Shown: in pieces, positions 1 to 64,000 of the stretch
Layout: the number at the start of each line of letters is the position of its first letter
Numbering within the stretch: position 1 is the stretch's first letter
DNA from: Marinobacter sp.
GTDB lineage: Bacteria; Pseudomonadota; Gammaproteobacteria; Pseudomonadales; Oleiphilaceae
NCBI RefSeq assembly: GCF_048259445.1
Contig: NZ_JBLXHQ010000005.1
Coordinates: 84,933 to 148,932, forward strand
Length of the DNA: 64,000 nt
Direction of reading: 5' to 3'
Made by a program: the position numbers and the translations under genes
The notes under the pieces: generated by a model
Databases searched by the model: none
Told to the model about the DNA's origin: nothing
Seen by the model: the letters and a program-made list of their open reading frames with translations, nothing else

Positions 1-130
1 CAAAATCCTCTAAATTCGATAAGGAACCGAAACCTAGCGAGTCACCGGCGTGGATGAGTACATCGCCGTATGGGATATGATTGATTTCCTCATGTTTGCT
101 GTGTGTGTCAGATATACATACAATTCGCAT
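1..130 (-). CDS. Metallophosphoesterase (calcineurin-like) N-terminus; gene continues past window start
   Basis: Hand translation of the minus strand from the ATG at 128-130 gives MRIVCISDTHSKHEEINHIPYGDVLIHAGDS. This carries the D-x-H and G-D metal-ligand motifs of the family. It is absent from the ORF track because no stop lies in the window. Confidence 0.55.
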   Translation of the reverse strand, partial: MRIVCISDTHSKHEEINHIPYGDVLIHAGDSLGFGSLSNLEDF

Positions 131-173
131 AAGTCCCCTCAGTTCACCGGGATGCTGCCAGCCACGCCAGCAA

Positions 174-521
174 TCATTGGACTTGAAATCCTTGCGCTCT
201 CAGCGTCTTCCGACCCAAGAACTCATCGGGGCTATATCCGGTACGAAGATCAAGTAACGCCTCGGCTGGCAAGGTAACTGCCTGGCCTTCTTCTTGGCAC
301 AGGTACTCACTGTTTCTTGTTCGGTAAAGCCCTTCACCCATTCACTCAACAACGGGGCTGGTGCAGACAAAATCTCCGGCTACCCATCGACTTTTTCGGT
401 CTTCGACGACAATCCCCCAAAGCACTTGAGCAACGACATCGCCCTCCTGTTCCAAATCAACTAAATACCACTTCTCAATTATTGTATCGGTCATCATTAA
501 ATACTCTGGCTTTCTTAACAT
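174..521 (-). pseudogene. Small hypothetical gene interrupted by an in-frame TGA (59-aa ORF 342-521 directly followed by 55-aa ORF 174-341)
   Basis: Hand translation: MLRKPEYLMMTDTIIEKWYLVDLEQEGDVVAQVLWGIVVEDRKSRWVAGDFVCTSPVVE-TGA-MGEGLYRTRNSEYLCQEEGQAVTLPAEALLDLRTGYSPDEFLGRKTLRAQGFQVQ. Both halves are in the same frame and both fall below the 60-aa track cutoff. Confidence 0.3.
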
Positions 522-678
522 AGAGTTCTAAAAATAACCTATACTTCAAATTTAATTTTGTAAAGCATTGTTTTTGAAGGTTATTTCAACATTAATTATC
601 TATTTTTGGGGTTATTTTTAATCAAAATAAAAATCAAATGTTTAAGTTATTGAAAATCAAAAAATTGAAAGGTGATGA

Positions 679-1020
679 ATGACGAAGAATAAACACAAGT
701 GTATTTCTTTAGACACCTACCGACGCCGAAAAAAACTTGTGGCGTTGGCTGCGGAGTGGGAAAAGAGCCTTCCAGGACCATCAACGAGCTACCCTCACCT
801 GGTATTTTTGTATCCGGAGGAGCTTGCCACGCATAAAAGAGAACTACTGTTCAAGCGACTGGAAGCGGCTGCCAGAACGAACGGACAGACGCTCGTGATT
901 TCGGACTGTCATTACAGCCGTGCTGGATTCTATGTCGTGTATGAGGAAATTGGAGAAGCGAGACCAGGCGCTGTGGACATTGACGGGATTATCGACGACT
1001 GGAGTGAACGGGACCGATGA
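679..1020 (+). CDS. Hypothetical protein (113 aa)
   Basis: ORF preceded by GAAAGG about 8 nt upstream. No recognisable motif. Confidence 0.35.
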   Translation: MTKNKHKCISLDTYRRRKKLVALAAEWEKSLPGPSTSYPHLVFLYPEELATHKRELLFKRLEAAARTNGQTLVISDCHYSRAGFYVVYEEIGEARPGAVDIDGIIDDWSERDR

Positions 1021-1050
1021 TAAATGCGCACTTATGCACTCGAATTTACC

Positions 1051-1225
1051 GTAAGCGCCAATAAACCAGCACCTACACGCTAGCCCCGAGATTGCCCAAA
1101 CTGACTTCCTCACCAACAGCAGAGGAAATCAGTATGGCGCATACTCAGCGAGCACAAGGCTGGCATCAGCGTATCACGGACTGGCAGGCGTCCGGCCTTT
1201 CCGGCATGGCCTACTGCAAGCAACC
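1051..1225 (+). mobile_element. IS66-family end fragment (terminal repeat GTAAGCGCC plus first ~30 codons of orf1/tnpA)
   Basis: Starts with GTAAGCGCC. It aligns by eye to the reverse complement of 3247 downwards, including an identical block of about 46 nt (CAGCGTATCACGGACTGGCAGGCGTCCGGCCTTTCCGGCATGGCCT). It encodes MAHTQRAQGWHQRITDWQASGLSGMAYCK and then the similarity stops. Confidence 0.6.
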
Positions 1226-1379
1226 TCGGATTGCCGTTCAGGGCTAAAACAAATCCGGATCGTTTTCTCTGGCAGTTTTGTCACCAACTCCCTAAATCTC
1301 CGCCAAGCTTTGTTGTTACTGAGCAGAGTCTACAACTGCTATAGTTCAAAAATTGCCAACTACCCCCAAGGTTAAGAAA

Positions 1380-1811
1380 ATGACCAGATTGATTTCATTC
1401 ATGCTTTTGATGATGCCAACCGTCGCGTTTTCAGAAACTTACCTTTGCTTGTCTGAGAAAGGGGCTGTTGTAACGTACAACCATAAAGGAGCTGTTAGCA
1501 GCCAAGTCGCTAATGTTGCAAATCGAAAATATATCCTCACAAATGAAAGTGGCTCGTGGCAGGTGAAAGGAGTGCCTTCAGGAGAGGTTATATTCTATCT
1601 TTGCGACGAACATGGAATGCTCTGCAGGAAATCGGAAACTAGCCTAGATTATTTTAATCACTTAGGCTTTACCAACGGCGGCGATGTGTTCGTTGCTCAT
1701 CACTCTATTTTCACATCTGAAGGCAAGGGTAAAAATGCAGAAAATCTTACCATAGATGATGTTCGCATCATAAAATTGACAGAATCGGGGGCATGCACAA
1801 AGGTAAACTAG
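1380..1811 (+). CDS. Secreted Cys-containing hypothetical protein
   Basis: The internal ATG at 1380 gives MTRLISFMLLMMPTVAFSETY, a signal-peptide-like N-terminus. There are several Cys residues and no known motif. Confidence 0.45.
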   Translation: MTRLISFMLLMMPTVAFSETYLCLSEKGAVVTYNHKGAVSSQVANVANRKYILTNESGSWQVKGVPSGEVIFYLCDEHGMLCRKSETSLDYFNHLGFTNGGDVFVAHHSIFTSEGKGKNAENLTIDDVRIIKLTESGACTKVN

Positions 1812-1859
1812 TCCATACTTTCAGAGTATCGTAAGCGCCGTTAAATCGACATACTTGCG

Positions 1860-2543
1860 CTAATCGTTCTGAGCCACTTCTTTTGAACCCGGCAGTTCAG
1901 CGTTCCAGGGCAACAGCATTTCCAGTTTTTCAAGACTGTCCGCTTCGGCAATGTGTTTCAGCATATCGTAGATGTAAGCGGAGGGCTCCAGATTGTTCGC
2001 CTTGGCCGTTTCGATCAGCGAGTAACAGGTGGCACTGGCGTTTGCGCCTTGTGACGTATCGGCGAACAGCCAAGCCTTGCGTCCCACTGCGAAGGGCCGG
2101 ATGGCGTTTTCGGCCAGTACATTACTGATGTGCAGGTCATCGCGTTCGCAATAGCCCATCAGGGTGTCCCATTGGTTGAGGGTATAAACCATGGCCTTGT
2201 GAGTCAGCATACCCTTCACCACTTTGCTGACGTTTTTCTCCAGCCAGGTCTTGAAGGAGACCAGCAACGGCAGGCTCCGCACCCGATAGCGCTCGACATC
2301 GCTCAGATCTCGGGTAACCTTCTCGATGGCATACAGCTTCCGGATGTGGCTCAGAGCTACATCGGCTTTTGACGGCGAACCTTTCCTGCTCTTGGCCGGT
2401 GCGGCCCGAGCCGCTTCCACGAACTTGCGGCGAGCGTGATCCCAACAGCCAATCCGCGTCAGTTTGTTCTCGCGGCACACTTTCCCGTAACCAGAGTAGC
2501 CATCAGCTTGCAGGATACCCTGGAAGTCATCCAGCAGACGCAT
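1860..2543 (-). pseudogene. IS66 transposase TnpC, C-terminal portion only
   Basis: LLDDFQGILQADGYSGYGKV...IGCWDHARRKFVEA...NAIRPFAVGRKAWLF is typical of the IS66 TnpC C-terminal half. The N-terminal half is missing. Confidence 0.7.
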
Positions 2544-2853
2544 GGGTACCTTGCCACCGCGAGCCAGTTGATCTGCTCTCCAGTCAGCGACATCAGCTCA
2601 TCGGACGGACCTGGCCACTTGAACTTTTCCTCGGCCAAGGCTTTGTAATAGAGCACGAAACCGTTGTCTTCCCACATCAGGCACTTGACCTTGTTCCGCT
2701 GCCGGTTGGTGAAGGCGTAGAGGGCACCGGAGAACAGACTGTGTCCCAACTCCCGCTCAACAATCAGGGCCAAGCCGTTGGCCTGCTTGCGGAAATCAGA
2801 TACAGGTAGATCTCCGGCAGATCCCAGGACGGACGCAAGTATCGGTGTCGCAT
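2459..2853 (-). pseudogene. IS66 Orf2/TnpB, frameshifted and fused to the tnpC remnant
   Basis: MRHRYLRPSWDLPEIYLY lies in one frame and DFRKQANGLALIVERELGH...NRQRNKVKCLMWEDNGFVLYYK in another. The reading frame then runs into tnpC sequence. ATGA overlap with orf1 at 2851-2855. Confidence 0.6.
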
Positions 2854-3164
2854 CACAGTTGCCTCAGCACCGCGCCCAGCAATTCAATGTTGCCCGCACG
2901 CAAGCCGGTAATCGACACACCACCGGGCAGAGACACCCTTAGCCCATCGGATGTTCCTGAGTCGGGAGCCGCCGTCACGCTGGCAAATCCGGACGATGCA
3001 ACCTCGTTTAATTCAGGTACGCCGAGCGTCAGTTTCATTCGCCAATACACAAACTGGCAATAGGTCAGCGATTGTTTCTTGCAGGAGGCCATGCCGGAAA
3101 GGCCGGACGCCTGCCAGTCCGTGATACGCTGCTGCCAGATCTGTTCTCGTTGAGTGTGTACCAT
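2853..3164 (-). CDS. IS66 Orf1/TnpA-like protein
   Basis: MVHTQREQIWQQRITDWQASGLSG, starting from the internal ATG at 3162-3164. A paralogous fragment lies at 1134-1225. Confidence 0.6.
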   Translation of the reverse strand: MVHTQREQIWQQRITDWQASGLSGMASCKKQSLTYCQFVYWRMKLTLGVPELNEVASSGFASVTAAPDSGTSDGLRVSLPGGVSITGLRAGNIELLGAVLRQL

Positions 3165-3250
3165 GCTGATTTCCTCTACTATTGGCGAGGAAATCAGTGT
3201 CGGCAATCTTGGTGCTGGGGTGTAGCTGCTGGTTCATTGGCGCTTACAAT

Positions 3251-3877
3251 TTACCCAAAGACCAAGTCAGTTGGCTCTGAACCAAAACCGCGCTGCGAAT
3301 AGGAGATGTCGAGAGAACCCTCCACACCCAACTCGACTCGCAAACCACCCAGGTAATCCGGCCAGTCAGAAAGCTCCAACGGAAACTTCTGCAATCTGCT
3401 GGCAAGTGTGGCAACGATCGTGTCGTGCGTGACCCACAGGTGTATGCCGTCCTCAGACCGCGTTAGCCTCTCTTTGATGCTTCGCCCCATCTGCCCGACG
3501 GCCTGATCAAGGTCTTTAAAACCAGGCCAAGTTGAGGTGCCCGACAGTAGATGTTGGTTAACCGCGTCAACGCCTTGTTCAAGCCAATTCGTCCACGCCA
3601 ACTCGGCATCTTCGATAAAAAAACCTGGGTCGCCAAGTAAAGTGGACCGGCCTACCGAGTCGAGTGGAAAACCGTGGTGCCTGGCAACAATATCGGCTGT
3701 TTGGATGCAGCGTAGAATCGGACTGCTCTCAATAGACAGAACTTTCTGGCTCAGGGATTGGGCAAACCGAGTCGTTTGGTCAATACCGTTCTGTGTCAGT
3801 GCTAATTCGTCACCCACTGTTCCGTCTTCAATAGCAGGCCGTTCGGCGTGCCTTAGGATGAGAAGGGTTTTAGTCAT
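3251..3877 (-). CDS. Histidine phosphatase family protein (phosphoglycerate-mutase-like fold)
   Basis: LILRHAERP (RH catalytic motif) near the N-terminus and a later WVTHDT histidine. ATGA overlap with the upstream gene. Confidence 0.7.
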   Translation of the reverse strand: MTKTLLILRHAERPAIEDGTVGDELALTQNGIDQTTRFAQSLSQKVLSIESSPILRCIQTADIVARHHGFPLDSVGRSTLLGDPGFFIEDAELAWTNWLEQGVDAVNQHLLSGTSTWPGFKDLDQAVGQMGRSIKERLTRSEDGIHLWVTHDTIVATLASRLQKFPLELSDWPDYLGGLRVELGVEGSLDISYSQRGFGSEPTDLVFG

Positions 3878-5535
3878 GATATGACCCTACAGCGCAATAC
3901 GGACACTAGACTTGTCCCGGTGATTATCTCGGTGATTTCGAATCCTGCGCTAGTGAGAAGTGATGAGTAATGACCCTCGGACCTTTCTTGGCCTCCCGTA
4001 ACAGCCAGGAGATGCAGATCGCACAGCCCTCCGCCATATCCCGACTTTGGCAAAAGCATTTCGAAAACCAGTAACTCGCCTCCAGGGTTAAGTGCGGCTT
4101 GAGCGTTCCGAAGAATGGACACTACCTGTTCATCGTTCCAATCGTGGAGCACCCTGGCGAGCATTAGTTTATCAGCGCAGATTGGCCAGGCATTGAATAG
4201 GTCAAACGGTAGGTATTGAACGCCTTCATACAAATGCTGCTGAACAATTTCGGCTTTGTCTCCGCAATAAACATCAGCATCCGGGTGACATTTCTTTATC
4301 AGGGAGCTTAAGGTGCCGGTACCTCCAGCCGCATCGAAAACCACTTCACCGGCGCTGAACGTCAGCTCCGGAACGAGAGACTCATAATCGTGCATTGCGT
4401 AGCTCGCCAGCATCTGATGATGGCCGTGAATGCGAGCTTCGTCGTTGCTGATGTGGTCAAAAATATCCTGGTCAACCACCGCCCCTCTCAAAATCGCTGG
4501 TAGTTTTCCCCAACGTCGTAACAAATCACTTCCATATTCTTCAGGAGCTGAGACAAGGGTTTTCGGATGGTCGGATCGTAAATACTCGCCCTTTTCGGTC
4601 AGCACGTATTTATCCCGCACCAACCGAATAACACCTAGCTCCCCCAGGGCCCTGAGAAACCGCAGTAATCTATCGGGATGCATAGAAGTTGAGTCAGCAA
4701 GTTGCTGGTGATCGGCTGGCAGAAGATCAAATAACCTTAACTCTGTAGCCGCTTTTAAGCTCATCGTTCGCCAATAGCCCACCATATCGGCAGACAGCTC
4801 AGCAAAGTGATCAGCTGTTGGAGAGCGCAGGGTACGCAGTGTTGTTCCTTGCTCGTCAATAATGAGCAGCGCACCGTCCCAAGTCTCGACTCGAGCGCAA
4901 CCGTTATAAAACGGCTCGACATTCGCGTACCTCGCTTCGTATAGCGAGCACCCCGCCTTGGTTATGTGATACCACCCTTCCTCGTTGCGTGCCCTGGCAT
5001 AGCCTTTGTGAAACACATCAAGATCAATGAACCACTGCCCATGGATAAGCTGACCTGTGAAGGCGATGTGGGAACTCAGACCGTTTCGATGTTGGACGAC
5101 GGCGGAGCCCTCGCGAAAGTCTCCAGCATAAGACCATTTCGATGGATAAAGAGGCTCTCCCGCGAGATCTATATGGTAATAAGAACCTTCATGATCACAA
5201 ACCACGCAGACATCGCACTGGAAATTACCGACAAACGCATATCGGCTTTCGTACAGTGGGTTTCCATCTTGGTCGATGTGAAACCATGCACCCTCCGAAT
5301 TGACCGCTGCCGCTCCACAATAAAAGCCGAAAGCACGGTCATACCGCGCTGCGTATGCGTCCGTTCCGTCCGTGTGAACGTGCCACGAAGCCTTGTTTGC
5401 GTGCACCGGGGCCAACCCTGGCGAATGAAAAGGCAGCACTTGTTCATAACGGTGTCGGTAAATCGCCCTTCCCTGCGAATCAACATGGTGTGTCCCACAG
5501 GGGCTAACTTTGGGATAGTCCGCTGAGGCGCTCAC
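3874..5535 (-). CDS. WG-repeat domain fused to a class I SAM-dependent O-methyltransferase
   Basis: N-terminal half has repeated W(F/Y)HID..G.P.Y units (WFHIDQDGNPLY, YYHIDLAGEPLY, WYHITKAGCSLY). C-terminal half has a winged-helix dimerisation-like segment, then VFDAAGGTGTL (SAM motif I) and LARVLHDWND. The track ORF extends to a GTG at 5565, but the GTG at 5533-5535 gives a GTGA overlap with the upstream stop. Confidence 0.7.
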   Translation of the reverse strand: MSASADYPKVSPCGTHHVDSQGRAIYRHRYEQVLPFHSPGLAPVHANKASWHVHTDGTDAYAARYDRAFGFYCGAAAVNSEGAWFHIDQDGNPLYESRYAFVGNFQCDVCVVCDHEGSYYHIDLAGEPLYPSKWSYAGDFREGSAVVQHRNGLSSHIAFTGQLIHGQWFIDLDVFHKGYARARNEEGWYHITKAGCSLYEARYANVEPFYNGCARVETWDGALLIIDEQGTTLRTLRSPTADHFAELSADMVGYWRTMSLKAATELRLFDLLPADHQQLADSTSMHPDRLLRFLRALGELGVIRLVRDKYVLTEKGEYLRSDHPKTLVSAPEEYGSDLLRRWGKLPAILRGAVVDQDIFDHISNDEARIHGHHQMLASYAMHDYESLVPELTFSAGEVVFDAAGGTGTLSSLIKKCHPDADVYCGDKAEIVQQHLYEGVQYLPFDLFNAWPICADKLMLARVLHDWNDEQVVSILRNAQAALNPGGELLVFEMLLPKSGYGGGLCDLHLLAVTGGQERSEGHYSSLLTSAGFEITEIITGTSLVSVLRCRVIS

Positions 5536-6566
5536 GATGGGCGTCTCATGTTGCAGCTCTTGCACAAATCCAGGCTACGGTAGTTCCTGACAAGGTGCAC
5601 GTAATGATCGCCGTTGATCACTTCTTCAACTGACGTATCCACCAGGTTCCCAAAATCACCAAGAGACTTGCGCTGTTGGTCCGGGGCGCAGCAGACATTA
5701 AAACGCCCAGTCGGATCGACCCAGATCTCCTTGTTCAAAAATGGGCACTCTCCATCCGGCGCTATGTCATCAAGATTCGCCAGATCGAGTTTGAAAAAGT
5801 TGTCCAATCGGGGTGCGTGGCCACCTAATGTTTCCTGCTCTGCGACAAATGCCTGGCACTCGTCTACGACCCGGTTCCATTGAGTGGCGTAAACGATATC
5901 ATTCCGCAGGCTTTGGGCTTCCAATTCAGGAAAGTGAGCCCAGAGCTGATGACCTTTGACACGGTCAAAGCCCATGGAGGCTGCCAAACGAACCATATCT
6001 GGAATTTCATGCAGATTCTGGCGCATGAAGGTGAGCTGCATTGTCACGGAGCAGTAGTTGCTATTGGCCAGTTCATCCCTGACGGCAATGAATCGCTCGG
6101 CTTTTTCAATGTGTTCTTCCAGGTCTGCGCCAAGCATGATGTCTCGGTGGGTTTCTGAGGTCGCTCCGTTCCAGCTGATTTTCACATCACTGCCGACGGG
6201 CACGATGCGCCTCGCCCAATGCTCAACACTCTGATGTTTTTGGGGCCCTGGAAAGGTTCCGTTTGTCGTCAGATTGAGTTTCAGGCCCAGCTCATTGCAC
6301 AGCTCCAGGAACAACTCGAAATGTGGGTATAGCAGCGGCTCTCCCATCGTCGAGGGAATAATCTCGCAGAAACCAAGTCCGGCTACTTCCCTGACCACTT
6401 TTTCCAACAGTCCCTTATCCATAATGGGACGCAACCTGCCTTGGGCACTACGCGTTGTCCGGTCGTCACCGTACGGAGAATGGTCTTCGCACATGACGCA
6501 TTTAAGGTTGCAAAAATCCGGATTGGTATCGAGCGTCGCTCGCCAAAATGCTGGTTCTAAACTCAA
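5532..6566 (-). CDS. Radical SAM protein with C-terminal SPASM/twitch-like cysteine cluster
   Basis: CNLKCVMC (CX3CX2C) at about residue 19. C-terminal segment is CPFL...NVCCAPD...CKSCN. TTG start overlaps the upstream stop (TTGA). Confidence 0.75.
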   Translation of the reverse strand: MSLEPAFWRATLDTNPDFCNLKCVMCEDHSPYGDDRTTRSAQGRLRPIMDKGLLEKVVREVAGLGFCEIIPSTMGEPLLYPHFELFLELCNELGLKLNLTTNGTFPGPQKHQSVEHWARRIVPVGSDVKISWNGATSETHRDIMLGADLEEHIEKAERFIAVRDELANSNYCSVTMQLTFMRQNLHEIPDMVRLAASMGFDRVKGHQLWAHFPELEAQSLRNDIVYATQWNRVVDECQAFVAEQETLGGHAPRLDNFFKLDLANLDDIAPDGECPFLNKEIWVDPTGRFNVCCAPDQQRKSLGDFGNLVDTSVEEVINGDHYVHLVRNYRSLDLCKSCNMRRPS

Positions 6567-7858
6567 TTCATAACTCGCTTGTATTGCTGTTCCAAGTCAA
6601 TGACGTGCTTTTGTATGCAGGGAATATCTCCATCATCGCTGAATAAATAGCCCCGCTCCCCAAGGCTCCGGGCCCACGCAGGGTTCTTTACGAGACGCTG
6701 CATCTGGTGGGATAGATCTGCAACCTCTCGATGCTTATAGAGAAGTCCATTAACCTCGTGGTGGACATATTCGCCCATGCCACCGGCGTCAGCCGTGATC
6801 ACCGGAACCCTGGCTTGCTGAGCCTCATGGATCACCAGCGGCGAGTTCTCAACCCAGATAGACGGTGTAACGATTGCGTCGGTTCTATCGAAGACATCTT
6901 TCGTAATTTGCTGATTCTTGTATTCCGGCATCCAATGAATCCGGGCCTGCTTTTCAGCAGGGAGCGTGTCGGCAATTGCCCTCAATGCCCTACTATCCTG
7001 GCCTCTGTCTCGTCCCCAAATTCGCAGCTGGCAGTCTCCTTCCACCCCGCCGAACGCTTGAATCAACTGATGGATGCCTTTCGCCGGTATATGCGTGCCG
7101 ATGTAGCCAAATGTGAAAGGCTCATCTGCCGTCCGCTGGCGATCAACCATTCTGCCTCGATCGAAACCGTAGTCGAGATATATGCTCTTTGATTTTGGCA
7201 GCCCAAAATCTTCTTCATATCTCGTTTTTAGGTATCGGGACGGAGAAATGAAGAGATCCACCTGATCGACGACATCACGGACATGCGCCATGCGTCGCCC
7301 AACCCAATTCTCCCAATAGGCAATGTCCCGCTCGAACTCATCCTCTGCCCCCGAAAAATATCGTGCGTAACATTGCGTCGCACATTTTCTGTTCTCCTGA
7401 CCATCACAAGCAGCCCAAAGATTGTCGTCTTCCGAATGCATTTGCATAAACTGGCCGCGAGGACACATCAACCAATAATCATGCAGGGTATAGACGACCG
7501 GAACGTCGCGGCGCTTCGCTTCAAACACCAGCGACGTTGATAAGTGGTTCAAATGCCCGATGTGGACGACATCCGGCTGAAGCTCATCAAGCAGTTCAGT
7601 GAAACGTTGGTCAATTACCGACAGTCTGTATCGATCACGGTGGCGTGGATTGTTCACCAGATGGATCTTAATAGCCGGTCTATCCTGGTCTAAGTCCTGC
7701 CGGATCGCCCCGTCAGGCTTGAAGGAATCTTCCTCTCTGGTAAAGACATGAACCTCGTGACCTCGATCAGCAAGCGCATGGCAAATCGTCTGTGAGTAAA
7801 CTTCAGAGCCCGCGTTGTAGAGCATCGGATAGCCATGGATTACTTTGAGAATCTTCAT
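6563..7858 (-). CDS. Glycosyltransferase, GT4-like (GT-B fold)
   Basis: N-terminal YNAGSEVYSQTICHALADRGHEVHVFT and C-terminal PSIWVENSPLVIHEAQQARVPVITADAGGMGEYV...NGLLY (E-x7-E-type region). Confidence 0.75.
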   Translation of the reverse strand: MKILKVIHGYPMLYNAGSEVYSQTICHALADRGHEVHVFTREEDSFKPDGAIRQDLDQDRPAIKIHLVNNPRHRDRYRLSVIDQRFTELLDELQPDVVHIGHLNHLSTSLVFEAKRRDVPVVYTLHDYWLMCPRGQFMQMHSEDDNLWAACDGQENRKCATQCYARYFSGAEDEFERDIAYWENWVGRRMAHVRDVVDQVDLFISPSRYLKTRYEEDFGLPKSKSIYLDYGFDRGRMVDRQRTADEPFTFGYIGTHIPAKGIHQLIQAFGGVEGDCQLRIWGRDRGQDSRALRAIADTLPAEKQARIHWMPEYKNQQITKDVFDRTDAIVTPSIWVENSPLVIHEAQQARVPVITADAGGMGEYVHHEVNGLLYKHREVADLSHQMQRLVKNPAWARSLGERGYLFSDDGDIPCIQKHVIDLEQQYKRVMN

Positions 7859-8757
7859 ACAGTCTCAATCAATGAAGTGTTGGTTTTGAATGCTCTTACC
7901 AAGGCGCAGATTCCTTCAGTCGGGGTGATTGTGGCCTCCCAACCCAGCAATCTTTTAGCGCGCTCAGGGTTGCCTATGAAACGAGCCACATCATAAGTAC
8001 GCGATGGTCCGGCATAAATGGTCGAATCTGAACTGGCAGCATCAACCGCTATTTTGGCTGCTTCCAACAAAGTCGTCCCCATTCCTGGTAGCAAATGGAT
8101 CGGAGGCAAATAGCGCTCATTAGCTTCGAGCACCGCTACAATCCGGGCAATTCCCCTAACTGTGTCGTCGACATGAGTGAAATCGAAAAGGTGGTTAAAG
8201 CCGTCCACCCTTAGTGGTCGGCCCTCGGCAGCATTTCGACAAAAAGCAGGTAAAACGCGGTCTTCGTGATCCTCAATGCAACCGTACACATTAGCTAGGC
8301 GCACGATGGCTGTGTTCAAGCCTGTATCCCGAGCTTCAAAAGCGTATTGCTCCATTTTAGCTTTGGCTCGTCCATAGATATTGACAGGGCAAACAGGAGC
8401 TTCCTCAGACACTGGAAGCAATTCGGGCTCCCCGTAGACCTCTCGACTACTGGCAAATAGCACCCAGGGCTTCCTTGTGAGCTTCGAGGCCTGCTCAAGA
8501 ATCGCAAGACTAGCTACGGCATTTGTTTCCCAGCAAAGAGACGGATTCTGCTCGCCCCATACAACTCTGGACACTGCGGCAAGGTGAACCACCCCAATAA
8601 CGTCTGAGATAGCGGGACAAATATCCTCTGACCGAGTGATGTCGCCACTGTTGTCCGATATATCCAGCCCAATAACCTCGTAACCCAAATTTATAAGTAA
8701 TGGAACGAGATGTCGCCCGATAAGACCACGGTGACCAGTCACTAGAATTTTTTTCAT
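7855..8757 (-). CDS. NAD-dependent epimerase/dehydratase (extended SDR)
   Basis: KILVTGHRGLIGRHL (TGxxGxxG) and YGRAK (YxxxK). Confidence 0.8.
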   Translation of the reverse strand: MKKILVTGHRGLIGRHLVPLLINLGYEVIGLDISDNSGDITRSEDICPAISDVIGVVHLAAVSRVVWGEQNPSLCWETNAVASLAILEQASKLTRKPWVLFASSREVYGEPELLPVSEEAPVCPVNIYGRAKAKMEQYAFEARDTGLNTAIVRLANVYGCIEDHEDRVLPAFCRNAAEGRPLRVDGFNHLFDFTHVDDTVRGIARIVAVLEANERYLPPIHLLPGMGTTLLEAAKIAVDAASSDSTIYAGPSRTYDVARFIGNPERAKRLLGWEATITPTEGICALVRAFKTNTSLIETV

Positions 8758-9089
8758 TGATGTACAGCCTTACCTTGCAGTTGCGCAGGATCAGGAATCT
8801 CGGAATGAAGAACTATCAAATTGACGTGCAATTATTCCGTGGCGTTTGGAAAATCGAAGTTTCACCGTGATGGAATGCGGATAAAGCTGAGACTGTTTTT
8901 TGCTTCATTGACGATATCTTGCTGTCCTTGAGCCTTCCAACAGAACACTGGATTAAGTCGCGTCCCGCCTACTGAAAAAAACTAATGGAGTAATGTACTG
9001 AATTACATAGATTTCGTCTATTGTGAATAGGCCGAGCAGCACTCCGACATGCGGCCATTTCGCTCAAATGGATTTTGCTTTTTTCATTC

Positions 9090-9695
9090 TCATAGAAGCT
9101 TGCTGTTGATGTCGGCCTTTTCCAGAGCCCGTTTCATTTTTACCCGGTATTTGTCGGGTGTTCCGCCATATTCATTCGCGAGGTCGACGTAACTCCAGCC
9201 GGAAAGTGACTGTTTTATAAGGGTAATATCCTCATAATTCAAACCTCTGCTGGAGAGTAGTGCATCAACCCGCTCAGCATCGAGCTGCGCTAGATTCATT
9301 TCCAGTTCCATGTGCTGATCCCAGAAATCTGAGCTGTCGGGTCGGTCAGAACCAAACACATGACGAGCCCTGCTGCCCAGTTTTCCCTTCTCGTTTTCAT
9401 GAGACCACCGCGTCAAACGTGTGTTGCAGTATGACTCAACAGCGGTATAGAGGTATTTCGATACTGGGTGTTTGAGTATCTCCTCATCAGGTACAGCTTC
9501 TTCGAGTTGAAGACCGGAAGTTTTGTTTTCACGCGCTTGAAACAGTGCTCGAATTGAATCTCCAAGCGCATCTTCCGCAACTTGCCGGACCTCAGATCCC
9601 AGGATATGCCCCAGTTTCTTTCTGGTAATCCGAAGTGCCATGGCTTTAACCCTGGGGTCTATCGCCACCCTTCCAATTTCGATATCAGTGAGCAT
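9090..9695 (-). CDS. Divergent sigma-70/ECF-like protein (region 2-like and region 4-like segments)
   Basis: AEDALGDSIRALFQ...YLYTAVESYCNTRLTRW resembles ECF region 2. LSGWSYVDLANEYGGTPDKYRVKMKRALEKA resembles a region 4 HTH. Strong SD (AAGGGGAGG) 7 nt before the ATG. Confidence 0.4.
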   Translation of the reverse strand: MLTDIEIGRVAIDPRVKAMALRITRKKLGHILGSEVRQVAEDALGDSIRALFQARENKTSGLQLEEAVPDEEILKHPVSKYLYTAVESYCNTRLTRWSHENEKGKLGSRARHVFGSDRPDSSDFWDQHMELEMNLAQLDAERVDALLSSRGLNYEDITLIKQSLSGWSYVDLANEYGGTPDKYRVKMKRALEKADINSKLL

Positions 9696-9752
9696 TTCGA
9701 ACCTCCCCTTTGTCGAACTTCAAGTCTCATTTAGAGAGCTAAAAACCCCAAA

Positions 9753-9772
9753 TTACAAAATGTTACAAAATA
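9753..9772 (+). repeat. Tandem decamers TTACAAAATG / TTACAAAATA in the putative right end (possible TnsB sites)
   Basis: Direct tandem repeat read in the sequence. The following AGTCTTAAA recalls the Tn7 TnsB-site core as I remember it. Confidence 0.35.
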
Positions 9773-9975
9773 GTCTTAAAGCAGATTTGAGAAAAATATC
9801 TGTTTTTTTAACAGATCCTTGTTCGGTTTTCCTCAACTAATTAGTTATTTACGAATAAGCGCCCCAACGTAAGATTTAATTTAATGGAAATTAAATAAGA
9901 AAAACAACGTGTTACCGAGTTGACGGGGATTTTTTTGCGGTATTGAATTACCCCCACTGATCAAGGAATAGCCAG

Positions 9976-10584
9976 ATGGAAAACCGAAAATTAGCAAAAC
10001 AGTCACCCTACAGAAATTCTTACATGAGCCGGGCTGTCAAAACGAATTGTGCGCTGGCCTTTGAGAGTGCACTGGAGCGGGATTATTTTCATCTGCTCGA
10101 ATTCGATGAACGGGTCAGCTTTTTTGAGGCGCAGCACGAGACTACTCATTATCAGCTCGGTGAAAAAGACGCGAGGTATACACCTGATTTCTTTGTTGTT
10201 CAGGATGGCGTTGCTTTCGTGGATGAGGTCAAACCTTTCTATAAGACACTCGATCCTGAATTTCAGAGAACAGTTCGCCGATTCACAAAGTTGTTCTTAG
10301 ACAAGGGATTTCACTACCGGGTTATTACAGAGAAAGAGATCTATTCCGGTGAAAGACACCACAATCTTCGGTTTTTACATCCCAAGCTTGGGGATGCACC
10401 TCCACATCAGGAATTTGAGCAGCTCTGCCAGACTCTGACTGAACGGCAATTTGTTGTTTCTGAACTTCAGGAAATTCTGCCACAGCATGGGCTTTCGCCT
10501 TGCCTGGTCAGTCGGGCTGTCGCTCATCGATTAATGCAAGCTGATCTGACGAATCATTGGCCTTCAATCGTTGCGCATTGGTAA
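9976..10584 (+). CDS. tnsA: TnsA-like transposition endonuclease
   Basis: ESALERDYFHLLEFD...YTPDFFVV...FVDEVKP gives the E...D...K restriction-endonuclease-like triad in TnsA order. Confidence 0.85.
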   Translation: MENRKLAKQSPYRNSYMSRAVKTNCALAFESALERDYFHLLEFDERVSFFEAQHETTHYQLGEKDARYTPDFFVVQDGVAFVDEVKPFYKTLDPEFQRTVRRFTKLFLDKGFHYRVITEKEIYSGERHHNLRFLHPKLGDAPPHQEFEQLCQTLTERQFVVSELQEILPQHGLSPCLVSRAVAHRLMQADLTNHWPSIVAHW

Positions 10585-12586
10585 CGAATTTAATCACCAA
10601 ATCAATTTAACTGTCAGGAGCAAACCTTTGATCAATCCATCGATTCACCAGCCAGGCACACGAGTCTCATTTCATGGCTTAAGTGGAACATTGACTCCAT
10701 TGGCCCAAAACATGATTGCGATTGTAATGGATCGAGATCCGGCGACGCCTGTCTGCATTTCGGTTGAGGAAGCTGAGAGGCGACTCCACAAAGAGTTGCT
10801 TTTTCTGACAACAAAGTCTCAAAACAATCTCATCGACATGGAGCTGAGCAGCAGGCAGCTTCTCTATCTTCAAAAGGTTAACGCGTATTTAGATCAGCTT
10901 TGGAAAGTCGTTCCAAAAGGTAAAACGGGCGGCGTTGCAAAGCGAGCAGCCGTGATCAAGTTTGTCAGTCAGTTGATCGGAGACAGCAACCCGCCTGACC
11001 CATCTACGCTCGCACGATGGGTGGCGACAGCCAATTCTCATAGCCAAGGCGTGCTTGCGACATTGCCATCCAATAATCGCGTTGGTGGCTCGAAATTTGG
11101 AGAAGATGTGAAGGACCTTTTTATTGCGGTCGTCAAGGAGCACTTCCTTAATTTACGTCGGCCACCAAGAACGAAAGCCTATGCGGTTTTCGTTGAGAGA
11201 CTAGAGCAAGAACTTAAGCGATCGGAAACATCTGAGATCCCGAACTATGGCACTTTTTGCAACTGGATCAAGAAACTTGATCCGTCAGAGGTTGCTGAAA
11301 AAAGGGTCGGGAAGCTTGCAGCAAAGTCACTGAGCCGCAACGCCTCTAAAAAGATCGTTTTGAACCGCATTCTTGAGCGGGTGGAAGTCGATGCTTTGAG
11401 AACTGGAGTTGCCGTTACTGATGAACAGAAACGATATCTTGGAAACGTAATTCTCTTTCTGGTGATTGATTGCTTTTCGAGGGCGATCCTCGGCTTTCAG
11501 CTTCAGATCGGAGGAGGTGAATTGGCGGCATCCGTCATTGACTCGTACAAGCACTCGTTAATGCCAAAGCATTCAGAAGAAGTGGACCCTTCAATCAAAA
11601 ACCCCTGGCCAATGTATGGTGTTCCTGAGCAGATTGTAAGTGATGGTGGCCCTGGTTATGCAGCTCTAAAAACGCAATCGTTTCTGCTTCATGCTGGTAT
11701 CGCTTCGACGATGGTCCAGACATATAGCGGCGAAAAGAAACCGTTCATTGAGAGTTTCAATAAAACGATTAGACTCCAATGCCTAACAGATATCCCAGGC
11801 TACACTCCGAAAAACCCGAAAGACCAGCCATTGGATGCAACGATCGGCCAACAGGCTGTCATTACTCTCGATACGCTGAAACGCAAAATCACGAAGTGGA
11901 TCGTGGACGATTATCATCAGGAGCCACATGACGGCCTCCTGGGTAGAACGCCATCTCAGGTATGGACAGAAAACGCAAAGCTTTTCCCACCCGCCGTGCC
12001 AGCAGGCCTGTTCTCACAGCTAAGCATGACCCATGGCGAAACCAAAACACCGAAAATCATGGGTCCGGATGGACACCTTGGCATCGTCGTCGAAAACGTT
12101 GAATACAACGATCACGGCAAAAGGTTGAAGTCCATTCATAATCAGCTCAAACAGCTTGGAGAAGAGCCACGCGTGACCTGTGAATACACGCCTAATGATA
12201 TTCATACAGCGACTGTTAGAGACCCCATTACTGAGGAGCGTTTTCAGGTCTTTGCGAAAGATCCCCGGATTCTGCCAGGCATGACTTCGGCGGAATGGAA
12301 CGCTATTCGTCTGGAAAATAAACCAAAACGACAGGTTAGACGATCGAGCCTGGCCAACGATCAAGAACTAGCGAAGGCACATAAGCAAAACAAAAAACAG
12401 ATTGCCGCCTCGAGCAAAAGGAAACAAGCCACGGCAAATCTCTCCGAGATCACTGAAGGCATGCGTGAGCTAGGCAATCTGAGACCGGAACAACCGACGG
12501 ATATCGCTGCGAGTGAAAGCTTCGGTACTGCTTTTGACCGCCTGTTTAATGATGATTCTGACGAAGAGGGCTTCGATTGTGTCTAA
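10571..12586 (+). CDS. tnsB: TnsB-like DDE (Mu/rve-type) transposase
   Basis: LVIDCFSRAILGF (D), VSDGGPGY (D), ESFNKTIR (E). The track start at 10571 is TTG. A TTG at 10628 has a better SD (AGGAG, 7-nt spacer). Confidence 0.9.
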   Translation: MRIGNEFNHQINLTVRSKPLINPSIHQPGTRVSFHGLSGTLTPLAQNMIAIVMDRDPATPVCISVEEAERRLHKELLFLTTKSQNNLIDMELSSRQLLYLQKVNAYLDQLWKVVPKGKTGGVAKRAAVIKFVSQLIGDSNPPDPSTLARWVATANSHSQGVLATLPSNNRVGGSKFGEDVKDLFIAVVKEHFLNLRRPPRTKAYAVFVERLEQELKRSETSEIPNYGTFCNWIKKLDPSEVAEKRVGKLAAKSLSRNASKKIVLNRILERVEVDALRTGVAVTDEQKRYLGNVILFLVIDCFSRAILGFQLQIGGGELAASVIDSYKHSLMPKHSEEVDPSIKNPWPMYGVPEQIVSDGGPGYAALKTQSFLLHAGIASTMVQTYSGEKKPFIESFNKTIRLQCLTDIPGYTPKNPKDQPLDATIGQQAVITLDTLKRKITKWIVDDYHQEPHDGLLGRTPSQVWTENAKLFPPAVPAGLFSQLSMTHGETKTPKIMGPDGHLGIVVENVEYNDHGKRLKSIHNQLKQLGEEPRVTCEYTPNDIHTATVRDPITEERFQVFAKDPRILPGMTSAEWNAIRLENKPKRQVRRSSLANDQELAKAHKQNKKQIAASSKRKQATANLSEITEGMRELGNLRPEQPTDIAASESFGTAFDRLFNDDSDEEGFDCV

Positions 12587-12590
12587 GTCA

Positions 12591-13550
12591 ATGAATACGG
12601 CCGAATTGGCTAATCTTTATGAGTCAATTGACGACGTTGGGCAGAAAGAGGTCACAAAACGAATTCAGGATGCGGCGATCCTGCATCCGGAGTTTAAAAA
12701 GGCTATGAGAGCGATCCGCTACGCGCACTCTATGCACGGCTCGAAAGAAGCTGGAATGATCCTGACGGGATTAACAGGCACAGGTAAGTCAACGGCCGTC
12801 CAGACCTATATCGACGCTTATTTGGCAAGCCGCCCCGACCTCGAAACCGATGAGCTTACGAAGCTTCCGATTTTGAAGGTCAAGCTTACAGGTCGCCCTA
12901 CCTATAAGGGACTGCATAAGCAGATTCTCCTGGCGGCGGATCACGTTAAGGTATCCGGTGACAGCACCGATCTCTACGAGTGCATTAAAACAATGGTTAC
13001 AGAACAAGGTGTGGAAATGCTCATTATTGATGAGTTCCAGCACCTCTTGAGTGAGCAAGCCCGTATCTCAACGAGAGATGTTCTGAACCTAATCAAAAAT
13101 CTTATGGATGATTGCAGATTCACGTGTTTGCTCGCAGGTCTACCAGAAGGATTAGAAGCTTTTGTAAAGCATGATGAGCTTCGCCAGCGCTTTGCAATGA
13201 ACCGGTTTCAACTCAATCCTTTTTCCATTAAGGATCAGGCCTCTATTCAGGAGTTCAAAAAGTATCTGGAGGTTTACGACAAAAAGCTCAAGGAAGAAGG
13301 CATTCGGAGTATTTCTCTAGCATCAAAGTTCATGCTTCCTCGAATCTACCTGGCAACACTTGGCCTACCTCGGGCCATCATTGGGCTTATTTCGAGCACA
13401 TTGGATCTCAACGACATTGGAGTGCCTCTTACAAAGCATCATTATGCGAAAGGCTACTCGCGTATTTTTCTTGACAATGATCTCACCTCAACATTCAACC
13501 CTTTCCTGTCTCAGGACGTCGCCGTTTTCAAAAGATTAGAGGAGCAATAA
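12591..13550 (+). CDS. tnsC: TnsC-like AAA+ ATPase
   Basis: GLTGTGKST (Walker A) and MLIIDEFQHL (Walker B). The ATG at 12591 lies just after the tnsB stop. Confidence 0.85.
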   Translation: MNTAELANLYESIDDVGQKEVTKRIQDAAILHPEFKKAMRAIRYAHSMHGSKEAGMILTGLTGTGKSTAVQTYIDAYLASRPDLETDELTKLPILKVKLTGRPTYKGLHKQILLAADHVKVSGDSTDLYECIKTMVTEQGVEMLIIDEFQHLLSEQARISTRDVLNLIKNLMDDCRFTCLLAGLPEGLEAFVKHDELRQRFAMNRFQLNPFSIKDQASIQEFKKYLEVYDKKLKEEGIRSISLASKFMLPRIYLATLGLPRAIIGLISSTLDLNDIGVPLTKHHYAKGYSRIFLDNDLTSTFNPFLSQDVAVFKRLEEQ

Positions 13551-15067
13551 TGCGATTCGGTGTCAGGCCCTTCCCTGAAGGCATGGAAAGTCTTGCCGGT
13601 TATTTAGTTCGTCTTGGAAGACGCAATGGACTCGCGTCGTTGCAAGAAGTCGTTGGGCTATGTGACTCCCGCTTGAGTGCAAAAGCTAGGCCGGATAAAT
13701 GGGGTGCCGGACATTGCAATAGGATTTGTGAGGGCTTGGCGCTTAGGTTGGGGCGGGACAGTAAGCAGATTATTGACCATTTCCAATATGAACTTGTGCT
13801 GGCACAATCTGTCGATCCGCTTCGAATGATCAAGAATTTGAAAACAGGCATGCCGCGCATTTGCACGTGCTGTACATCTAAAAACGGGTTTATGGATTGG
13901 CGATGGGGCCTTGGACACCTAGCCCACTGTCAGGAGCATGGTACGCCTCTCGTCGATTGTTGCCCGAGTTGTGGCAACGAATTGTCGTGGAAGCCAGAGC
14001 TGCTGGAACGCTGCCCTTCCTGCAAAATCACATGGAGTGAGGCTGCTCAAAAGAAACAACCCATTTCAAACCTGGAAATGACGCTATGGTCTGAGGCAGT
14101 TGATGGCCACCTGGGAGATGCCGAACTTCTCCGTGAGATTTCTTCATCGATGGTTCTGATGGCTCGCCCATTTGATTCAGCGCTAGACCCAATCAACGGA
14201 GTACCGCTGACCCCGAACCTCTGGCAGCTCACCGCCTCAGCGTATACCTTTCTCGCAGCTAAGAAGTACCAAAAGACGTTAATGAAGGAGAGGTCCAAAC
14301 GAAAGGCCTTGCCTGGCATCGCTAACGACCTGTCACAAAGGCTGTCTTTGATCCCCCCGATGAAAAGCGCCAACAAAAGGCTCCCCGTTTGCCCAGAAAC
14401 TGCACTTGAAATGCACGCTGAGAGCGGGCGGATGGAATTTGTCACCGCTAAAAGAAAGGCTATCAACGGAAACGGCTCAGACGCGGCGCTGGAAAACCAC
14501 ATTACCGCCTCTTCCCTATCTTCTGCGCTGGGTATTTCCATGAGGGAGTTGCGATGGAGCATTGAGGCTCAATGCATGACGGCCCTCAATGACACTCAAG
14601 TCATCAGACAGAAGGTTTTTGACATCCGGGATCTGGCAACCTTGCCGACGATCCAAGATGAAAAGCTCGAACACCAACCTACGACTATTGTGGAAATGAG
14701 TGATTTGAGGCTAGACCGGCACCTGACAGGCTTTGGGCGCTTGCTTGCAAAGGTCTGGGGCCGTGAGCTTTGCGGCTACTTGTTCTGGGACAATAACCTT
14801 CCAAAGATTGTAGTCGACGAGACACATTTCTTAGGGTGGTTAAGTGAAGAACTTGAGGTGCACTGCACTCAAAACGTCGAATGCTATCTAGCGATGGCGG
14901 CTTTGCACTGTGGCAAAAGTAAACTGATGTCCCTTGTCGCAGCCGGAGAACTCGAGTGCATTGACTGGGAAAGCGGAGGGCGAGATCAAATCACCGGGCG
15001 ATCATTTTTTTGCTACGTGCGAAAGCTGTACGCACTGGAGCCACCAGTCATCCCTGGGAATACCTGA
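13550..15067 (+). CDS. tniQ: TniQ/TnsD-like target-selection protein
   Basis: N-terminal PFPEGMESLAGYLVRLGRRNGL (TniQ signature) and a Cys4 zinc ribbon CPSCGNEL...CPSCK. The start overlaps the tnsC stop (TAATG). Confidence 0.8.
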   Translation: MRFGVRPFPEGMESLAGYLVRLGRRNGLASLQEVVGLCDSRLSAKARPDKWGAGHCNRICEGLALRLGRDSKQIIDHFQYELVLAQSVDPLRMIKNLKTGMPRICTCCTSKNGFMDWRWGLGHLAHCQEHGTPLVDCCPSCGNELSWKPELLERCPSCKITWSEAAQKKQPISNLEMTLWSEAVDGHLGDAELLREISSSMVLMARPFDSALDPINGVPLTPNLWQLTASAYTFLAAKKYQKTLMKERSKRKALPGIANDLSQRLSLIPPMKSANKRLPVCPETALEMHAESGRMEFVTAKRKAINGNGSDAALENHITASSLSSALGISMRELRWSIEAQCMTALNDTQVIRQKVFDIRDLATLPTIQDEKLEHQPTTIVEMSDLRLDRHLTGFGRLLAKVWGRELCGYLFWDNNLPKIVVDETHFLGWLSEELEVHCTQNVECYLAMAALHCGKSKLMSLVAAGELECIDWESGGRDQITGRSFFCYVRKLYALEPPVIPGNT

Positions 15068-15331
15068 AAACATTGGTTACTTAGAGAAGAGCGCAAAAGA
15101 TGCGAATATTTGGCTGCCAGGGCGATTGAGCGGGCCAGAACTAGCGCAGAGGTAGGTTATTACGATCTCTTAGGCGACCAAAACTCCCTATGCACACCGG
15201 CACCAAAGCGGCAGTCGCTCCGGCGGGGAAAGCGTAAGCTTCTGATACTAAATAACCTTCGGTCCAACCATCTCTTGCTCTCCCCGTGATTCGTTTTATA
15301 CGCTGACTCGTGGAACCTTACTTGCTATGAG

Positions 15332-15674
15332 CTACAGTACCACTGCCTTTAACCAATGTTCAAAAGAAGATCCTAGTGCGACCACACCATTACCCCAACC
15401 AGAAAGGAGCTGCCACCCGACGGCAAGGTAATACGGGTTGTATGGCGCTTCTCTACTTTCATACAGTTCACGATCACTCAGAGAAGTTGCCAATATCGGC
15501 TGGGTCAAGTTTCTCCATTTTCCGGAAGCCCTCCTTCCCAATCGCTTTGAGTCTTTCAGGGGCAACCCGAAACTTACCTCTAAGTGGAGTTTTTTTAGAA
15601 GCCACATTACGATTATCGTTTGGGATTTCCCGAACCAAATTTCTTTCTTTCATTGCCATCACCAACTCTGCCAT
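15332..15674 (-). pseudogene. Small hypothetical gene apparently split by a 1-nt frameshift
   Basis: The 66-aa ORF 15474-15674 ends at TGA. The adjacent frame continues as SDRELYESREAPYNPYYLAVGWQLLSGWGNGVV down to 15332. No family recognised. Confidence 0.25.
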
Positions 15675-16090
15675 ATCCCCGAGTATAGCTTAAAAATTAA
15701 CCTACTAGTCCAATTGGCAGAGCAAAAGTCGCATCGTAGTCTTGGGTTGAAGCGCGCTTGGCGAAAGTCAATTTGTTGGACGGACACTCAAGGCCAGTTG
15801 TAGCAATGCAATGATCGCCTTGATCACAAATATTCTGTGCGACACATGGATTGACGCTACTGCCTATCGCTGATAGATTCCAAACTCAACTTGATCACGG
15901 CCTTTAGGGTCTGATAGTGGCATTCACGAAAGATATCCCGTCCGGGGTTCTTCGAGGCTGGCAGCCTTTGTCGCTAGATGTCAGTGATAGCTGCATGGTG
16001 ATTGTAAATTGGGGATCAACCTTCAGGGTGGTCCGGTTCGTATTCGGGGAGCCATAGCCCGACATACGGCATCAATTTATAGGTGCCACC

Positions 16091-16486
16091 ATGCCCATCA
16101 AAAACGCACAGCGTACTGCTCCCGCTTACCGACACTACAAGCAAATTTCATACGAAAACCTAGCCGCTAGCTGGTTTACGGCTGATGGCTGGGAAGTGTT
16201 TATGCCAGTTACAGACCATGACCGGAAAACCGATCTTGTTGTGGCAGACGACAACCACTACTACCGCATACAAGTGAAGTCACTGGAAAGTGGTGATGAT
16301 AGCGTGTTCGTTGAGAATAAGTGGCGAGAGGCCAACATCGACTATGTTATCTACTTCTCGCGCACCTCCGATTGGGGCTATATCACTCCCGCCTTTTCAG
16401 AAGGTAGGCGCAAACTCAACTCTGCGGGCCATGTGCGCTTCCATCAACATCAGAAGCCCTTTGCGAAAGCGTTCGATAAAGCATGA
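16091..16486 (+). CDS. PD-(D/E)XK nuclease-fold protein (stand-alone, 131 aa)
   Basis: GWEVFMPVTDHDRKTDLVVADDNHYYRIQVKS fits the D...(D/E)-x-K arrangement (D-LVV ... IQVK). Confidence 0.45.
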   Translation: MPIKNAQRTAPAYRHYKQISYENLAASWFTADGWEVFMPVTDHDRKTDLVVADDNHYYRIQVKSLESGDDSVFVENKWREANIDYVIYFSRTSDWGYITPAFSEGRRKLNSAGHVRFHQHQKPFAKAFDKA

Positions 16487-16525
16487 GCTTTACCCGTTTG
16501 CTGTAAACAACTGTCAGGTCAGTCT

Positions 16526-16563
16526 GATCGGCGCTGCGTGTCCAGCGCCTGATCTTTGTTGTT
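16526..16563 (+). terminator. Intrinsic terminator after the nuclease-fold gene
   Basis: GATCGGCGCTG-cgtgtc-CAGCGCCTGATC stem with one bulge, followed by TTTGTTGTT. Confidence 0.5.
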
Positions 16564-16674
16564 CAGTTTCTTGACTGTCGGCCATCGACCAGGTCTTTAG
16601 GGTACAGCAACCTGATATAGCCTCTATCACTCCGAATTTTCCAGGTTATAACGGTTAGAAATTCTGGGCTTCCG

Positions 16675-16724
16675 CCCCCACCTAAGGGCGCGATAGTAGG
16701 TTCGAGTCCTGTCGGGGGACACCA
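16675..16724 (+). other. tRNA-like 3' fragment (T-arm GGTTCGAGTCC, G-rich acceptor-like strand, ACCA)
   Basis: The sequence reads CCCCCACCTAAGGGCGCGATAGTAGGTTCGAGTCCTGTCGGGGGACACCA. No matching 5' acceptor strand, D arm or anticodon arm lies upstream. Confidence 0.3.
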
Positions 16725-16743
16725 AATATTCTTTGAACACCCC

Positions 16744-17085
16744 TTAATGCCAACGGCTTGCCTGATATTCAACAAGCTCACTGTGATACAAAACGGTATC
16801 CAAATTGGTATTCAGCACCTCAAAGCTAGCTCCCAGCTTATCCAGTTCCTCAGCGATCTTGAGCAAGTCTGAGGTGGATCGTGCCAGCCGGTAGAGCTTA
16901 CAGACAACCAAGGTATCCCCCGGTCCTAGTACATGCTGCAAAGGGCCTTTGTAGCTCCGCCCGTGCAGATGTCTTACCGGACGCCTTCTCTGACTTGATC
17001 CTGTCACAACCGGCTTACCCCAACTGCGCTAACTGGGCCTCCAGGCTCTGGCCTGTGGTGCTTACTCTGCATACCCGCATCTCAT
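16744..17085 (-). pseudogene. Serine recombinase (resolvase/invertase) catalytic domain, multiply frameshifted and C-terminally truncated
   Basis: Pieces sit in three frames: MRCGYAE / VSTTGQSLEAQLAQLG / DRIKSEKASGKTSARAELQR / GDTLVVCKLYRLARSTSDLLKIAEELDKLGASFEVLNTNLDT. Similarity ends at about 16803. Confidence 0.7.
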
Positions 17086-17437
17086 TGGGCTGTCTCCACG
17101 CGTGGTTTGTTTACAAGATAGCTGTCCACACCGGTAAAGACACTCTAAGGTCACCTTATGACCCCTCCAGCCTGCCCACGTAGACCGTGGCCTGCATGAA
17201 CAAACAGGAAGCTGAAAACAAACAACAAAATTACATTACGAGATAATTATGAGTAAGCATGACCCGAAAACCCAAAACCACAACATATAGTGTCTGTGCA
17301 TTTTTCATGCAAGTCAGTAATTTTAAAAACAAATACGATATACAACTGATTTCCCATTGATTTTCTTTGCCAGAAACCACTTATCAATAGTTCCGCTTAA
17401 ATTCACAAGTCACTATATCCTGATAGACTAACCACAC

Positions 17438-17475
17438 ATAAAGAAAAACCCCGAAAGCATAAGCCTACGGGGTTT
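17438..17475 (-). terminator. Intrinsic terminator for a minus-strand transcript
   Basis: On the minus strand, AAACCCCG-taggcttatgctt-CGGGGTTT is followed by TTCTTTATG. Confidence 0.55.
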
Positions 17476-17852
17476 CCAAGGGCTGCGAAGGCGTCTTCCG
17501 TCAAAAAGTACCTTCGCTTAAATTCACCAAGCCAAATGAGGCTCGATGTGAGTGGATGATAGTACAAAACTTGGCAGAGCGCAGCCAATAGGTTGTGGCA
17601 ATCGCCGGAGGTTTGAACTGTAGTCAAACTCCTACCTTGTCCCTTTGGCCCCTACTTGAGGGCTATCCAAATGGTAGTTCGTCCTGATGTGTACGTCAGG
17701 TCTTACTTCCGGACGGTGCGAGGCGTACTGCAACACGTATGCGCGCACCTTCGCAGTAGACCCCGACGCTAATCGTTGAAGCGAATAACTGGCGGTCAGC
17801 ACTGAACAAAGGCCGCCAGCCTGTACCCAGGGACAACAGAAAGGAGACCTCC

Positions 17853-17978
17853 TTGTCCAAATCAAAGAAGCACCGTAGTGCAGTAACTGGGTTATACGTC
17901 ACTGAAGAGTATGCCCGCAAACATCCACGTACAACGGTGTCTGAATCAACAGGCAAGCCAAAGAAACCGAAGAAGTAA
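17853..17978 (+). CDS. Small basic protein (41 aa)
   Basis: AAGGAG lies 6 nt before the TTG. Product is MSKSKKHRSAVTGLYVTEEYARKHPRTTVSESTGKPKKPKK. The SAVTG.YVT..YA.KHP.TTV pattern resembles a widespread small-protein family as I recall it. Confidence 0.4.
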   Translation: MSKSKKHRSAVTGLYVTEEYARKHPRTTVSESTGKPKKPKK

Positions 17979-18176
17979 CAAGCAACAGTGACACACGGAC
18001 GTGTCGCCTCCCTCCAGAATTCTGACTTCTCTTCGACTCTTTCTGTGGAACCGGCGATATCGGGACTACAGCCATTAGCTTTCCGGCACCTGCTTTACAC
18101 ATGACAAGGTTGATGTTATAAAATACTAAAAATTAAATAAACTCAGAAACATAGAGCATACACCTAAACACAAAAT

Positions 18177-18308
18177 CTCATCTTATTTTGAATTATTGGG
18201 TAAAAATCTCTTGTTCAATTTGAATGTCCGAAATACCTAGTTTGAAACCTTTCCGATAAGCCCCTGTTTTCTCGTAATAGCGAGTCTCACGTATCTTTGA
18301 AATCTACA
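18177..18308 (-). repeat. Transposon-end-like array: TGT terminus plus four similarly oriented TTCAAA-containing sites
   Basis: Read inward on the minus strand: TGTAGATTTCAAAGATACGTGAG (18286-18308), GGTTTCAAACTAGG (about 18236-18254), CATTCAAATTGAAC (18208-18229), AATTCAAAATAAGATGAG (18177-18199). Confidence 0.35.
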
Positions 18309-20015
18309 CGACGAGCAACTATAATGCGACGCTCCACCAACCTCAAAAAACTCCAACGGCTTCAGCCTGTAATATTTCTCTTCCACGTCATTCGATTGCT
18401 CAGCGTATGGCTGCGTCATAACCTCCTGCAGCTCTCGAATTAACGCGTAATCCCCCGCAGCTGCTTGCTGATAAGCAGGCACAACCAACCACTCCCGCAA
18501 ACTGTATTTTGGATTCACGAGATTCATCTGGCGAGACAGCGCCTCACGAGACTGAGGTTGAGTGGCCGATTTCCATTTTGTAAGCCACTCAGACCACCGC
18601 TTGTCCAACCCCAACGGATCCGATCCATCCTTTGAGTTCTTGTAGAAGCTCTTTTTAAGCGGGCCAATATCGTCAGGTACCGTTGAGAGCTCGCGAAAGA
18701 AAATGGTGTAATCCACAGGTGTTTGCACCATGAGCGTTGCGAGCTCGCTGAACAGCGCGGGGTTAAAAGCATCTAGCCCAAGTTTTGCAGCCCACATGCT
18801 TTCCAGTTGCGCTTGCATCACCTTTGGAAACTCGCGTCGAATCTCATCGAGTTTTCGCAGACAGTCCTGATGTTCCTTCAGCAATGGCTGCAACGCCGAG
18901 CAAAACATGTGGAAATTGCGTTCGGCTGCTACAGGCTGGTTCAGAAACGAGTAGTGGTGTCCCCCACCCGTCCATGGCTGGTAATGCGGATCAAACACTT
19001 CACAAAATCCGAACGGACCGTAATCGAGTGTGAAGCCCCCGGCCGCACAGTTGTCGCTGTTGAAGTTGCCCTGGCAGTAGCCGACACGAATCCAGTTCGC
19101 CACAAGCGATGTGAGCCGGCTGCGAAACTCCCGCGCAAGCAACACCACTTTTTCGGCAGTTGTCAGCGCCTGGTCGATCACTTTTCCGTACTCACGATCG
19201 ATCAGGTGCAGCACAATCTTCTCGAGCTCCTCCATCGCTTTTGGGTGTTCATTCTTTCGGGCTCGGCGAGCAAAGAGTTCAAGTTGACCGACCCGAAGGA
19301 AAGACGGTGCGACCCGCGTCGAGATCGCGACTGGTTCCGCGACAAGTATGTCCGGATCTCTCGAATGTGAGCCCTCCGAATACCATGGCCGCCTGACCTT
19401 CTCCGTTTTCGAAACGTACAGACTCAAAGACCGCGACGTTGGCACCCCGAGCGCGTGCATGTGCTCCTGTGCCAGAAACTCCCGGGCACTCGACCGAAGA
19501 ACAGCCCGCCCATCGCCGCCCCGGCAGTATGGCGTTCGACCGCTGCCTTTTAGCTGCATTTCCCAGCGTCGATCGTTAATGGCAGCCTCAAACACCGAAA
19601 TTGCTCGCCCGTCGCCGTATCCGTTGCCGGTCTGGAATGGGCACTGCTGAGTATATTCGGTACCGTAAATGGAAAGTGCGTAACCACACGCCCAACCGAC
19701 CTTGCGCATTGGCTCTGGAACGCTCGCAAGATCGCCGGAGAACACACGGATAAAGTCAGTCGACTGCGCCAGGTTGTCGGCAAAGCCCAGTTCGCGAAAC
19801 AGGTCTTTGCTGTGCGCGACGTACTCAGGGTTTTCGATTGGCGTGGGACTAACGGGCACATAGTGGCCCGTGAAGACCTGGCGCGGATCGTGGTCGAGCC
19901 CGTCTGCTCTCGCATCAGGGTCGCATTGGAGGGAATCCATCAGTGAATAATCTGCACACTTTGCAAGATCGTCGAGTGTTGCGTGAACTAGGAGCCGTTT
20001 GCTGTCATGTCCCAT
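18237..20015 (-). CDS. selO: Protein adenylyltransferase SelO (YdiU family), with an atypical 23-aa C-terminal extension
   Basis: [57 protein letters not shown], and the ...HYSCSS motif followed by [23 protein letters not shown]. Confidence 0.85.
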
Positions 20016-20046
20016 GTAATTCCCTGGTTTTTCTCATTTCAATAGA

Positions 20047-20826
20047 TCATTGGCGATCCATAATCGCTTGCAAATCCACCATCGCATCCTGATTTACAGT
20101 GATGAATCCGCTTTGCGGCCGATCAAGATCAACCACCAGTGTGATAAGCACCGCGAATGCAATCGTTAATGGCATAACTGCAACAATCCTTCGCTTGCCG
20201 TAGAAGCCTAGCTGCAACCCCAATATGGCAATAGAGAGAAGCGTAATGATCAGCAACCCTGCCCAAACGCTGCCAGGAATCTGACTGTTTACCGCAGTGA
20301 TCTTTCGTCGTTCCCCGAGGTTGATCACATCGATTATGGACTGCGCCACTGTGCCCATAATACCGTCCCGAGTGAGCGGTGCAATCTCGACGGCCTGCTC
20401 CCAAAGCGATTGGTAAATTTCAATAGACTTTGAAATCGCGCTCTCCAGGTCGCGATCGTGTACAACCTGAACTCGTACCTCAACGTAATTACGAAGCAGG
20501 CGTTTGATTTCAACGTTGTGCGGCGCGGCAACCAGATCCGCAAGCAGGTAAGCGCTGTGAATCGCAGCCGCTTCGGAAACAACGTTCTGTTTACGGGCTT
20601 GATACTGCTCTATTGCTATGGAAAACGTTAACGCGAGGATAAAAGCCAGCATGCTGAGCAGCCCGGCCACCATAGAACCAATTGAGCTTGGAGCCTCCTT
20701 GTCACGCAACGTGCGTCGATGGTACCGGCCGAGCAGAAAACCGACTTCGCATGCAATATATATCAACACTGCCATTCCCAGAAAGAGAACTGGCATTTGA
20801 GATGTCGCTACTAATCCCGCGATCAT
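20047..20826 (-). CDS. DUF4239-like membrane protein
   Basis: Two N-terminal and two C-terminal TM segments around a helical core. The pattern is as recalled for the DUF4239 family. Confidence 0.45.
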   Translation of the reverse strand: MIAGLVATSQMPVLFLGMAVLIYIACEVGFLLGRYHRRTLRDKEAPSSIGSMVAGLLSMLAFILALTFSIAIEQYQARKQNVVSEAAAIHSAYLLADLVAAPHNVEIKRLLRNYVEVRVQVVHDRDLESAISKSIEIYQSLWEQAVEIAPLTRDGIMGTVAQSIIDVINLGERRKITAVNSQIPGSVWAGLLIITLLSIAILGLQLGFYGKRRIVAVMPLTIAFAVLITLVVDLDRPQSGFITVNQDAMVDLQAIMDRQ

Positions 20827-20870
20827 TGACCGCTTCCTTTGATTTAAGAGTGGCCGGGCCTAAGCTTTCA

Positions 20871-21710
20871 TTACTTCTTAGGAAACAGGAGCGTAAACGT
20901 GAAACGCAGTCCCCATTCGGGACCATTGTCCGGGGCATCAAGGTAATAGCGGGCGCCGCCCTGAAAGCTTACCAATTGCTCACCAAGTTTGGTCACTTTG
21001 CTGTAGGCAACATTCAGCGGAACGGTCCACTGCTCGGCCTCCCAGTTATAGGTAGACTCGAGGGCGACATTTACAGTGCGGCCGCTGCCAAGACCCTTTG
21101 CAAGGAACGGCTGCAAATAGGTGGCGTTAACGTCCTCACGGTCGCTCTCCCCGGCAAAGGACCAGAGGTGATTAGCCAGTGCTCCGTATGTCCAACCGGC
21201 GGTCGTTTGTTTGAGTGCAACGATAGTGGGACCAGCACCCCATTTTTCTGTCCCAAGCAGGTCATCGGTTGCGGTGGGAATAAGAAAAGCCGGTCCGGCG
21301 CCCCATGTCCAGCCGCTTGCCGTCAAAGCCTTTGGCGAGAAAAACAGGCTCTGCGTTACATCGCCAAGGCCAGACTGGTCGCCAGCACCGGGAAAGATCT
21401 CATCCTGATAAACGAGCGGGACGATCGTGCGCGAGATCATATTCCAGTCTTCACCGATCGAAACGGGTATCACTGGCTGAACATTGAGGGTGTATTTGTA
21501 GCCGTCATCCTGGGTGCCGATGCCGTCGTCATAATTGAGCTGCATGGGTACGCTGGTCAGGCTGGCAATGGGATTTGCAAGTTGCTTGGCCAGCTCGTCG
21601 GCAGACCCTTGCGCATAGGCAGCAGAGCAACTTATGCCGAGCGGTATCGCCAAAACAGCCAGCGAGCAAGCTTGCCGTACGAGAACATTCTTTTTTAATT
21701 CAGAGCGCAT
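20871..21710 (-). CDS. Outer-membrane beta-barrel protein, MetA-pathway (Phenol_MetA_deg)-like
   Basis: Signal peptide from the ATG at 21708-21710 (MRSELKKNVLVRQACSLAVLAIPLGISCSAAYAQ) with a GGAGA SD. Alternating beta-strand pattern and C-terminal ...RFTFTLLFPKK. Confidence 0.5.
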   Translation of the reverse strand: MRSELKKNVLVRQACSLAVLAIPLGISCSAAYAQGSADELAKQLANPIASLTSVPMQLNYDDGIGTQDDGYKYTLNVQPVIPVSIGEDWNMISRTIVPLVYQDEIFPGAGDQSGLGDVTQSLFFSPKALTASGWTWGAGPAFLIPTATDDLLGTEKWGAGPTIVALKQTTAGWTYGALANHLWSFAGESDREDVNATYLQPFLAKGLGSGRTVNVALESTYNWEAEQWTVPLNVAYSKVTKLGEQLVSFQGGARYYLDAPDNGPEWGLRFTFTLLFPKK

Positions 21711-21777
21711 GCTTTTAATCTCCGCCCGCAAGGGTATCTCCGACTCAACGAAGGTGTGCAAAGGTTTTTTCTTCTAT

Positions 21778-22257
21778 TCACTTAACAGTGTAGCCACGAC
21801 CTTCAAGACAGGCAGCATAGGCACGATTAAAGTCGTCCTTCTTGGCAGTGGATTGAGCTACCAGCTGCTGCTCCTCCTGTTGATGTTCCGCCTCTGCCTC
21901 CCGATTGGCACGGCGCTGCCTGAGCCCACCAACAACGGCGCCTGCCACGGCACCGCGCCTCGCTGCTTCCGAGCTATCGCCCGCGATGGCACCGAAAGCG
22001 GCACCACCAGCCGCGCCATGCACTGCCCCACCCGCTTGCTGCTCGGGCTCAGAAAGAGCCACGCTGCCAGTCGCCGGATTAGCCGGATCGTAACCAGTAT
22101 TTGTTTTGGCCCAGTTAGAACAGTCAAGCTTGTCCTTTGCCTGTTGGTCAGACGACTGCCCTTTATCGGGATAGATGAATAACTCCTGTGCCAGCGCCTG
22201 GTGCGTGGCACCGAGTAACAGTACTGAGAGCAAGCATGATGTACTTAACCTGTTCAT
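21778..22257 (-). CDS. Secreted glycine-zipper protein
   Basis: Signal peptide, the G/A-rich zipper GGAVHGAAGGAAFGAIAG...AVAGAVVGG, and C-terminal FNRAYAACLEGRGYTV. Confidence 0.5.
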   Translation of the reverse strand: MNRLSTSCLLSVLLLGATHQALAQELFIYPDKGQSSDQQAKDKLDCSNWAKTNTGYDPANPATGSVALSEPEQQAGGAVHGAAGGAAFGAIAGDSSEAARRGAVAGAVVGGLRQRRANREAEAEHQQEEQQLVAQSTAKKDDFNRAYAACLEGRGYTVK

Positions 22258-22281
22258 TTCACAGCCCCTTATGTCGTTATG

Positions 22282-23067
22282 TTAGAACCTGATCCCCAGG
22301 CCCAGATAGGGCCCACTTGCTGTCATGTCCCAGGTCGTTCCGTCGTCTTTGTAATCCCAATAAAGCTGGCGATACCCCGCCTTGGCACTGAAATCACGGG
22401 TAAAATCCCAGTTTGCACCAACCATAAATTGATAAGTCAGATCAGAGCCGCCACCTCCGACATCCGCATAGCCCAGCAAGGACCACTGCTCGTTAAGCGG
22501 GTGCAGTGCACGCACACCGACCACCGCATCAGTCCAGCTATCCGAATCGCTGGCGCTTTTGGCACCACCGGGGAAAACAATGCCTGGAGTCGTCGAAAGC
22601 GCAACTCTGGCGTCAGTATCGAGTTTTGTAATTCGCAGCGCACCGACCATATCGATAGCCGTGGTGTTGTCCAGAACCCGGTAAGCAAATGATCCCTGGT
22701 AGACATACAGCTTGCTTGTCAGGTTTAACGCGCCATCGGTAGTCACCTGACCGAAAGGCCCGCTTACACTTTTAGAGCCCTCATCAGACAACTTCATGTA
22801 AACCCCTTCCAGACCAAAGGTCCAAGGTCCTTTTCTGGCTGTAAAAAACCCCATAAAACCTGAATTGAGGTCATCCAGGATGTCACTGAAAGAGGCATCC
22901 ACATCACTGGTGACGCCCCGCACACCAACCTTTCCGTCCATAGCGGCTGCGAACACATAAGGCGTGGCTTCGAATTGCCAACTATCACTCTCGGCCGAAA
23001 AGGCTGCCTGATTCGCGCTGCAGCCCAGCAGAACCAGCGGAATGGCGAATAGTTTCTTAATGTGCAT
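22282..23067 (-). CDS. Outer-membrane beta-barrel protein (OmpW/OMP_b-brl-like)
   Basis: The ATG at 23065-23067 has a GGAGA SD. MHIKKLFAIPLVLLGCSANQAAFS signal and terminal ...YLGLGIRF. Confidence 0.55.
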   Translation of the reverse strand: MHIKKLFAIPLVLLGCSANQAAFSAESDSWQFEATPYVFAAAMDGKVGVRGVTSDVDASFSDILDDLNSGFMGFFTARKGPWTFGLEGVYMKLSDEGSKSVSGPFGQVTTDGALNLTSKLYVYQGSFAYRVLDNTTAIDMVGALRITKLDTDARVALSTTPGIVFPGGAKSASDSDSWTDAVVGVRALHPLNEQWSLLGYADVGGGGSDLTYQFMVGANWDFTRDFSAKAGYRQLYWDYKDDGTTWDMTASGPYLGLGIRF

Positions 23068-23282
23068 GGGTTGATCTCCAGCCGGCTGATGAGTTGATAA
23101 CACCACGGACAGCCAGCGCATGGAACTGTCCCTTGGGGTATTAAATGATCGACGGAGGGGCGTAAGTGCCCTACCCTCCAGGACAACCTGTCTTCTCGAT
23201 AAAGCCACAGATAACAGGGTCGCAAATAAGGAAGTTAACCGGAGAATATGCTGTTAAAAAAACACGCCTGTACTTTATTTGG

Positions 23283-23894
23283 TCAATCGCGGGCGGACGA
23301 CGACGTATGCTCTACGCTAATTGCAAGCGATTCCTCATACAGGGCATCCACCTGATCACCAACACGAATATTGGACAGATCGATATCTTCCTCCACCGCC
23401 AATGTGACCGTGTGCTCCGCGCCCTCAAACGTAACTGTTCGTAGTTCTGAATCGATAGCGCGTACTACACCCCGGGCATGGATCGTCGAACGCAGCGTTC
23501 CGCCCGGCATTTCGCCAAGTTTGGCACGATCCAGAGTCACGGCATCAACCCGCGCGCGCATGTCGATATCAGCATCAGCCGGGCTGAGCGCAAGCGCAAC
23601 GCCAATGCTGTAGGCCACAACGACCCTGTCACCTGCCCGAACCTGCGGCAGATTGCGGGCCTCCTCACCCACCTTCAGGCGAACGAGCTCGTCATCTTCA
23701 GTGCGCAGTACCAAGACACGGTTGCCCCAATCAACTGCCACAACAATGGCTGTCACCATAACGCTCTCACCCATCGCCACGGCCGGCATTTCAAGCCCGG
23801 AATCAGCACCAACTGCCGGTTCATTCGCAAGAACAGGACCTGTGAGCATCAGACACAGCAAAACTGCACCCCAATTTGCTCCTGAAATGTTCAT
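23283..23894 (-). CDS. Secreted protein with two internal ~70-aa repeats
   Basis: Signal peptide. The repeated pattern V.A(V/I)D...R.(L/V)..........V.L.V.E......(V/I)R.GD.V...Y occurs twice. Confidence 0.45.
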   Translation of the reverse strand: MNISGANWGAVLLCLMLTGPVLANEPAVGADSGLEMPAVAMGESVMVTAIVVAVDWGNRVLVLRTEDDELVRLKVGEEARNLPQVRAGDRVVVAYSIGVALALSPADADIDMRARVDAVTLDRAKLGEMPGGTLRSTIHARGVVRAIDSELRTVTFEGAEHTVTLAVEEDIDLSNIRVGDQVDALYEESLAISVEHTSSSARD

Positions 23895-23934
23895 TATTGC
23901 TCTCCCTTAAAGTTTAGAGTTTTGTAAATACAAT

Positions 23935-24321
23935 CTATTCCTCTATTTTTGCGACCACTGCAGCCCATTCTTCATTTGTCATTTGATCACGAATGGCGAA
24001 TCGGTGATCGAGCGCAAGGGATTGAGCGGCCTCCCAGTCGGCGTTCATCAAATCAAGTTGCGCCTGCATGCTGGCAGCCCCTGAGTCATGATCTTCGTAT
24101 AATTTGCTCAAAACCTTGCCGGATTTGGCGAACACCTTGTCAAACTGCTTCAATTCACTTTGAAGTGCTTTCACCTCATGAAGTACTGCTTCAGCTCGAT
24201 CCGGATTTGTTATTACCTGCTGAGCAAAGCTCTCGAAACTCTTGAGCATGTCGTGGGTCAGGATGGCACCGGATGCGTTAGGACCACCAAGAAAAAAAGC
24301 AACGAGTAATGCTACGAGCAT
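23935..24321 (-). CDS. Periplasmic helical protein (Spy/CpxP-like pattern)
   Basis: N-terminal hydrophobic segment, all-helical composition, and C-terminal FAIRDQMTNEEWAAVVAKIE. Confidence 0.35.
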   Translation of the reverse strand: MLVALLVAFFLGGPNASGAILTHDMLKSFESFAQQVITNPDRAEAVLHEVKALQSELKQFDKVFAKSGKVLSKLYEDHDSGAASMQAQLDLMNADWEAAQSLALDHRFAIRDQMTNEEWAAVVAKIEE

Positions 24322-24322
24322 C

Positions 24323-24799
24323 TCATTGGTCTCCTGCTGTGAGGCTCATGGTTCGTGGGTTAAGCTTCTTCAGCTCAAACTTTGCCAGTGTTTCCCACTC
24401 TTTTGCGGTAACCGTTGACTTCATCTTAGTCATCAGTGCCAGGAACTCGGTTTGAGCGGCACGGCGCTCCCCGTTGTAGTCTTGAATGAGGTTGTCCAAC
24501 TCCTCGCGTTCGGTTGCATAATCCAGAGTCATAGCCTTGAGTTTTTCAGAGTATTGGTGCACCGAAGTTGCGTGTTGACTGATCAACTGGTCCCGTTCTG
24601 CTGATAAAGCCGCGAATTCTTTAGCCCTCGCCGGATCATCAATTTCACTGGCAATCAGATTCTGGAATTCGGCATGTATTTCCGCCTGCTGCGCTTTTAC
24701 CTCGTCGGGACTCACGTCCTTGGATATGCTTGCGCAGCCGATCACGACTGACATCGCGATACTGATGACAGATAAACAAAAAATATGGTTAGGTTTCAT
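24323..24799 (-). CDS. Lipoprotein, helical, paralogue-like to the downstream gene
   Basis: Lipobox VIGC and C-terminal MTKMKSTVTAKEWETLAKFE. Separated from the next gene by 1 nt. Confidence 0.4.
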   Translation of the reverse strand: MKPNHIFCLSVISIAMSVVIGCASISKDVSPDEVKAQQAEIHAEFQNLIASEIDDPARAKEFAALSAERDQLISQHATSVHQYSEKLKAMTLDYATEREELDNLIQDYNGERRAAQTEFLALMTKMKSTVTAKEWETLAKFELKKLNPRTMSLTAGDQ

Positions 24800-24816
24800 T
24801 TGGTTTTCTTCGGCCT

Positions 24817-25593
24817 CTAGAAATCGAATTTAAGATAGGCCAACGCACCTTCGTACTGCCAACTCATGTCACCATCGAATCTGTTTTTTGAGACACTAAC
24901 GTCGAGTTCTACAGCATTGACGCCAACGCCAATCGCGATGTTTTTCGTCACACTGAAATCGAGTCCGGCGAAGACGTCGTAAAGAGATCCCTCGTAGTCT
25001 CCATAATCAACAGCAAAAATTTCGCCGCTGCCTCGAAGTGCCCAGCGCTTAGCAAACCGGTATTCTCCGCGCAGGCCAATAACGGGTAAGGGTGCGGTAA
25101 GGTCATTCGATTCCACACTACCGCCACCCGATGTGGATAACTTCGCACCCAGGTCTGCTACGTAAACGCCAAGAGTCACGCCGAGAAAGCTGCGATCGCG
25201 CTTCAGAAACATCCAGGTGTATGCAGCCTTATAGATCGTCAGGTCGAGATCGGTTTTTACCGTGCTGCTGATAGGGTATGTTGTGTCCTCCCAGACTATT
25301 TCCCTTTCAATCTGTTTCGAGGATGAGCGGGACAGGTCGAATGCGCTAAAGTCGAAACGATGTTTTTCTGCGAATCGCCAGTAACCGTCCACACGGAAAA
25401 CCGTATCCGACCTCTTGAGCCCAAGGTCGTCCTCCAAATCTATGTCCGTTCCCCGGCCAGAGTCCCCGTCGACTCTCGTCCGGCTTTCACGATCCGTAAA
25501 AAAGGCGCCGATGCTTATACTGAATGTCGGGTCTTCCTGTGCGATCGCAGTGCTCGTGATCATTAGCAACATAAAAAGCCACGTGGCTCGCAT
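24817..25593 (-). CDS. Outer-membrane beta-barrel protein
   Basis: Signal peptide MRATWLFMLLMITSTAIAQ, alternating strands, and terminal ...AYLKFDF. Confidence 0.5.
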   Translation of the reverse strand: MRATWLFMLLMITSTAIAQEDPTFSISIGAFFTDRESRTRVDGDSGRGTDIDLEDDLGLKRSDTVFRVDGYWRFAEKHRFDFSAFDLSRSSSKQIEREIVWEDTTYPISSTVKTDLDLTIYKAAYTWMFLKRDRSFLGVTLGVYVADLGAKLSTSGGGSVESNDLTAPLPVIGLRGEYRFAKRWALRGSGEIFAVDYGDYEGSLYDVFAGLDFSVTKNIAIGVGVNAVELDVSVSKNRFDGDMSWQYEGALAYLKFDF

Positions 25594-25718
25594 GTTATCC
25601 CCTCCCCTGATTTTCTTTCTTCAGTATTCCCCTCAATGCGCCCGCTCGCTATCAAGAAAACGCATGGCGCTATTTCCAGCACATATCCTTTCTACCACCA
25701 CTGCCCTGTGCCCACTGT

Positions 25719-25765
25719 GTCTTGCGCATAACTGATAGCGCCATAGAGACGCACAGGTGATGCTA
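25719..25765 (+). promoter_or_regulatory. Conserved 47-nt box upstream of a DUF1254/DUF1214 gene (copy 1)
   Basis: GTCTTGCGCATAACTGATAGCGCCATAGAGACGCACAGGTGATGCTA. About 40 of 47 positions are identical to 28962-29008 by hand alignment. Confidence 0.5.
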
Positions 25766-25835
25766 ATCAAGAGGTTTTAGACAAGTCGCCGGCTCGCACA
25801 CGCAACAAAATAGAGATCAATCAGGAGCAATTGCT

Positions 25836-27260
25836 GTGAAAACATCCCTTCACACCACCTTCAAACTCACCATCGCAAGCGTGTTTGCGCTAGCCATGCT
25901 GCCGGCCGGGGCTGCTAGCGCTGCTGAACCCGCTGTAACGCCAGCCGAAGCCCGCGCCATCGCCAAGGACGCATACGTCTACGGTTTCCCGATCGTCGAC
26001 AACTACCGCGTCTCGTACGCTTACTACACCGACAAGAGCGACCCGAACTTCAAGGCACCCTGGAACCAGATTGCCAACATCGCGCGTGTCTTTACTCCGG
26101 ACGATACGGCCGTGCAGACGCCGAACTCCGACACACCCTATTCCTGGATTGGTATGGATCTGCGTGCCGAGCCGATCGTGCTGACCGTGCCGGCGATGGA
26201 AAAGGAACGCTATTTCAGCGTCCAGTTGACCGACGCCTATACCCAAAACTTCGACTACATCAGCAGCGGAGCAACAGGGAACGATGGCGGTGTGTTTGTC
26301 GTGGCCGGCCCGAACTGGAAAGGCGAGAAGCCCGAAGGAGTGGACAAGGTCTTCCACTCCGAAACAGAACTGGGTGTAGCGGTCTATCGGACGCAGTTGT
26401 TCAATCCGGGCGATATCGACAACGTGAAGAAGATACAGGCGGGCTACAAGGTCGAGACGCTGTCATCATTTCTGGGGCAACCGGCCCCAGCTGCGTTACC
26501 GGCTATTGATTTTCTCAAGCCTCTGACGCCTGAGGCACAGAAAACGTCGCTGGAGTTCTTCAAAATTCTCAACTTTGCTCTGGGTTATGCGCCGACTGTT
26601 CCATCCGAAGTCGAATTGATGGAACGATTTTCCAAGATTGGCGTCGGCCCCGGACAGACATTCGATGTGGCGTCCCTGTCGCCCGGGATGAAAACCGCAA
26701 TCGAGAACGGCATGGCAGACGCTTGGGCCGAATTTGGCCAGTTCCGAAAGGAAAAAGTCGACACCGGCGAAGCGACATCCGGAGATTTTTTCGGAACCCG
26801 CGAATTTCTGAAGAACAACTATCTCTACCGCATGGCCGGTGCTGCTCTTGGCATCTACGGCAACTCGAAGCAGGAAGCGATGTATCCGGTTCTTGCGGTT
26901 GATTCCAAAGGGGAAAAATTGAACGGTTCGAACCGTTACACCCTGCATTTCCCGGCGGGCGATCTTCCCCCGGTGAATGCGTTCTGGTCAACAACCATGT
27001 ACGAATTGCCAGCAAGCCTACTCGTCGCCAATCCGATCGACCGTTATCTCTTGAATTCAACGATGATGCCGCAATTCGTCCAGGACGCCGACGGTGGCAT
27101 CACCCTCTACTTCCAGAACGAGAATCCCGGTAAAGACAAAGAAGCGAACTGGTTGCCGGCTCCCAAAGGTCCATTCTGGGTCATCATGCGGCTCTACTGG
27201 CCGAAGGAATCTGCACTGGATGGTTCGTGGGTCCCGCCAATGCTGGTCAGAGCGGAGTGA
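25836..27260 (+). CDS. DUF1254/DUF1214 domain protein (secreted), paralogue 1
   Basis: GTG start with an AGGAG SD, a signal peptide, and YVYGFPIVDNYR...NFWSTTMYE...NWLPAP...RLYWP. Confidence 0.6.
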   Translation: MKTSLHTTFKLTIASVFALAMLPAGAASAAEPAVTPAEARAIAKDAYVYGFPIVDNYRVSYAYYTDKSDPNFKAPWNQIANIARVFTPDDTAVQTPNSDTPYSWIGMDLRAEPIVLTVPAMEKERYFSVQLTDAYTQNFDYISSGATGNDGGVFVVAGPNWKGEKPEGVDKVFHSETELGVAVYRTQLFNPGDIDNVKKIQAGYKVETLSSFLGQPAPAALPAIDFLKPLTPEAQKTSLEFFKILNFALGYAPTVPSEVELMERFSKIGVGPGQTFDVASLSPGMKTAIENGMADAWAEFGQFRKEKVDTGEATSGDFFGTREFLKNNYLYRMAGAALGIYGNSKQEAMYPVLAVDSKGEKLNGSNRYTLHFPAGDLPPVNAFWSTTMYELPASLLVANPIDRYLLNSTMMPQFVQDADGGITLYFQNENPGKDKEANWLPAPKGPFWVIMRLYWPKESALDGSWVPPMLVRAE

Positions 27261-27293
27261 AACGGATCGGGTAATGCGCCCCGTGCATTTCGC

Positions 27294-27322
27294 CTGCGCA
27301 GATTGAGCACCAATCTGCGCAG
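27294..27322. terminator. 12-bp perfect hairpin between convergent genes
   Basis: CTGCGCAGATTG-agcac-CAATCTGCGCAG, followed by TGTTT. Confidence 0.45.
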
Positions 27323-27356
27323 TGTTTAAACACCAACAAGGACTTCTATCAGTTGA

Positions 27357-27734
27357 TTACTGCCTTTCCGGTATCCGGTCGGCTTGTGGGTGCTGGTGCA
27401 AGGTAGCAGATGGTGATTCGCCAAGCAGGCGCTTGTAGTCGAGCGAAAATTGCCCCATGTGGGCGAAGCCACATTCACGCGCGATGCTCGCAACCGTGGT
27501 GGTAGAGGGGTCGGCATGCTGCAACAGCCTACGGGCTTTCCTCAAACGTTCCCGTTTTACGAAAGCCATGGGTGTAATACCGTAGGTGTGCAAAAAAAGA
27601 TAACCGAGCGTTCGCTTGCTAACACCAGACACTTCAGAAAGGTGGCCGAGTTGAATTCTTTCTTTCATGTGTTGCGCAATGAAGGCGAGCGCTTCCTCGA
27701 GCCCCCTGTGATTATTCGATCTCTTACATTGCAT
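27357..27734 (-). CDS. AraC-family HTH domain protein (125 aa, no sensor domain)
   Basis: LGHLSEVSGVSKRTLGYLFLHTYGITPMAFVKRERLRKARRLL...VASIARECGFAHMGQFSLDYKRLLGESP forms a double HTH. Confidence 0.6.
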   Translation of the reverse strand: MQCKRSNNHRGLEEALAFIAQHMKERIQLGHLSEVSGVSKRTLGYLFLHTYGITPMAFVKRERLRKARRLLQHADPSTTTVASIARECGFAHMGQFSLDYKRLLGESPSATLHQHPQADRIPERQ

Positions 27735-27871
27735 GGACTTATTAATGAGACCACTCCTGGATGCCAGGTTGCGTAAGAGTTGATTCTAGTGCGGTGAGTA
27801 ATAGCTTCGCTATCGCGAATCCGCACGGGTATCGATTGGCGAGAAGGAACTGGCAAGCAGGCTTACTGTAA

Positions 27872-28834
27872 CTATGTGGTCGCTCGCACAAGCGTGTCGC
27901 TTGGGCATTCACCGAATGCATTCTTGTATTGGGTGGTAAACAAACTCATGTGGTTGAAGCCGAGCCCGAAGGCCTCATTGGTGACAGTTGTTCGGCCTCC
28001 TGACGCCTTGAGGTTCTTGCGCACCTGGTGCAGCCGCATCAGGCGAAAGTAGCGTGAAGGGCTTGTTCCGAAGGCCTCTGCGAAGGCATATTCCAGGTAT
28101 CGGCGGCTGGCGTGCATGGCGACACACAATTCGTCGATACTGACTGGTTCTGTGATCCTCTCCCGCATATAACATTCGGCACGCTTCGCGATAATGAAAT
28201 GCCCCCTGGCCTGAGACATGACTTTCGCTGGAGCAATGTCGATAGAGCTCAGGGCGGCGCCCAGCGCATTGCGGAGATCGGTAACCAACCAATCGGCTGC
28301 CAGAGTATCCAGCGGAATTTCAGCGGGCTGTACAATGTTTTCGATGGCTTGCCACAGGTCTTTTAACCTTTCCGGATCGGGCCTGATGGATGTACAGGGG
28401 ACGATCTGTGTCAGGTTCGTGCGCGAAGTGGTTCGTTCGATTGACTCGATCCACTCGGGGAGCACGACCAGAGAGACCCATCCATAGATTGTCGAAGCGT
28501 AACCGCTGATTTCCTGACCAGGCTGGCAGAACAGTAATTTCGAATCGTCAACGGGATTGCCACTCCAGTTTGCCTGAGCACCTTTGGTGAAAGCTCCAAT
28601 GCTGAATCGACTCGGATCGAGCTCACCCATCACACGAATAGGCAGGTTGATGGTACCGAGATCGATTGAAAGGTCACCCAGTGAAATCTGCTCAAGCGCA
28701 ATATCGAGATTTCCGGGTTTTAGTTGGACGAACTCCAGGTTGGCACCGCTAACGGCATCATTAATCTCGTCCAGATCGTGATATCGAACTCGCGGTTGAT
28801 ATTGAATCCCCGAAAGACCACACACTTCACTCAT
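27872..28834 (-). CDS. AraC-family transcriptional regulator (full length)
   Basis: C-terminal IDELCVAMHASRRYLEYAFAEAFGTSPSRYFRLMRLHQVRKNL...FGLGFNHMSLFTTQYKNAFGECP. The ATG at 28832-28834 has a GGGAG SD. Confidence 0.75.
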   Translation of the reverse strand: MSEVCGLSGIQYQPRVRYHDLDEINDAVSGANLEFVQLKPGNLDIALEQISLGDLSIDLGTINLPIRVMGELDPSRFSIGAFTKGAQANWSGNPVDDSKLLFCQPGQEISGYASTIYGWVSLVVLPEWIESIERTTSRTNLTQIVPCTSIRPDPERLKDLWQAIENIVQPAEIPLDTLAADWLVTDLRNALGAALSSIDIAPAKVMSQARGHFIIAKRAECYMRERITEPVSIDELCVAMHASRRYLEYAFAEAFGTSPSRYFRLMRLHQVRKNLKASGGRTTVTNEAFGLGFNHMSLFTTQYKNAFGECPSDTLVRATT

Positions 28835-28961
28835 GAGACGCTCCCTGCGATTTTTTGATAGGCACCAAGAATCATAGGCCAAACATCACTTCACCGCTAG
28901 AAATCCATCAACAAGCATTCAGCCAAACGTCGCTTTCGAGACGACTGCCTGAACCCGGCTT

Positions 28962-29008
28962 CGTCTTGCGCATAATTGATAGCGCCATAGGAGCGAACGG
29001 GTAATGCT
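28962..29008 (+). promoter_or_regulatory. Conserved 47-nt box (copy 2) in the araC / DUF1254 divergent region
   Basis: GTCTTGCGCATAATTGATAGCGCCATAGGAGCGAACGGGTAATGCTA. Confidence 0.5.
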
Positions 29009-29057
29009 ATGAAATATGAAGCTCCCTTTTCGCCTGGAAAATAAAGGATAAAAAGCT

Positions 29058-30548
29058 ATGAAATGCAGAGCGACTGTGAAGTCGGTAAGAGAACTTACCT
29101 CAAAATTGTTGGTGATGATTGCCTTCATCGGTTTCGCAGCCGGTGCTCAGGCTGCCTCGAAGACCGAGAATAAACCGGAAACGATCGCCGAGAAGGCTTA
29201 TACCTATGGCCTCCAACAGGCAATTTTTTACGGCCAGCGATGGATCTATACCCAGAACGATGCAGCAAGCAATGATATCTACTCGGGGCTGAACCGGTTC
29301 TTCTGGGTTCGGAAGCAGATCACCCCGGATTTCCCCGTTGTGACACCGAACGCAACAACACTCTACGGGTCCGGCTTCCTGGATTTGCGTGACGGGCCGG
29401 TCGTTATTGAGGTCCCGGAAATCACCGACCGCTATTTCAGCGTTCAGATCATGGACCAGTATGGAATCTTCCGGATGATCGTTGGGTCGCCCTTTAATGG
29501 CACCAAGGCCCGCAGCTACATTCTGCTTCCACCGGACTTTTCGGGAACGGTGCCGGCTGACTTCCCGACAACAGACATCGTTCAATGGCCTGCGAAAACT
29601 GCCTACGGCGTCGTCCGTATGGCCGTTGAGACGGGGTCGGATGCCGAAATAAAGACCATTAATGCTTACCAGGACCAAATAACCATGACGCCTCTGGCGG
29701 ACTGGCTGTCGAATGGTCACAAAGGCGTGGCCCAGGCAGACCGAGCCATTGTGCCAGGCGATTTTGCCGTCCCTGCCGGATTGCCGGAGTATGCAGTGGG
29801 TCAAGTAGACAAGCAGACCGCAGAACAGTACTACACCCTGCTCAACGTTATCCTGAATGATCCGACCGTGCCGGTGATTGAAGATTCGCTCCTCGAAACC
29901 GAGATGCTTGCCCAGCTCAAGACAATCGGTATTGGTAAGGGGATGACATTCGATTGGTCAAAACTGTCGGCAGAGCAGAAAACAGCGCTTGAGACTGGAT
30001 TCAAAGCGGGTTTTGAGAGTGTGCGCAAAACGTTGAAAACAAACCTCATCAACATGAACGGCTGGGGCATCGTGCGCAATGATGGTGGTTTTGAAACCAG
30101 ATGGATGGACAGGGCCGTCATCGCCGATGCGGCCTGGGCGGCACCAGACAAGAACATTTCCCACGGCGGAGCCTTCCTGTTCACCGACGCGAGTGGCAAG
30201 CCACTGACCGGCGACAACAAATACACGCTGACCTTCGACATGAATGATCTGCCACCGGTGACCGAGTTCTGGTCGATCCCGATTTACGACGCCAACGGCT
30301 ATTTCGTTGCCAACGAGATCAACCGCTACACCGTGAACAGCTTCATGCTGGAGGCCGGCGACCTCGTGGCGAAAGACGGTAAGCTGGTGATCTACGTGCA
30401 GAACGAGAAACCCACGGATCCGGCTCAGGCAAAAAACTGGCTCCCGGCTCCGGCCAAAGGATTCAGGTTCACAGCGCGATTCTATGGGCCTTACGCCCCG
30501 CTGACGAACGGCACATACAACATGCCCAAAGTCGAGAAGACTCTTTAA
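29058..30548 (+). CDS. DUF1254/DUF1214 domain protein, paralogue 2
   Basis: Signal peptide, TYGLQQAIFYGQR, EFWSIPIYD, NWLPAP, RFYGP. Confidence 0.6.
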   Translation: MKCRATVKSVRELTSKLLVMIAFIGFAAGAQAASKTENKPETIAEKAYTYGLQQAIFYGQRWIYTQNDAASNDIYSGLNRFFWVRKQITPDFPVVTPNATTLYGSGFLDLRDGPVVIEVPEITDRYFSVQIMDQYGIFRMIVGSPFNGTKARSYILLPPDFSGTVPADFPTTDIVQWPAKTAYGVVRMAVETGSDAEIKTINAYQDQITMTPLADWLSNGHKGVAQADRAIVPGDFAVPAGLPEYAVGQVDKQTAEQYYTLLNVILNDPTVPVIEDSLLETEMLAQLKTIGIGKGMTFDWSKLSAEQKTALETGFKAGFESVRKTLKTNLINMNGWGIVRNDGGFETRWMDRAVIADAAWAAPDKNISHGGAFLFTDASGKPLTGDNKYTLTFDMNDLPPVTEFWSIPIYDANGYFVANEINRYTVNSFMLEAGDLVAKDGKLVIYVQNEKPTDPAQAKNWLPAPAKGFRFTARFYGPYAPLTNGTYNMPKVEKTL

Positions 30549-30575
30549 GCTCTCAATATTGACAAGGAAAGAACA

Positions 30576-32108
30576 ATGAAAAAGCCAGCGATCGCATCGG
30601 TTCTCGCAACCGCACTGATATTTAACGTCGGCACGGCACAGGCAGACAGCGCCAGGGAAATGGCAAAAACCAAAGCGGCGTCGATGCCTGACAAGGTACA
30701 GACGGTCGCTGGCGAACTAAAGTTCTTCGATGGCGTACCGATCGGCGACACCAATGATCTGGTCTACGACTATCTGAACCGTGCACGTGCGCTGGGTGTG
30801 TACCTGGATAATGTAGGTGCTGTATCCATCTACGCCGTACTGCTTGGCATGGCCCAGCAGGGGGCCGATGCGCCCAACAAGATTGCTCTCTGGGAGCAGT
30901 TAATGGATTCAAGAACACCGGTCATAACGTCGAACACATCGACGATGTATGCCTATGCCCCTACTGATCTCGCAAATGACGGACCAACTGTTATTGAGGT
31001 TCCACCTGGCATGCTTGGCTTTCTGAACGATGCCTGGCAGCGTTACGTCGGTGACATCGGCGCTGCCGGGCCCGACAAGGGCAAGGGTGGCAAGTACCTC
31101 GTACTGCCTCCTGGTTACACGGGCGAGATACCGGACGGCTACTATCTACTCAAGCCATCCACCAACAAGAACTTCCTGTTCCTGCGCGGCTCGATCAAAG
31201 ATGGCCTTAAAGCTGCAGCCGACAACTTCAAAGCCGGACTGAAAATTTATCCTTTGAAGAACAAGGACAACCCGGAACCGACGCAGTTCGTGAACATGTC
31301 CGGGCGCTCATTCAGCACCATCTTCCCGAGCACGCTGGAATACTATGAAATATTGAACACTATCGTTCAGGCAGAGCCGGTCGACGCTATCGGGCCGGAA
31401 GTGCGCGGTAATATGGCCGCCATCGGAATCGTCAAAGGCAAGCCGTTCAATCCTGATGAGCGGATGAAGAAACTGCTTACCGAGGCCGCAACGCTGGGCA
31501 ACGCGGCAGGGCGCTCCATTACCTATGATCCGCGGATCGATGGTGTGTATATCTATCCGGATTCCGATAGCAACTGGGTTATGGGATATGCAAACAAGAA
31601 TACGTCTTTCGAGGCAAACGGCGTGATGGACCTCGATGCGCGTGTTCTGTTCTATTACAACGCCGGGGGCGTAACGCCAGCGATGGCGCTTACCCGCGCA
31701 GGTGCAGGCTCTGATTACGCACTCGCCATGCTCGACAGCGATGACAAGCCGTTCGATGGCGCCAGGACCTACAAGTTGCATCTACCACCGAACGTTCCCG
31801 TGAACAACTTCTGGGCAGTCACCTTGTACGACACACAAACGCGTACCCAGTTACAAACCGGCCAGTTGTTCCCGACAGTGGGCAGCCAGGACAGCGGCAT
31901 CAAGAAGAACCCCGACGGATCGTACGACGTCTATTTTGCACCGAAAGTACCTGAAGGGCGCGAAGGCAACTGGCTGCAAACCGTTCCGGAAAAGAGCTGG
32001 TTTGCCATTCTGCGCATGTACGGACCAATGGAGCCCTGGATCAACAAGTCCTGGCGTCCCGGTGATATTGAGTTGGTAGAGAGCAACTCCAAAGGGGTAA
32101 CGAAATGA
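30576..32108 (+). CDS. DUF1254/DUF1214 domain protein, paralogue 3
   Basis: Signal peptide, GPDKGKGGKYLVLPPGY, NNFWAVTLYD, GNWLQT, LRMYGP. Confidence 0.6.
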   Translation: MKKPAIASVLATALIFNVGTAQADSAREMAKTKAASMPDKVQTVAGELKFFDGVPIGDTNDLVYDYLNRARALGVYLDNVGAVSIYAVLLGMAQQGADAPNKIALWEQLMDSRTPVITSNTSTMYAYAPTDLANDGPTVIEVPPGMLGFLNDAWQRYVGDIGAAGPDKGKGGKYLVLPPGYTGEIPDGYYLLKPSTNKNFLFLRGSIKDGLKAAADNFKAGLKIYPLKNKDNPEPTQFVNMSGRSFSTIFPSTLEYYEILNTIVQAEPVDAIGPEVRGNMAAIGIVKGKPFNPDERMKKLLTEAATLGNAAGRSITYDPRIDGVYIYPDSDSNWVMGYANKNTSFEANGVMDLDARVLFYYNAGGVTPAMALTRAGAGSDYALAMLDSDDKPFDGARTYKLHLPPNVPVNNFWAVTLYDTQTRTQLQTGQLFPTVGSQDSGIKKNPDGSYDVYFAPKVPEGREGNWLQTVPEKSWFAILRMYGPMEPWINKSWRPGDIELVESNSKGVTK

Positions 32109-33598
32109 TCACCCGAATTATCGCAACAACAATTGTTATGGCAGTCGCTAGCCTTCCTGCGTCAGCCGAGGTGTCGAAGGCTGAGCTGGAGTCCATCTCC
32201 ATTCCAGACACACTCGAGACGCCTATTGGCACGTTGGAATTCTTCGATGGCGTCCCCACCGACGCCACCATCGACAGAGTGTATGACAACCTTGATCGCA
32301 TGCGGGCAGTCGAGGCGTACCTCGACAATCAAGGTGCCGCTTCGCTGTTTGCAATGCGCAAAGGCAATGCAGCCATCGGCGCGACGTCAAACAAAGTCAG
32401 CATCACCGAGCAACTGCTCAAGCCGGAATCCCTGTACCTGACCGGTAATACCTCCACTTTGTATGCGTTGACCTATCTCGACCTGAAAGTCGACGGTGCG
32501 CTGGTGGTCGAATTGCCACCAGGCATGCTCGGCTTTCTGGACGACGCCTGGTTTCGCTATATCGAAAACATGGGGTTGCCCGGTCCGGACAAAGGAAAAG
32601 GCGGTAAGTATCTGCTCTTGCCTCCGGGCTACGACGGTGAGGTGCCTGAGGGTTATTTCGTCGTCAAGATGCCCACTTACCATAACCTGATGTTCTTGCG
32701 CGGCTCCATCGCCAAAGGTCTGGCGCCAGCTGTCAAAAATATCAAATCCCAACTCAAGATTTATCCCCTGTCCAAGGTCGACAATCCGCCTGCTACAGAG
32801 TTCGTCAATTTCTCCGGCACAAGCTACAACACGGTCGTGACCCGAGATCTGGGTTTTTATGAAGGTCTGAACCAGGTTGTGCAGGAAGAGCCGATCGATG
32901 CCATCGGGCCCGAGGTGCGCGGCACTCTGGCTGCCATCGGTATCGTCAAGGGCCAACCGTTCGAGCCCGATGCGCGCATGCAGAAGCTACTGGCTGAGGC
33001 CGCTGACATAGGCGCCGCCACCGCACGTGCCATCACCTACCAGCCTCGTATCGATGGGGTGGAAATCTATCCCGATACTCACAGCGCCTGGACCATGGGT
33101 TACGCGAACAAAAACACCTCGTTCACGGCTGATGGCGCCATGAACCCCGATGCACGGGTATTGTTCTATTTTAACGCCACCGGCGTCACTCCGGCCATGG
33201 CGATGACACGAGCGGGCGCTGGTTCCGATTACGGCATTGCCTATCTGGATGCCAACAAGAAGGCGTTTGACGGCTCCAAAAGCTACAAACTGCACCTGCC
33301 GCCAAACGTGCCGGTGAACAATTTCTGGGCCGTCACCATCTACGATACCCAGACACGTTCACTGCTGCAGACGTCTCAACCGTTCCCGACGCTCGGCAGT
33401 CAGGACAGTAGCTTTGAAAAGAATGCGGATGGTTCCTACGATCTCTATTTCGGGCCAAAGGCGCCAAAAGGAAAAGAAGGCAACTGGCTGCAGACCCTGC
33501 CAGGAAAAAGCTGGTTCGCGATCCTGCGGATGTACGGCCCACTTGAGCCCTGGATTAACAAGACCTGGCGTCCGAGCGAGATCGAGTTGGTTCAATAA
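32105..33598 (+). CDS. DUF1254/DUF1214 domain protein, paralogue 4 (close tandem copy of paralogue 3)
   Basis: GPDKGKGGKYLLLPPGY, NNFWAVTIYD, LRMYGP. ATGA overlap with paralogue 3. Confidence 0.6.
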   Translation: MITRIIATTIVMAVASLPASAEVSKAELESISIPDTLETPIGTLEFFDGVPTDATIDRVYDNLDRMRAVEAYLDNQGAASLFAMRKGNAAIGATSNKVSITEQLLKPESLYLTGNTSTLYALTYLDLKVDGALVVELPPGMLGFLDDAWFRYIENMGLPGPDKGKGGKYLLLPPGYDGEVPEGYFVVKMPTYHNLMFLRGSIAKGLAPAVKNIKSQLKIYPLSKVDNPPATEFVNFSGTSYNTVVTRDLGFYEGLNQVVQEEPIDAIGPEVRGTLAAIGIVKGQPFEPDARMQKLLAEAADIGAATARAITYQPRIDGVEIYPDTHSAWTMGYANKNTSFTADGAMNPDARVLFYFNATGVTPAMAMTRAGAGSDYGIAYLDANKKAFDGSKSYKLHLPPNVPVNNFWAVTIYDTQTRSLLQTSQPFPTLGSQDSSFEKNADGSYDLYFGPKAPKGKEGNWLQTLPGKSWFAILRMYGPLEPWINKTWRPSEIELVQ

Positions 33599-33686
33599 CA
33601 GCGCTGCTGTGGCGCCGGGTGTCACGCCTGCATAGGCATTGGTGGGGGCGTTGGATGCTTGCCCCCACCCAACATCTAGTGTGTAC

Positions 33687-34616
33687 ATGTCAATGACTAT
33701 GAAATCTCTCCTCCTTGTACTCGGAATGACAGCAGCCACGGTTGCAGGCTGCTTTGCTTTTAATACCGGCATAGACAGCGAGAAGCAGACCACCTCTTCG
33801 GTGCATGCCAAGGATGCTGAATACGTCATCGACGGGCAGCGCGTAAAGCTACATGATGGCGTCGCTGAGACGGCATCAGCTCCGGGCTCCGCATCGAAGA
33901 TCACCACTCGCTACTTCGGCAATGAAGTCACGACTGATCTGGATGGTGATGGCCGTGATGATATTGTTTTTCTACTCACTCAAGAATCAGGCGGCTCAGG
34001 CGTTTTCTTCTACGTCGTTGCTGCGCTTTATACTGCAGAAGGATATGTTGGCTCACACGCCTATCCGCTTGGCGATCGTATCGCGCCGCAGACGACTGAA
34101 CTCAGTCCCAATCCACGCCACCAGAATGTTATCGTCGTGAACTATGCTGATCGCGCGCCAGGCGAACCAATGTCAGCGCAGCCGTCGATGGGTAAAAGTG
34201 TTTTGCTTAAGCTTGATCCCGATACTCTTCAATTTGGGGTGGTGGAACGTGACTTTGAAGGCGAGGCCGATCCATCTCGAATGTCTCTTACCATGAAGGA
34301 ATGGATCTGGATTGCTGCACTTTACAGCGACGGGCGCCAGATCGAACCCCGCCAACCTGACATATTCACCCTCTCTTTTACTGAAGACGGACGTTTTTCA
34401 GCGACGACTGACTGTAATCAAATCAGTGGTGGTTATGAAGCTGTTGGCCAATCAATTTCGTTCGAGAAAATTGCCACGACCAGTATGTTTTGTGAAGGGT
34501 CACAGGAGGCCGAATTTATTGTGCTTCTTGGGGATATTCAGCTCTATCGTTTTACCTCCCGTGGCGAATTGATCTTCGATCTCAAGTTCGATAGCGGAAC
34601 TGCCGTGTTCCGGTAA
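33687..34616 (+). CDS. Lipoprotein with C-terminal META (HslJ-like) domain
   Basis: Lipobox VAGC. C-terminal FTLSFTEDGRFSATTDCNQISGGYEA...SFEKIATTSMFCEG. Confidence 0.55.
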   Translation: MSMTMKSLLLVLGMTAATVAGCFAFNTGIDSEKQTTSSVHAKDAEYVIDGQRVKLHDGVAETASAPGSASKITTRYFGNEVTTDLDGDGRDDIVFLLTQESGGSGVFFYVVAALYTAEGYVGSHAYPLGDRIAPQTTELSPNPRHQNVIVVNYADRAPGEPMSAQPSMGKSVLLKLDPDTLQFGVVERDFEGEADPSRMSLTMKEWIWIAALYSDGRQIEPRQPDIFTLSFTEDGRFSATTDCNQISGGYEAVGQSISFEKIATTSMFCEGSQEAEFIVLLGDIQLYRFTSRGELIFDLKFDSGTAVFR

Positions 34617-34783
34617 AACTTCGTTGATGTGTGCATCACTGATCGGACGATGACAACGAAAAATGCACGCGCTAATTCCCGCTGGCCCTGAACTACTGTC
34701 GCCTGTTGCTGTCATATTCTGCGAACTCTATATGACCGAGCAGAAACCTAACGGGCAGGCAGCCCTCACGGACCAGGAGTGAT

Positions 34784-35461
34784 TTGATGAATGCCATGAA
34801 GATTCTCCAGCAGTTGATGAGCCAGTCCGGCGGAGCCCGCACCGATAGTGGCGGCGGTGGAACCGGAGGCATTGACGTTAAAAGCCTTCTGGGCGGCGGC
34901 GCGCTCGGGCTGATGCTGGGCTCCAAAAGAGGCCGCAAAATGGGCGGCACAGCGCTCAAGTATGGCGCCGTAGCGGGCGTTGGCGCTCTGGCGTGGAAGG
35001 CCTACCAGAACTACCAGTCACAATCGCCTGCACAGGCCGGAACTCAAATGGCCAACAACACCCGGGAAGGCCAGCCGCTGGAACAACTCCAGGGCCGCGA
35101 GCAGGAGCAGCGGGGGCTGGAAATTCTCCAGGCTATGATCATGGCGGCCCGGGCCGACGGCCACATCGACAGCAACGAGCGCACCCTGCTTACCCAGAAA
35201 ATCGAAAGTCTGGGCCCGGACGATGAGCTCCACGCCTGGATTCAGTCCCAGTTTGATGCACCTCTGGATGCGCAGGCTCTAGCCAATCAATCAGATTCTC
35301 CGCAGGCAAGCCGAGAGATCTATGTAGTGAGCGCAGCAATGATTGATGAACAAAATCCTATGGAGCGCGCCTGGCTGGACCAACTCGCCAACGCCCTGAA
35401 GCTGGAAGCCCCACTCGCCGCCGAACTGGAACGGCAGGTACTGAACGCAAACCGTCAGTAA
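34784..35461 (+). CDS. TerB-family / DUF533 protein
   Basis: Gly-rich N-terminus, LKYGAVAGVGALAWKAYQNY, and then ILQAMIMAARADGHIDSNER (TerB-like). Confidence 0.55.
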   Translation: MMNAMKILQQLMSQSGGARTDSGGGGTGGIDVKSLLGGGALGLMLGSKRGRKMGGTALKYGAVAGVGALAWKAYQNYQSQSPAQAGTQMANNTREGQPLEQLQGREQEQRGLEILQAMIMAARADGHIDSNERTLLTQKIESLGPDDELHAWIQSQFDAPLDAQALANQSDSPQASREIYVVSAAMIDEQNPMERAWLDQLANALKLEAPLAAELERQVLNANRQ

Positions 35462-35578
35462 CGTTATTTTTGGCGGAATCGGCCAGATATATGTGAATTA
35501 TGACCGTCTGATTTTTTTGTCGTTTATGCCACACTTGGGATTCAAATAACGACAATATTCACGACAGAGTCTTTTTCT

Positions 35579-37681
35579 ATGAGCGAAGCCGAGACCCACT
35601 ATCGTACCTGTAATATCTGCGAAGCCATGTGCGGCTTGGAAATCAAACATAAGGACGGAGAGATTCTGTCGATCAAGGGTGACCACGACGATCCGTTCAG
35701 TCGTGGTCATATTTGCCCTAAAGCAGTTGCACTCCAGGATTTTTACAAGGACAAAGACCGCCTGAGAAAACCCGTCAGACGCACTCCAGATGGCTGGCAG
35801 GAAATCAGCTGGGATGAGGCCTTCTCGGAAATAGCCACTCGCTTCCGCGATATCCAGCAGGCAAATGGCATGGATTCGGTCGGCGTGTATCTTGGCAATC
35901 CCAACGCCCACAATTTCGGCAACGCCATCATGCTGCCGCGCTTTTTCAAGGCTCTGGGTACCAACAATCGGTACAGCTCCGCATCCGCCGACCAGCTGCC
36001 CCATCATGTGGCCTCCAATTACATGCTTGGGGCCGGCATGCTCATTCCCATTCCCGACATCGATCATACAGATTTCATGTTGATTATCGGAGCCAACCCT
36101 ATTGTATCCAACGGCAGCCTGATGACGGCACCGGGCGTTGGTAAGCGCCTGAAGGCGATTCAGCAACGGGGCGGAAAGGTGGTGGTAGTGGATCCCCGGC
36201 GCACCGAGACCGCCAAAAAAGCCGATCAGCACCTGTTCATCCGGCCCGAAACAGACGCTCTTTTCATGCTTGCCCTCGCGCACACGCTGTTTGACGAACA
36301 ACGGATTGATCTTGGCCATCTGGAATCCAGGATTCACGGGCTGGAAAGCCTCGCAGAGGCAGTAAAGCCTTATGCACCGGAAAACGTAGCCGGTACCTGC
36401 GGTATGGATGCCGCTACCATTCGGGAGCTTGCACGCGATATGGCTGCAGCAAACAGCGCAGTCTGCTATAGCCGGATGGGTGCCTCCACTCAGTCTTTTG
36501 GTGGTCTTTGCCAGTGGCTGAACAACGTGCTGAATATTCTGACCGGAAATTTCGATAGCCGGGGCGGAGCCATGTTCCCTCAGCCCGCGCTGGATCTGGT
36601 GCGGGATAAAAAAGGCAAACCCGGTTCCTACGGCCGCTATGAGTCCCGCGTAAGAAAGCTGCCTTACTTTAACAATGAATTCCCGGTTGCGACCCTGGCC
36701 GATGAGATTCTGACGCCCGGCGAAGGTCAGATTCGAGCCATGATTACCATCGCTGGTAATCCCGTCCTTTCCGCGCCCGGAGGTGTACGTCTGGAAGAGG
36801 CTTTCGATAACCTGGAATTCATGGTTTCAGTTGACATCTACCTGAACGAAACCACACGTCATGCGGACATCATTCTGCCGGCTACAACCGGCCTGGAAGT
36901 TCCCCATTTCGACGTTTTCTTCAATTCGTTTGCCGTGCGGAATACAGCCAGGTTCTCTGAGCCCATGTTCGAGAAATCGCCCGACCAGAAACATGACTGG
37001 GAAATTCTTCGCGATCTCGGCCTGCATCTGACCGGGCGGGACGACGACGGGGTGACGCCGGAGATGATGCTGGATGCCGGCCTGAAGCACGGCACCTATG
37101 GTGCGAAGGGAATGAGCCTGAGCAAGCTCAAAGACAGTCCACACGGTGTGGATCTCGGGCCACTGCAGCCTTGCCTGGAGCAACGAATCCAGACCGACGA
37201 CGGCCTGATACGCATTGCACCGCAACTGTATCTGGATGATCTCAAACGCCTGAACGAATCCGGAATATTGAACCCTGAACAGGATTGCGACTACCCGTTT
37301 TCCATGATCAGCCGCCGTCTGCCCCGCAGTCACAACACCTGGACCCAGAATTCCCACCGGCTGGTCAAAGGTAAAAATCCATGCACAGTTCAGATGAATA
37401 CTGCTGATGCTAAAAAGTTGGGTATTTCCGACGGTCAAATCGCGCTGATCGTTTCATCCACCGGTAAAATTCAACTGCCTGTGGAGATCGACGACGATAT
37501 ATTTGAGGGGGTAATCAGCGTCCCGCAGGGATGGGGACACAATCGGGCCAACACCGCTATGACTGTTGCAGAATCACAGCCAGGGGTCAGCATGAATGAT
37601 ATAACCGACTCACAGCGCATTGACGTTCTGACCGGTAATGCAGCGTTTAATGGCACACGGGTAGCGGTGAGGATTGCTTAG
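35579..37681 (+). CDS. Molybdopterin-dependent oxidoreductase (MopB superfamily)
   Basis: N-terminal CNICEAMCGL...HICPKA Fe-S motif. 700 aa with a C-terminal molybdopterin dinucleotide-binding-like segment. Confidence 0.75.
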   Translation: MSEAETHYRTCNICEAMCGLEIKHKDGEILSIKGDHDDPFSRGHICPKAVALQDFYKDKDRLRKPVRRTPDGWQEISWDEAFSEIATRFRDIQQANGMDSVGVYLGNPNAHNFGNAIMLPRFFKALGTNNRYSSASADQLPHHVASNYMLGAGMLIPIPDIDHTDFMLIIGANPIVSNGSLMTAPGVGKRLKAIQQRGGKVVVVDPRRTETAKKADQHLFIRPETDALFMLALAHTLFDEQRIDLGHLESRIHGLESLAEAVKPYAPENVAGTCGMDAATIRELARDMAAANSAVCYSRMGASTQSFGGLCQWLNNVLNILTGNFDSRGGAMFPQPALDLVRDKKGKPGSYGRYESRVRKLPYFNNEFPVATLADEILTPGEGQIRAMITIAGNPVLSAPGGVRLEEAFDNLEFMVSVDIYLNETTRHADIILPATTGLEVPHFDVFFNSFAVRNTARFSEPMFEKSPDQKHDWEILRDLGLHLTGRDDDGVTPEMMLDAGLKHGTYGAKGMSLSKLKDSPHGVDLGPLQPCLEQRIQTDDGLIRIAPQLYLDDLKRLNESGILNPEQDCDYPFSMISRRLPRSHNTWTQNSHRLVKGKNPCTVQMNTADAKKLGISDGQIALIVSSTGKIQLPVEIDDDIFEGVISVPQGWGHNRANTAMTVAESQPGVSMNDITDSQRIDVLTGNAAFNGTRVAVRIA

Positions 37682-37684
37682 TTT

Positions 37685-37951
37685 TCACAACTCGAGATTT
37701 CTGGTCAGAACCTCTGCGGATTTGATAATTCGTTTGGTACGGTAAAGGTCAGGGTGTTTTTCGTTGTCAGCGTACCCTACTGGCTCTCCGGCACCCGTAT
37801 TTACAAACCAGGAGTTTTCTGGTGTACGATCGCCAAGCAATTTCTTGAATTCAGCCGGTTTGATACCCAGTGCTTTAGCCGCTGCATTGTATGTGCAACG
37901 CGTTCTTGCGTTGTTAAGAAAGTCACGGATGAGGATAACTTTTTCTTGCAT
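37685..37951 (-). CDS. Hypothetical protein (88 aa)
   Basis: ORF only. A possible winged-helix-like segment, AAAKALGIKPAEFKKLL. Confidence 0.3.
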   Translation of the reverse strand: MQEKVILIRDFLNNARTRCTYNAAAKALGIKPAEFKKLLGDRTPENSWFVNTGAGEPVGYADNEKHPDLYRTKRIIKSAEVLTRNLEL

Positions 37952-38138
37952 TAAAGGTTAATTCCCAGAAAGTTAACTCGAAGCTATGCATTACTCATAA
38001 CCAGTTCCAACAAGCTCTGGGTTTTTGCTTTCAAGACTGAAAAGTGTATGGGTTTTGACACCAACGTCAATACGAAGCTGCCGCAGAACGCATGATCAGA
38101 GGCCAATCCGGAAACTTTCTGATTTCGTTGAGGGGCGC

Positions 38139-38846
38139 TCAGCGCCCGTTCAGGGAGTGCGCCTCCCCTATTTCCGCCCAGTGAGTAATACGTCGTTTAT
38201 CCCCGTCCCAGAAGTACTTTAAATGTGCCCCTTGCACCGGAATGGAGACAGCTTTTGGTTTAAATGCGGCGATACATTCGCTGCCCGGGTGCCGGACACT
38301 TTTATACAAAAATCCATTTGATCCTTTGCTGCGCCAACGGCTGGCAAACTTCTGGCTCAAGGCATAATCATCCGGATCCGGATGATGCAGGTCTGCAAAC
38401 TCTGGCCCCCGTATGTCGTGCATCTCCAATGCAACCTTACCAACGTAAGCTCTCATGGTGAGCGCTATAGAATCTTCATTAGCCGCTGCCATCTCTCGCT
38501 CTTTATGAAAAACGGTCTCCCGGATCGCTGCTTCGAGAGTGTTGGCCGCGTAATAGGCGCCAAAATGCCTGTCCGCGAAGCGGCTTCCAAAGCCAAGGTG
38601 CGTGAACGACGCCATCACCGGCGTACTGCCAGGGCCGCTGATACGGTCGTCAGGTTGTACCAGCTCTATATCCCCTGCCTGATCACGCAGCCGGGGATTT
38701 GTCATGCCCTCAATTTCAAAGGCCAGCTCAAATTCGTCCGGCTCATAGATGCGCTCGAAAAGGTCTATGGGCGGATAATGGCTCGGGATGATTCGGTAGG
38801 TATCCCACCCCGGGAGGTGAAGTGGAGGGGTGGAGAACATTACCAC
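38139..38846 (-). CDS. RES-domain toxin (NAD+-targeting RES family)
   Basis: GSRFADRHFGAYYAANTLEAAIRETVFH and GFLYKSVRHPG supply the R/E/S signature regions. Confidence 0.75.
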   Translation of the reverse strand: MVMFSTPPLHLPGWDTYRIIPSHYPPIDLFERIYEPDEFELAFEIEGMTNPRLRDQAGDIELVQPDDRISGPGSTPVMASFTHLGFGSRFADRHFGAYYAANTLEAAIRETVFHKEREMAAANEDSIALTMRAYVGKVALEMHDIRGPEFADLHHPDPDDYALSQKFASRWRSKGSNGFLYKSVRHPGSECIAAFKPKAVSIPVQGAHLKYFWDGDKRRITHWAEIGEAHSLNGR

Positions 38847-39253
38847 CCCCGTTTGGCATCGAAATACTGGCGGGTCAACATAAGATTCATCATCGAGCCT
38901 TGCGTCATGAAATCCATTGCAGACTTACCGCCAAACGGCACTTCAGACGTTTTCAGGCGGATCCTTCGATTCGCTCGTTCATGAGTCGGGTACAGGAGCT
39001 GAAGAGCCTTGTATATACCCAGCACGTAGCTGATGCGCTCCATTGTGTCATTGGAGAGTTTGGTCGGATTAAGCTTTGCGTAGTTATAGAGTGTTGTCCG
39101 GGATGGACCGCCAAGAAGTTTGCTGCGCTCCTCAGCATTACACCCCCACTCTTCCGTTACCCGAAAGAATCCCTTTAGCGCTACGCGCCCTTTCTCTGCT
39201 TCGCGATCACCTGCCGCGCTTTTACGCTCAACTACAGCTGTCATGGTGCCCAC
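38840..39253 (-). CDS. Xre/MbcA/ParS-type antitoxin (DUF2384)
   Basis: Sits immediately upstream of the RES gene with a 7-nt overlap. C-terminal FGGKSAMDFMTQGSMMNLMLTRQYFD is typical of DUF2384. Confidence 0.7.
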   Translation of the reverse strand: MGTMTAVVERKSAAGDREAEKGRVALKGFFRVTEEWGCNAEERSKLLGGPSRTTLYNYAKLNPTKLSNDTMERISYVLGIYKALQLLYPTHERANRRIRLKTSEVPFGGKSAMDFMTQGSMMNLMLTRQYFDAKRGW

Positions 39254-39265
39254 CTCACTGAACTC

Positions 39266-39281
39266 TGTTCATATTTGAACA
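39266..39281. promoter_or_regulatory. Palindrome TGTTCA-tatt-TGAACA upstream of the antitoxin start (possible operator)
   Basis: Perfect 6-bp arms, 13 nt upstream of the ATG at 39253. Confidence 0.3.
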
Positions 39282-39476
39282 ATATACCAATAATTGTATT
39301 TTTTTGAAAGTATTGAATTTGCGCTTTGGTTCTTGTCATCCACGCTGGAAAAGTGGCATTTATGCCGAGCTGCCGCCAATTATCGTAAAACGGGCCATTT
39401 GCGTGCGTCAGGATTTACCGGATAGTTTTCTATCCTATGATGAGAACGTTCTGAATGACTTCTGGAGCACAGTAAA

Positions 39477-40682
39477 ATGGTATCAATCAAATCGATACAT
39501 GGTTCAGCTCAATTGCTCCTGGATGTTACCAGTGGCGTTACTCAGATTGTCGAAAGAACCCATCGCACTGTTGCGAGGGAAGTGAACCCGCTGAATCGAC
39601 TGCGTGACGTGGCAGGAGTACCTCCAGAGGAGAAGCAACAAGGCAGGACTTACCAGATAATTCAGTCGACCACCTCGTTGCTGCAACAGGGGGTGCATTG
39701 GTCTCTTGATAAGTTCTCGGCACAAGAAGATATCCTGAACTCATCAAACAGTGTGAAGGTTGCAGCAGCTCTGAACGGCATATGCGGCGATCATCTGGAA
39801 GCCACCAACAATCCTCTGGCGATTTCCATGCATTTTCGAAATCGCAACGGAGAGAAGGTGCGGCCAGGCTCAGGGAATGCCTGTGCCGAGATTCCGGATG
39901 CCAGCTCAAAAATCGTGGTATTGGTTCACGGTTTGTGTCTCTCCCATGAGTATTGGCAAGGACACAATGAAGGGAATCTGGGTACGGAGTTGCATCGGGA
40001 GCATGGCTTCACGCCGCTGTACCTGAACTACAATACGGGAAGGCATATTTCCAGCAATGGCAGGGAGTTGAGCCAACTTCTTCACAATTTAGTTGAATTG
40101 TGGCCGGTTAAGGTCGAGGAGCTTACCCTGATTGGCCACAGCATGGGAGGGCTCGTTATTCGTAGCGCCTGCTGGTACAGCAGCAAACTCGGCCTGCCCT
40201 GGGCAAAGCTTTTGAAGAATGCGCTTTACCTGGGGTCGCCTCATCATGGTTCAGCCGTCGCCAAAGCCGGAAACATGTTGACCTTCGTTATGAAGAAATT
40301 CCGCTACGCCAGCCCTTTTGCTGTTGGCCAACATACCAGCGCAGGCATCAAGGACCTGCGACACGGCAACTTACTGGACGAGGACTGGGATGGCGTCGAT
40401 CAGGACGACTTCCATCCGGACTATCGCCAGCCGGTTCCACTGCTAGCAGGCACACGACATTTTTTTATAGCCGCAGCCATTGGTAAGAACGTATCGGGCT
40501 TTACCAGCATGATGGTCGGCGATCTCCTGGTTCGGCTGGATAGCGCCAAAGGACATCACTCTGATGATTTAAAGAGGCTCTCCATACGCCCCGAAAACTG
40601 TCGCGTGTTCGAAAATCTTAATCACCTGGACTTACTCGACAACAAGGTGGTGCACGATCAGATACTGGCCTGGCTGGCCTGA
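39477..40682 (+). CDS. Alpha/beta hydrolase (lipase/PGAP1-like)
   Basis: VVLVHGL and the nucleophile elbow GHSMGG. Confidence 0.65.
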   Translation: MVSIKSIHGSAQLLLDVTSGVTQIVERTHRTVAREVNPLNRLRDVAGVPPEEKQQGRTYQIIQSTTSLLQQGVHWSLDKFSAQEDILNSSNSVKVAAALNGICGDHLEATNNPLAISMHFRNRNGEKVRPGSGNACAEIPDASSKIVVLVHGLCLSHEYWQGHNEGNLGTELHREHGFTPLYLNYNTGRHISSNGRELSQLLHNLVELWPVKVEELTLIGHSMGGLVIRSACWYSSKLGLPWAKLLKNALYLGSPHHGSAVAKAGNMLTFVMKKFRYASPFAVGQHTSAGIKDLRHGNLLDEDWDGVDQDDFHPDYRQPVPLLAGTRHFFIAAAIGKNVSGFTSMMVGDLLVRLDSAKGHHSDDLKRLSIRPENCRVFENLNHLDLLDNKVVHDQILAWLA

Positions 40683-40711
40683 CTGGCAGAACCCGGGCAA
40701 TAACATCCATC

Positions 40712-41629
40712 TCACGTAACTGTCCAATGCTCAAGAAAAAGTTCCCGCGCTCGCTTGGCTCTGCCATAGGTGCGGGTAATGGTGCAGATTTCCAGGGAAT
40801 ATTTTTTTATTTCAGGCACCAGAGCGCGCAGGCCCCCTTCATCTACATAGCGTTGAACGTAGGCGTCTGGCATGAATCCGATGTATGCGCCGGACAAAAT
40901 CATCGCGAGTCGCGCTTCGTAGAAATAGGAAATCGCCGCCTTGTTCATATCCGCCAGCTGGGCACCGACTTCCGGACTGGTGTGGATGCCCGCGTGAACC
41001 ACCTTGCTGGAAAGGATCTGATCCAGCAGCCGGGGCGATGGATCTGCATTGTAAAGCGGGTGTGTGCGACTGCAGTAAAGGTGGCAGTCATCTACATACA
41101 GAGGGCGGTAATCCAGCCCGGAAAGCTGACGATGCTGCGGGATAAGTCCAATATCTGCTTCATCGTTCAGAACCATTCGTTCGATATCGCTCAGCGACCT
41201 GACATCCAATAACACATTGACATCGGGCGCGGCTTTGGAGAATCGGGCTATGGCCTCCGAGAGCCCGGATTGCGGGTCCATGCAGATGGTATCGCTGGCA
41301 ATAATACGCAGTTCACCGGTGAGACTTACATGCAGGGCATTCACACCTGAGCGAAAACCTTCAAGAGCCGAAAGCAGTGTCTTCATCAGTTCGTAAACAT
41401 CAGCCCCTTCTTCTGTAAGCGAGAACCCACTTCGGCCGCGAAAACAGAGCTTAAGGTTCAGACGTTCTTCCAGGTTTGCGATGTGAGTACTGATTGTTGA
41501 ACGGCCAATATTCAGCTCACCTTCCGCTGCCGAAAATCCACCGCTCTCTACCACTGCCTCAAACACTTTGAGCAGGCGAATCTCATAATCGCCCACCTGC
41601 CCCAGCCTGATCTTCAGATCTTTCTTCAT
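40712..41629 (-). CDS. LysR-family transcriptional regulator
   Basis: N-terminal HTH LLKVFEAVVESGGFSAAEGELNIGRSTISTHIANLEERL. Divergent from gabD. Confidence 0.8.
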   Translation of the reverse strand: MKKDLKIRLGQVGDYEIRLLKVFEAVVESGGFSAAEGELNIGRSTISTHIANLEERLNLKLCFRGRSGFSLTEEGADVYELMKTLLSALEGFRSGVNALHVSLTGELRIIASDTICMDPQSGLSEAIARFSKAAPDVNVLLDVRSLSDIERMVLNDEADIGLIPQHRQLSGLDYRPLYVDDCHLYCSRTHPLYNADPSPRLLDQILSSKVVHAGIHTSPEVGAQLADMNKAAISYFYEARLAMILSGAYIGFMPDAYVQRYVDEGGLRALVPEIKKYSLEICTITRTYGRAKRARELFLEHWTVT

Positions 41630-41744
41630 TGTTTGATAGCTCTCAACGTGTGCGCCTGATCAATCACATTTATCACACAAACACCCGGCCTTACCATCAC
41701 GCAACTGTATGAGTCCCATTTTTCTGCATGTTTTGGAGCACTGT

Positions 41745-43208
41745 ATGACGTTAGAACTGAACCAACCCGACCTGTTCCGTGATCGCGCTTTTATAGATGG
41801 ACAGTGGGTTCAGGCCAATAAATTACGTTCGTTTCCCGTTTTCAATCCCAGCACCGGCGCTACACTTGGCTCCGTTCCGGATCTGGGAGCAGACGAAACC
41901 CGCACCGCGATCGACGCAGCAGAAAAAGCACTTAAACCCTGGCAAGCCCTTACAGCCAAAGAGCGCTCCATTATTCTGCGCAACTGGTTCAACCTTATCC
42001 TTGCGCATCAGGATGATCTTGCCACCCTTATGACCAGTGAGCAGGGAAAACCTTTTGCCGAAGCCAAGGGTGAAGTAGCCTACGGGGCGTCCTTTGTTGA
42101 GTGGTTTGCAGAAGAAGCAAAGCGTATTTACGGCGACGTTATCCCCGCCCACGGCCCGGACAAGCGGCTGGTAACCATCAAGCAGCCCATAGGTGTGGTG
42201 GCGGCGATCACGCCCTGGAACTTCCCTATTGCCATGATCACCCGGAAAGTTGCCCCAGCATTGGCAGCGGGCTGCACCGTAGTCATCAAGCCGGGTGAAG
42301 ATACCCCATTGTGCGCGCTGGCGTTGGCAGAACTGAGCCGCCAGGCCGGTATTCCAGCGGGCGTTCTGAACGTTGTGACTACGCTTCAGGCTCCGGAAGT
42401 TGGCCGCACACTGTGTGAAGATTCCCGTGTGCGCAAGCTCTCCTTCACGGGCTCTACACCGGTCGGCAAATTGCTGATGCGCCAGTGTGCGGATACGGTA
42501 AAGAAAGTCTCGTTAGAGCTGGGCGGCAACGCGCCATTTATTGTTTTTGATGACGCCGACCTGGACGCAGCCGTCGCAGGGTTAATGGCCTCCAAGTTCC
42601 GCAATGCAGGCCAGACTTGCGTGTGTACCAACCGCATTCTGGTTCAGGATGGCGTTCACGATCTGTTTATCGAAAAGCTCAACGCTGCCGTGCAGAACCT
42701 CACCGTAGGCGATGGTTTCGGTGAAGCCGTTACCATTGGCCCTCTGATCAACGATAAAGCCGTCAGCAAAGTACACGGGTTGGTCGACGATGCGCTTGCC
42801 AAGGGTGCGACGATCACCCAGCAGAATACCGCCATCCCCGACAACCCGAACTTCTTTCCTCCCACCGTGCTGACTGGCGTGACCACAAGCATGTCTATCG
42901 CAACGGAAGAGATTTTTGGCCCCGTCGCGACCGTGTTCCGGTTCAGCGATGAATCAGAAGCCGTAGCGCTGGCAAACGATACGCCCTTTGGCCTTGCCGC
43001 TTATTTCTACAGCCGCGACATCGGTCGGGTCTGGCGTGTGGCCGAAGCTCTTGAGTACGGCATGGTCGGAATCAACGAAGGCATTATTTCCACAGAAGTC
43101 GCGCCTTTTGGCGGCATCAAGGAATCAGGCATTGGCCGTGAAGGCTCGCGTTACGGCATCGATGACTTTGTTGAAATCAAATACCTGTGCATGGGCGGCA
43201 TCCGCTGA
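41745..43208 (+). CDS. gabD: Succinate-semialdehyde dehydrogenase
   Basis: VSLELGGNAP and GQTCVCTNR catalytic motifs. ATG at 41745 with a GGAG SD. Followed by gabT. Confidence 0.8.
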   Translation: MTLELNQPDLFRDRAFIDGQWVQANKLRSFPVFNPSTGATLGSVPDLGADETRTAIDAAEKALKPWQALTAKERSIILRNWFNLILAHQDDLATLMTSEQGKPFAEAKGEVAYGASFVEWFAEEAKRIYGDVIPAHGPDKRLVTIKQPIGVVAAITPWNFPIAMITRKVAPALAAGCTVVIKPGEDTPLCALALAELSRQAGIPAGVLNVVTTLQAPEVGRTLCEDSRVRKLSFTGSTPVGKLLMRQCADTVKKVSLELGGNAPFIVFDDADLDAAVAGLMASKFRNAGQTCVCTNRILVQDGVHDLFIEKLNAAVQNLTVGDGFGEAVTIGPLINDKAVSKVHGLVDDALAKGATITQQNTAIPDNPNFFPPTVLTGVTTSMSIATEEIFGPVATVFRFSDESEAVALANDTPFGLAAYFYSRDIGRVWRVAEALEYGMVGINEGIISTEVAPFGGIKESGIGREGSRYGIDDFVEIKYLCMGGIR

Positions 43209-43238
43209 ACCGCCACACAAAATATGGAGAACGAGCTC

Positions 43239-44534
43239 ATGTCCAATGAATCTCTGCATCACCGCCGCGCCGCAGCCATGGCTCAGGGTCAGGGGGCGTT
43301 GCACCCGGTCTACGTGGCCAAAGCGCTCAATGCTGAAATCTGGGATGTCGAAGGCAACCGTTTTATCGATCTGGGTGCGGGTATTGCCGTCAATAACACC
43401 GGCCACAGCCACCCGCGCATTCAGGCAGCCGTTCAGGAACAGGTAGAGCGCTTCAGCCATACCTGCCTGATGGTCACGCCCTATGAGTCCGCGGTTCAAC
43501 TGGCTGAAAAACTCAACGCGATTGCGCCAGGCGATACGCCCAAGAAAAGTATCTTTGTAACCACCGGCGCAGAAGCGGTTGAAAACTGCGTGAAAATTGC
43601 CCGTTCATACACCGGGCGCCCCGGCGTTATTGCCTTCAAGGGCGGTTTTCATGGCCGTACCAACCTGACAATGGGGCTTACGGGCAAGGTTAAGCCTTAC
43701 AAGGTCGGCTTTGGTCCGTTCCCGGGCGAGATCTACCATGCGCCCTTCCCCAATGCTTATCACGGCGTCTCGGTTGAAGAGTCCCTACAAGCCCTTGATG
43801 ATTTGTTTGTGTGTGATATCGAGCCGAACCGGGTCGCGGCTATTATTATCGAGCCTGTTCAGGGTGAAGGTGGTTTCTACCATGCCCCCGCGGAATTCCT
43901 GCAGGCCTTGCGCCAGCGCTGCGATGATCACGGCATCCTGCTGATTGTCGATGAAATCCAGACCGGCTTTGCTCGCACCGGCCGGATGTTTGCAATCGAA
44001 TACGCCAACGTTGAGCCAGACCTGATGACCATGGCCAAGGGCATTGCCGGCGGCTTCCCGATCGCAGCCGTTGTGGGCAAGGCTGAGATTATGGATCAGC
44101 CGGCCCCGGGCGGTCTTGGCGGCACCTACGGCGGCTCGCCAATCGGTTGTGCAGCTGCACTTGCCGTATTGGATGTAATCGAAGATGAACAATTGTGTGA
44201 GCGTGCGCTGCAGGTTGGTGAGAGGCTCACAGGCCGCCTCAGGCAACTGCAATCACGCTTCCCTCAGCGCATCGGAGATGTGCGCAATCTGGGTGCCATG
44301 ATTGCTATGGAACTGGTGGTTGACGGTGATGTTAACCGACCCGATCCGGAACTGACCAAAGCCGTGGTTTCCGAGGCTGCCAAAGCGGGAATAATTCTGC
44401 TGTCCTGCGGTATTCGCGGCAACGTGATTCGCTTTCTGCCGGCCTTGACGATCAGCGATGCGTTGATTGATGAGAGTATGGATATTCTGGATGACTGTTT
44501 TTCCGATCTTAGCGGGGGCAATCAAGGGGTTTAG
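43239..44534 (+). CDS. gabT: 4-aminobutyrate aminotransferase (class III PLP)
   Basis: LIVDEIQTGFARTG and TMAKGIAGG (PLP lysine). The ATG at 43239 has a GGAGA SD. Confidence 0.8.
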   Translation: MSNESLHHRRAAAMAQGQGALHPVYVAKALNAEIWDVEGNRFIDLGAGIAVNNTGHSHPRIQAAVQEQVERFSHTCLMVTPYESAVQLAEKLNAIAPGDTPKKSIFVTTGAEAVENCVKIARSYTGRPGVIAFKGGFHGRTNLTMGLTGKVKPYKVGFGPFPGEIYHAPFPNAYHGVSVEESLQALDDLFVCDIEPNRVAAIIIEPVQGEGGFYHAPAEFLQALRQRCDDHGILLIVDEIQTGFARTGRMFAIEYANVEPDLMTMAKGIAGGFPIAAVVGKAEIMDQPAPGGLGGTYGGSPIGCAAALAVLDVIEDEQLCERALQVGERLTGRLRQLQSRFPQRIGDVRNLGAMIAMELVVDGDVNRPDPELTKAVVSEAAKAGIILLSCGIRGNVIRFLPALTISDALIDESMDILDDCFSDLSGGNQGV

Positions 44535-44552
44535 GACGATCCGGACTGGGTT

Positions 44553-44572
44553 CTGGCGCCCTCGGGCGCCAG
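44553..44572. terminator. GC hairpin between convergent gabT and the amidotransferase gene
   Basis: CTGGCGCC-ctcg-GGCGCCAG. Confidence 0.45.
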
Positions 44573-44584
44573 TTACGCATCCCG

Positions 44585-45343
44585 CTAACAGCTTTTAGCA
44601 CTGGCGGGCATGTGCCGAGGAGAGTTCTCACGCTGCAGAAAGCCCGCCATCCATTGTGCAATGGCAATGGAATCCGTAGCAGCCGCAGGCTGCTCCAGGC
44701 CTTCCAATGCCTGATCCGCCTTTTCTTCCGGGACTGATTTACCGCTCAGGTACTTTACAAGACGCGTTTCAAAGGTGACGTCAAATTCTGGATGCGCCTG
44801 GAAGGTCAGGATGCGGTCATCGTACTGCAGCGCTGCGAAAGGACAGAAAGGCGAATAGGCCAACACCTTCGCTGAATCGGGCTTTACCAAAACCTGGTCC
44901 TGATGCATCGCGCTGAGAGTGAACCCGGTCATGCCCGCCCCAGGTCCTCCTCCAGGGACCATTTCGTAACGGTGCAGCCCAACGCCCCAACCTTTAGGGT
45001 CTTTGTTGACGTCGCCCCCAAAAGCCTCAGCAATGATCTGGTGACCAAAACAGATACCCACCGTGGGTAGATCTGCGTTGTAAATCTCAAGAATCAGCGA
45101 TTTCAGTCGCCGCATCCAGGGCAAGTCCTCGTACACATTGGCTTTTGATCCTGTCACGACCCAGGCATCGCAGTCCCTGGCGGAGGCCGGAAAATCGTTG
45201 TCGCGAACGTCGAAGGTAAGGTAATCAAACGAAAAGCCGGCCTGCCTGAACAGGCGCTTGAACATATCGGCATAAGAACCGAATTCAGGAAGCAGGTCGT
45301 CCGGGGTAATACCGGCAGCCAGAATACCAATCTTTAAACTCAT
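44585..45343 (-). CDS. Class I glutamine amidotransferase-like protein
   Basis: GICFGHQIIAEAFGG (nucleophile elbow Cys) and a later HPEF. Confidence 0.7.
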   Translation of the reverse strand: MSLKIGILAAGITPDDLLPEFGSYADMFKRLFRQAGFSFDYLTFDVRDNDFPASARDCDAWVVTGSKANVYEDLPWMRRLKSLILEIYNADLPTVGICFGHQIIAEAFGGDVNKDPKGWGVGLHRYEMVPGGGPGAGMTGFTLSAMHQDQVLVKPDSAKVLAYSPFCPFAALQYDDRILTFQAHPEFDVTFETRLVKYLSGKSVPEEKADQALEGLEQPAAATDSIAIAQWMAGFLQRENSPRHMPASAKSC

Positions 45344-45427
45344 CCGGATTCTCCAGGCTTATAACAGCCTCAAGTAAGCTTTATGACTGTCATGTGCATC
45401 CCGCGAGATTGCTGACCTGTCGATCAT

Positions 45428-46489
45428 TTATGATACGCTCTCCTCCAGAATCAATGCCACCAAATCCGCTGCCGATAACTCACGCGCCAAGGGCGCGCCC
45501 TGCCCGGCCCATTGCGCGGCGAACTCATGGCTTCCGAGTTTGGAAGCCGCACCATTGAGGCGCTTGGCTACGTCGTAAGCTAGCGGATAATCCGCTGGCG
45601 GTGGGCTGCCTTTGGCTTCACCGAACGAAATGAGCCGATTGACGATCCCACGCGCCGGCCTGCCGGAGAGCACTTTGGTTAATCGTGTTTCCGATGCCCT
45701 CTCGCTCTTCAGTGCCGCCCGGTAGGCTTCATTTGCGGCGGACTCGGGACACAGAACAAATGCTGTCCCAAGCTGAACCGCAGCCGCACCGGATGCCAGC
45801 GCCGCTTTCATTGCGAAACCGTCCATGATTCCGCCCGCTGCGATGATTGGCAGGGTTGTCTGGCGGGATAACAACCGGACAAGAGCCAAAGTGCTCAGGC
45901 CTTCATCTGTTACTTCAGGATTGAAAATCCCTCTGTGTCCGCCGGCTTCAATTCCCTGTGCCACAATGGCATCGATGCCAGCGGCTTCAATCTTCGCGGC
46001 CTCACCCGGGCTCGTAGCCGTCGCCATGGTAAAGACCCCTGCCCCTTTCAGTGCAGAAAGGCATTCCGGCGATGGAATACCAAAGTGAAAGCTGACAACC
46101 GCCGGTTTAAGTTCAAGCAGCATTTGGAACGTTTCGTCGTCTTCAACAAACGATGTGTAGATTTCACTGAGTGCATCCGGTGGCTCTATACCCGCTTCAG
46201 CGAACAAAGGTGCCAGATACTGCACCCAGCCCATCTCCAACGCTGCATCACGACGCGCAGGCTGATGACAGAACACATTCACATTGAAAGGCCCGGAGGT
46301 CAGAGACTGGGTCTGTTCGATCATCGCTCGAGCCTGGGCTGGTGTGCTGGCTCCGATTCCCAGGGAACCCAGCCCACCGGAGTTGGTCACGGCAGCAGCC
46401 AGTTCGGGCGTTGCTACACCGGCCATCGGTGCCTGAACAATCGGGTGAGCAATGCCCAGTTGTTCCAGTAATTTCTCACGCAAATTCAT
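45428..46489 (-). CDS. Nitronate monooxygenase (NMO, FMN-dependent)
   Basis: PIVQAPMAGV and GIEAGGHRG. ATG at 46487-46489 with an AGGAG SD. Confidence 0.75.
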   Translation of the reverse strand: MNLREKLLEQLGIAHPIVQAPMAGVATPELAAAVTNSGGLGSLGIGASTPAQARAMIEQTQSLTSGPFNVNVFCHQPARRDAALEMGWVQYLAPLFAEAGIEPPDALSEIYTSFVEDDETFQMLLELKPAVVSFHFGIPSPECLSALKGAGVFTMATATSPGEAAKIEAAGIDAIVAQGIEAGGHRGIFNPEVTDEGLSTLALVRLLSRQTTLPIIAAGGIMDGFAMKAALASGAAAVQLGTAFVLCPESAANEAYRAALKSERASETRLTKVLSGRPARGIVNRLISFGEAKGSPPPADYPLAYDVAKRLNGAASKLGSHEFAAQWAGQGAPLARELSAADLVALILEESVS

Positions 46490-46723
46490 AAAAGTCTCCT
46501 TGCTGGGTACTGGCTGAAAACCATGCATCGTCCGGAAATCAGGTCACCTGATCACAGATGTCCGGAAAAGCATACAAGCGTGTCTGACAAATCGGACACG
46601 CCGGCTTGTCATAAAAGATGAAAAATAATAAATAACAAACACCTAGCGGTATGGTGCACTTCTTGCTGTCAGGCATTGGGCCAACAACCCTTTCCATACC
46701 CAAAACAAAAACAAGGACATTAC

Positions 46724-47689
46724 ATGCGTCTGCTTATTCTAGCCTTACTCCTCGTAAGCCCGTTGTGTTTCAGCAAGACCGTGGTCGTCATAGAAAGCTA
46801 TCACAAAGAATATAAATGGGATGCCGACTATCTCGTTGCCATCGAATCGGTACTGGGAGCAGAACATGATATCCACGTTCTGGCTCTGGATACCAAACGC
46901 CTGCCGAAGTCTGAGTGGGCACAACAGGTTGCTAGCATTCAAAAGTCGGTGGCCGAAATCAAACCGGATGTTGCCATCCTGGGTGATGACAATGCCTTCT
47001 CACTGATGGCACAGCATCTTGTCGATCAGAATATCCCGGTTGTTTTTTTCGGTGTAAACGGCACCACCGTGCAACATCCTGCCCTCGAACACCCATTGGT
47101 CACAGGAGTTCTGGAGCGTCCATTTTTTGAGCAAAGCATCCGTCATTTGCGCAAGGTTCTGCGGCAAAGAGAGCGATTTTTAATTCTGATGGATGACTCG
47201 ATTACCATGCGCAATGCGGTCAATGACTACTTTGGAGACAAGCGCCAGGCTGAGCTTTACGGCTCTCGAATCGATATCGTGCTTACCAATGACAAAGAAA
47301 CCTGGTTGAGCACAGCAGAAACAGCATACATCGAGTACGACGCCATAATTGTAGGCACTCACCATACAATCAGGGACACTGAAAATAACTACATACAGCC
47401 AAAAGAGCTGATAAATCAGGCGTACATCAGCTCACCGATCCCGATTTTTTCATTCTGGGACATCTCTATCGGGGCGCAGGAAGCTCTGGGTGGCTTTACA
47501 ATTTCAGCGTACCAGGAGGGTGTTACCGGTGCCCGGTTAGCATCGCTGATTCTCAACGGAATAAAGCCAGATCGCATACCACAGGTCAAATCTCTAAGCG
47601 GGCATTACGTGTACAGCAAAAGTGGAATGGCGCACTGGAATATCAAGCTCTCGCCATTAATCGCCAGCCAGGCAAATTTCATTGAATAG
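46724..47689 (+). CDS. Periplasmic substrate-binding-like protein (ABC_sub_bind-like)
   Basis: Signal peptide MRLLILALLLVSPLCFS and an alternating alpha/beta PBP-like pattern. No transporter genes adjacent. Confidence 0.4.
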   Translation: MRLLILALLLVSPLCFSKTVVVIESYHKEYKWDADYLVAIESVLGAEHDIHVLALDTKRLPKSEWAQQVASIQKSVAEIKPDVAILGDDNAFSLMAQHLVDQNIPVVFFGVNGTTVQHPALEHPLVTGVLERPFFEQSIRHLRKVLRQRERFLILMDDSITMRNAVNDYFGDKRQAELYGSRIDIVLTNDKETWLSTAETAYIEYDAIIVGTHHTIRDTENNYIQPKELINQAYISSPIPIFSFWDISIGAQEALGGFTISAYQEGVTGARLASLILNGIKPDRIPQVKSLSGHYVYSKSGMAHWNIKLSPLIASQANFIE

Positions 47690-47930
47690 TGACTTCAGCA
47701 TAGTACGAGTCACCACGGTTATTCTGTTTAGCGACGGCTGCATTAAGGCCGTCGTCAAGTTGCATTATTATTGGCGTCTTTGACAAACCGCTAATAACAG
47801 ACAATGGTTCAGAGGTATAGCATGATCGAAAGCCAAGGAGCGTTTAAAACGCATTAAGTGCCCGAGACATCAAAAGGCCACTGTAAATGCACATTGCTCC
47901 CCAATCGGATACACCGTGGGATTTTCGCGA

Positions 47931-48899
47931 ATGACCTTTGCACGCATTGCCGGTACTGGTTCTTACCTGCCAGAGAATATTGTTTCCAATAAAGACCTTG
48001 AAAAAATGGTCGACACCACAGACAAGTGGATCCGTGAGCGCACCGGAATCGAACAACGGCATATTGCCGTGGAGGGCCAGACAACTGTAGATCTGGCCGA
48101 ACAGGCTGCTCTAAATGCCATAGAAGCTGCTGGCATTGATGCCAGCGATATTGACCTGATCATTTTTGCCACCTCCACTCCCGACAAGATTTTTCCGAGT
48201 TCTGCCTGCATTCTGCAAGCCAGGCTTGGTATCCGTGGCTGCCCCGCTTTCGACATACAAGCGGTATGCAGTGGTTTTGTCTACGCTCTCTCGGTTGCTG
48301 ACAAGTTCATAAAGACCGGCAGCAGTAAAAAAGCGCTGGTTATCGGCGCCGAAGTTTTCTCCCGCATCATAGACTGGTCAGATCGAGGCACCTGCGTGCT
48401 GTTCGGGGATGGCGCGGGCGCTGTGATTCTTGAAGCGCATGAAGAGACCGGAATACTTTCCACTCACATTCACGCAGACGGTAAGTACGAAAAACTCCTC
48501 CATGTTCCCTGCGGCATTGCCGATGGCTACGATCAGGTAAAAGCCGGGCTGGCCTTCGTGGAAATGAAAGGTAATGAAGTCTTCAAGGTTGCCGTGAATA
48601 CCCTGGGCAAGATTGTGGACGAGACCCTTGCTGCAAATCAGATGAAAAAGTCTGATATCGACTGGCTGGTGCCCCACCAGGCCAACCTTCGGATCATTTC
48701 CGCCACCGCAAAAAAGCTGAATATGTCGATGGACCAGGTGGTCGTTACTGTCAACGAACATGGTAATACCTCCGCTGCGTCTATTCCTCTGGCTCTGGAT
48801 GTTGCCGTAAGAGACGGGCGTATCCAGCGCAATGAAGTTATTTTGCTTGAAGCGTTTGGCGGCGGGTTTACCTGGGGTTCAGCACTGTTACGTTATTAA
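47931..48899 (+). CDS. fabH: 3-oxoacyl-ACP synthase III
   Basis: [20 protein letters not shown] (active-site Cys), HQAN, GNTSAAS. Confidence 0.85.
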
Positions 48900-48980
48900 C
48901 AGGCGTTATTTAATAGCCCTCCGGGCGGACTGATTGCTTTTACTGCAATTGGGTATATTTCTCAGTGACAGTCAGATACA

Positions 48981-48996
48981 CTGTGTTTTTATACAG
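48981..48996 (+). promoter_or_regulatory. LexA (SOS) box CTGT-N8-ACAG
   Basis: ACTGTGTTTTTATACAGT lies about 25 nt upstream of the yebG start. Confidence 0.65.
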
Positions 48997-49020
48997 TAAA
49001 GCAGACATTCACTGCGAGGA

Positions 49021-49299
49021 ATGACCATGGCGGTACAAGCAGTCTATTTTTCCGATAGGGACGGCCTGGATATGGCATTAAAAAACCCTGACACCATGCT
49101 TTTCACATCAAAAGCAGACGCCGATGCCCGGGATAAAATACTGGAACTGGCGGAAGAAATTCAGGTTTTTCTGGCGCGGAAGGTTGAAGGCCTGGGCGAT
49201 GATATGGCCGAAAAGTGCGCCATGGCCATCGCCGAGGACAAAGATCTCTTTCAGAAAGCTCTGAAAAAGCCGGATGTTCTGAACGCTGCTCAGGATTAA
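49021..49299 (+). CDS. yebG: DNA damage-inducible protein YebG
   Basis: FTSKADADARDKILELAEE matches the FTSK..ADA.DK.L..A pattern of E. coli YebG as recalled. LexA box upstream. Confidence 0.65.
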   Translation: MTMAVQAVYFSDRDGLDMALKNPDTMLFTSKADADARDKILELAEEIQVFLARKVEGLGDDMAEKCAMAIAEDKDLFQKALKKPDVLNAAQD

Positions 49300-51824
49300 C
49301 CTGAGCAGCAGTGCCAAACGCCCTTATCAAACCGCTCCTGCCCGCCCCCGGGCAGTGTTCTGTGCAGCCACAACCATTGATTATTTACTAACCGTGCAAT
49401 GTCCGGCTGGCGTTCAACAATTGCTTCAATGCGCTCTCTCGGCGCATCAATCAGCACGGTGAGACGAAGCGGTTCATGGCGCCAGTAGATACCATCGTGT
49501 ACAGACTGCAGTGGCAAGCCAATACGCAGATCTGTGCCATTTCCTTCGATAACACCAAGGTTTCCGCCCACCACTGAGTGCAACAGCTTGTTTCCTGCAC
49601 CATAGACTTCAGGAACCGTAACCGACGCGAAATACTGCAGGTTGATCCAGTTAGCGACCATCATGGGCGCCGACATCAGTGCCTCCAGAACCTGGCCTCC
49701 GGTGTCCAGCTCAGGGTCATAGTCATGGAGAAAAACCCTGCCCGCGAGGTTTTTCCCCCGGGTTAAATCCCTCTTTGCGAATATGATGGCGGCATTGTTT
49801 GCAAGGCCCCACTCTGGCCGAACCTCGGACCAGTCCACGGCTCTTTTGTGCATGGCCGCCAGCAATTCTTTGTCGTCAAGCCCATTGAGCTTCAACGGTG
49901 TAGCTCTTTCTTTTCTTGCTTCTCGTCCGGCGTTGAGAAAAGAGGCCTGCAACTCTGCAAGCAATACTTGGTGAGATGCAGGTACCGACTCCTGATCAAA
50001 TATCGTGATTTCATCCGTTACCGTGCAATGCTCTGCCGCCACAGCCCAGGTTGAATCCGGTATATGAATGCCCTCTGCAGCCAGTCCTTCGCGCACTTCC
50101 ACTTCATTAAAGAGTGCAGCAGCCAGCCGCGCATTTACACCGCCACTCTGGCCACCGCAAGCACCACAGGCCATACCCGCATGGTTGGGGTTATTGTCTG
50201 TTTGTGTGCCATGGCCAACAAACATGAGTATGGGAGCAAAGTTGCCGGTCAGTGACATTCCCTGCAAAAAGCCTGCAACCAGCTTAACCTTCTCGGGTGT
50301 TGCCAGAGGGTCGCCTCCGAGATGGTGCACCAGGGTCCCTGCAAGCGAACCGGGCTTTTCAGGCTTCCGATGTTTTTTCTGATGGAGACTGTCTTTGAAC
50401 AGCTTCCAGGCCCATGCAAGGCCCGTTGTCTCCACCAGAGTAAAGGTCGAAAGACTGCTGTATTTGGCGTTGCGTACGGATTCGCGGGTTATTTCCCGCT
50501 GATCAAGTTCGCGATTCAACGCATTGTCGCTTTCGAAACTGCCCTCGGTGTCGATAAGACGGTACGCAGGTGCCAGCAGCCCGGGTAATCTCTGCACCTC
50601 TGAAAAGGGGCCATGGCTTTGATGTGAAACCGGCAAACCAAAGAAACCTGCAAAGCCCAGCGTTTGTATCTTCGGGTTGTCATTTTCCAGATGGCGTCTC
50701 ATAACCTCAGAGCGCACATCGATACAGAAAACCGCCTGAACGTCCGCTCCAGCTTCTTTCAGTTCGGCACCGGCGTCTCTGTCGACATCTTTTCGAGAGT
50801 TCTCACCCAGTATCTGCACAAGCTTGCGCTGGTACCCAATCTCGTATGCACGCTGCCAGATCCACAGCAGTTTTTCTTCAGGGTCGTTCGCAGCATCCAC
50901 AACACTGCCGCCATCGAAGGCGTTAACCTTTACTGTCTGGCGAATTTTTTTCCATGCTTCTGCTCTGGCTGCAACCTGATCCGCCGCGGCACACTCAATA
51001 GCAACAGACTCCCATACCAGCAATACGGAGAGCAGAGATTCCCTCGCGTCGGAGTCATCGCCAGCAAGCCCTGCGCGCCAGTCCATGCCACTGCTCCACG
51101 AGGCCCAGCCAAGCAAACGCATCAACAGGTTATGGCAAAGCATCTCCAGGTCGTCAGCATTCAGGTTAATCAGGCCAACAGCTCTTTCTACCGCTTCTGT
51201 CCGGCTCACAGGGAGTGCTTTGATCCGTTTTCGAGCTCCGGCAATGCCTGTTCTATAATCCAGTGAAAGGTCCTGCTGGGCGGCCTCCAGCCAGAACTCA
51301 AAGAACCCTTTCTGGCCGTGCCGGCTGGAATCTGATGACCAGCGGGCCTGACGCGCGTCGAAGAAAGCGCCGCATAGCCGTCCGATCTCATCACATACCG
51401 CATCCGCCGCTTTGACGCCTTCGGCATTTTCCGGAAACACATCAAGAATTGAGAAGCCCAAGGGCTCTCTGGCAGTCTCTCCGCGCTTCAGCAAATCAAA
51501 CAATGGCTGAACTCCGGATGCAGTGCCGCTTTCTTCTTGGCTTTCTTCAAGGCTTGCCTGCAGATCTGAATCGGAAATCCTGCCGCCCTCCCAGGCCTCC
51601 CGGTAGAACGCCACGGGCATGAGGAATGAAAAGCCCGCCCTTTGCTCCAGCAATTGCTCGGCACGCTTTACCGGTTGGTCGCGTAGCCCCCAGAAAGGGT
51701 TGACGGCAATCCACTGATCCAGCGGCCAGATTGGTGCAATCAGTCCGCAGGCTCGTGTTATGGCGGTCTGCCAGTCAGTCTCATCCATAACGGTTGCAGA
51801 TACAGCTGCGTTGGACTCCATCAT
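49296..51824 (-). CDS. dabA: DabA (DUF2309) inorganic-carbon pump subunit
   Basis: 842 aa. HGTQTDNNPNHAGMACGACGGQSGGVNAR is the DUF2309 signature. ATGA-coupled to the NuoL-like partner. Confidence 0.75.
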   Translation of the reverse strand: MMESNAAVSATVMDETDWQTAITRACGLIAPIWPLDQWIAVNPFWGLRDQPVKRAEQLLEQRAGFSFLMPVAFYREAWEGGRISDSDLQASLEESQEESGTASGVQPLFDLLKRGETAREPLGFSILDVFPENAEGVKAADAVCDEIGRLCGAFFDARQARWSSDSSRHGQKGFFEFWLEAAQQDLSLDYRTGIAGARKRIKALPVSRTEAVERAVGLINLNADDLEMLCHNLLMRLLGWASWSSGMDWRAGLAGDDSDARESLLSVLLVWESVAIECAAADQVAARAEAWKKIRQTVKVNAFDGGSVVDAANDPEEKLLWIWQRAYEIGYQRKLVQILGENSRKDVDRDAGAELKEAGADVQAVFCIDVRSEVMRRHLENDNPKIQTLGFAGFFGLPVSHQSHGPFSEVQRLPGLLAPAYRLIDTEGSFESDNALNRELDQREITRESVRNAKYSSLSTFTLVETTGLAWAWKLFKDSLHQKKHRKPEKPGSLAGTLVHHLGGDPLATPEKVKLVAGFLQGMSLTGNFAPILMFVGHGTQTDNNPNHAGMACGACGGQSGGVNARLAAALFNEVEVREGLAAEGIHIPDSTWAVAAEHCTVTDEITIFDQESVPASHQVLLAELQASFLNAGREARKERATPLKLNGLDDKELLAAMHKRAVDWSEVRPEWGLANNAAIIFAKRDLTRGKNLAGRVFLHDYDPELDTGGQVLEALMSAPMMVANWINLQYFASVTVPEVYGAGNKLLHSVVGGNLGVIEGNGTDLRIGLPLQSVHDGIYWRHEPLRLTVLIDAPRERIEAIVERQPDIARLVNNQWLWLHRTLPGGGQERFDKGVWHCCSG

Positions 51825-53440
51825 GATCTTTTCTCCACGGTAAACGGATGATGGGGGATTCTCTTGAGGATGCCCGGGGCGTTCAGTGCTTCGGACGCCA
51901 GGCGACGGGTAATCCGGTCAAACATCAGTTCGAGGTAAAGACCCTTGCTGAAGTGACGCCACAGGTTGCTCGTAAACCGGTTACGACCACCCTGCATTAT
52001 CAATCCCGAGACAGTGACCAGCGCAATCAGGAGGCCAAGCGCAATGGCGTAGGCGACCAGAGGAGCCTCGAAGTTTGCATGCTCAGGCACGGCAGGGCCG
52101 ACCAGCGCATGGAGCACGCCATAAGCAGGAACCAGAAGCAGTGCAAGCACGGCAATTCGGGTTTTTGATACAAGGGTCGCACCCGCCGGCACGGCCATCA
52201 CCGCACTTGATACCGCGAGTACCAGCAAGGCGCCAAACACCAGGTTTCCTTCCACCAGGCCGGGAACCTGCAGCAGGATCAGCGCTGCCAAACCACCAGT
52301 CAGAAGTGCCCATAACAGCCTTGCCGAAGAACGCTGTTGGGCAAAGATACCAACCGCAGACGCTTTGACGGTTCTGCCGGAGGCGAGAAACGAATGCGCT
52401 TTGTATAGTGAATGTGCCAACAGGTGCAAGAGAGCGAGAGTGTAGGCTCCCATACCGATTTCAAAGAGCATGAACCCCATTTGCGCGCAGGTAGACCACG
52501 CAAGGGCGTGCTTTACTGAATACTGGGTCATCATGGTCAATACTGCGATTACTGCGGTAAGCCCGCCGATGGTCAGAAGAATCAGATGCCCGGCCGTGAA
52601 ACCGTCGAACACCGGAAAAAGACGCAGCCAGAGAAATCCGCCCAGGTTGATGACCCCTGCGTGCAACAGAGCGGATACCGGGGTCGGTGCTTCCATGACC
52701 CGCAATAGCCAGCCGTGAAACGGAATCTGGGCACACTTGAGAATGGCGGCCAGGGCCAGGGCCACAGAGGCAAGAGTCAGAGTCGAGGACGACGACGGCG
52801 AAGCGCTTTGCGCCTGGATCATATCTGGCAGGAAAAAGGTGCCGTGATGGAGGTACAGCATGACCACACCTGCTACCACAAGCGCGTCCCCTGCCCGGCT
52901 GACAATGAACTTCTGAACGGCGGCCATCCGCGCCTGCGGCCGTTCCGGGTAGAGGGTAAGAAGCTGGTGCAGTGAAATACTCACACCAACCCAGGCACCG
53001 GCAAGCACCAGTAGGTTGTTGGTCATAACCAGTACCAGTACACAGGCTATGGTCAATAAAAACCAGGGCAGGAAGCGCTCACGACCGGGATCACCCCGGA
53101 GATAACGTTCGGAAAAACGCAGGATTACCCAGCCCACAAACCCGACCATCACCGCCATCCAGGCAGCCACGCCCGTGGGGAACAAACCCAGCCATCGACC
53201 AGGAACCGTCAGCGAGCTAATCGACGAACCGCTCTGTAAGTCGACAAGAAGCATTGCGGCAATCAAAAGTGTGGCACCCATTGAGAAAACCAGCAGCTTT
53301 TCCGCCAGGCGCCAGCAGTGGTTCAGCTTCAGCGGGTTGCGGGTCCAGGCACTGAAACCGGCAAGCGCTAACAAAGCGGCAGGCGCCGCCAGCCAGGCCA
53401 CAAGAACCAGTGTCGATAAAAACAAAGCGAGGTCATTCAT
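51821..53440 (-). CDS. dabB: DabB, NuoL/MnhA-like proton-conducting membrane subunit
   Basis: Polytopic membrane protein with the Proton_antipo_M pattern (WLLRVMEAPTPVSALLHAGVINLGGF). Confidence 0.75.
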   Translation of the reverse strand: MNDLALFLSTLVLVAWLAAPAALLALAGFSAWTRNPLKLNHCWRLAEKLLVFSMGATLLIAAMLLVDLQSGSSISSLTVPGRWLGLFPTGVAAWMAVMVGFVGWVILRFSERYLRGDPGRERFLPWFLLTIACVLVLVMTNNLLVLAGAWVGVSISLHQLLTLYPERPQARMAAVQKFIVSRAGDALVVAGVVMLYLHHGTFFLPDMIQAQSASPSSSSTLTLASVALALAAILKCAQIPFHGWLLRVMEAPTPVSALLHAGVINLGGFLWLRLFPVFDGFTAGHLILLTIGGLTAVIAVLTMMTQYSVKHALAWSTCAQMGFMLFEIGMGAYTLALLHLLAHSLYKAHSFLASGRTVKASAVGIFAQQRSSARLLWALLTGGLAALILLQVPGLVEGNLVFGALLVLAVSSAVMAVPAGATLVSKTRIAVLALLLVPAYGVLHALVGPAVPEHANFEAPLVAYAIALGLLIALVTVSGLIMQGGRNRFTSNLWRHFSKGLYLELMFDRITRRLASEALNAPGILKRIPHHPFTVEKRS

Positions 53441-53583
53441 GGGTATTTTTCTCCTGATGTCTCTTTACTTACTTCCGGGAGTGCTTTCTTCCCACGTACT
53501 TTGCCGCTATTAGACTGATATAAAAAATGGTTTATACTGAACTTAATGTTCACTTTTAAAGAACGGTAAAAAGAGCCCCGAAC

Positions 53584-54477
53584 ATGAAACTCAACTATCA
53601 CCATCTTTATTACTTCTGGATGGTTGCCCGTACCGGTCACCTGACACGCACCGCAAACGCCCTGCACATCTCACAATCCGCACTGTCCGGGCAGATCCGC
53701 AAGCTGGAAGAAAGCCTTGGGCACGATCTGTTTATCCGTGAGGGTCGCCGCTTAAAGTTGTCTGAGGCGGGGAGGATGGCGTTTTCCTATGCCGAAGAAA
53801 TTTTCCGACAGGGCGAAGAGCTTTCTGCAGTATTTGCGTCGGGAACGCAGGTAAATCGGGAGACGTTGCGTATCGGAGCCGTGGCAACCTTGTCCAGAAA
53901 CTTTCAGGAGGCTTTCCTCCACCCGCTACTGGGGCGCGAAAACCTTGAGTTCAGCCTGCAAAGCAGTGATATTGACGAGCTGCTCAGGCGTTTGTCCGCC
54001 CACAGGCTTGATCTCATCCTTTCCAATCAGCCGGTGCGCGGTGATGAATCCAATCCCTGGCGTTCAAAGCTGATATCCAAGCAGCCTGTAAGCATTATCG
54101 GGCCGCCGGAAGCCGGCGAAAATGTCACCTTCCCGGACTTTCTGGAAGGTCGCAGCCTGATCGTTCCAGGCGCTGACAACAATATCCGGCAAGCCTTTGA
54201 TCAGCTCTGTGAATACCACAAAGTGCGCCCAAGGCTGGTCGCAGAAGTTGATGATATGGCCATGATGCGACTGCTGGCCCGAGATTCCGGACACTTCGCA
54301 GTTTTACCCCCGGTGGTGGTAAGGGATGAGCTCAGAAATGGAGATCTTTTTGATTACGGAGCTCTACCGGGGGTCTATGAGGAATTCTATGCAATCAGCA
54401 TTCGGCGCCAGTTTGAAAGCCCGGCCCTGCGGGAGTTGCTCTCACAGCCGGTGGAGGATTTCATGATGCGGCCATGA
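53584..54477 (+). CDS. LysR-family regulator (NhaR-like N-terminus), divergent from dabBA
   Basis: LNYHHLYYFWMVARTGHLTRTANALHISQSALSGQIRKLEESLG. Confidence 0.8.
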   Translation: MKLNYHHLYYFWMVARTGHLTRTANALHISQSALSGQIRKLEESLGHDLFIREGRRLKLSEAGRMAFSYAEEIFRQGEELSAVFASGTQVNRETLRIGAVATLSRNFQEAFLHPLLGRENLEFSLQSSDIDELLRRLSAHRLDLILSNQPVRGDESNPWRSKLISKQPVSIIGPPEAGENVTFPDFLEGRSLIVPGADNNIRQAFDQLCEYHKVRPRLVAEVDDMAMMRLLARDSGHFAVLPPVVVRDELRNGDLFDYGALPGVYEEFYAISIRRQFESPALRELLSQPVEDFMMRP

Positions 54478-54588
54478 GCTGATCATTCTGACTACCCACT
54501 TTGTCCTTAATAGCCATGACCCGGATTGCGCGGGATACGTACAATGAACAAGTCGTCATTATTATAATAAAAGGTTGGACCATCAGGT

Positions 54589-56070
54589 ATGACTCAGCAA
54601 AACAGCAGTACGCAGCCCTCAATCATTATTATCGGAACAGGATTTGGTGGCCTGGGCATGGCGATTCAACTGAAAGAAGCCGGCTTTGAACAGGTCACAT
54701 TGCTGGAAAAAGACAACCGCGTTGGTGGTACCTGGCGCGACAACACCTACCCCGGTGCAGCCTGCGATGTGCAATCGCATTTTTACTCCTACTCTTTCGA
54801 ACCAAAACACGATTGGTCTCGCAAATTCGGGCTTCAGCATGAGCTCCTGAGCTATATGGAACACTGCGTTGAAAAGTACGGCCTCGGGGAGCAGATCCGC
54901 TTTGACTGCGAAGTGGCTGAAGCGATATTCGACGACGCCCGTAATCTGTGGACACTGAGACTTGCCAGCGGAGAAACGCTTGAAGCGCAAGTGGTCATCA
55001 CCGCTACGGGCCAACTTAACCAGCCTGCATGGCCCGATATCGAGGGCATGGACGATTTCGAAGGCGCCTGTTTTCACTCAGCTCGCTGGAACCATGATTA
55101 CGATCTCAGGAACAAACGCGTTGCGGTTATCGGCACTGGAGCGAGCGCAATTCAGTTCGTGCCCGAAATTGCGGGCAAGGTTAAATCCCTTGCCCTGTTC
55201 CAGCGTTCGGCCGCATGGGTTCTGCCAAAACCAGACCGCGCCTTCAAACGTTGGGAACAAACCCTGTTCAAAACCATTCCCGCCTGGGACAGGCTATACC
55301 GCTATCTGATCTACTGGAAGAACGAGAGCCGGGGCCTGGCATTCACCGGTTTCAGCCGCCTGCTCAATATCTTTGCGCGGCAAGCCAGAAGAGAAGCCCG
55401 AAAGCACGTCACGAATACGGAAAAGCTCAAGCACATCATTCCGGATTATCAGATTGGCTGTAAACGAATTCTGATTTCCAATGACTGGTATCCGGCGATT
55501 AACCGGCCCAACCTGGACCTTGTCACTGATCCGATCGAAAAAATTGACCGCACTGGCGTTCAGACACAATCCGGCAAACATTACCCCGTTGACGCCATCA
55601 TATTTGGCACCGGCTTTCGTGCTTCAGAATTCCTGTCTCCGATTCGTGTAACCGGGCGCGGGGGCGTAACGCTGAACGAAGCCTGGCGAGATGGCGCTGT
55701 TGCCTTCAAAGGGATTACCGTTTCCGGCTTCCCGAACCTGTTTATGCTTTACGGGCCCAATACCAACCTGGCACATAACTCGATCCTGTACATGCTGGAA
55801 TCCCAGTTCAGATACGTACTTGGTTGCCTGAACGTTTTACAAAAGTACCCCGGTGCCGCGATGGACGTCCGGAAAGACCGCTTGAAACGCTATTCCAATG
55901 TCGTTCAAGAGGGACTTGAAGGCAGTGTGTGGAGCTCTGGTTGCAACTCCTGGTACCTGGACGCCAATGGTAAAAATACCCTGAACTGGCCTGGCTTCAC
56001 CTTTTCCTACCGTTTTTCCACGCGCCACGTCGACACTGCAGACTATCAACTGCTTGACCCGGCCGGGTAA
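54589..56070 (+). CDS. Baeyer-Villiger-type flavin monooxygenase
   Basis: GTGFGG (FAD), FEGACFHSARW (BVMO fingerprint FxGxxxHxxxW), GTGASA (NADP). Confidence 0.75.
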   Translation: MTQQNSSTQPSIIIIGTGFGGLGMAIQLKEAGFEQVTLLEKDNRVGGTWRDNTYPGAACDVQSHFYSYSFEPKHDWSRKFGLQHELLSYMEHCVEKYGLGEQIRFDCEVAEAIFDDARNLWTLRLASGETLEAQVVITATGQLNQPAWPDIEGMDDFEGACFHSARWNHDYDLRNKRVAVIGTGASAIQFVPEIAGKVKSLALFQRSAAWVLPKPDRAFKRWEQTLFKTIPAWDRLYRYLIYWKNESRGLAFTGFSRLLNIFARQARREARKHVTNTEKLKHIIPDYQIGCKRILISNDWYPAINRPNLDLVTDPIEKIDRTGVQTQSGKHYPVDAIIFGTGFRASEFLSPIRVTGRGGVTLNEAWRDGAVAFKGITVSGFPNLFMLYGPNTNLAHNSILYMLESQFRYVLGCLNVLQKYPGAAMDVRKDRLKRYSNVVQEGLEGSVWSSGCNSWYLDANGKNTLNWPGFTFSYRFSTRHVDTADYQLLDPAG

Positions 56071-56151
56071 TACCCGGCTTGAGCTTCAGAAGTTGCATAG
56101 CGTGCAAATACATAGGATGATTGGATGATCATATAAACGGATGATAGGTCC

Positions 56152-56829
56152 ATGTTGAAAAGAATCCAGAAAGGCTCGTTGGTGGAAACGGCTATAGAAA
56201 GCCTGCGGCACGCCATCGAAACAGAACAGTGGCCTGTTGGCGGCAAGCTGCCTGTTGAGTCGGAGCTTTCGGAAGCCCTGGGAGTAAGCAGAAACACCGT
56301 TCGCGAGGCTGTACGAGTACTGGCCCACGTGGGGATGCTGGAAACCCGACAGGGAGATGGCACCTATGTACGAGCAACCCGGGATGCTGGGGAAACACTC
56401 AAACGCATCGCCCGCACCCAGCTGACGGACCAACTGGAGGTCCGGATTATGCTGGAAACCGAAGCATCAAAGCTCGCTGCGCAGCGACGTACAGATCAGG
56501 ATCTCCGCACCATGACCATGGCACTGGATGCCAGAGGCAAAGCCGATGCCGACCTCGCAGCCCGTATTCGCCACGACGAGGCCTTTCACCATGCATTGGT
56601 GGCTGCATCCCATAACTCGGCACTGGCAGAACTTTACGATTACTTCTCCCACGCCATCACGCAGACAATCGAGCGAACGGAAAGCGATGCCGACTTACCC
56701 GAGCCTTCGCAGGAAGATCATGAACTGCTTCTGGCCGCAGTGCGCCGACAGGATTCGGTAAAAGCTGAAAAGCTTGCCCGGGATCTTCTTGCCCCCAGCC
56801 TTAAAGCGCTTCGGAAGAGAGACTCCTGA
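56152..56829 (+). CDS. GntR/FadR-family regulator
   Basis: LPVESELSEALGVSRNTVREAVRVLAHVGMLETRQGDGTYV plus an FCD-like helical C-terminus. Confidence 0.8.
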   Translation: MLKRIQKGSLVETAIESLRHAIETEQWPVGGKLPVESELSEALGVSRNTVREAVRVLAHVGMLETRQGDGTYVRATRDAGETLKRIARTQLTDQLEVRIMLETEASKLAAQRRTDQDLRTMTMALDARGKADADLAARIRHDEAFHHALVAASHNSALAELYDYFSHAITQTIERTESDADLPEPSQEDHELLLAAVRRQDSVKAEKLARDLLAPSLKALRKRDS

Positions 56830-56831
56830 TC

Positions 56832-57839
56832 ATGAAGTTCAGACCAGACATCTTTACCATTCTACTGCTGGGCGCCATTGTTCTGGCTTCATTTCTGCCC
56901 GCTACAGGCTCTGCCGGGGACTTTCTGGCCAGTGCAGGAACCGTAGCTGTCGCCCTGCTCTTCTTCTTTCATGGTGCCGCACTTTCGAGGGAGCAGATCG
57001 TTGCCGGCGCTTCACACTGGCGACTGCACATTCTCATCACCCTGCTCACGTTCGTGTTCTTCCCCCTGGTTGTACTTCCCATTAACGGCATGAGCAGTTT
57101 TGCACCGTCGTGGATGCCGGCAGACCTGGGCCTTGGTTTTCTTTACCTGGGCGTACTCCCCTCCGCCGTATCCTCATCCATTGCCTATACCGCCATGGCG
57201 CGGGGTAATGTCCCTGCGGCTATCTGCAGCGCTGCGGCATCCAATGTGTTTGGCATGATGCTCACACCCTTCTTGCTTCTCTTGCTCGTCAGTTCCGCCG
57301 GTAGCGGCGACTTTGCGGTGGGCGAAGCCCTGAAAGATATCACTTTGCAGCTGTTATTACCGTTTGCGGTGGGCCATGCCATGAGGCCGGTTCTGGGAGG
57401 CTTCCTGGCGCGCAATGAGAGCCTGATGGCGCGCTACGATAAATGCGTTATATGGCTGATCGTGTATTCGGCCTTTTCGCATTCGGTAGAAAGCGGGCTA
57501 TGGGAGAATCTGCCGGCAAAAGCGATTGTTCTCACAGTCTTGCTGTGCATCGGACTGCTGGCATTGTTTATGTTCTTTGCGAGGTTTCTGGTGCGGAGGT
57601 TCGGATTCAGCCTGGAAGACGAAGCGGCGGTTGTATTCTGCGGCTCTAAAAAGAGCCTGGCTTCCGGGCTGCCCATGGCCAAAGTGCTGTTCTCCGGGCA
57701 CCCCGGGTTTGGCATGATCGTTCTGCCAATTATGTGCTACAACCAGGTTCAGGTGATTCTCGGCGCTATTCTGGCCCAGAAATACCGGGACAAAATCGCA
57801 GAGTCCAGATCAACACAAACTGGATCAGAAGCAGAATGA
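56832..57839 (+). CDS. Bile acid:sodium symporter family protein (YfeH-like)
   Basis: The N-terminus FTILLLGAIVLASFLPATGSAGDF resembles YfeH. About 10 TM segments. Confidence 0.65.
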   Translation: MKFRPDIFTILLLGAIVLASFLPATGSAGDFLASAGTVAVALLFFFHGAALSREQIVAGASHWRLHILITLLTFVFFPLVVLPINGMSSFAPSWMPADLGLGFLYLGVLPSAVSSSIAYTAMARGNVPAAICSAAASNVFGMMLTPFLLLLLVSSAGSGDFAVGEALKDITLQLLLPFAVGHAMRPVLGGFLARNESLMARYDKCVIWLIVYSAFSHSVESGLWENLPAKAIVLTVLLCIGLLALFMFFARFLVRRFGFSLEDEAAVVFCGSKKSLASGLPMAKVLFSGHPGFGMIVLPIMCYNQVQVILGAILAQKYRDKIAESRSTQTGSEAE

Positions 57840-57852
57840 TTGGGTGGTGGCG

Positions 57853-58509
57853 TTAGCCGCCACTCATGCCGCCAAAGAGAATGGCGAGTATGACAAGGCC
57901 GATAACCCAACCGATAACAGCCGGCCAGAAATTAACCATCTGCGGAGGCTCTGAATCTGCAACCTCCTCTGCCATCCCCGGCTCCGGATAGCTGCGCTCA
58001 TCTTCCTGAGCAACCGCATCCTGAAGGCTGTGCCAGTCAAACCATTCCGCCAGGAAACGCACGACCGGGGCAGGAAAGCTGCCGTTTTCGGCCATAGGGC
58101 GAAGCTGTGGCTCCAGTTGCCGGCCTATCTCCCGTCGCAGAGGCAACTGATCAGCGGGCGGCTCGCAGAGAATTGCTTTCCATATACCCGCATCCGAAGT
58201 CCTGCCGGAGTCATTCAAAAGCGCCTTGACCTGAATCATAACCTCACGGACAACCTGGCTTTCCGATGCATCCAGCTCCCGGCTTTCCGAACTTACTGCC
58301 GGGGCGGCCGGTTTCTCTTCAACCGGTTCGTCAACCGGTTCGTCAACTGCTTGCCGAAACGCTTCTTTGAGCTGCACAGCTTCGTCATCCGATGCAAACC
58401 GAAGCTGGTTTTCGTATGCATCCTGAACCCTCTGGCGGTCGCGGGTAGGCTCAATTCCAAGAATTTCCCAGCAATTCATATCAGGCTTACTCCCACCCTT
58501 ATAATTCAT
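57853..58509 (-). CDS. J-domain-like protein with C-terminal membrane anchor (no HPD motif seen)
   Basis: CWEILGIEPTRDRQRVQDAYENQLRF resembles J-domain helices I-II. C-terminal FWPAVIGWVIGLVILAILFGG forms a TM segment. Confidence 0.35.
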   Translation of the reverse strand: MNYKGGSKPDMNCWEILGIEPTRDRQRVQDAYENQLRFASDDEAVQLKEAFRQAVDEPVDEPVEEKPAAPAVSSESRELDASESQVVREVMIQVKALLNDSGRTSDAGIWKAILCEPPADQLPLRREIGRQLEPQLRPMAENGSFPAPVVRFLAEWFDWHSLQDAVAQEDERSYPEPGMAEEVADSEPPQMVNFWPAVIGWVIGLVILAILFGGMSGG

Positions 58510-58610
58510 GACATTTTTGAGAGACAAACAGCGTGTAGTCAAATACGATAGTGAAAAATATAAGAAATTTGTTTTGTCGCTTCCAATTCCGCAATTATAG
58601 AACGACACCC

Positions 58611-60761
58611 ATGTCCGTTACGAATTTCAAAGATCACAGTCGACGGCATTCCACTCCCTGCGCCCTCACGTTCGCAGCGACAGGGCTTATGGGGTTGTTG
58701 TTCCCGATTACGGCGGATGCTCAACCGTTGTCCGATGAAGCTGACCAGATTGGTTTTTACGGTTTCAACGACGAGATACCGGAAGTACTGACGACTACCC
58801 GGCTGCGGCAACCAAAAACGAGGGTGCCCGGAACAACCACAGTTATCGATGGCGCGATGATTCGTGATCTCGGCATTATGAGCCTCGTGGAGATATTCCG
58901 ACTTGTTCCGGGAATGGTTGTGGGCGACGTTGGAAGTAGCACACCGGTCACCACCTATCATGGCACTGTACATTATGAACAACGGCGAATGCAGGTTCTT
59001 GTCGACGGGCGCACGGCGCACCGCGCTACCCTGTCAGATATGGACTGGCAAACCATGCCGGTTCCGCTTGAGCTTATCGAAAGAATTGAAGTAAGCCGTG
59101 GCCCGAATTCCGCGGCCTATGGCATCAACGCCTTTCTGGGCACCATTAACATTATTACCCGCAACCCTGCTGATACAGCCGGCGCAGAGGTTCGCGTTGT
59201 TGGAGGTTCCAGAGACTATATCCGCACTTTTGCTTCCGTTGGCGATGTCAGCGACAGCTACGACTGGCGGTTAGCTTTCGAAAAGCGCAAATTCGGAGGC
59301 TTTGATTACCAGCTTGATGAGGGCTACGAGCCTACACCTTTTCACGATGGCCATAACATCAACATTTTTAACTATGACTCCCGACTGAAGGTGAACCCGA
59401 ATTTTAATGCAGATTTTCGCGCCGGTATCGTTGATGGAATAAATGAAGAAGATATTGATAAAAGTGGCGAACTCGGTGCTACTGACAACCCGGACATAGA
59501 CGTCCGGGACTTCTACCTTCAGACACAGCTTAATTTCACGACATCGAAAACCCATTTTTTCCACGTTCAGGTGAATTTCGAAAACTTCAATCGCAGGCAG
59601 CGCTGGCCAATAGAAGTACCCGAATCGGTCGTAAATTGCCTCGCCAACGGTGCCGATGTACTTGACGATGCTAGTAACTGCTTTCAACCAGGCGGCACCC
59701 CATTAACTGCCAACGTGAACTCAGACTCCGAAGACTCCAGGCTGGAGTTCGAGCTGCAGGATACATTGTTATTCAGTGAGGACCTGAAGCTCGTTACCGG
59801 TTTGGGCTACCGCAAAGACACTTATCGTTCTGAGACGTTTTTCAACGGGCGGGGAAACAGCTATCAGTCGCGTGTATTTGGCAACCTGGAATACACCCCT
59901 ATCGACTGGCTCACATTGAATGGTGGCGGTAACTGGGAGTGTACGACAACCACGGACGAGGGCTATTTCTCACCCCGGCTTGCGGCAAACTTCACACTTG
60001 GAAACAACCACGCGCTAAGGTTTGTATATTCGAAAGCTGTGCGCACACCTGACAGTTTTGAGCAGAATCCGGATTACGGGTTTACATTGAGAGATGTAGA
60101 GCCGGCGCAATATGCTTTTCTAGAGGGCTATCGGGTAGAAAACCCCCTTGCTACCCGTGCCGGAACGTTGGAGGAAGAGAACATTATTTCCCGAGAGATC
60201 AGTTATTTCGGGCAATTTCCTATGGACCGAGGTCAGATCTCTCTGGAAGTCAGGGTATTCAAGGACAAAATGCGGGACATGATAAGCGGCATCATCGGAT
60301 TTGAAGAGTGGACGATCGATAACAACGTAGATATCGATCAGAAAGGCTTTGAAGTTGAAGCTGCCGTGGAGTACCCCGGAACAACATTCAGGGTGAGCTA
60401 CGGCTATCTTGATCAGGATGACTGGTACAACGGTCCGGACGGTATCAACGAGGAAGAAAAGCAGTACAGCGTAGACCTTCTGGGCCGCCTCTCGGCAAGG
60501 CATTCCGGCAGTATCGCATTAATTCAGAACTTGCCGTTCGGCCTGAAAGGCTCCACTGCCTTTTACTGGGCAGATCAACTCAAAGAGTCCCGGTTTGAGC
60601 GCCTCGATCTTCGGTTGGCAAAATCGATCTTTCAGCCCCGGTACACGGCGGAGTTTGCTGTTACAGTGCAGCATTACATGAACACAGATCCGGATATGAG
60701 TATTGATAATAATATCGAGGATCAGAACCAACTTTTCCTGGAAGCAGGTATCCGTTTCTGA
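58611..60761 (+). CDS. TonB-dependent receptor
   Basis: Plug segment TTTRLRQPKTRVPGTTTVIDGAMIRDLG...VEIFRLVPGM...IEVSRGPNSAAYGINAF. Terminal EAGIRF. Confidence 0.8.
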   Translation: MSVTNFKDHSRRHSTPCALTFAATGLMGLLFPITADAQPLSDEADQIGFYGFNDEIPEVLTTTRLRQPKTRVPGTTTVIDGAMIRDLGIMSLVEIFRLVPGMVVGDVGSSTPVTTYHGTVHYEQRRMQVLVDGRTAHRATLSDMDWQTMPVPLELIERIEVSRGPNSAAYGINAFLGTINIITRNPADTAGAEVRVVGGSRDYIRTFASVGDVSDSYDWRLAFEKRKFGGFDYQLDEGYEPTPFHDGHNINIFNYDSRLKVNPNFNADFRAGIVDGINEEDIDKSGELGATDNPDIDVRDFYLQTQLNFTTSKTHFFHVQVNFENFNRRQRWPIEVPESVVNCLANGADVLDDASNCFQPGGTPLTANVNSDSEDSRLEFELQDTLLFSEDLKLVTGLGYRKDTYRSETFFNGRGNSYQSRVFGNLEYTPIDWLTLNGGGNWECTTTTDEGYFSPRLAANFTLGNNHALRFVYSKAVRTPDSFEQNPDYGFTLRDVEPAQYAFLEGYRVENPLATRAGTLEEENIISREISYFGQFPMDRGQISLEVRVFKDKMRDMISGIIGFEEWTIDNNVDIDQKGFEVEAAVEYPGTTFRVSYGYLDQDDWYNGPDGINEEEKQYSVDLLGRLSARHSGSIALIQNLPFGLKGSTAFYWADQLKESRFERLDLRLAKSIFQPRYTAEFAVTVQHYMNTDPDMSIDNNIEDQNQLFLEAGIRF

Positions 60762-60796
60762 TCTTTAATCAGGGAATGCTTCGGGCCCGGGATGGT

Positions 60797-61759
60797 ATGA
60801 CAGAAAACGTCGTTTTGTTTTGGCAACTGGCTACCGCCACAGTACTCCGCTCTCTGATAATAGCGGCAGTGCTTGTCAGTTCTGTTTCTGCGCAAACCGA
60901 TGATGTGAGTCGTTCACCTGTTTACCTTGCAGGTTCGGGCAACGTTGCCCTGGATCAGCATATAAGAAGCCTCTTGCAGCAAAGCCTTCGGAACCAGCGC
61001 AATCTGATTTCAGTTACAGACGAGCAGGCGGCGATTATAGAAGACGCTCCTATTATAACGGTCGGCCCCGGCGCGTTTTCCCGTGTTCGTCAGGTTAATC
61101 GCAAAGCGCCGGTGCTTGCGATGCTGGCAGCAAAGGATTTTCTCCAGGGGTTCGCTAACCGATCACCGGGGCAGATTTCCGGAGTCTATTACGACGTCCC
61201 TCTGCTCCGACAAGCATTGATCGGGAAAGCTATTCTTCCTCAAGCTACCCGGATAGCATTGATTGCTACCACAAGTTCCGCTGAACTGTACGACTCTCTC
61301 ATCGATCAGCTTCCAGAATACGGGCTTGAAGCCCAGCTCTTTATTGTAGAAGAAGACAAACAGCTCATCCCGACACTTGTACGGGCCCTGAGCTACGGCG
61401 ATTTCTTGCTGGCTGCGCCAGACAACGCCATATATAACCCCAGAACCATAAAACATGTTCTGTTGACCGCTTACCGCAGAAACAAGGTCGTCATCGGTCC
61501 AAGCCAGGCCTATGTCAAAGCCGGCGTCCTGGCATCCGGGTACGCGCCCTTCCCGGCAATGACCGAGATGGCAGCAGAGTATTTGCATGAATTCTTTGAA
61601 ACCGGGAAGTTCCCGAAACCGCGTTACCCTGCCGCTTTCAAGGTCGAGATCAACCAGCAGGTTGCCAGATCGCTCAATATTCCTCTCGCACCGAAGGAGC
61701 AAATCGTTAATTCCGTTGAATTGCAGATAGAAAACAAGGGAGGCCAAGGCGATGAGTAA
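60797..61759 (+). CDS. Periplasmic substrate-binding-like protein (ABC_sub_bind-like), overlaps the kinase start
   Basis: Signal-like N-terminus and a PBP-like alternating pattern. 8-nt overlap with the sensor kinase gene. Confidence 0.4.
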   Translation: MTENVVLFWQLATATVLRSLIIAAVLVSSVSAQTDDVSRSPVYLAGSGNVALDQHIRSLLQQSLRNQRNLISVTDEQAAIIEDAPIITVGPGAFSRVRQVNRKAPVLAMLAAKDFLQGFANRSPGQISGVYYDVPLLRQALIGKAILPQATRIALIATTSSAELYDSLIDQLPEYGLEAQLFIVEEDKQLIPTLVRALSYGDFLLAAPDNAIYNPRTIKHVLLTAYRRNKVVIGPSQAYVKAGVLASGYAPFPAMTEMAAEYLHEFFETGKFPKPRYPAAFKVEINQQVARSLNIPLAPKEQIVNSVELQIENKGGQGDE

Positions 61760-63704
61760 GCACAAAACCGCCGGCACCCCACTGTCCCGAAAGCTGTTAT
61801 TGCTGGGCGCAATGCCCGCCATTGTGATGTTTATAACCCTGATCGGTTTTTTTACCTCGGTGCGGCTGGAAGATGCACGTCGCGATCTGGCCGATAGCAA
61901 TCAGTTAATGGCAGACAGCCTGGCACCTTCTCTCGAGTACGCCGTTGTTTCAGGTAACACACTGGCGCTGCAAGAAATACTCTCCCAGTCGATCCGGCAT
62001 AGCAAGGCAGACTGGATTCGCGTAATGGACGTAACAGAAGAGCAGATTGGGCTGGTAGCACATAGCGATATTGAAGCGCTTGAACTGCCGGGTGAGTTCA
62101 GGGTTTACCGGGCCGAGATTCTCCAGAAACCCCTGGAGTTTGGAACGGACAGGGAAACTCAATGGTTCGAGCCAGAGTACGGATACGGATCGGGCGCACT
62201 GCGAGTCGGTTCCGTTCAGGTTGGCGTCAGTGATGCTGCACTGGAAGCACGGCGCCGCGATATCCTCTGGACATCCGTAACGCTCGGATTTTCGTTGTTG
62301 CTGTTTACTATCCTGATCATCAAACGTTCGCTGAATTCGATTCTATCGCCTATCCACGAGGTTTCCGGGCGTATCAGCCGTTTAATTGAACGGGACTATC
62401 GAACAGTCAAAGTGACAACAAGGCGCAACTCCAGAGACGTTATTGGCATACAGCAACAGCTCAATGAACTGGCCGAGCATCTCAGCGCGCAGAAGGAATC
62501 ACGCGAGCAGACACTGGCCGCCTCCGAGCAGGCCCGTGAAAAGGCAGAGAGCGCCAGCGAATCCAAGTCGGAATTTCTGGCAACCATGAGCCATGAATTG
62601 CGTACACCGCTGAACGGCGTACTGGGTATGATCGACCTCGCTCAGGAGGATACGCTCACTTCCAGGCAGCGGGATTATCTGCAAACCGCCCGTCAGTCCA
62701 CTGAGGACCTTCTTACCGTTATTAGCGACATTCTTGAATACTCTCGCCTGGACAAGGGCGCGATTATCCTGGAACAGAAGGTTTTTGATCTGCGCGCCCT
62801 CATAACAAATTGCGTTGCTTCCTATCGTCATGTGGCTGAAGGACAGGGTTTGGCGCTGACACTCAATTTTTATGGCGACTGGCCTGAAACGTCACAAGTA
62901 AAAGGGGATGCCCCAAGGCTTCGACAGATTCTGGCGTGCCTGCTCGATAACGCTATCAGGTTCACAAGCGAGGGCTTTGTTAACGTGCAGGTTGGCTGTT
63001 TTGGAGTTGAGGATGGCTGCATTATTCTCAATTGCTCTGTAAACGACTCAGGGAGCGGTATACCTCATGACAGCCTGCCGGATATGTTCAGTTCGTTTGA
63101 ACAAATGGATACGGGTAGCGCCAGAGCCTTTGGTGGCGCCGGCATGGGATTGTCTTTGGTGCAGCGTCTGGTTGAGCTTTTGGGAGGGCATATACAAGTC
63201 GAAACAGACCCTGGTAAAGGCTCTTCATTCCGCTTCGAGTTGCCTCTGGAACTTGTGGTTCTGGCTGAAACCGCGATAGTGTATGAAACCACCGCGCAAG
63301 CCGAATTACCTCTCTCAATGCAGGCTCTGGTTGTGGAAGACAACCCTGTAAACCAGCGTGTTGCAGCCGCATTGCTGAACCGTCTTGGCTTTAATACGGA
63401 AACCGTTACGAACGGCGAAGAGGCCCTGAATAAAGTCCGTAACAGCCATCAAGGTTATGACGTAATTCTGATGGATTGCCAGATGCCGGTGATGGATGGC
63501 TACGAAACAACCCGCTATATTCGTGAGTGGGAAATTTCAAGCGGCCTGGGCAGAACACCTATTATCGCGCTCACCGCCGACGTGCTGCCCGAGACACAAC
63601 AAAACTGCCTTAAAAGTGGCATGGACGACTACTTATCGAAACCCGTAAGAAAAGAAAATCTGAGGGAGGTTTTGGTACGCTGGGTCCAGCTGCTAGAAGG
63701 CTGA
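61752..63704 (+). CDS. Hybrid sensor histidine kinase / response regulator
   Basis: Two TM segments, a HAMP-like linker, SHELRTPLNG (H box), DSGSGIP, GGAGMGLSLV, then the receiver VVEDNPVNQ...ILMDCQMPVMDG. Confidence 0.85.
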   Translation: MSKHKTAGTPLSRKLLLLGAMPAIVMFITLIGFFTSVRLEDARRDLADSNQLMADSLAPSLEYAVVSGNTLALQEILSQSIRHSKADWIRVMDVTEEQIGLVAHSDIEALELPGEFRVYRAEILQKPLEFGTDRETQWFEPEYGYGSGALRVGSVQVGVSDAALEARRRDILWTSVTLGFSLLLFTILIIKRSLNSILSPIHEVSGRISRLIERDYRTVKVTTRRNSRDVIGIQQQLNELAEHLSAQKESREQTLAASEQAREKAESASESKSEFLATMSHELRTPLNGVLGMIDLAQEDTLTSRQRDYLQTARQSTEDLLTVISDILEYSRLDKGAIILEQKVFDLRALITNCVASYRHVAEGQGLALTLNFYGDWPETSQVKGDAPRLRQILACLLDNAIRFTSEGFVNVQVGCFGVEDGCIILNCSVNDSGSGIPHDSLPDMFSSFEQMDTGSARAFGGAGMGLSLVQRLVELLGGHIQVETDPGKGSSFRFELPLELVVLAETAIVYETTAQAELPLSMQALVVEDNPVNQRVAAALLNRLGFNTETVTNGEEALNKVRNSHQGYDVILMDCQMPVMDGYETTRYIREWEISSGLGRTPIIALTADVLPETQQNCLKSGMDDYLSKPVRKENLREVLVRWVQLLEG

Positions 63705-63735
63705 TAAAGCATTGATGGAGAGTTGATTGAAAGCT

Positions 63736-63753
63736 GAGCCCATCCATGGGCTC
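63736..63753. terminator. Palindrome between convergent kinase and gor genes
   Basis: GAGCCCAT-cc-ATGGGCTC, followed by CTGTTCT. Confidence 0.35.
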
Positions 63754-63762
63754 CTGTTCTGA

Positions 63763-64000
63763 TCAGGAAGCAGGTTCCCGCATGGTGACGAATTCTTCTG
63801 CCGATGTCGGGTGTATGCCCATAGTGGAATCGAACTGAGCCTTGGTTGCACCTGCCTTGATGGCCACGGCAAGCCCCTGGGTAATTTCACCAGCATCTGG
63901 ACCGACCATATGCGCCCCAAGAACCTTGTCAGTTTCGTCATCGACCACAAGTTTCATCAGGCAGCGTTCATCACGACCGCTGAGAACATACTTCATGGGC
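63763..64000 (-). CDS. gor: Glutathione-disulfide reductase, C-terminal dimerisation domain (gene continues past window end)
   Basis: [47 protein letters not shown]. Confidence 0.7.

Follow-up and report, generated by a model that had tools for sequence, protein, structure and literature searches.

A candidate mobile cassette of glycosyltransferase and radical SAM genes beside a Tn7-like transposition module in Marinobacter sp.

Introduction

Described relatives of the locus analysed here belong to the Undecim Cluster of Wolbachia phage WO. The WD0612-0614 proteins of this cluster are expressed in Wolbachia (PMC4701759), and EPS/LPS roles have been suggested for WD0611-0613 (PMC9203015, PMC4701759). 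The window, that is the whole 64,000-nt stretch of Marinobacter sp. DNA that we analysed, holds five adjacent enzyme genes, encoding an SDR protein, a GT4 glycosyltransferase, a radical SAM enzyme (rSAM), a WG-repeat/O-methyltransferase (OMT) fusion and a histidine phosphatase. The first four are homologous to WD0612-WD0614; the GT4 and the rSAM are fused in WO. Identities to WD0612-0614 are 42/49/46/31%, with 42% between the SDR and WD0612 and 31% between the WG/OMT protein, taken at full length, and WD0614. The endosymbiont versions adjoin nutritional or host-interaction genes, not defence genes.

Here we put forward a joint explanation, in our judgement about evenly poised between right and wrong, in which positions 3251-8757 would be a self-contained, horizontally mobile enzymatic cassette of five genes, a free-living variant of the WO SDR / GT::rSAM / WG-OMT core (WD0612-0614). 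The cassette would be cargo in the variable, defence-rich, sigma-side slot of a Tn7-like element, the neighbouring 201-aa ECF-like sigma gene would be a standing accessory gene of that transposon, and the cassette would make a small glycoside, chemically tailored, that serves in conflict.

Results

A preliminary description of this DNA had reported six co-directional minus-strand genes; a check of the open reading frames gave the same six, and for the five enzymes Pfam searches gave the same domains (Table 1). The four 4-nt start/stop overlaps that it listed are present (ATGA at 7855-7858, TTGA at 6563-6566, GTGA at 5532-5535 and ATGA at 3874-3877), and 332 nt do separate the SDR gene from the sigma-like one. 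None of the six proteins has a TM-like segment and, again as described, a domain search of the block found no flippase, polymerase or export gene.

Table 1. Features of the window discussed in the text.
Feature	Coordinates	Strand	Evidence or remarks
IS66-family element: tnpA, tnpB, truncated tnpC and an unrelated 152-aa ORF	1051..3247	.	Inverted repeats GTAAGCGCCAAT, beginning at 1051 and ending at 3247
Branch 1 histidine phosphatase, 208 aa; final cassette gene	3251..3877	-	Pfam His_Phos_1 5e-11
WG (KWG) beta-repeat/O-methyltransferase fusion, 553 aa	3874..5535	-	Pfam WG_beta_rep + Dimerisation + Methyltransf_2 (6e-25)
Radical SAM enzyme, 344 aa, C-terminal Twitch/SPASM-type Cys domain; core gene	5532..6566	-	Pfam Radical_SAM + SPASM
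GT4 glycosyltransferase (GT-B, retaining-type), 431 aa; core gene	6563..7858	-	Pfam Glycos_transf_1 2e-24, Glyco_transf_4 5e-22
Extended SDR, 300 aa, NDP-sugar epimerase/dehydratase/decarboxylase-type; cassette gene 1	7855..8757	-	Pfam Epimerase 8e-42
Cassette leader/promoter region, 332 nt	8758..9089	-	Holds invariant 15-nt block 8989-9003, ATTCAGTACATTACT
Divergent ECF-like sigma/HTH protein, 201 aa; predicted Tn7-like accessory gene	9090..9695	-	Region 4 supported, region 2 weak
Conserved tnsA-proximal intergenic region	9753..9975	.	Includes ACAAAATGTTACAAAATAG; alignment of five diverged copies
Tn7-like transposition module: tnsA-like, tnsB (rve), TniB-type tnsC, tniQ	9976..15067	+	Pfam Tn7_TnsA-like_N, rve/rve_3, TniB, TniQ

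The catalytic motifs of the cassette enzymes are intact. The SDR carries both GxxGxxG (residue 8) and YxxxK (residue 128), and its top PDB match is the UDP-glucose 4-epimerase 4zrm (8e-27), followed by UDP-glucuronate decarboxylases. The GT4 has EX7E at residue 337, lies above the PF20706 GT4-conflict cut-off (1e-12), matches positions 1-403 of PHROG 21308 (E 4e-135) and finds Tll1590 (6kih, 1e-11) as its top PDB match; the BshA, MshA and SPS models of NCBIfam match it weakly. In the WG/OMT fusion, whose longest ORF reaches an alternative GTG start at 5565, an N-terminal WG domain of ~230 aa precedes a natural-product-type OMT part with the SAM motif DAAGGTG at residue 401, HDW at residue 464 and, as top PDB matches, AlpH, CalO6, MmcR and DnrK-type OMTs. 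The phosphatase has its RHA (residue 9) and THD (residue 150) motifs.

The CX3CX2C motif of the rSAM spans residues 19-26, in keeping with the earlier remark that the enzyme has no N-terminal extension, and further invariant cysteines lie at 90, 172, 274, 292, 293, 335 and 338. Its TTG start is supported by the 24 added residues, which hold the invariant W8, R9 and D13-D17 and the first two cysteines of the cluster motif, all lost in gene calls from an internal ATG (320 aa). Foldseek neighbours of its AF2 model (pLDDT 89) at TM ~0.6-0.65 include the sugar- or nucleoside-acting BlsE, DesII and viperin and, equally among the best, the peptide-modifying SuiB, anSME and SkfB, together with PqqE; BtrN ranks 39. 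The top NCBIfam matches are the protein/peptide maturases W_rSAM_matur and ScmF.

Relatives of the rSAM (~50% identity) occur in at least 570 species, and the distribution of the cassette is patchy and HGT-like across phyla. We sampled 80 cassette loci found via the rSAM, in which GT4-rSAM-WG synteny held in ~80/80 genomes from many phyla: the GT4 adjoins the rSAM in 79 (47-77% identity) and the WG part lies 3' of the rSAM in all 80. Judged from this gene order, the invariant core is the GT4, the Twitch/SPASM rSAM and the WG-repeat module. The periphery varies, with a histidine phosphatase after WG/OMT in 60 of the 80 loci, an SDR directly upstream of the GT4 in 37 and a UDP-glucose 6-dehydrogenase as neighbour in eight. 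About 14 loci have the WG part only, some with a carbamoyltransferase and some with WG fused to the phosphatase (L025 and L045); OMT and carbamoyltransferase are alternative tailoring enzymes. Together with the GT4::rSAM fusion of phage WO, Rickettsia and Arsenophonus (PHROG 21308), the WG::OMT fusion of the window and the WG::HisPhos fusion tie the cassette's functions to one another.

The view of the five enzyme genes as one coupled unit is borne out, since dozens of genomes share both the gene order and the short overlaps. Extending that unit to six genes was not: co-occurrence of the whole set, chosen beforehand as the check that could refute it, breaks down at the sigma-like gene, found in 0/80 loci. 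The 201-aa protein alone matches no Pfam or NCBIfam model, and sigma factors rank first for it, weakly, in a PDB profile search and in Foldseek. Within its 48-member family, Sigma70_r4_2 is matched by 19 members (best 2.6e-6) and Sigma70_r4 by 11, so that the sigma-70/ECF-like assignment stands for region 4, but Sigma70_r2 is matched by only five (best 3.5e-3). In each of the 29 contigs of sufficient length, homologues (34-100% identity) lie ~280 bp from, and divergent to, the tnsA gene of a single Tn7-like family; ~17-19 of these contigs lack the cassette and carry other, mostly defence-type, cargo instead. The gene, earlier taken for the cassette's dedicated transcription factor, tracks tnsA and is absent from the 80 loci; we therefore assign it to the transposon and reject it as a private regulator. 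It may drive transcription into whichever cargo is present.

In sibling Tn7-like elements the slot occupied here by the cassette holds LmuB_C/CTD7/MC3, DUF3584/DUF7281, AAA_15/21 or an HSDR_N nuclease. The 15-nt leader block ATTCAGTACATTACT is identical in 13/13 Tn7-linked loci, including one (L095) with the sigma gene 7.5 kb off, and is absent from sigma-less loci. The 332-nt leader matched no Rfam family and showed no strong sigma-70 promoter and no terminator. On the tnsA side, conservation among five diverged copies reaches ~9753 and then falls; ACAAAATGTTACAAAATAG, in this region, resembles what we take to be Tn7 TnsB-site motifs, and a search for an inverted copy of the region found none. 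A Tn7-like end had been placed 16 nt before the sigma start, at 9711. This placement is not borne out: the TGT there falls within the RBS region, its conservation fails already in the closest diverged copy (L097, which has TCT), and the window has no inverted copy of it. Since the transposon ends were not found, it is from comparative synteny that the cassette is assigned as cargo.

On the other side, the IS66-family element is flanked by an 8-bp target-site duplication, AATTTACC, at 1043-1050 and 3248-3255, and contig L001 is its uninterrupted empty site, which makes this copy a late, secondary insertion. An IS66 end had been placed 4 nt after the last stop; the end is there, but 3 nt past the stop's last base. 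The phosphatase stop codon falls within the duplication, and the protein runs on for 8 aa more at its C-terminus than in L001. With this copy secondary and the Tn7-like end unsupported, the earlier view of the block as a bounded unit wedged between two mobile elements is unsupported as well.

That the block sits in a mobile context did hold. Cassettes occur in defence islands, transposon defence-cargo slots, prophage WO and endosymbiont plasmids, with integrases in seven loci. In marine gammaproteobacteria they often lie within type I R-M operons or defence islands. In five genera hsdS and hsdR flank the cassette, all on one strand; hsdM/S lie upstream, and hsdR begins 0-19 nt after the phosphatase gene. 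Three further loci lie near hsdR (~700 nt apart in L011, YgjP between in L012, a 413-aa gene between in L026). We quantified the association in the gammaproteobacterial/CFB subset: the 121 nearest neighbours in 19 loci include ~10 type I REases, 7 MTases, 4 S subunits, 5 YgjP, and McrBC, SLATT and MADS-like matches. Loci of Myxococcota and Dehalococcoidia have no obvious defence neighbours. No PADLOC-DB 2.0 model fits the cassette, pVip alone matching the rSAM weakly, so that a defence role is argued by guilt by association.

Discussion

Domain chemistry most likely gives the following five-enzyme pathway. The SDR would make an unusual NDP-sugar, with UDP-glucuronate as a possible precursor, and the GT4 would transfer the sugar to a small, probably phosphorylated acceptor. 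The rSAM would then oxidise, rearrange or decarboxylate the glycoside, the OMT (or in other variants the carbamoyltransferase) would cap a hydroxyl, and the histidine phosphatase would take off the phosphate. The WG domain, fused to OMT or phosphatase, would be a shared substrate- or partner-binding module. The pairing of GT and phosphatase proposed in the preliminary description is plausible, given a phosphatase in three quarters of the loci, its fusion to WG in one variant and its intact motifs. Because all five enzymes are soluble, we expect a small cytoplasmic or diffusible glycoside and not a surface polymer.

It is unlikely, though the least so among the alternatives, that the cassette is instead a RiPP-like or maturase system in which rSAM and GT4 take as substrate a ribosomal peptide or the WG-repeat protein itself and, with no greater probability, leave it cross-linked, oxidised or glycosylated. 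SuiB, anSME, SkfB and PqqE among the top structural neighbours, the maturase models and the constant presence of the WG protein fit such a role. So does a conserved family of 45-65-aa ORFs (DNRANQLNPxHPAYHxSRGASPEEAQRLA) that, in 13 distinct loci, directly precedes the cassette and is read in the same direction, which keeps a peptide substrate in consideration. However, no such ORF could be detected in the window, ~85% of loci lack it, the rSAM has neither an RRE nor an N-terminal extension, and there is no protease or leader-processing gene. The OMT is of a small-molecule type, and phosphatase, SDR, UDP-Glc dehydrogenase and carbamoyltransferase suit small-molecule sugar chemistry. The block had earlier been judged not to read like a standard RiPP cluster, and the lack of an RRE and of a detectable precursor ORF in the window agrees.

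We consider it improbable, to a greater degree, that the enzymes decorate LPS, EPS, capsule or a glycoprotein and so alter phage adsorption or host interaction. SDR and GT4 are typical of glycan loci, receptor-modifying genes are often carried by mobile elements, and the suggested roles of WD0611-0613 point the same way; such a system would resemble a transposon- or prophage-borne seroconversion module. Yet the enzymes are all soluble, the OMT type suggests an aromatic or enolic small-molecule acceptor, and Wolbachia, to our knowledge, has no LPS. Wzx/Wzy/Wzz, an ABC glycan exporter, an Und-P initiating GT and a Gtr-type membrane protein were not found in the window, and none recurs in the 80 loci, as expected from the earlier judgement that this is no O-antigen or capsule locus.

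It is similarly doubtful that the cassette works with type I restriction by giving DNA or RNA a mark, methylated or containing a sugar, that serves as self mark or effector. The hsdS-hsdR placement in five genera and the three loci within a gene or two of hsdR would fit, and DNA modification by multi-enzyme systems that include rSAM steps has precedents (Dpd/7-deazaguanine). But Pfam, NCBIfam and PADLOC-DB 2.0 detected no DNA-binding, base-flipping or transglycosylase domain, no R-M system adjoins most of the loci, those of the window, WO, Rickettsia and Myxococcota among them, and unrelated defence genes are known to gather in hsdS-hsdR gaps, as in L007, where McrBC and SMODS/SLATT share the gap with the cassette. 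There is equally little to commend a housekeeping or stress metabolite, such as a methylated glycoside osmolyte for marine life made by the synthase/phosphatase logic of sucrose-P or glucosylglycerate: the GT4-phosphatase pair, the Tll1590 match (which we take to be a cyanobacterial sucrose-phosphate synthase), the weak BshA, MshA and SPS matches and the many marine hosts would suit it, but the patchy spread at ~50% identity, the mobile and defence settings, the atypical rSAM and natural-product OMT steps and the carriage by obligate intracellular symbionts do not.

We return to the tailored small glycoside. From the settings of the cassette in defence islands, cargo slots, prophage and plasmids we propose that its product serves inter-genomic conflict, in which the glycoside would act as an antiviral or antimicrobial metabolite.

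Architecture and conservation of the cassette

By comparison of homologous loci, the five enzyme genes encoding an extended SDR, a GT4 glycosyltransferase, a radical SAM enzyme (rSAM), a WG-repeat O-methyltransferase (WG/OMT) and a histidine phosphatase are a conserved, mobile cassette. The preliminary description of this DNA, which proved largely correct in its observations but not in its 'dedicated sigma' or its 'Tn7 end', had listed six minus-strand ORFs. All six are present, Pfam domains were found for five, and the four 4-nt overlaps (ATGA, TTGA, GTGA and ATGA) are all there, the TTGA at 6563-6566 lying between GT4 and rSAM, which are separate genes in the window. A motif scan found the catalytic motifs complete in all five enzymes, including EX7E in the GT4 and the RHG-type His in the phosphatase, and TM-like segments were seen in none of the five proteins. 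Judged by conservation, the TTG start of the rSAM gene is correct, because the extra residues show no variation within the family and include the first two Cys of the CX3CX2C motif; the protein begins at the core, with Cys19. An exact-protein look-up of this form returned no record, because gene callers take an internal ATG.

Features of the cassette and its surroundings (window positions)
Feature	Position	Strand	Basis
113-aa gene	679-1020		
IS66-family element	1051-3247		
152-aa signal-peptide-like ORF	1353-1811		
Histidine phosphatase	3251-3877	-	Pfam
WG-repeat + dimerisation + Methyltransf_2 (WG/OMT)	3874-5535	-	Pfam
Radical_SAM + SPASM (rSAM)	5532-6566	-	Pfam
GT4	6563-7858	-	Pfam
Extended SDR	7855-8757	-	Pfam
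15-nt block upstream of SDR	8989-9003		
201-aa sigma-like gene	9090-9695	-	
Tn7-like module	9976-15067	+	
ORF-poor stretch	15067-18237		
131-aa PDDEXK_5-like ORF	16091-16486		
Serine-recombinase fragment	~16744-17007		
selO (core gene)	18237-20015		

Relatives of the rSAM number in the thousands. In a scan of one genome per species the enzyme was carried by at least 570 species, with hosts among Gammaproteobacteria, Myxococcota, Dehalococcoidia/SAR202, Planctomycetota, Bacteroidota, Legionella, Rickettsia and an archaeon, at a cross-phylum identity of about 50%. Among 80 cassette loci retrieved through the rSAM, GT4 lies directly upstream of it in 79 and a WG-repeat ORF downstream in all 80; a histidine phosphatase comes next in 60, an SDR is upstream-adjacent in 37, and short intergenic overlaps are kept among the relatives. 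Three independent fusions show that the functions of these genes are tied together: GT4::rSAM in phage WO (PHROG 21308, E 4e-135 and 1e-59), Rickettsia and Arsenophonus, WG::OMT in the window version, and WG::HisPhos in a variant with a divergent sigma-54 activator, where a carbamoyltransferase replaces the OMT. This last variant, seen in two of the retrieved loci and their neighbours (L025:4860-6140 and L045:4771-6114), has the order WG::HisPhos - carbamoyltransferase - SDR - GT4 - rSAM, and its activator is a sigma-54-dependent AAA+ protein transcribed divergently. Among viruses apart from WO the cassette is rare (5 of 2.9 million viral contigs).

The window copy is also a mosaic. From tnsA to about position 5200 (5200-10573) it matches contigs from TARA ocean data at 99-100% identity, and in the OMT domain and phosphatase (3374-5200) identity to these contigs falls to 87-94%, a drop that suggests a recombination breakpoint within the WG/OMT gene. 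Compared with contig L001, which is nearly identical, the window encodes a phosphatase with 8 additional residues (window 3251-3274): a TAG in L001 is GAG in the window, where the reading frame ends at a TAA inside the target-site duplication of the IS66-family element. No near-identical DNA was found in plasmids.

A sigma-like gene that tracks tnsA

The preliminary description had seen the 201-aa protein encoded upstream of the SDR as a dedicated regulator of the cassette. NCBI annotates it as hypothetical, and no Pfam, NCBIfam or PADLOC model matched it, while two close homologues are labelled 'sigma24 family' by JGI. A profile search gathered 75 representatives of its family. In a 48-member alignment, Sigma70_r4_2 was matched by 19 members (best 2.6e-6) and Sigma70_r4 by 11, compared with 5 for Sigma70_r2 (region 2, for core binding and -10 recognition; best 3.5e-3). 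Profile matches in the PDB were to SigD region 4 and RpoH (about 5e-3), hhalign gave a probability of 59% against region 4 of E. coli RpoE, and the AF2 model (pLDDT 71) had ECF sigmas as its top Foldseek matches at E 0.1-0.5 and TM 0.22-0.30. The protein thus resembles ECF (group 4) sigma-70 factors in its size of about 200 aa, fitting two helical domains, and in a region-4-type HTH supported at the family level. It differs from them in matching no Pfam model itself, in the recognition of region 2 in just 5 of the 48 relatives, in having no adjacent candidate anti-sigma ORF in the window, and in its fixed place beside tnsA of a Tn7-like element. As far as the profiles go, 'divergent ECF-like sigma' is a fair description, with region 4 solid and region 2 weak.

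The genomic distribution of the gene is decisive against the dedicated role. It occurs in none of the 80 loci found through the rSAM, and some 17-19 sigma-like loci lack the cassette and carry other cargo instead. On all 29 contigs long enough to show the tnsA side, its homologues (34-100% identity) lie about 280 bp from tnsA, divergently oriented, in one Tn7-like family, and at the homologous locus L095 it lies about 7.5 kb from the cassette, with other genes in between. Since the gene tracks tnsA while the cargo varies, it is a standing component of the transposon, facing a variable, defence-rich cargo slot that the cassette fills as one alternative among several. The 15-nt block upstream of the SDR is invariant in 13/13 Tn7-linked copies and stays with the cassette in L095; an HMM search gave no support for its coding for the small-ORF motif described below, and the region gave no matches when scanned for Rfam families, tRNAs, promoters and terminators. 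A conserved ECF-like sigma beside tnsA suggests a transposon-encoded means of expressing any acquired cargo, and no description of such a gene in Tn7-like elements was found in the literature searched.

The transposon slot and its limits

In the window the sigma-like gene adjoins the tnsA/tnsB/TniB-type tnsC/tniQ module of this Tn7-like family. The 113-aa gene recurs at the far side of the cargo, so that it and the sigma-like gene bracket the variable genes in sibling elements. The sibling cargoes comprise ParE-like/Xre/DUF2971, CTD7-MC3-LmuB_C, DUF3584 with DUF7281, a 1284-aa ATPase, AAA_15/21, an HSDR_N nuclease, and UvrD with a lipase. Across loci L091-L120, taken with window 9090-15067, the slot holds Lamassu-like, SMC-like (DUF3584/DUF7281), AAA_15/21, nuclease and TA genes. 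Benler et al. reportedly described Tn7-like elements with defence cargo in 2021. The present family resembles those elements in its tnsA/tnsB/TniB-type tnsC/tniQ genes and variable defence-rich cargo, but differs in having this cargo on the side next to tnsA, past the conserved sigma-like gene, and in that terminal repeats were not found.

Neither boundary proposed for a mobile unit holds. The supposed Tn7 end at 9711 lacks both conservation and an inverted partner: k-mer and mismatch searches of the window found no inverted copies of the sequences at 9711 or 9753-9790, and no convincing pair of inverted repeats emerged between the TniQ-distal and sigma-side flanks or, over 12 loci, between the tnsA-sigma intergenic region and the TniQ-distal flank. 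The conserved part of the intergenic region next to tnsA stops near 9753, at a sequence resembling a Tn7 TnsB site, ACAAAATGTTACAAAATAG. On the other side, the IS66-family element has exact limits at its inverted repeats (1051 and 3247) and an 8-bp target-site duplication, AATTTACC, that includes the phosphatase stop codon, and L001 provides the empty site. The IS66-family copy is therefore a late insertion and not a boundary. Its tnpC is truncated (227 aa) despite intact inverted repeats and duplication, and it contains the unrelated 152-aa ORF.

Between tniQ and selO lies an ORF-poor stretch of 3 kb. It holds the 131-aa PDDEXK_5-like ORF, whose homologues in L095 lie at the opposite side of the element, and the serine-recombinase fragment, a combination that suggests rearrangement or decay at this end.

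The cassette recurs in defence islands

In five hosts (a Thalassolituus-like bacterium, Pseudoalteromonas, Psychrobium, Celerinatantimonas and a Pseudomonadales MAG) the cassette sits between hsdM-hsdS and hsdR on one strand, with the hsdR start 0-19 nt past the phosphatase stop. The same hsdS-hsdR gap of L007, a Thalassolituus-type type I R-M operon, also contains SMODS/SLATT and McrBC; SMODS+SLATT_6, McrBC and the cassette follow one another there (L007:1454-7451) as a compact multi-system island. Three more loci place the cassette within one or two genes of hsdR: about 700 nt away in L011, across YgjP in L012 and across a 413-aa gene in L026. Among the 121 nearest neighbours at 19 loci, counted at no more than four per side, were about 10 type I REases, 7 MTases, 4 S subunits and 5 YgjP, along with McrBC, SLATT_6 and MADS-like matches. 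By these raw, uncorrected counts, defence genes near the cassette are far above ordinary gene content. The recurrent location in defence islands of unrelated genomes (type I R-M embedding, McrBC, SMODS/SLATT and MADS-like genes), together with the defence-type slot in sibling transposons, points to conflict. Literature searches on WG-repeat and rSAM+GT defence systems found nothing relevant, and as far as these searches show, the association of the cassette with defence islands is new.

Relation to the Undecim Cluster of phage WO

The phage WO records contain an SDR, a GT/rSAM fusion and a 531-aa 'hypothetical' protein. These are WD0612-WD0614 (UC2-UC4), which belong to the 'Undecim Cluster' (PMC9203015); expression of the proteins in Wolbachia has been shown, and both the KWG/OMT fusion and synteny in a few free-living bacteria have been remarked on before (PMC4701759). 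By tblastn the window products match them at 42% (SDR), 49% (GT4), 46% (rSAM) and, over the full length, 31% (WG/OMT) in identical order, and both sets have a mobile context: the EAM of prophage WO for the Undecim Cluster, a Tn7-like element in Marinobacter for the window. They differ in that GT4 and rSAM are one fused protein (UC3) in the Undecim Cluster but two genes in the window, and in that the WO, Rickettsia and Arsenophonus copies lack the histidine phosphatase. Those copies carry as extras a PhyH dioxygenase, an ABC exporter, two PLP aldolases, transporters, UDP-Glc dehydrogenase and a GlmU-like NTP-transferase, and no counterparts of UC1 and UC5-UC11 (NTP-transferase, PhyH, ABC, two aldolases, transporters, UGDH) are present in the window block. 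The cassette is thus a compact new variant of a known, uncharacterised gene set, a five-gene operon with a phosphatase in a transposon and defence context.

Plasmids of Rickettsia (pREIS2, pRA1) and of Arsenophonus also carry WO-type copies. A gene array of R. buchneri is probably the pREIS2 homologue of WD0612-0618, as reportedly described in Gillespie 2012. That array is termed 'aminoglycoside antibiotic (AGAB) synthesis/resistance' in the literature (PMC9111745). On L121 (CP132904.1) and two sibling Arsenophonus plasmids of about 20 kb from louse-fly symbionts, a WO-type cluster (SDR, GT::rSAM, WG/MT, PhyH and aldolase) stands beside panBCE. These plasmids widen the known insect-symbiont host range of the WO-type cluster.

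What the cassette may make

In Foldseek the match of the rSAM model (pLDDT 89) is to the entire SPASM/Twitch group, with TM values alike for peptide modifiers (SuiB, anSME, SkfB, PqqE) and sugar/nucleoside modifiers (BlsE, DesII, viperin, BtrN). The OMT resembles aromatic natural-product OMTs, Tll1590 is the best solved relative of the GT4, the SDR is nearest to UDP-hexose epimerases and UDP-GlcA decarboxylases, and UDP-glucose dehydrogenase neighbours the cassette in 8 loci. We favour the inference that the product is a small tailored glycoside used in conflict: the glycoside would be formed by synthase/phosphatase logic, presumably on a phosphorylated acceptor, modified by radical and methyl tailoring, and would then serve in conflict.

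Synthase/phosphatase pairs for small glycosides include SPS/SPP, MshA/MshA2 and GpgS/GpgP, and GpgP is likewise a histidine phosphatase. The cassette would share with SPS/SPP-type pairs a GT4-type synthase followed by a dedicated phosphatase, and MshA, BshA and SPS gave weak profile matches, all scoring far under the family cut-offs; nothing in those pathways corresponds to its additional rSAM, WG and OMT steps. Glycosyltransferase and radical-SAM steps are combined in antibiotic pathways, as in blasticidin S (BlsD/BlsE), butirosin (BtrM/BtrN) and desosamine (DesII) biosynthesis. In the cassette, too, a glycosyltransferase would work alongside a Twitch/SPASM-type rSAM, the substrate being a small glycoside or NDP-sugar; BlsE and DesII rank high among the structural neighbours of the window rSAM, and the cassette has a natural-product-type OMT. 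The rSAM is nevertheless not a member of these families by sequence (a phmmer search of the PDB finds only PqqE, at 8e-4), and the cassette lacks 2-deoxy-scyllo-inosose synthase, an aminotransferase, a cytosine-forming hydrolase and a resistance gene.

A possible parallel in biological role is offered by prokaryotic viperins (pVips) and other 'chemical' anti-phage defences, in that an rSAM located in defence islands would make a modified small molecule. The pVip HMM matches the rSAM weakly (3e-7) and viperin is among its structural neighbours, but the window enzyme has a SPASM/Twitch domain and other conserved residues, so it is not a viperin; pVips are moreover single enzymes, and the cassette would be a five-enzyme pathway. 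PADLOC-DB 2.0 has no model for the cassette, its only matches being the weak pVip one and mad2 (4.5e-4).

The cassette could instead act on a peptide. Immediately before it, on the same strand, 13 taxonomically distant loci (L023, L030, L032, L033, L037, L040, L041, L044, L048, L050, L052, L057 and L066) carry a family of 45-65-aa ORFs with the motif DNRANQLNPxHPAYHxSRGASPEEAQRLA and no Pfam family, whose products might serve as substrate peptides, regulators or immunity factors, but no member of the family is detectable in the window. A standard RiPP cluster had already been discounted, and we agree: the window gap holds no conserved small ORF, and the rSAM has no RRE or leader-recognition domain. 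The view that this is not an O-antigen, capsule or EPS locus likewise stands, as the window has no Wzx/Wzy/Wzz, ABC exporter or initiating Und-P transferase, and neither wzx/wzy/wzz nor glycan-export families recur among the neighbours of the 80 loci. 2-Deoxystreptamine aminoglycoside or BtrN-like logic was rejected, with DOI synthase and aminotransferase domains absent and BtrN at Foldseek rank 39. A cluster like that for tunicamycin, made with TunA/B/D/M/G, was also set aside, TunA (3vps) being only the 26th PDB match of the SDR and nothing further speaking for it, and a DtpM lead (PDB neighbours 8rdg/8rdm) concerns xenorhabdin N-methylation and is irrelevant.

Implications

The favoured glycoside product can be taken further, to a proposal that we consider rather unlikely at present: that the cassette constitutes a new and widespread 'chemical' immunity system of several enzymes, whose tailored glycoside- or nucleoside-like metabolite would block phage or competitor replication, and which would have spread across phyla by transposons, type I R-M islands, prophage WO and symbiont plasmids. 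Were this true, the same antiviral or antimicrobial chemistry would be encoded by the core of the Wolbachia Undecim Cluster. The location of the cassette in R-M operons and in a transposon defence slot makes a conflict metabolite a testable hypothesis. Hundreds of species carry the GT4, rSAM and WG trio, free-living marine bacteria as well as Wolbachia, Rickettsia and Arsenophonus, and the Undecim Cluster is not open to genetic study in Wolbachia itself. The five-gene form in Marinobacter and its relatives offers a culturable entry to this chemistry, which is widespread and now experimentally approachable.

Follow-up and report, generated by a model that had tools for sequence, protein, structure and literature searches.

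The window analyzed here is a stretch of 64,000 nucleotides from contig C5 of Marinobacter sp. G000. Its left part carries an operon of four transposition genes within a larger mobile region that abuts selO. The features, in window coordinates, are as follows.

1..18308, no strand, the part of the transposon inside the window (delimited from the termini, their repeat motifs, the flanking 4-bp direct repeat, and the reconstructed empty site)
1860..2543, minus strand, IS66-family transposase fragment inside the cargo (PF03050, 1.6e-43)
3251..8757, minus strand, sugar/radical-SAM cassette of five genes (His_Phos, methyltransferase, radical SAM-SPASM, GT4, epimerase)
9090..9695, minus strand, sigma-like gene, 201 aa, divergent from tnsA, a conserved part of the transposon
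9696..9975, no strand, intergenic stretch separating the sigma-like gene from tnsA, which contains the formerly proposed left end (TGT at 9711) and, from ~9750 onward, conserved non-coding blocks
9976..10584, plus strand, tnsA, 202 aa (PF08722, 2.4e-7; NF033179)
10628..12586, plus strand, tnsB, 652 aa, TTG start (rve/rve_3)
12579..13550, plus strand, tnsC, TniB-type AAA+ protein, 323 aa (PF05621, 2.1e-21)
13550..15067, plus strand, tniQ, TnsD-like, 505 aa, the only selector candidate (PF06527, 5.6e-7)
15829..16601, plus strand, PD-(D/E)XK (PDDEXK_5) cargo module, with its gene at 16091-16486 (PF11645)
16675..16749, plus strand, tRNA-like 3' fragment and formerly proposed right junction, internal cargo sequence
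16744..17007, minus strand, truncated serine-recombinase (resolvase) fragment, cargo (PF00239 partial, 2.7e-9)
18090..18308, minus strand, tniQ-side (selO-side) transposon end, its terminus TGTAGATTTCA beginning at 18308
18237..20015, minus strand, selO, native part 18309-20015 (Pfam SelO, 1.4e-67)
18309..18312, plus-strand reading, one copy of the 4-bp direct repeat CGAC, whose partner copy (C5:75002-75005) abuts the far end

Pfam supports all four core genes, and the operon overlaps (8 nt between tnsB and tnsC, 1 nt between tnsC and tniQ) agree with the preliminary description of an intact and coupled Tn7-like tnsABC-tniQ element. As is characteristic of Tn7-like elements, a TnsA endonuclease gene lies beside a TnsB DDE transposase gene, and a TnsC/TniB regulator and a selector with a TniQ/TnsD domain are encoded in one operon. 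TnsA is 202 to 206 aa long in all relatives, and the 652-aa form of TnsB is the form called in databases. The TniQ family profile matches the TniQ and TnsD chains of solved structures, and the protein has two conserved Cys clusters; its AlphaFold model (mean pLDDT, 39) was unusable. Neither tnsE nor any cas gene was present among the ORFs scanned across the 28-kb element, which upholds the earlier claim of a single TniQ/TnsD-like selector without TnsE or CRISPR-Cas. There was no Rfam match within the window, and a search of reference genomes with back-translated TnsB gave no match.

The Tn7-like transposon that carries the operon is 28,235 bp long (G000:C5:75006-103240; window coordinates -9926 to 18308), its dif-side end lying 9,926 bp to the left of window position 1, and it has a GC content of 48.4%, versus 54.4% for the genome. 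Both termini read TGTAGATTTCA. A TnsB-site-like motif, defined as TTCAAA, 4 to 6 nt, and TGAGA, occurs in its strict form twice per terminus (at 18284-18301 and 18175-18192 in the selO-side end), in inverted orientation, and nowhere else within the 50 kb of C5:60-110 kb; the genome-wide count is 61. Looser copies are also present beside the two strict ones at each end. Both ends (C5:75006 and window 18308) thus have the TGT...ACA termini with internal transposase-binding repeats that mark Tn7-like elements. An inverted-repeat search of 8500-22000 returned no end pair because the true partner end lies outside the window. The exact repeats that abut TGT and ACA are 4 bp in both G000 (CGAC) and G042 (CCAC), and collinearity of the G042 element with the G001 empty site requires a repeat of 4 bp; the G000 repeat can be read as 5 bp if the terminal base is shared, whereas that of G042 cannot. 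A 5-bp target duplication is the rule for Tn7-like elements, as a characteristic and not a defining feature, and 4 bp is unusual.

Homologous selO-side ends were found at six other loci, the flanks of which are unrelated to one another: identity is 65 to 88% over ~220 bp in L014 (G042), L035, L036, L037, and L038 (E, 1e-16 to 3e-19) and 73% over 134 bp in L050 (M. changyiensis), where only a solo end remnant persists beside host-like genes. At the dif-side end, G042 shows 70% identity over ~400 bp (E, 1.7e-38), and the metagenome loci L084 and L085 also have this end. Both ends are resolved in two insertions only (G000 and G042), and the dif-side junction in four only. The far end was not reached when the PicViral contig was extended by a further 10 kb, and a scan of viral contigs for the dif-plus-end pattern gave 0 matches. 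A small ORF by the selO-side end was considered as a family-wide conserved gene and was rejected on finding no similarity.

In G000 the insertion point is flanked by the final sense codon of selO on one side and by the chromosomal dif site on the other. When the flanks were rejoined in silico, selO ended in ...SCSS and a stop codon, followed by 31 nt and then dif; in the element-free Marinobacter genomes G001, G148, and G150, dif likewise comes directly after selO. G042 has the same structure as G000. Translation of 18237-18308 shows that the transposon end encodes a 23-residue tail on SelO, because the stop codon has been displaced to the far flank, and homology of the selO region to nine genus relatives ends at 18307. 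The dif 28-mer, ACTGCGCATAATGTATATTATGTTAAAT, matches the E. coli and Shewanella dif sites tabulated in PMC2731167. In 133 of 151 genus genomes it occurs exactly once, and GC skew becomes negative at ~75 kb on the contig. No neighbor downstream of selO is common to the nine relatives, because islands sit between selO and dif; the distance between the two is 2 to 50 kb in many genus genomes. A second kind of element was seen to end 34 to 36 nt from dif. It might be a TniQ-bearing Tn7 relative, although in five genomes that carry it no TniQ lies close to dif.

Read from dif, the transposon consists of the dif-side end, ~20 kb of cargo (a type I R-M system, SLOG and two TIR genes, the IS66 fragment, and the sugar/radical-SAM cassette), the sigma-like gene, tnsA-tnsB-tnsC-tniQ, ~3 kb of further cargo, and the end that abuts selO. 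The cargo therefore amounts to ~23 kb and not to the ~1.7 kb given earlier. The sugar/radical-SAM cassette is present in L029, L034, and L036 to L038, with other genes in its place in L039 and L040, and the PDDEXK_5 module is 90% identical in L035 and L038, where it lies on the opposite side of the core genes. The tRNA-like fragment at 16675-16749 gave no tRNA or Rfam match.

The sigma-like gene travels with the transposon and is not a host flank, as had been supposed: its protein family comprises only 7 protein clusters among 5.8 billion, and each of those examined adjoins tnsA. A fold model of the protein (pLDDT, 71) had best Foldseek matches that were nearly all ECF sigma factors, but weak ones (E, 0.02 or worse), with no match at an E value of 0.001 or better, and a profile search of PDB sequences gave chance-level matches only; the modeled resemblance makes the sigma-like label a lead only. 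The protein may regulate the transposon. In alignment with L035, the blocks between this gene and tnsA are better conserved than the flanking genes are, and 9696-9975 probably serves as paired divergent promoters or operators.

The spacer between the XerC arm of dif and the terminus measures 38, 41, 39, and 42 nt in G000, G042, L084, and L085, respectively. In these four independent insertions the orientation is always the same and the spacer sequences are unrelated, so that insertion is orientation specific and lies at a near-fixed distance (38 to 42 nt) in four lineages, as is typical of Tn7-like elements; the spread of 4 nt is looser than that of Tn7 at attTn7. L035, L038, and L050 would also be placed near dif, as judged only from the end of a neighboring element. 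The transposon family homes to dif, presumably through its TnsD-like TniQ, which we infer to be the dif reader. By analogy with TnsD at attTn7, it can be envisioned that the 505-aa TniQ would recognize either dif DNA or the XerC/XerD-dif complex, that dif-bound TniQ would recruit TnsC, and that TnsA and TnsB would then insert the transposon with a set spacing and a single orientation, without disrupting dif. The family is rare; with its TniQ as the query, no member outside the genus was found among 400 genomes of the order.

These data lead us to consider it likely that the locus is a 28.2-kb Tn7-like transposon inserted between selO and dif with an apparent 4-bp duplication and with TniQ as the proposed dif reader. 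The preliminary description had instead described a compact 7-kb element (9711-16740) that had inserted, with a CCCTT duplication, where a resolvase pseudogene meets a host sigma-like gene, a reading that is now scarcely credible. The letters to which it pointed are present: TGT at 9711-9713 sits 265 nt upstream of the tnsA ATG (9976), CCCCTT occurs at 9705-9710 and a second time at 16740-16745, where it follows ACA (16737-16739) directly, 9711-9724 is weakly similar to the true terminus (TGT.GA..TTCAA.G), and the cargo differs between relatives past 16686-16749. Its caveat of a chance match was nevertheless well placed, since at least one TGT/ACA pair with the same abutting hexamer appeared in 9.7% of 2,000 shuffles of 15068-18330, and the real sequence contains one more pair of this kind (9761/17222, ACAAAA). 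The ribosome-binding region of the sigma-like gene accounts for the left hexamer, and the right one lies within cargo sequence common to L039 through 16749; shared hexamers next to TGT/ACA are not evidence of transposon ends. No 5-bp repeat abuts both TGT and ACA, the supposed duplication requiring the extra C of ACA(C), and the junction sequence quoted for removal of 9711-16740 requires removal of 9711-16745. Neither proposed end is conserved or has TnsB-site-like repeats: TGT at 9711 is TCT in L034 and is missing in L035, and on the right L028 (98% identical) diverges at 16686, 54 bp before the proposed end, while L039 (~90%) is collinear through 16749. The sigma-like gene is element-borne, and the true ends, C5:75006 and 18308, come with an empty site. 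Both findings that had been named as decisive were made: the homologous ends at the six other loci correspond to 18308, well past 16740, and the empty sites in G001, G148, and G150 show selO followed by dif in place of a resolvase-sigma junction.

Recognition of the conserved selO 3' end, in the manner of Tn7 at glmS, with dif nearby only because it follows selO in the genus, would account for the two fully resolved insertions, G000 and G042, both within the last 0 to 19 nt of selO, the C-terminal coding sequence of which is well conserved. We regard it as unlikely, since these two insertion points are 19 nt apart relative to the selO stop codon but only 3 nt apart relative to dif, the spacer between element and dif lacks a selO tail in L084 and L085, the selO-side end abuts the end of another element and not selO in L035, L038, and L050, and the flank in L037 is not selO. 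Quite unlikely, in our view, is a composite island, in which the ends at C5:75006 and 18308 would derive from two tandem or nested elements and the tns module would have an undetected degenerate end near 8758-9089. Homology to L039 and L040 stops at 9073 and that to L035 to L038 between 8758 and 9142, cargo upstream of tnsA is unusual for Tn7, and the PDDEXK_5 module of L035 lies on that upstream side; against this, the 4-bp repeat matches across the outer ends, removal of the whole restores a collinear selO-dif site, there is no end motif inside the element, nor any in L029, L036, and L038 over the 8 to 10 kb upstream of their sigma-like genes, and L084 also has no core gene within 8 kb of its dif-side end. 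Finally, the selO-dif interval might be a permissive hotspot of the terminus region where many islands accumulate, with no dedicated selector, as the 2 to 50 kb between selO and dif in many genus genomes and the second kind of element that ends near dif would suggest. This is very improbable, because the distance of 38 to 42 nt and the single orientation in four lineages with unrelated spacers would be left unexplained. Returning to a transposon that homes to dif, it is possible, as a tentative extension, that it represents a distinct Tn7-like lineage with a dif attachment site, in which TniQ would dock on the XerC/XerD-dif nucleoprotein and not on bare DNA, a lineage that would have a sigma-like regulator of its own, cut with a 4-bp stagger, carry its operon target-distally, and offer a TnsE-independent and gene-end-independent route to the replication terminus.

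The value of Tn7-like elements lies in programmable or site-specific insertion, and to our knowledge every well-studied protein-guided attachment site of such elements is the end of a conserved gene or an RNA gene. Homing to dif, a 28-bp non-coding site that occurs once per chromosome in most bacteria, would be a new kind of target for them, and no paper naming dif as an attachment site of Tn7-like elements was found in the literature. If the selector reads dif or dif-bound Xer proteins, insertion by the same machinery might in principle be feasible in very many hosts, at a predictable position at the replication terminus. Homing beside dif would also account for the defense-island hotspot between selO and dif in Marinobacter. 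Insertions beside dif can alter the redox-relevant C terminus of SelO, a possible cost to the host.

The arrangement is reminiscent of Tn7 (TnsABC plus TnsD, with attTn7 downstream of glmS) in its TGT...ACA ends with internal repeats, its insertion with a set spacing and orientation next to a conserved single-copy sequence that is left intact, and an operon that reads away from the target-side end. Unlike Tn7, the Marinobacter element has as its target the non-coding recombination site dif and not a gene end, lacks TnsE, has a TnsA of only 202 aa and a conserved divergent sigma-like gene, apparently makes a 4-bp and not a 5-bp duplication, varies in distance from 38 to 42 bp, and has ~20 kb of cargo between the target-side end and tnsA, so that the operon is far from the target. 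It belongs with neither the CRISPR-associated nor the TnsE-bearing Tn7 relatives. IMEX elements of the CTXphi type share dif as a landing place; they integrate by XerC/XerD recombination within dif, whereas here a DDE transposase inserts beside it and leaves a duplication. The Tn5053/Tn402 res-site hunters (TniA, TniB, TniQ, and TniR) likewise show TniQ-dependent homing to a site-specific recombination site, but they have no TnsA and are directed to res sites of plasmids and transposons, whereas the Marinobacter element encodes TnsA and homes to the chromosomal dif region. A link between a Tn7-like core and Xer biology is also seen in Tn6022/AbaR-type elements, which use TniQ and TnsF, a Xer-like tyrosine-recombinase fold reused for target reading, at comM, and some of which carry a dif-like site as cargo and not as an attachment site (PMC11014353, PMC10293859); these insert in comM, and the Marinobacter element has no TnsF-like gene beside tniQ. 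Insertion sequences of the IS1202 family, such as ISAjo2, have a TnsB-like transposase, TGT/ACA ends, and oriented insertion on the XerC side of dif/pdif, and some subgroups make 3- to 5-bp duplications (PMC10132070). Unlike these dif hunters, which are 1.5 kb long, have a single gene, and insert 5 bp from the XerC site (PMC10132070), the Marinobacter element is 28 kb long, has a four-gene core that includes TnsA, TnsC, and TniQ, and lies ~40 bp from dif.

We conclude that this locus is a 28-kb Tn7-like transposon that carries a defence island and homes beside dif, the chromosome dimer resolution site. The preliminary description had recognized the kind of element correctly; however, the boundaries that it placed around a compact element (9711 to 16740) were wrong. 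As it had stated, all four core genes are intact, and they are coupled:

tnsA, 9976-10584, intact
tnsB, 10628-12586, intact, overlapping tnsC by 8 nt
tnsC, 12579-13550, intact, overlapping tniQ by 1 nt
tniQ, 13550-15067, intact

Furthermore, neither a cas gene nor tnsE was seen anywhere in the 28-kb element, in agreement with the earlier account.

The true ends emerged from comparison with related loci. Homology of selO to its counterparts in nine species of the genus breaks off at exactly 18307; in the relatives the gene finishes with ...TCGTCGTGA, but the window carries on into TGTAGATTTCA... instead. Over the 220 bp that lie inward of 18308, the window is 65-66% identical to L014 (a locus of genus genome G042), L035, L036, L037 and L038, whose matching ends each begin TGT..ATTTCA and each lie beside different flanking DNA. 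A pattern scan found a sixth matching end, L050 in M. changyiensis (73% identical over 134 bp). The alignment search also located the partner end, at position 75006 of the window's own contig (C5:75006) and thus 9.9 kb to the left of the window; it shares its first 11 nt, TGTAGATTTCA, with the end at 18308. Within C5:60-110 kb, a TnsB-site-like motif (TTCAAA, 4-6 nt, TGAGA) occurs only at these two ends, with two copies per end in inverted orientation; there are 61 in the whole genome. CGAC adjoins both termini as a direct repeat, and the element so delimited is 28,235 bp long, with a GC content of 48.4% compared with 54.4% for the genome.

The coordinates and strings on which the compact element had been based are accurate: TGT at 9711 lies 265 nt ahead of the tnsA start codon, and CCCCTT is present at 9705-9710 and at 16740-16745, the second copy immediately 3' of ACA. 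The hexamer repeat is nevertheless weak evidence for ends. When the region downstream of tniQ was shuffled, 9.7% of shuffles contained one or more TGT/ACA pairs with an identical hexamer adjoining both members, a second such pair exists in the real sequence, and an inverted-repeat search found no inverted repeat joining the two proposed ends. In relatives, the TGT at 9711 is not conserved, being TCT in L034 and absent from L035, and strong noncoding conservation starts only ~40 nt further inside. On the right, neither L028 (98% identical), which departs from the window at 16686, nor L039 (~90% identical), which runs on to 16749, stops at 16740.

Joining the flanks of the 28-kb element minus one CGAC restores a selO gene whose product ends ...SCSS, closed by a TAA stop codon; 31 nt beyond it comes a sequence that is 100% identical to one just past the selO stop codon of genus genome G001. 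M. santoriniensis NKSG1 (G042) carries a related element in the same arrangement; once one copy of a 4-bp repeat is removed, its flanks line up collinearly with the unbroken sequence of G001. In G148 and G150, too, selO is followed directly by the dif sequence, so that the empty site in relatives is selO and then dif rather than the resolvase-sigma junction reconstructed earlier. Measured from the selO stop codon, the window's genome (G000) and G042 have insertion points 19 nt apart. In G000 (window 18237-18308), the stop codon is displaced and SelO gains 23 residues after ...SCSS; in G042 (L014:930-960), the last six SelO residues, including CSS, are replaced by a Cys-stop from the transposon end.

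The conserved sequence beyond selO, ACTGCGCATAATGTATATTATGTTAAAT, is dif: that of Escherichia coli K12 is GGTGCGCATAATGTATATTATGTTAAAT, and near-identical 28-mers are found in other gammaproteobacteria (table in PMC2731167). A single copy occurs in 133 of the 151 genus genomes and in 119 of the 123 of good quality. On the window's contig, the GC skew changes at ~75 kb from values around zero to consistently negative ones. The element has its far end towards the XerC arm of dif, separated from it by a spacer of 38 nt in G000, 41 nt in G042, and 39 and 42 nt in two metagenome contigs (L084 and L085), which were found with a pattern permitting 29-59 nt; all four insertions have the same orientation, and their spacers are unrelated in sequence. 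Since the spacer stays at 38-42 nt but the selO position shifts by 19 nt, what stays constant is the distance to dif rather than the place within selO. The tniQ-side ends of L035, L038 and L050 adjoin the terminus of another, commoner kind of element; in many Marinobacter genomes, this terminus lies 34-36 nt from dif. An insertion ~40 nt from dif would hit exactly that tip; these three loci, as seen from the tniQ-side end, therefore fit the pattern. In the 505-aa TniQ, the TniQ domain is N-terminal and the C-terminal part is long; the protein also has two conserved Cys clusters. It may, by analogy with TnsD at attTn7, read dif or the Xer-dif complex, and would then recruit TnsC and direct TnsA and TnsB.

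Metagenome contigs carry proteins 99%, 71% and 60% identical to TnsB, and in every contig that extends upstream of tnsA, a divergent 201-aa sigma-like gene stands beside it. Beyond that gene lies a sugar-radical-SAM cassette in most relatives, other genes in L039 and L040, and a 7-kb block with a PD-(D/E)XK module in L035 and L038. The sigma-like family comprises only seven clusters among 5.8 billion proteins, and all those examined adjoin tnsA; the gene is therefore part of the element and not, as previously proposed, host flank. Its protein is modelled as two helical domains, and the structures that match it best are, with few exceptions, ECF sigma factors, none of these matches being significant. 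In the sigma-like/tnsA intergenic region (9750-9975), noncoding blocks show stronger conservation across the family than the genes do; they contain two TTACAAAAT decamers in tandem and an AT-rich palindrome, and are candidate operators or promoters. Together, the fold matches and these blocks suggest that the sigma-like protein may regulate the divergent promoters.

From the far end, the contents of the element are as follows:

hsdR, hsdS and hsdM (type I restriction-modification)
SLOG gene and two ThsB-like TIR genes
metallophosphatase gene
IS66 fragment
sugar-radical-SAM cassette
sigma-like gene
tnsABC-tniQ
PD-(D/E)XK gene
tRNA-like fragment
resolvase fragment

The cargo left of the window (G000:C5:75270-84400; L041:10270-19360) holds a complete type I restriction-modification system and also the SLOG-domain gene with its two ThsB-like TIR genes, a Thoeris-like set. 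The PD-(D/E)XK module (window 15829-16601) is 90% identical to L035:7358-8126, whereas the tnsABC genes of these elements are only 64% identical, and the two elements carry it on different sides of the core genes, a pattern indicative of recent module exchange. A tRNA-like 3' fragment (T-arm-like GGTTCGAGTCC ... ACCA) at 16640-16749 is conserved in relatives (L039:3131-3230; L028:15480-15523), which have ~12 additional nt upstream. It is followed directly by the resolvase fragment in the window, by a group II intron (Rfam RF02001, 138 bits) in L039 and by TPR genes in L028, and may mark a cargo-exchange point. In 98%-identical TARA/ENA metagenome copies, an IS21-family element (IstA/IstB; L028:10735-13348) lies inside tniQ, at the equivalent of window 14518-14526; the window's tniQ is intact.

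The second kind of element has the terminus ...GTCGTCCA, preceded by two to three direct 17-nt repeats, and its first internal gene encodes a 265-293-aa tyrosine recombinase. It was placed as follows:

XerC side of dif: L052, L055, L058, L062, L063, L068, L073, L077, L078
XerD side of dif: L066, L072, L084, L085
further coordinates: L082:695-1492, L083:568-1449

No TniQ was found near dif in five genomes with this kind of element. In G005, G006, G012, G014, G018 and G019, selO and dif are on one contig but 14-49 kb apart, and in G010 the gap is 2.3 kb; the selO-dif interval is thus a general island hotspot in the genus.

In full-text literature searches, no paper was found that describes dif as an attachment site for Tn7-like elements. 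Tn6022 carries a dif-like site as cargo (PMC11014353), and IS1202-family elements, which are 1.5 kb long and encode a TnsB-like transposase, insert on the XerC side of dif or pdif, at a distance of 5 bp (PMC10132070). As in Tn7, the operon of the window element reads away from the target-side end; unlike that of Tn7, however, it lies ~20 kb from this end, and in L084 as well, the 8 kb next to the dif-side end are free of core genes. What sets the family apart from Tn7 is the target, the apparent 4-bp duplication, the gene layout and the sigma-like gene.
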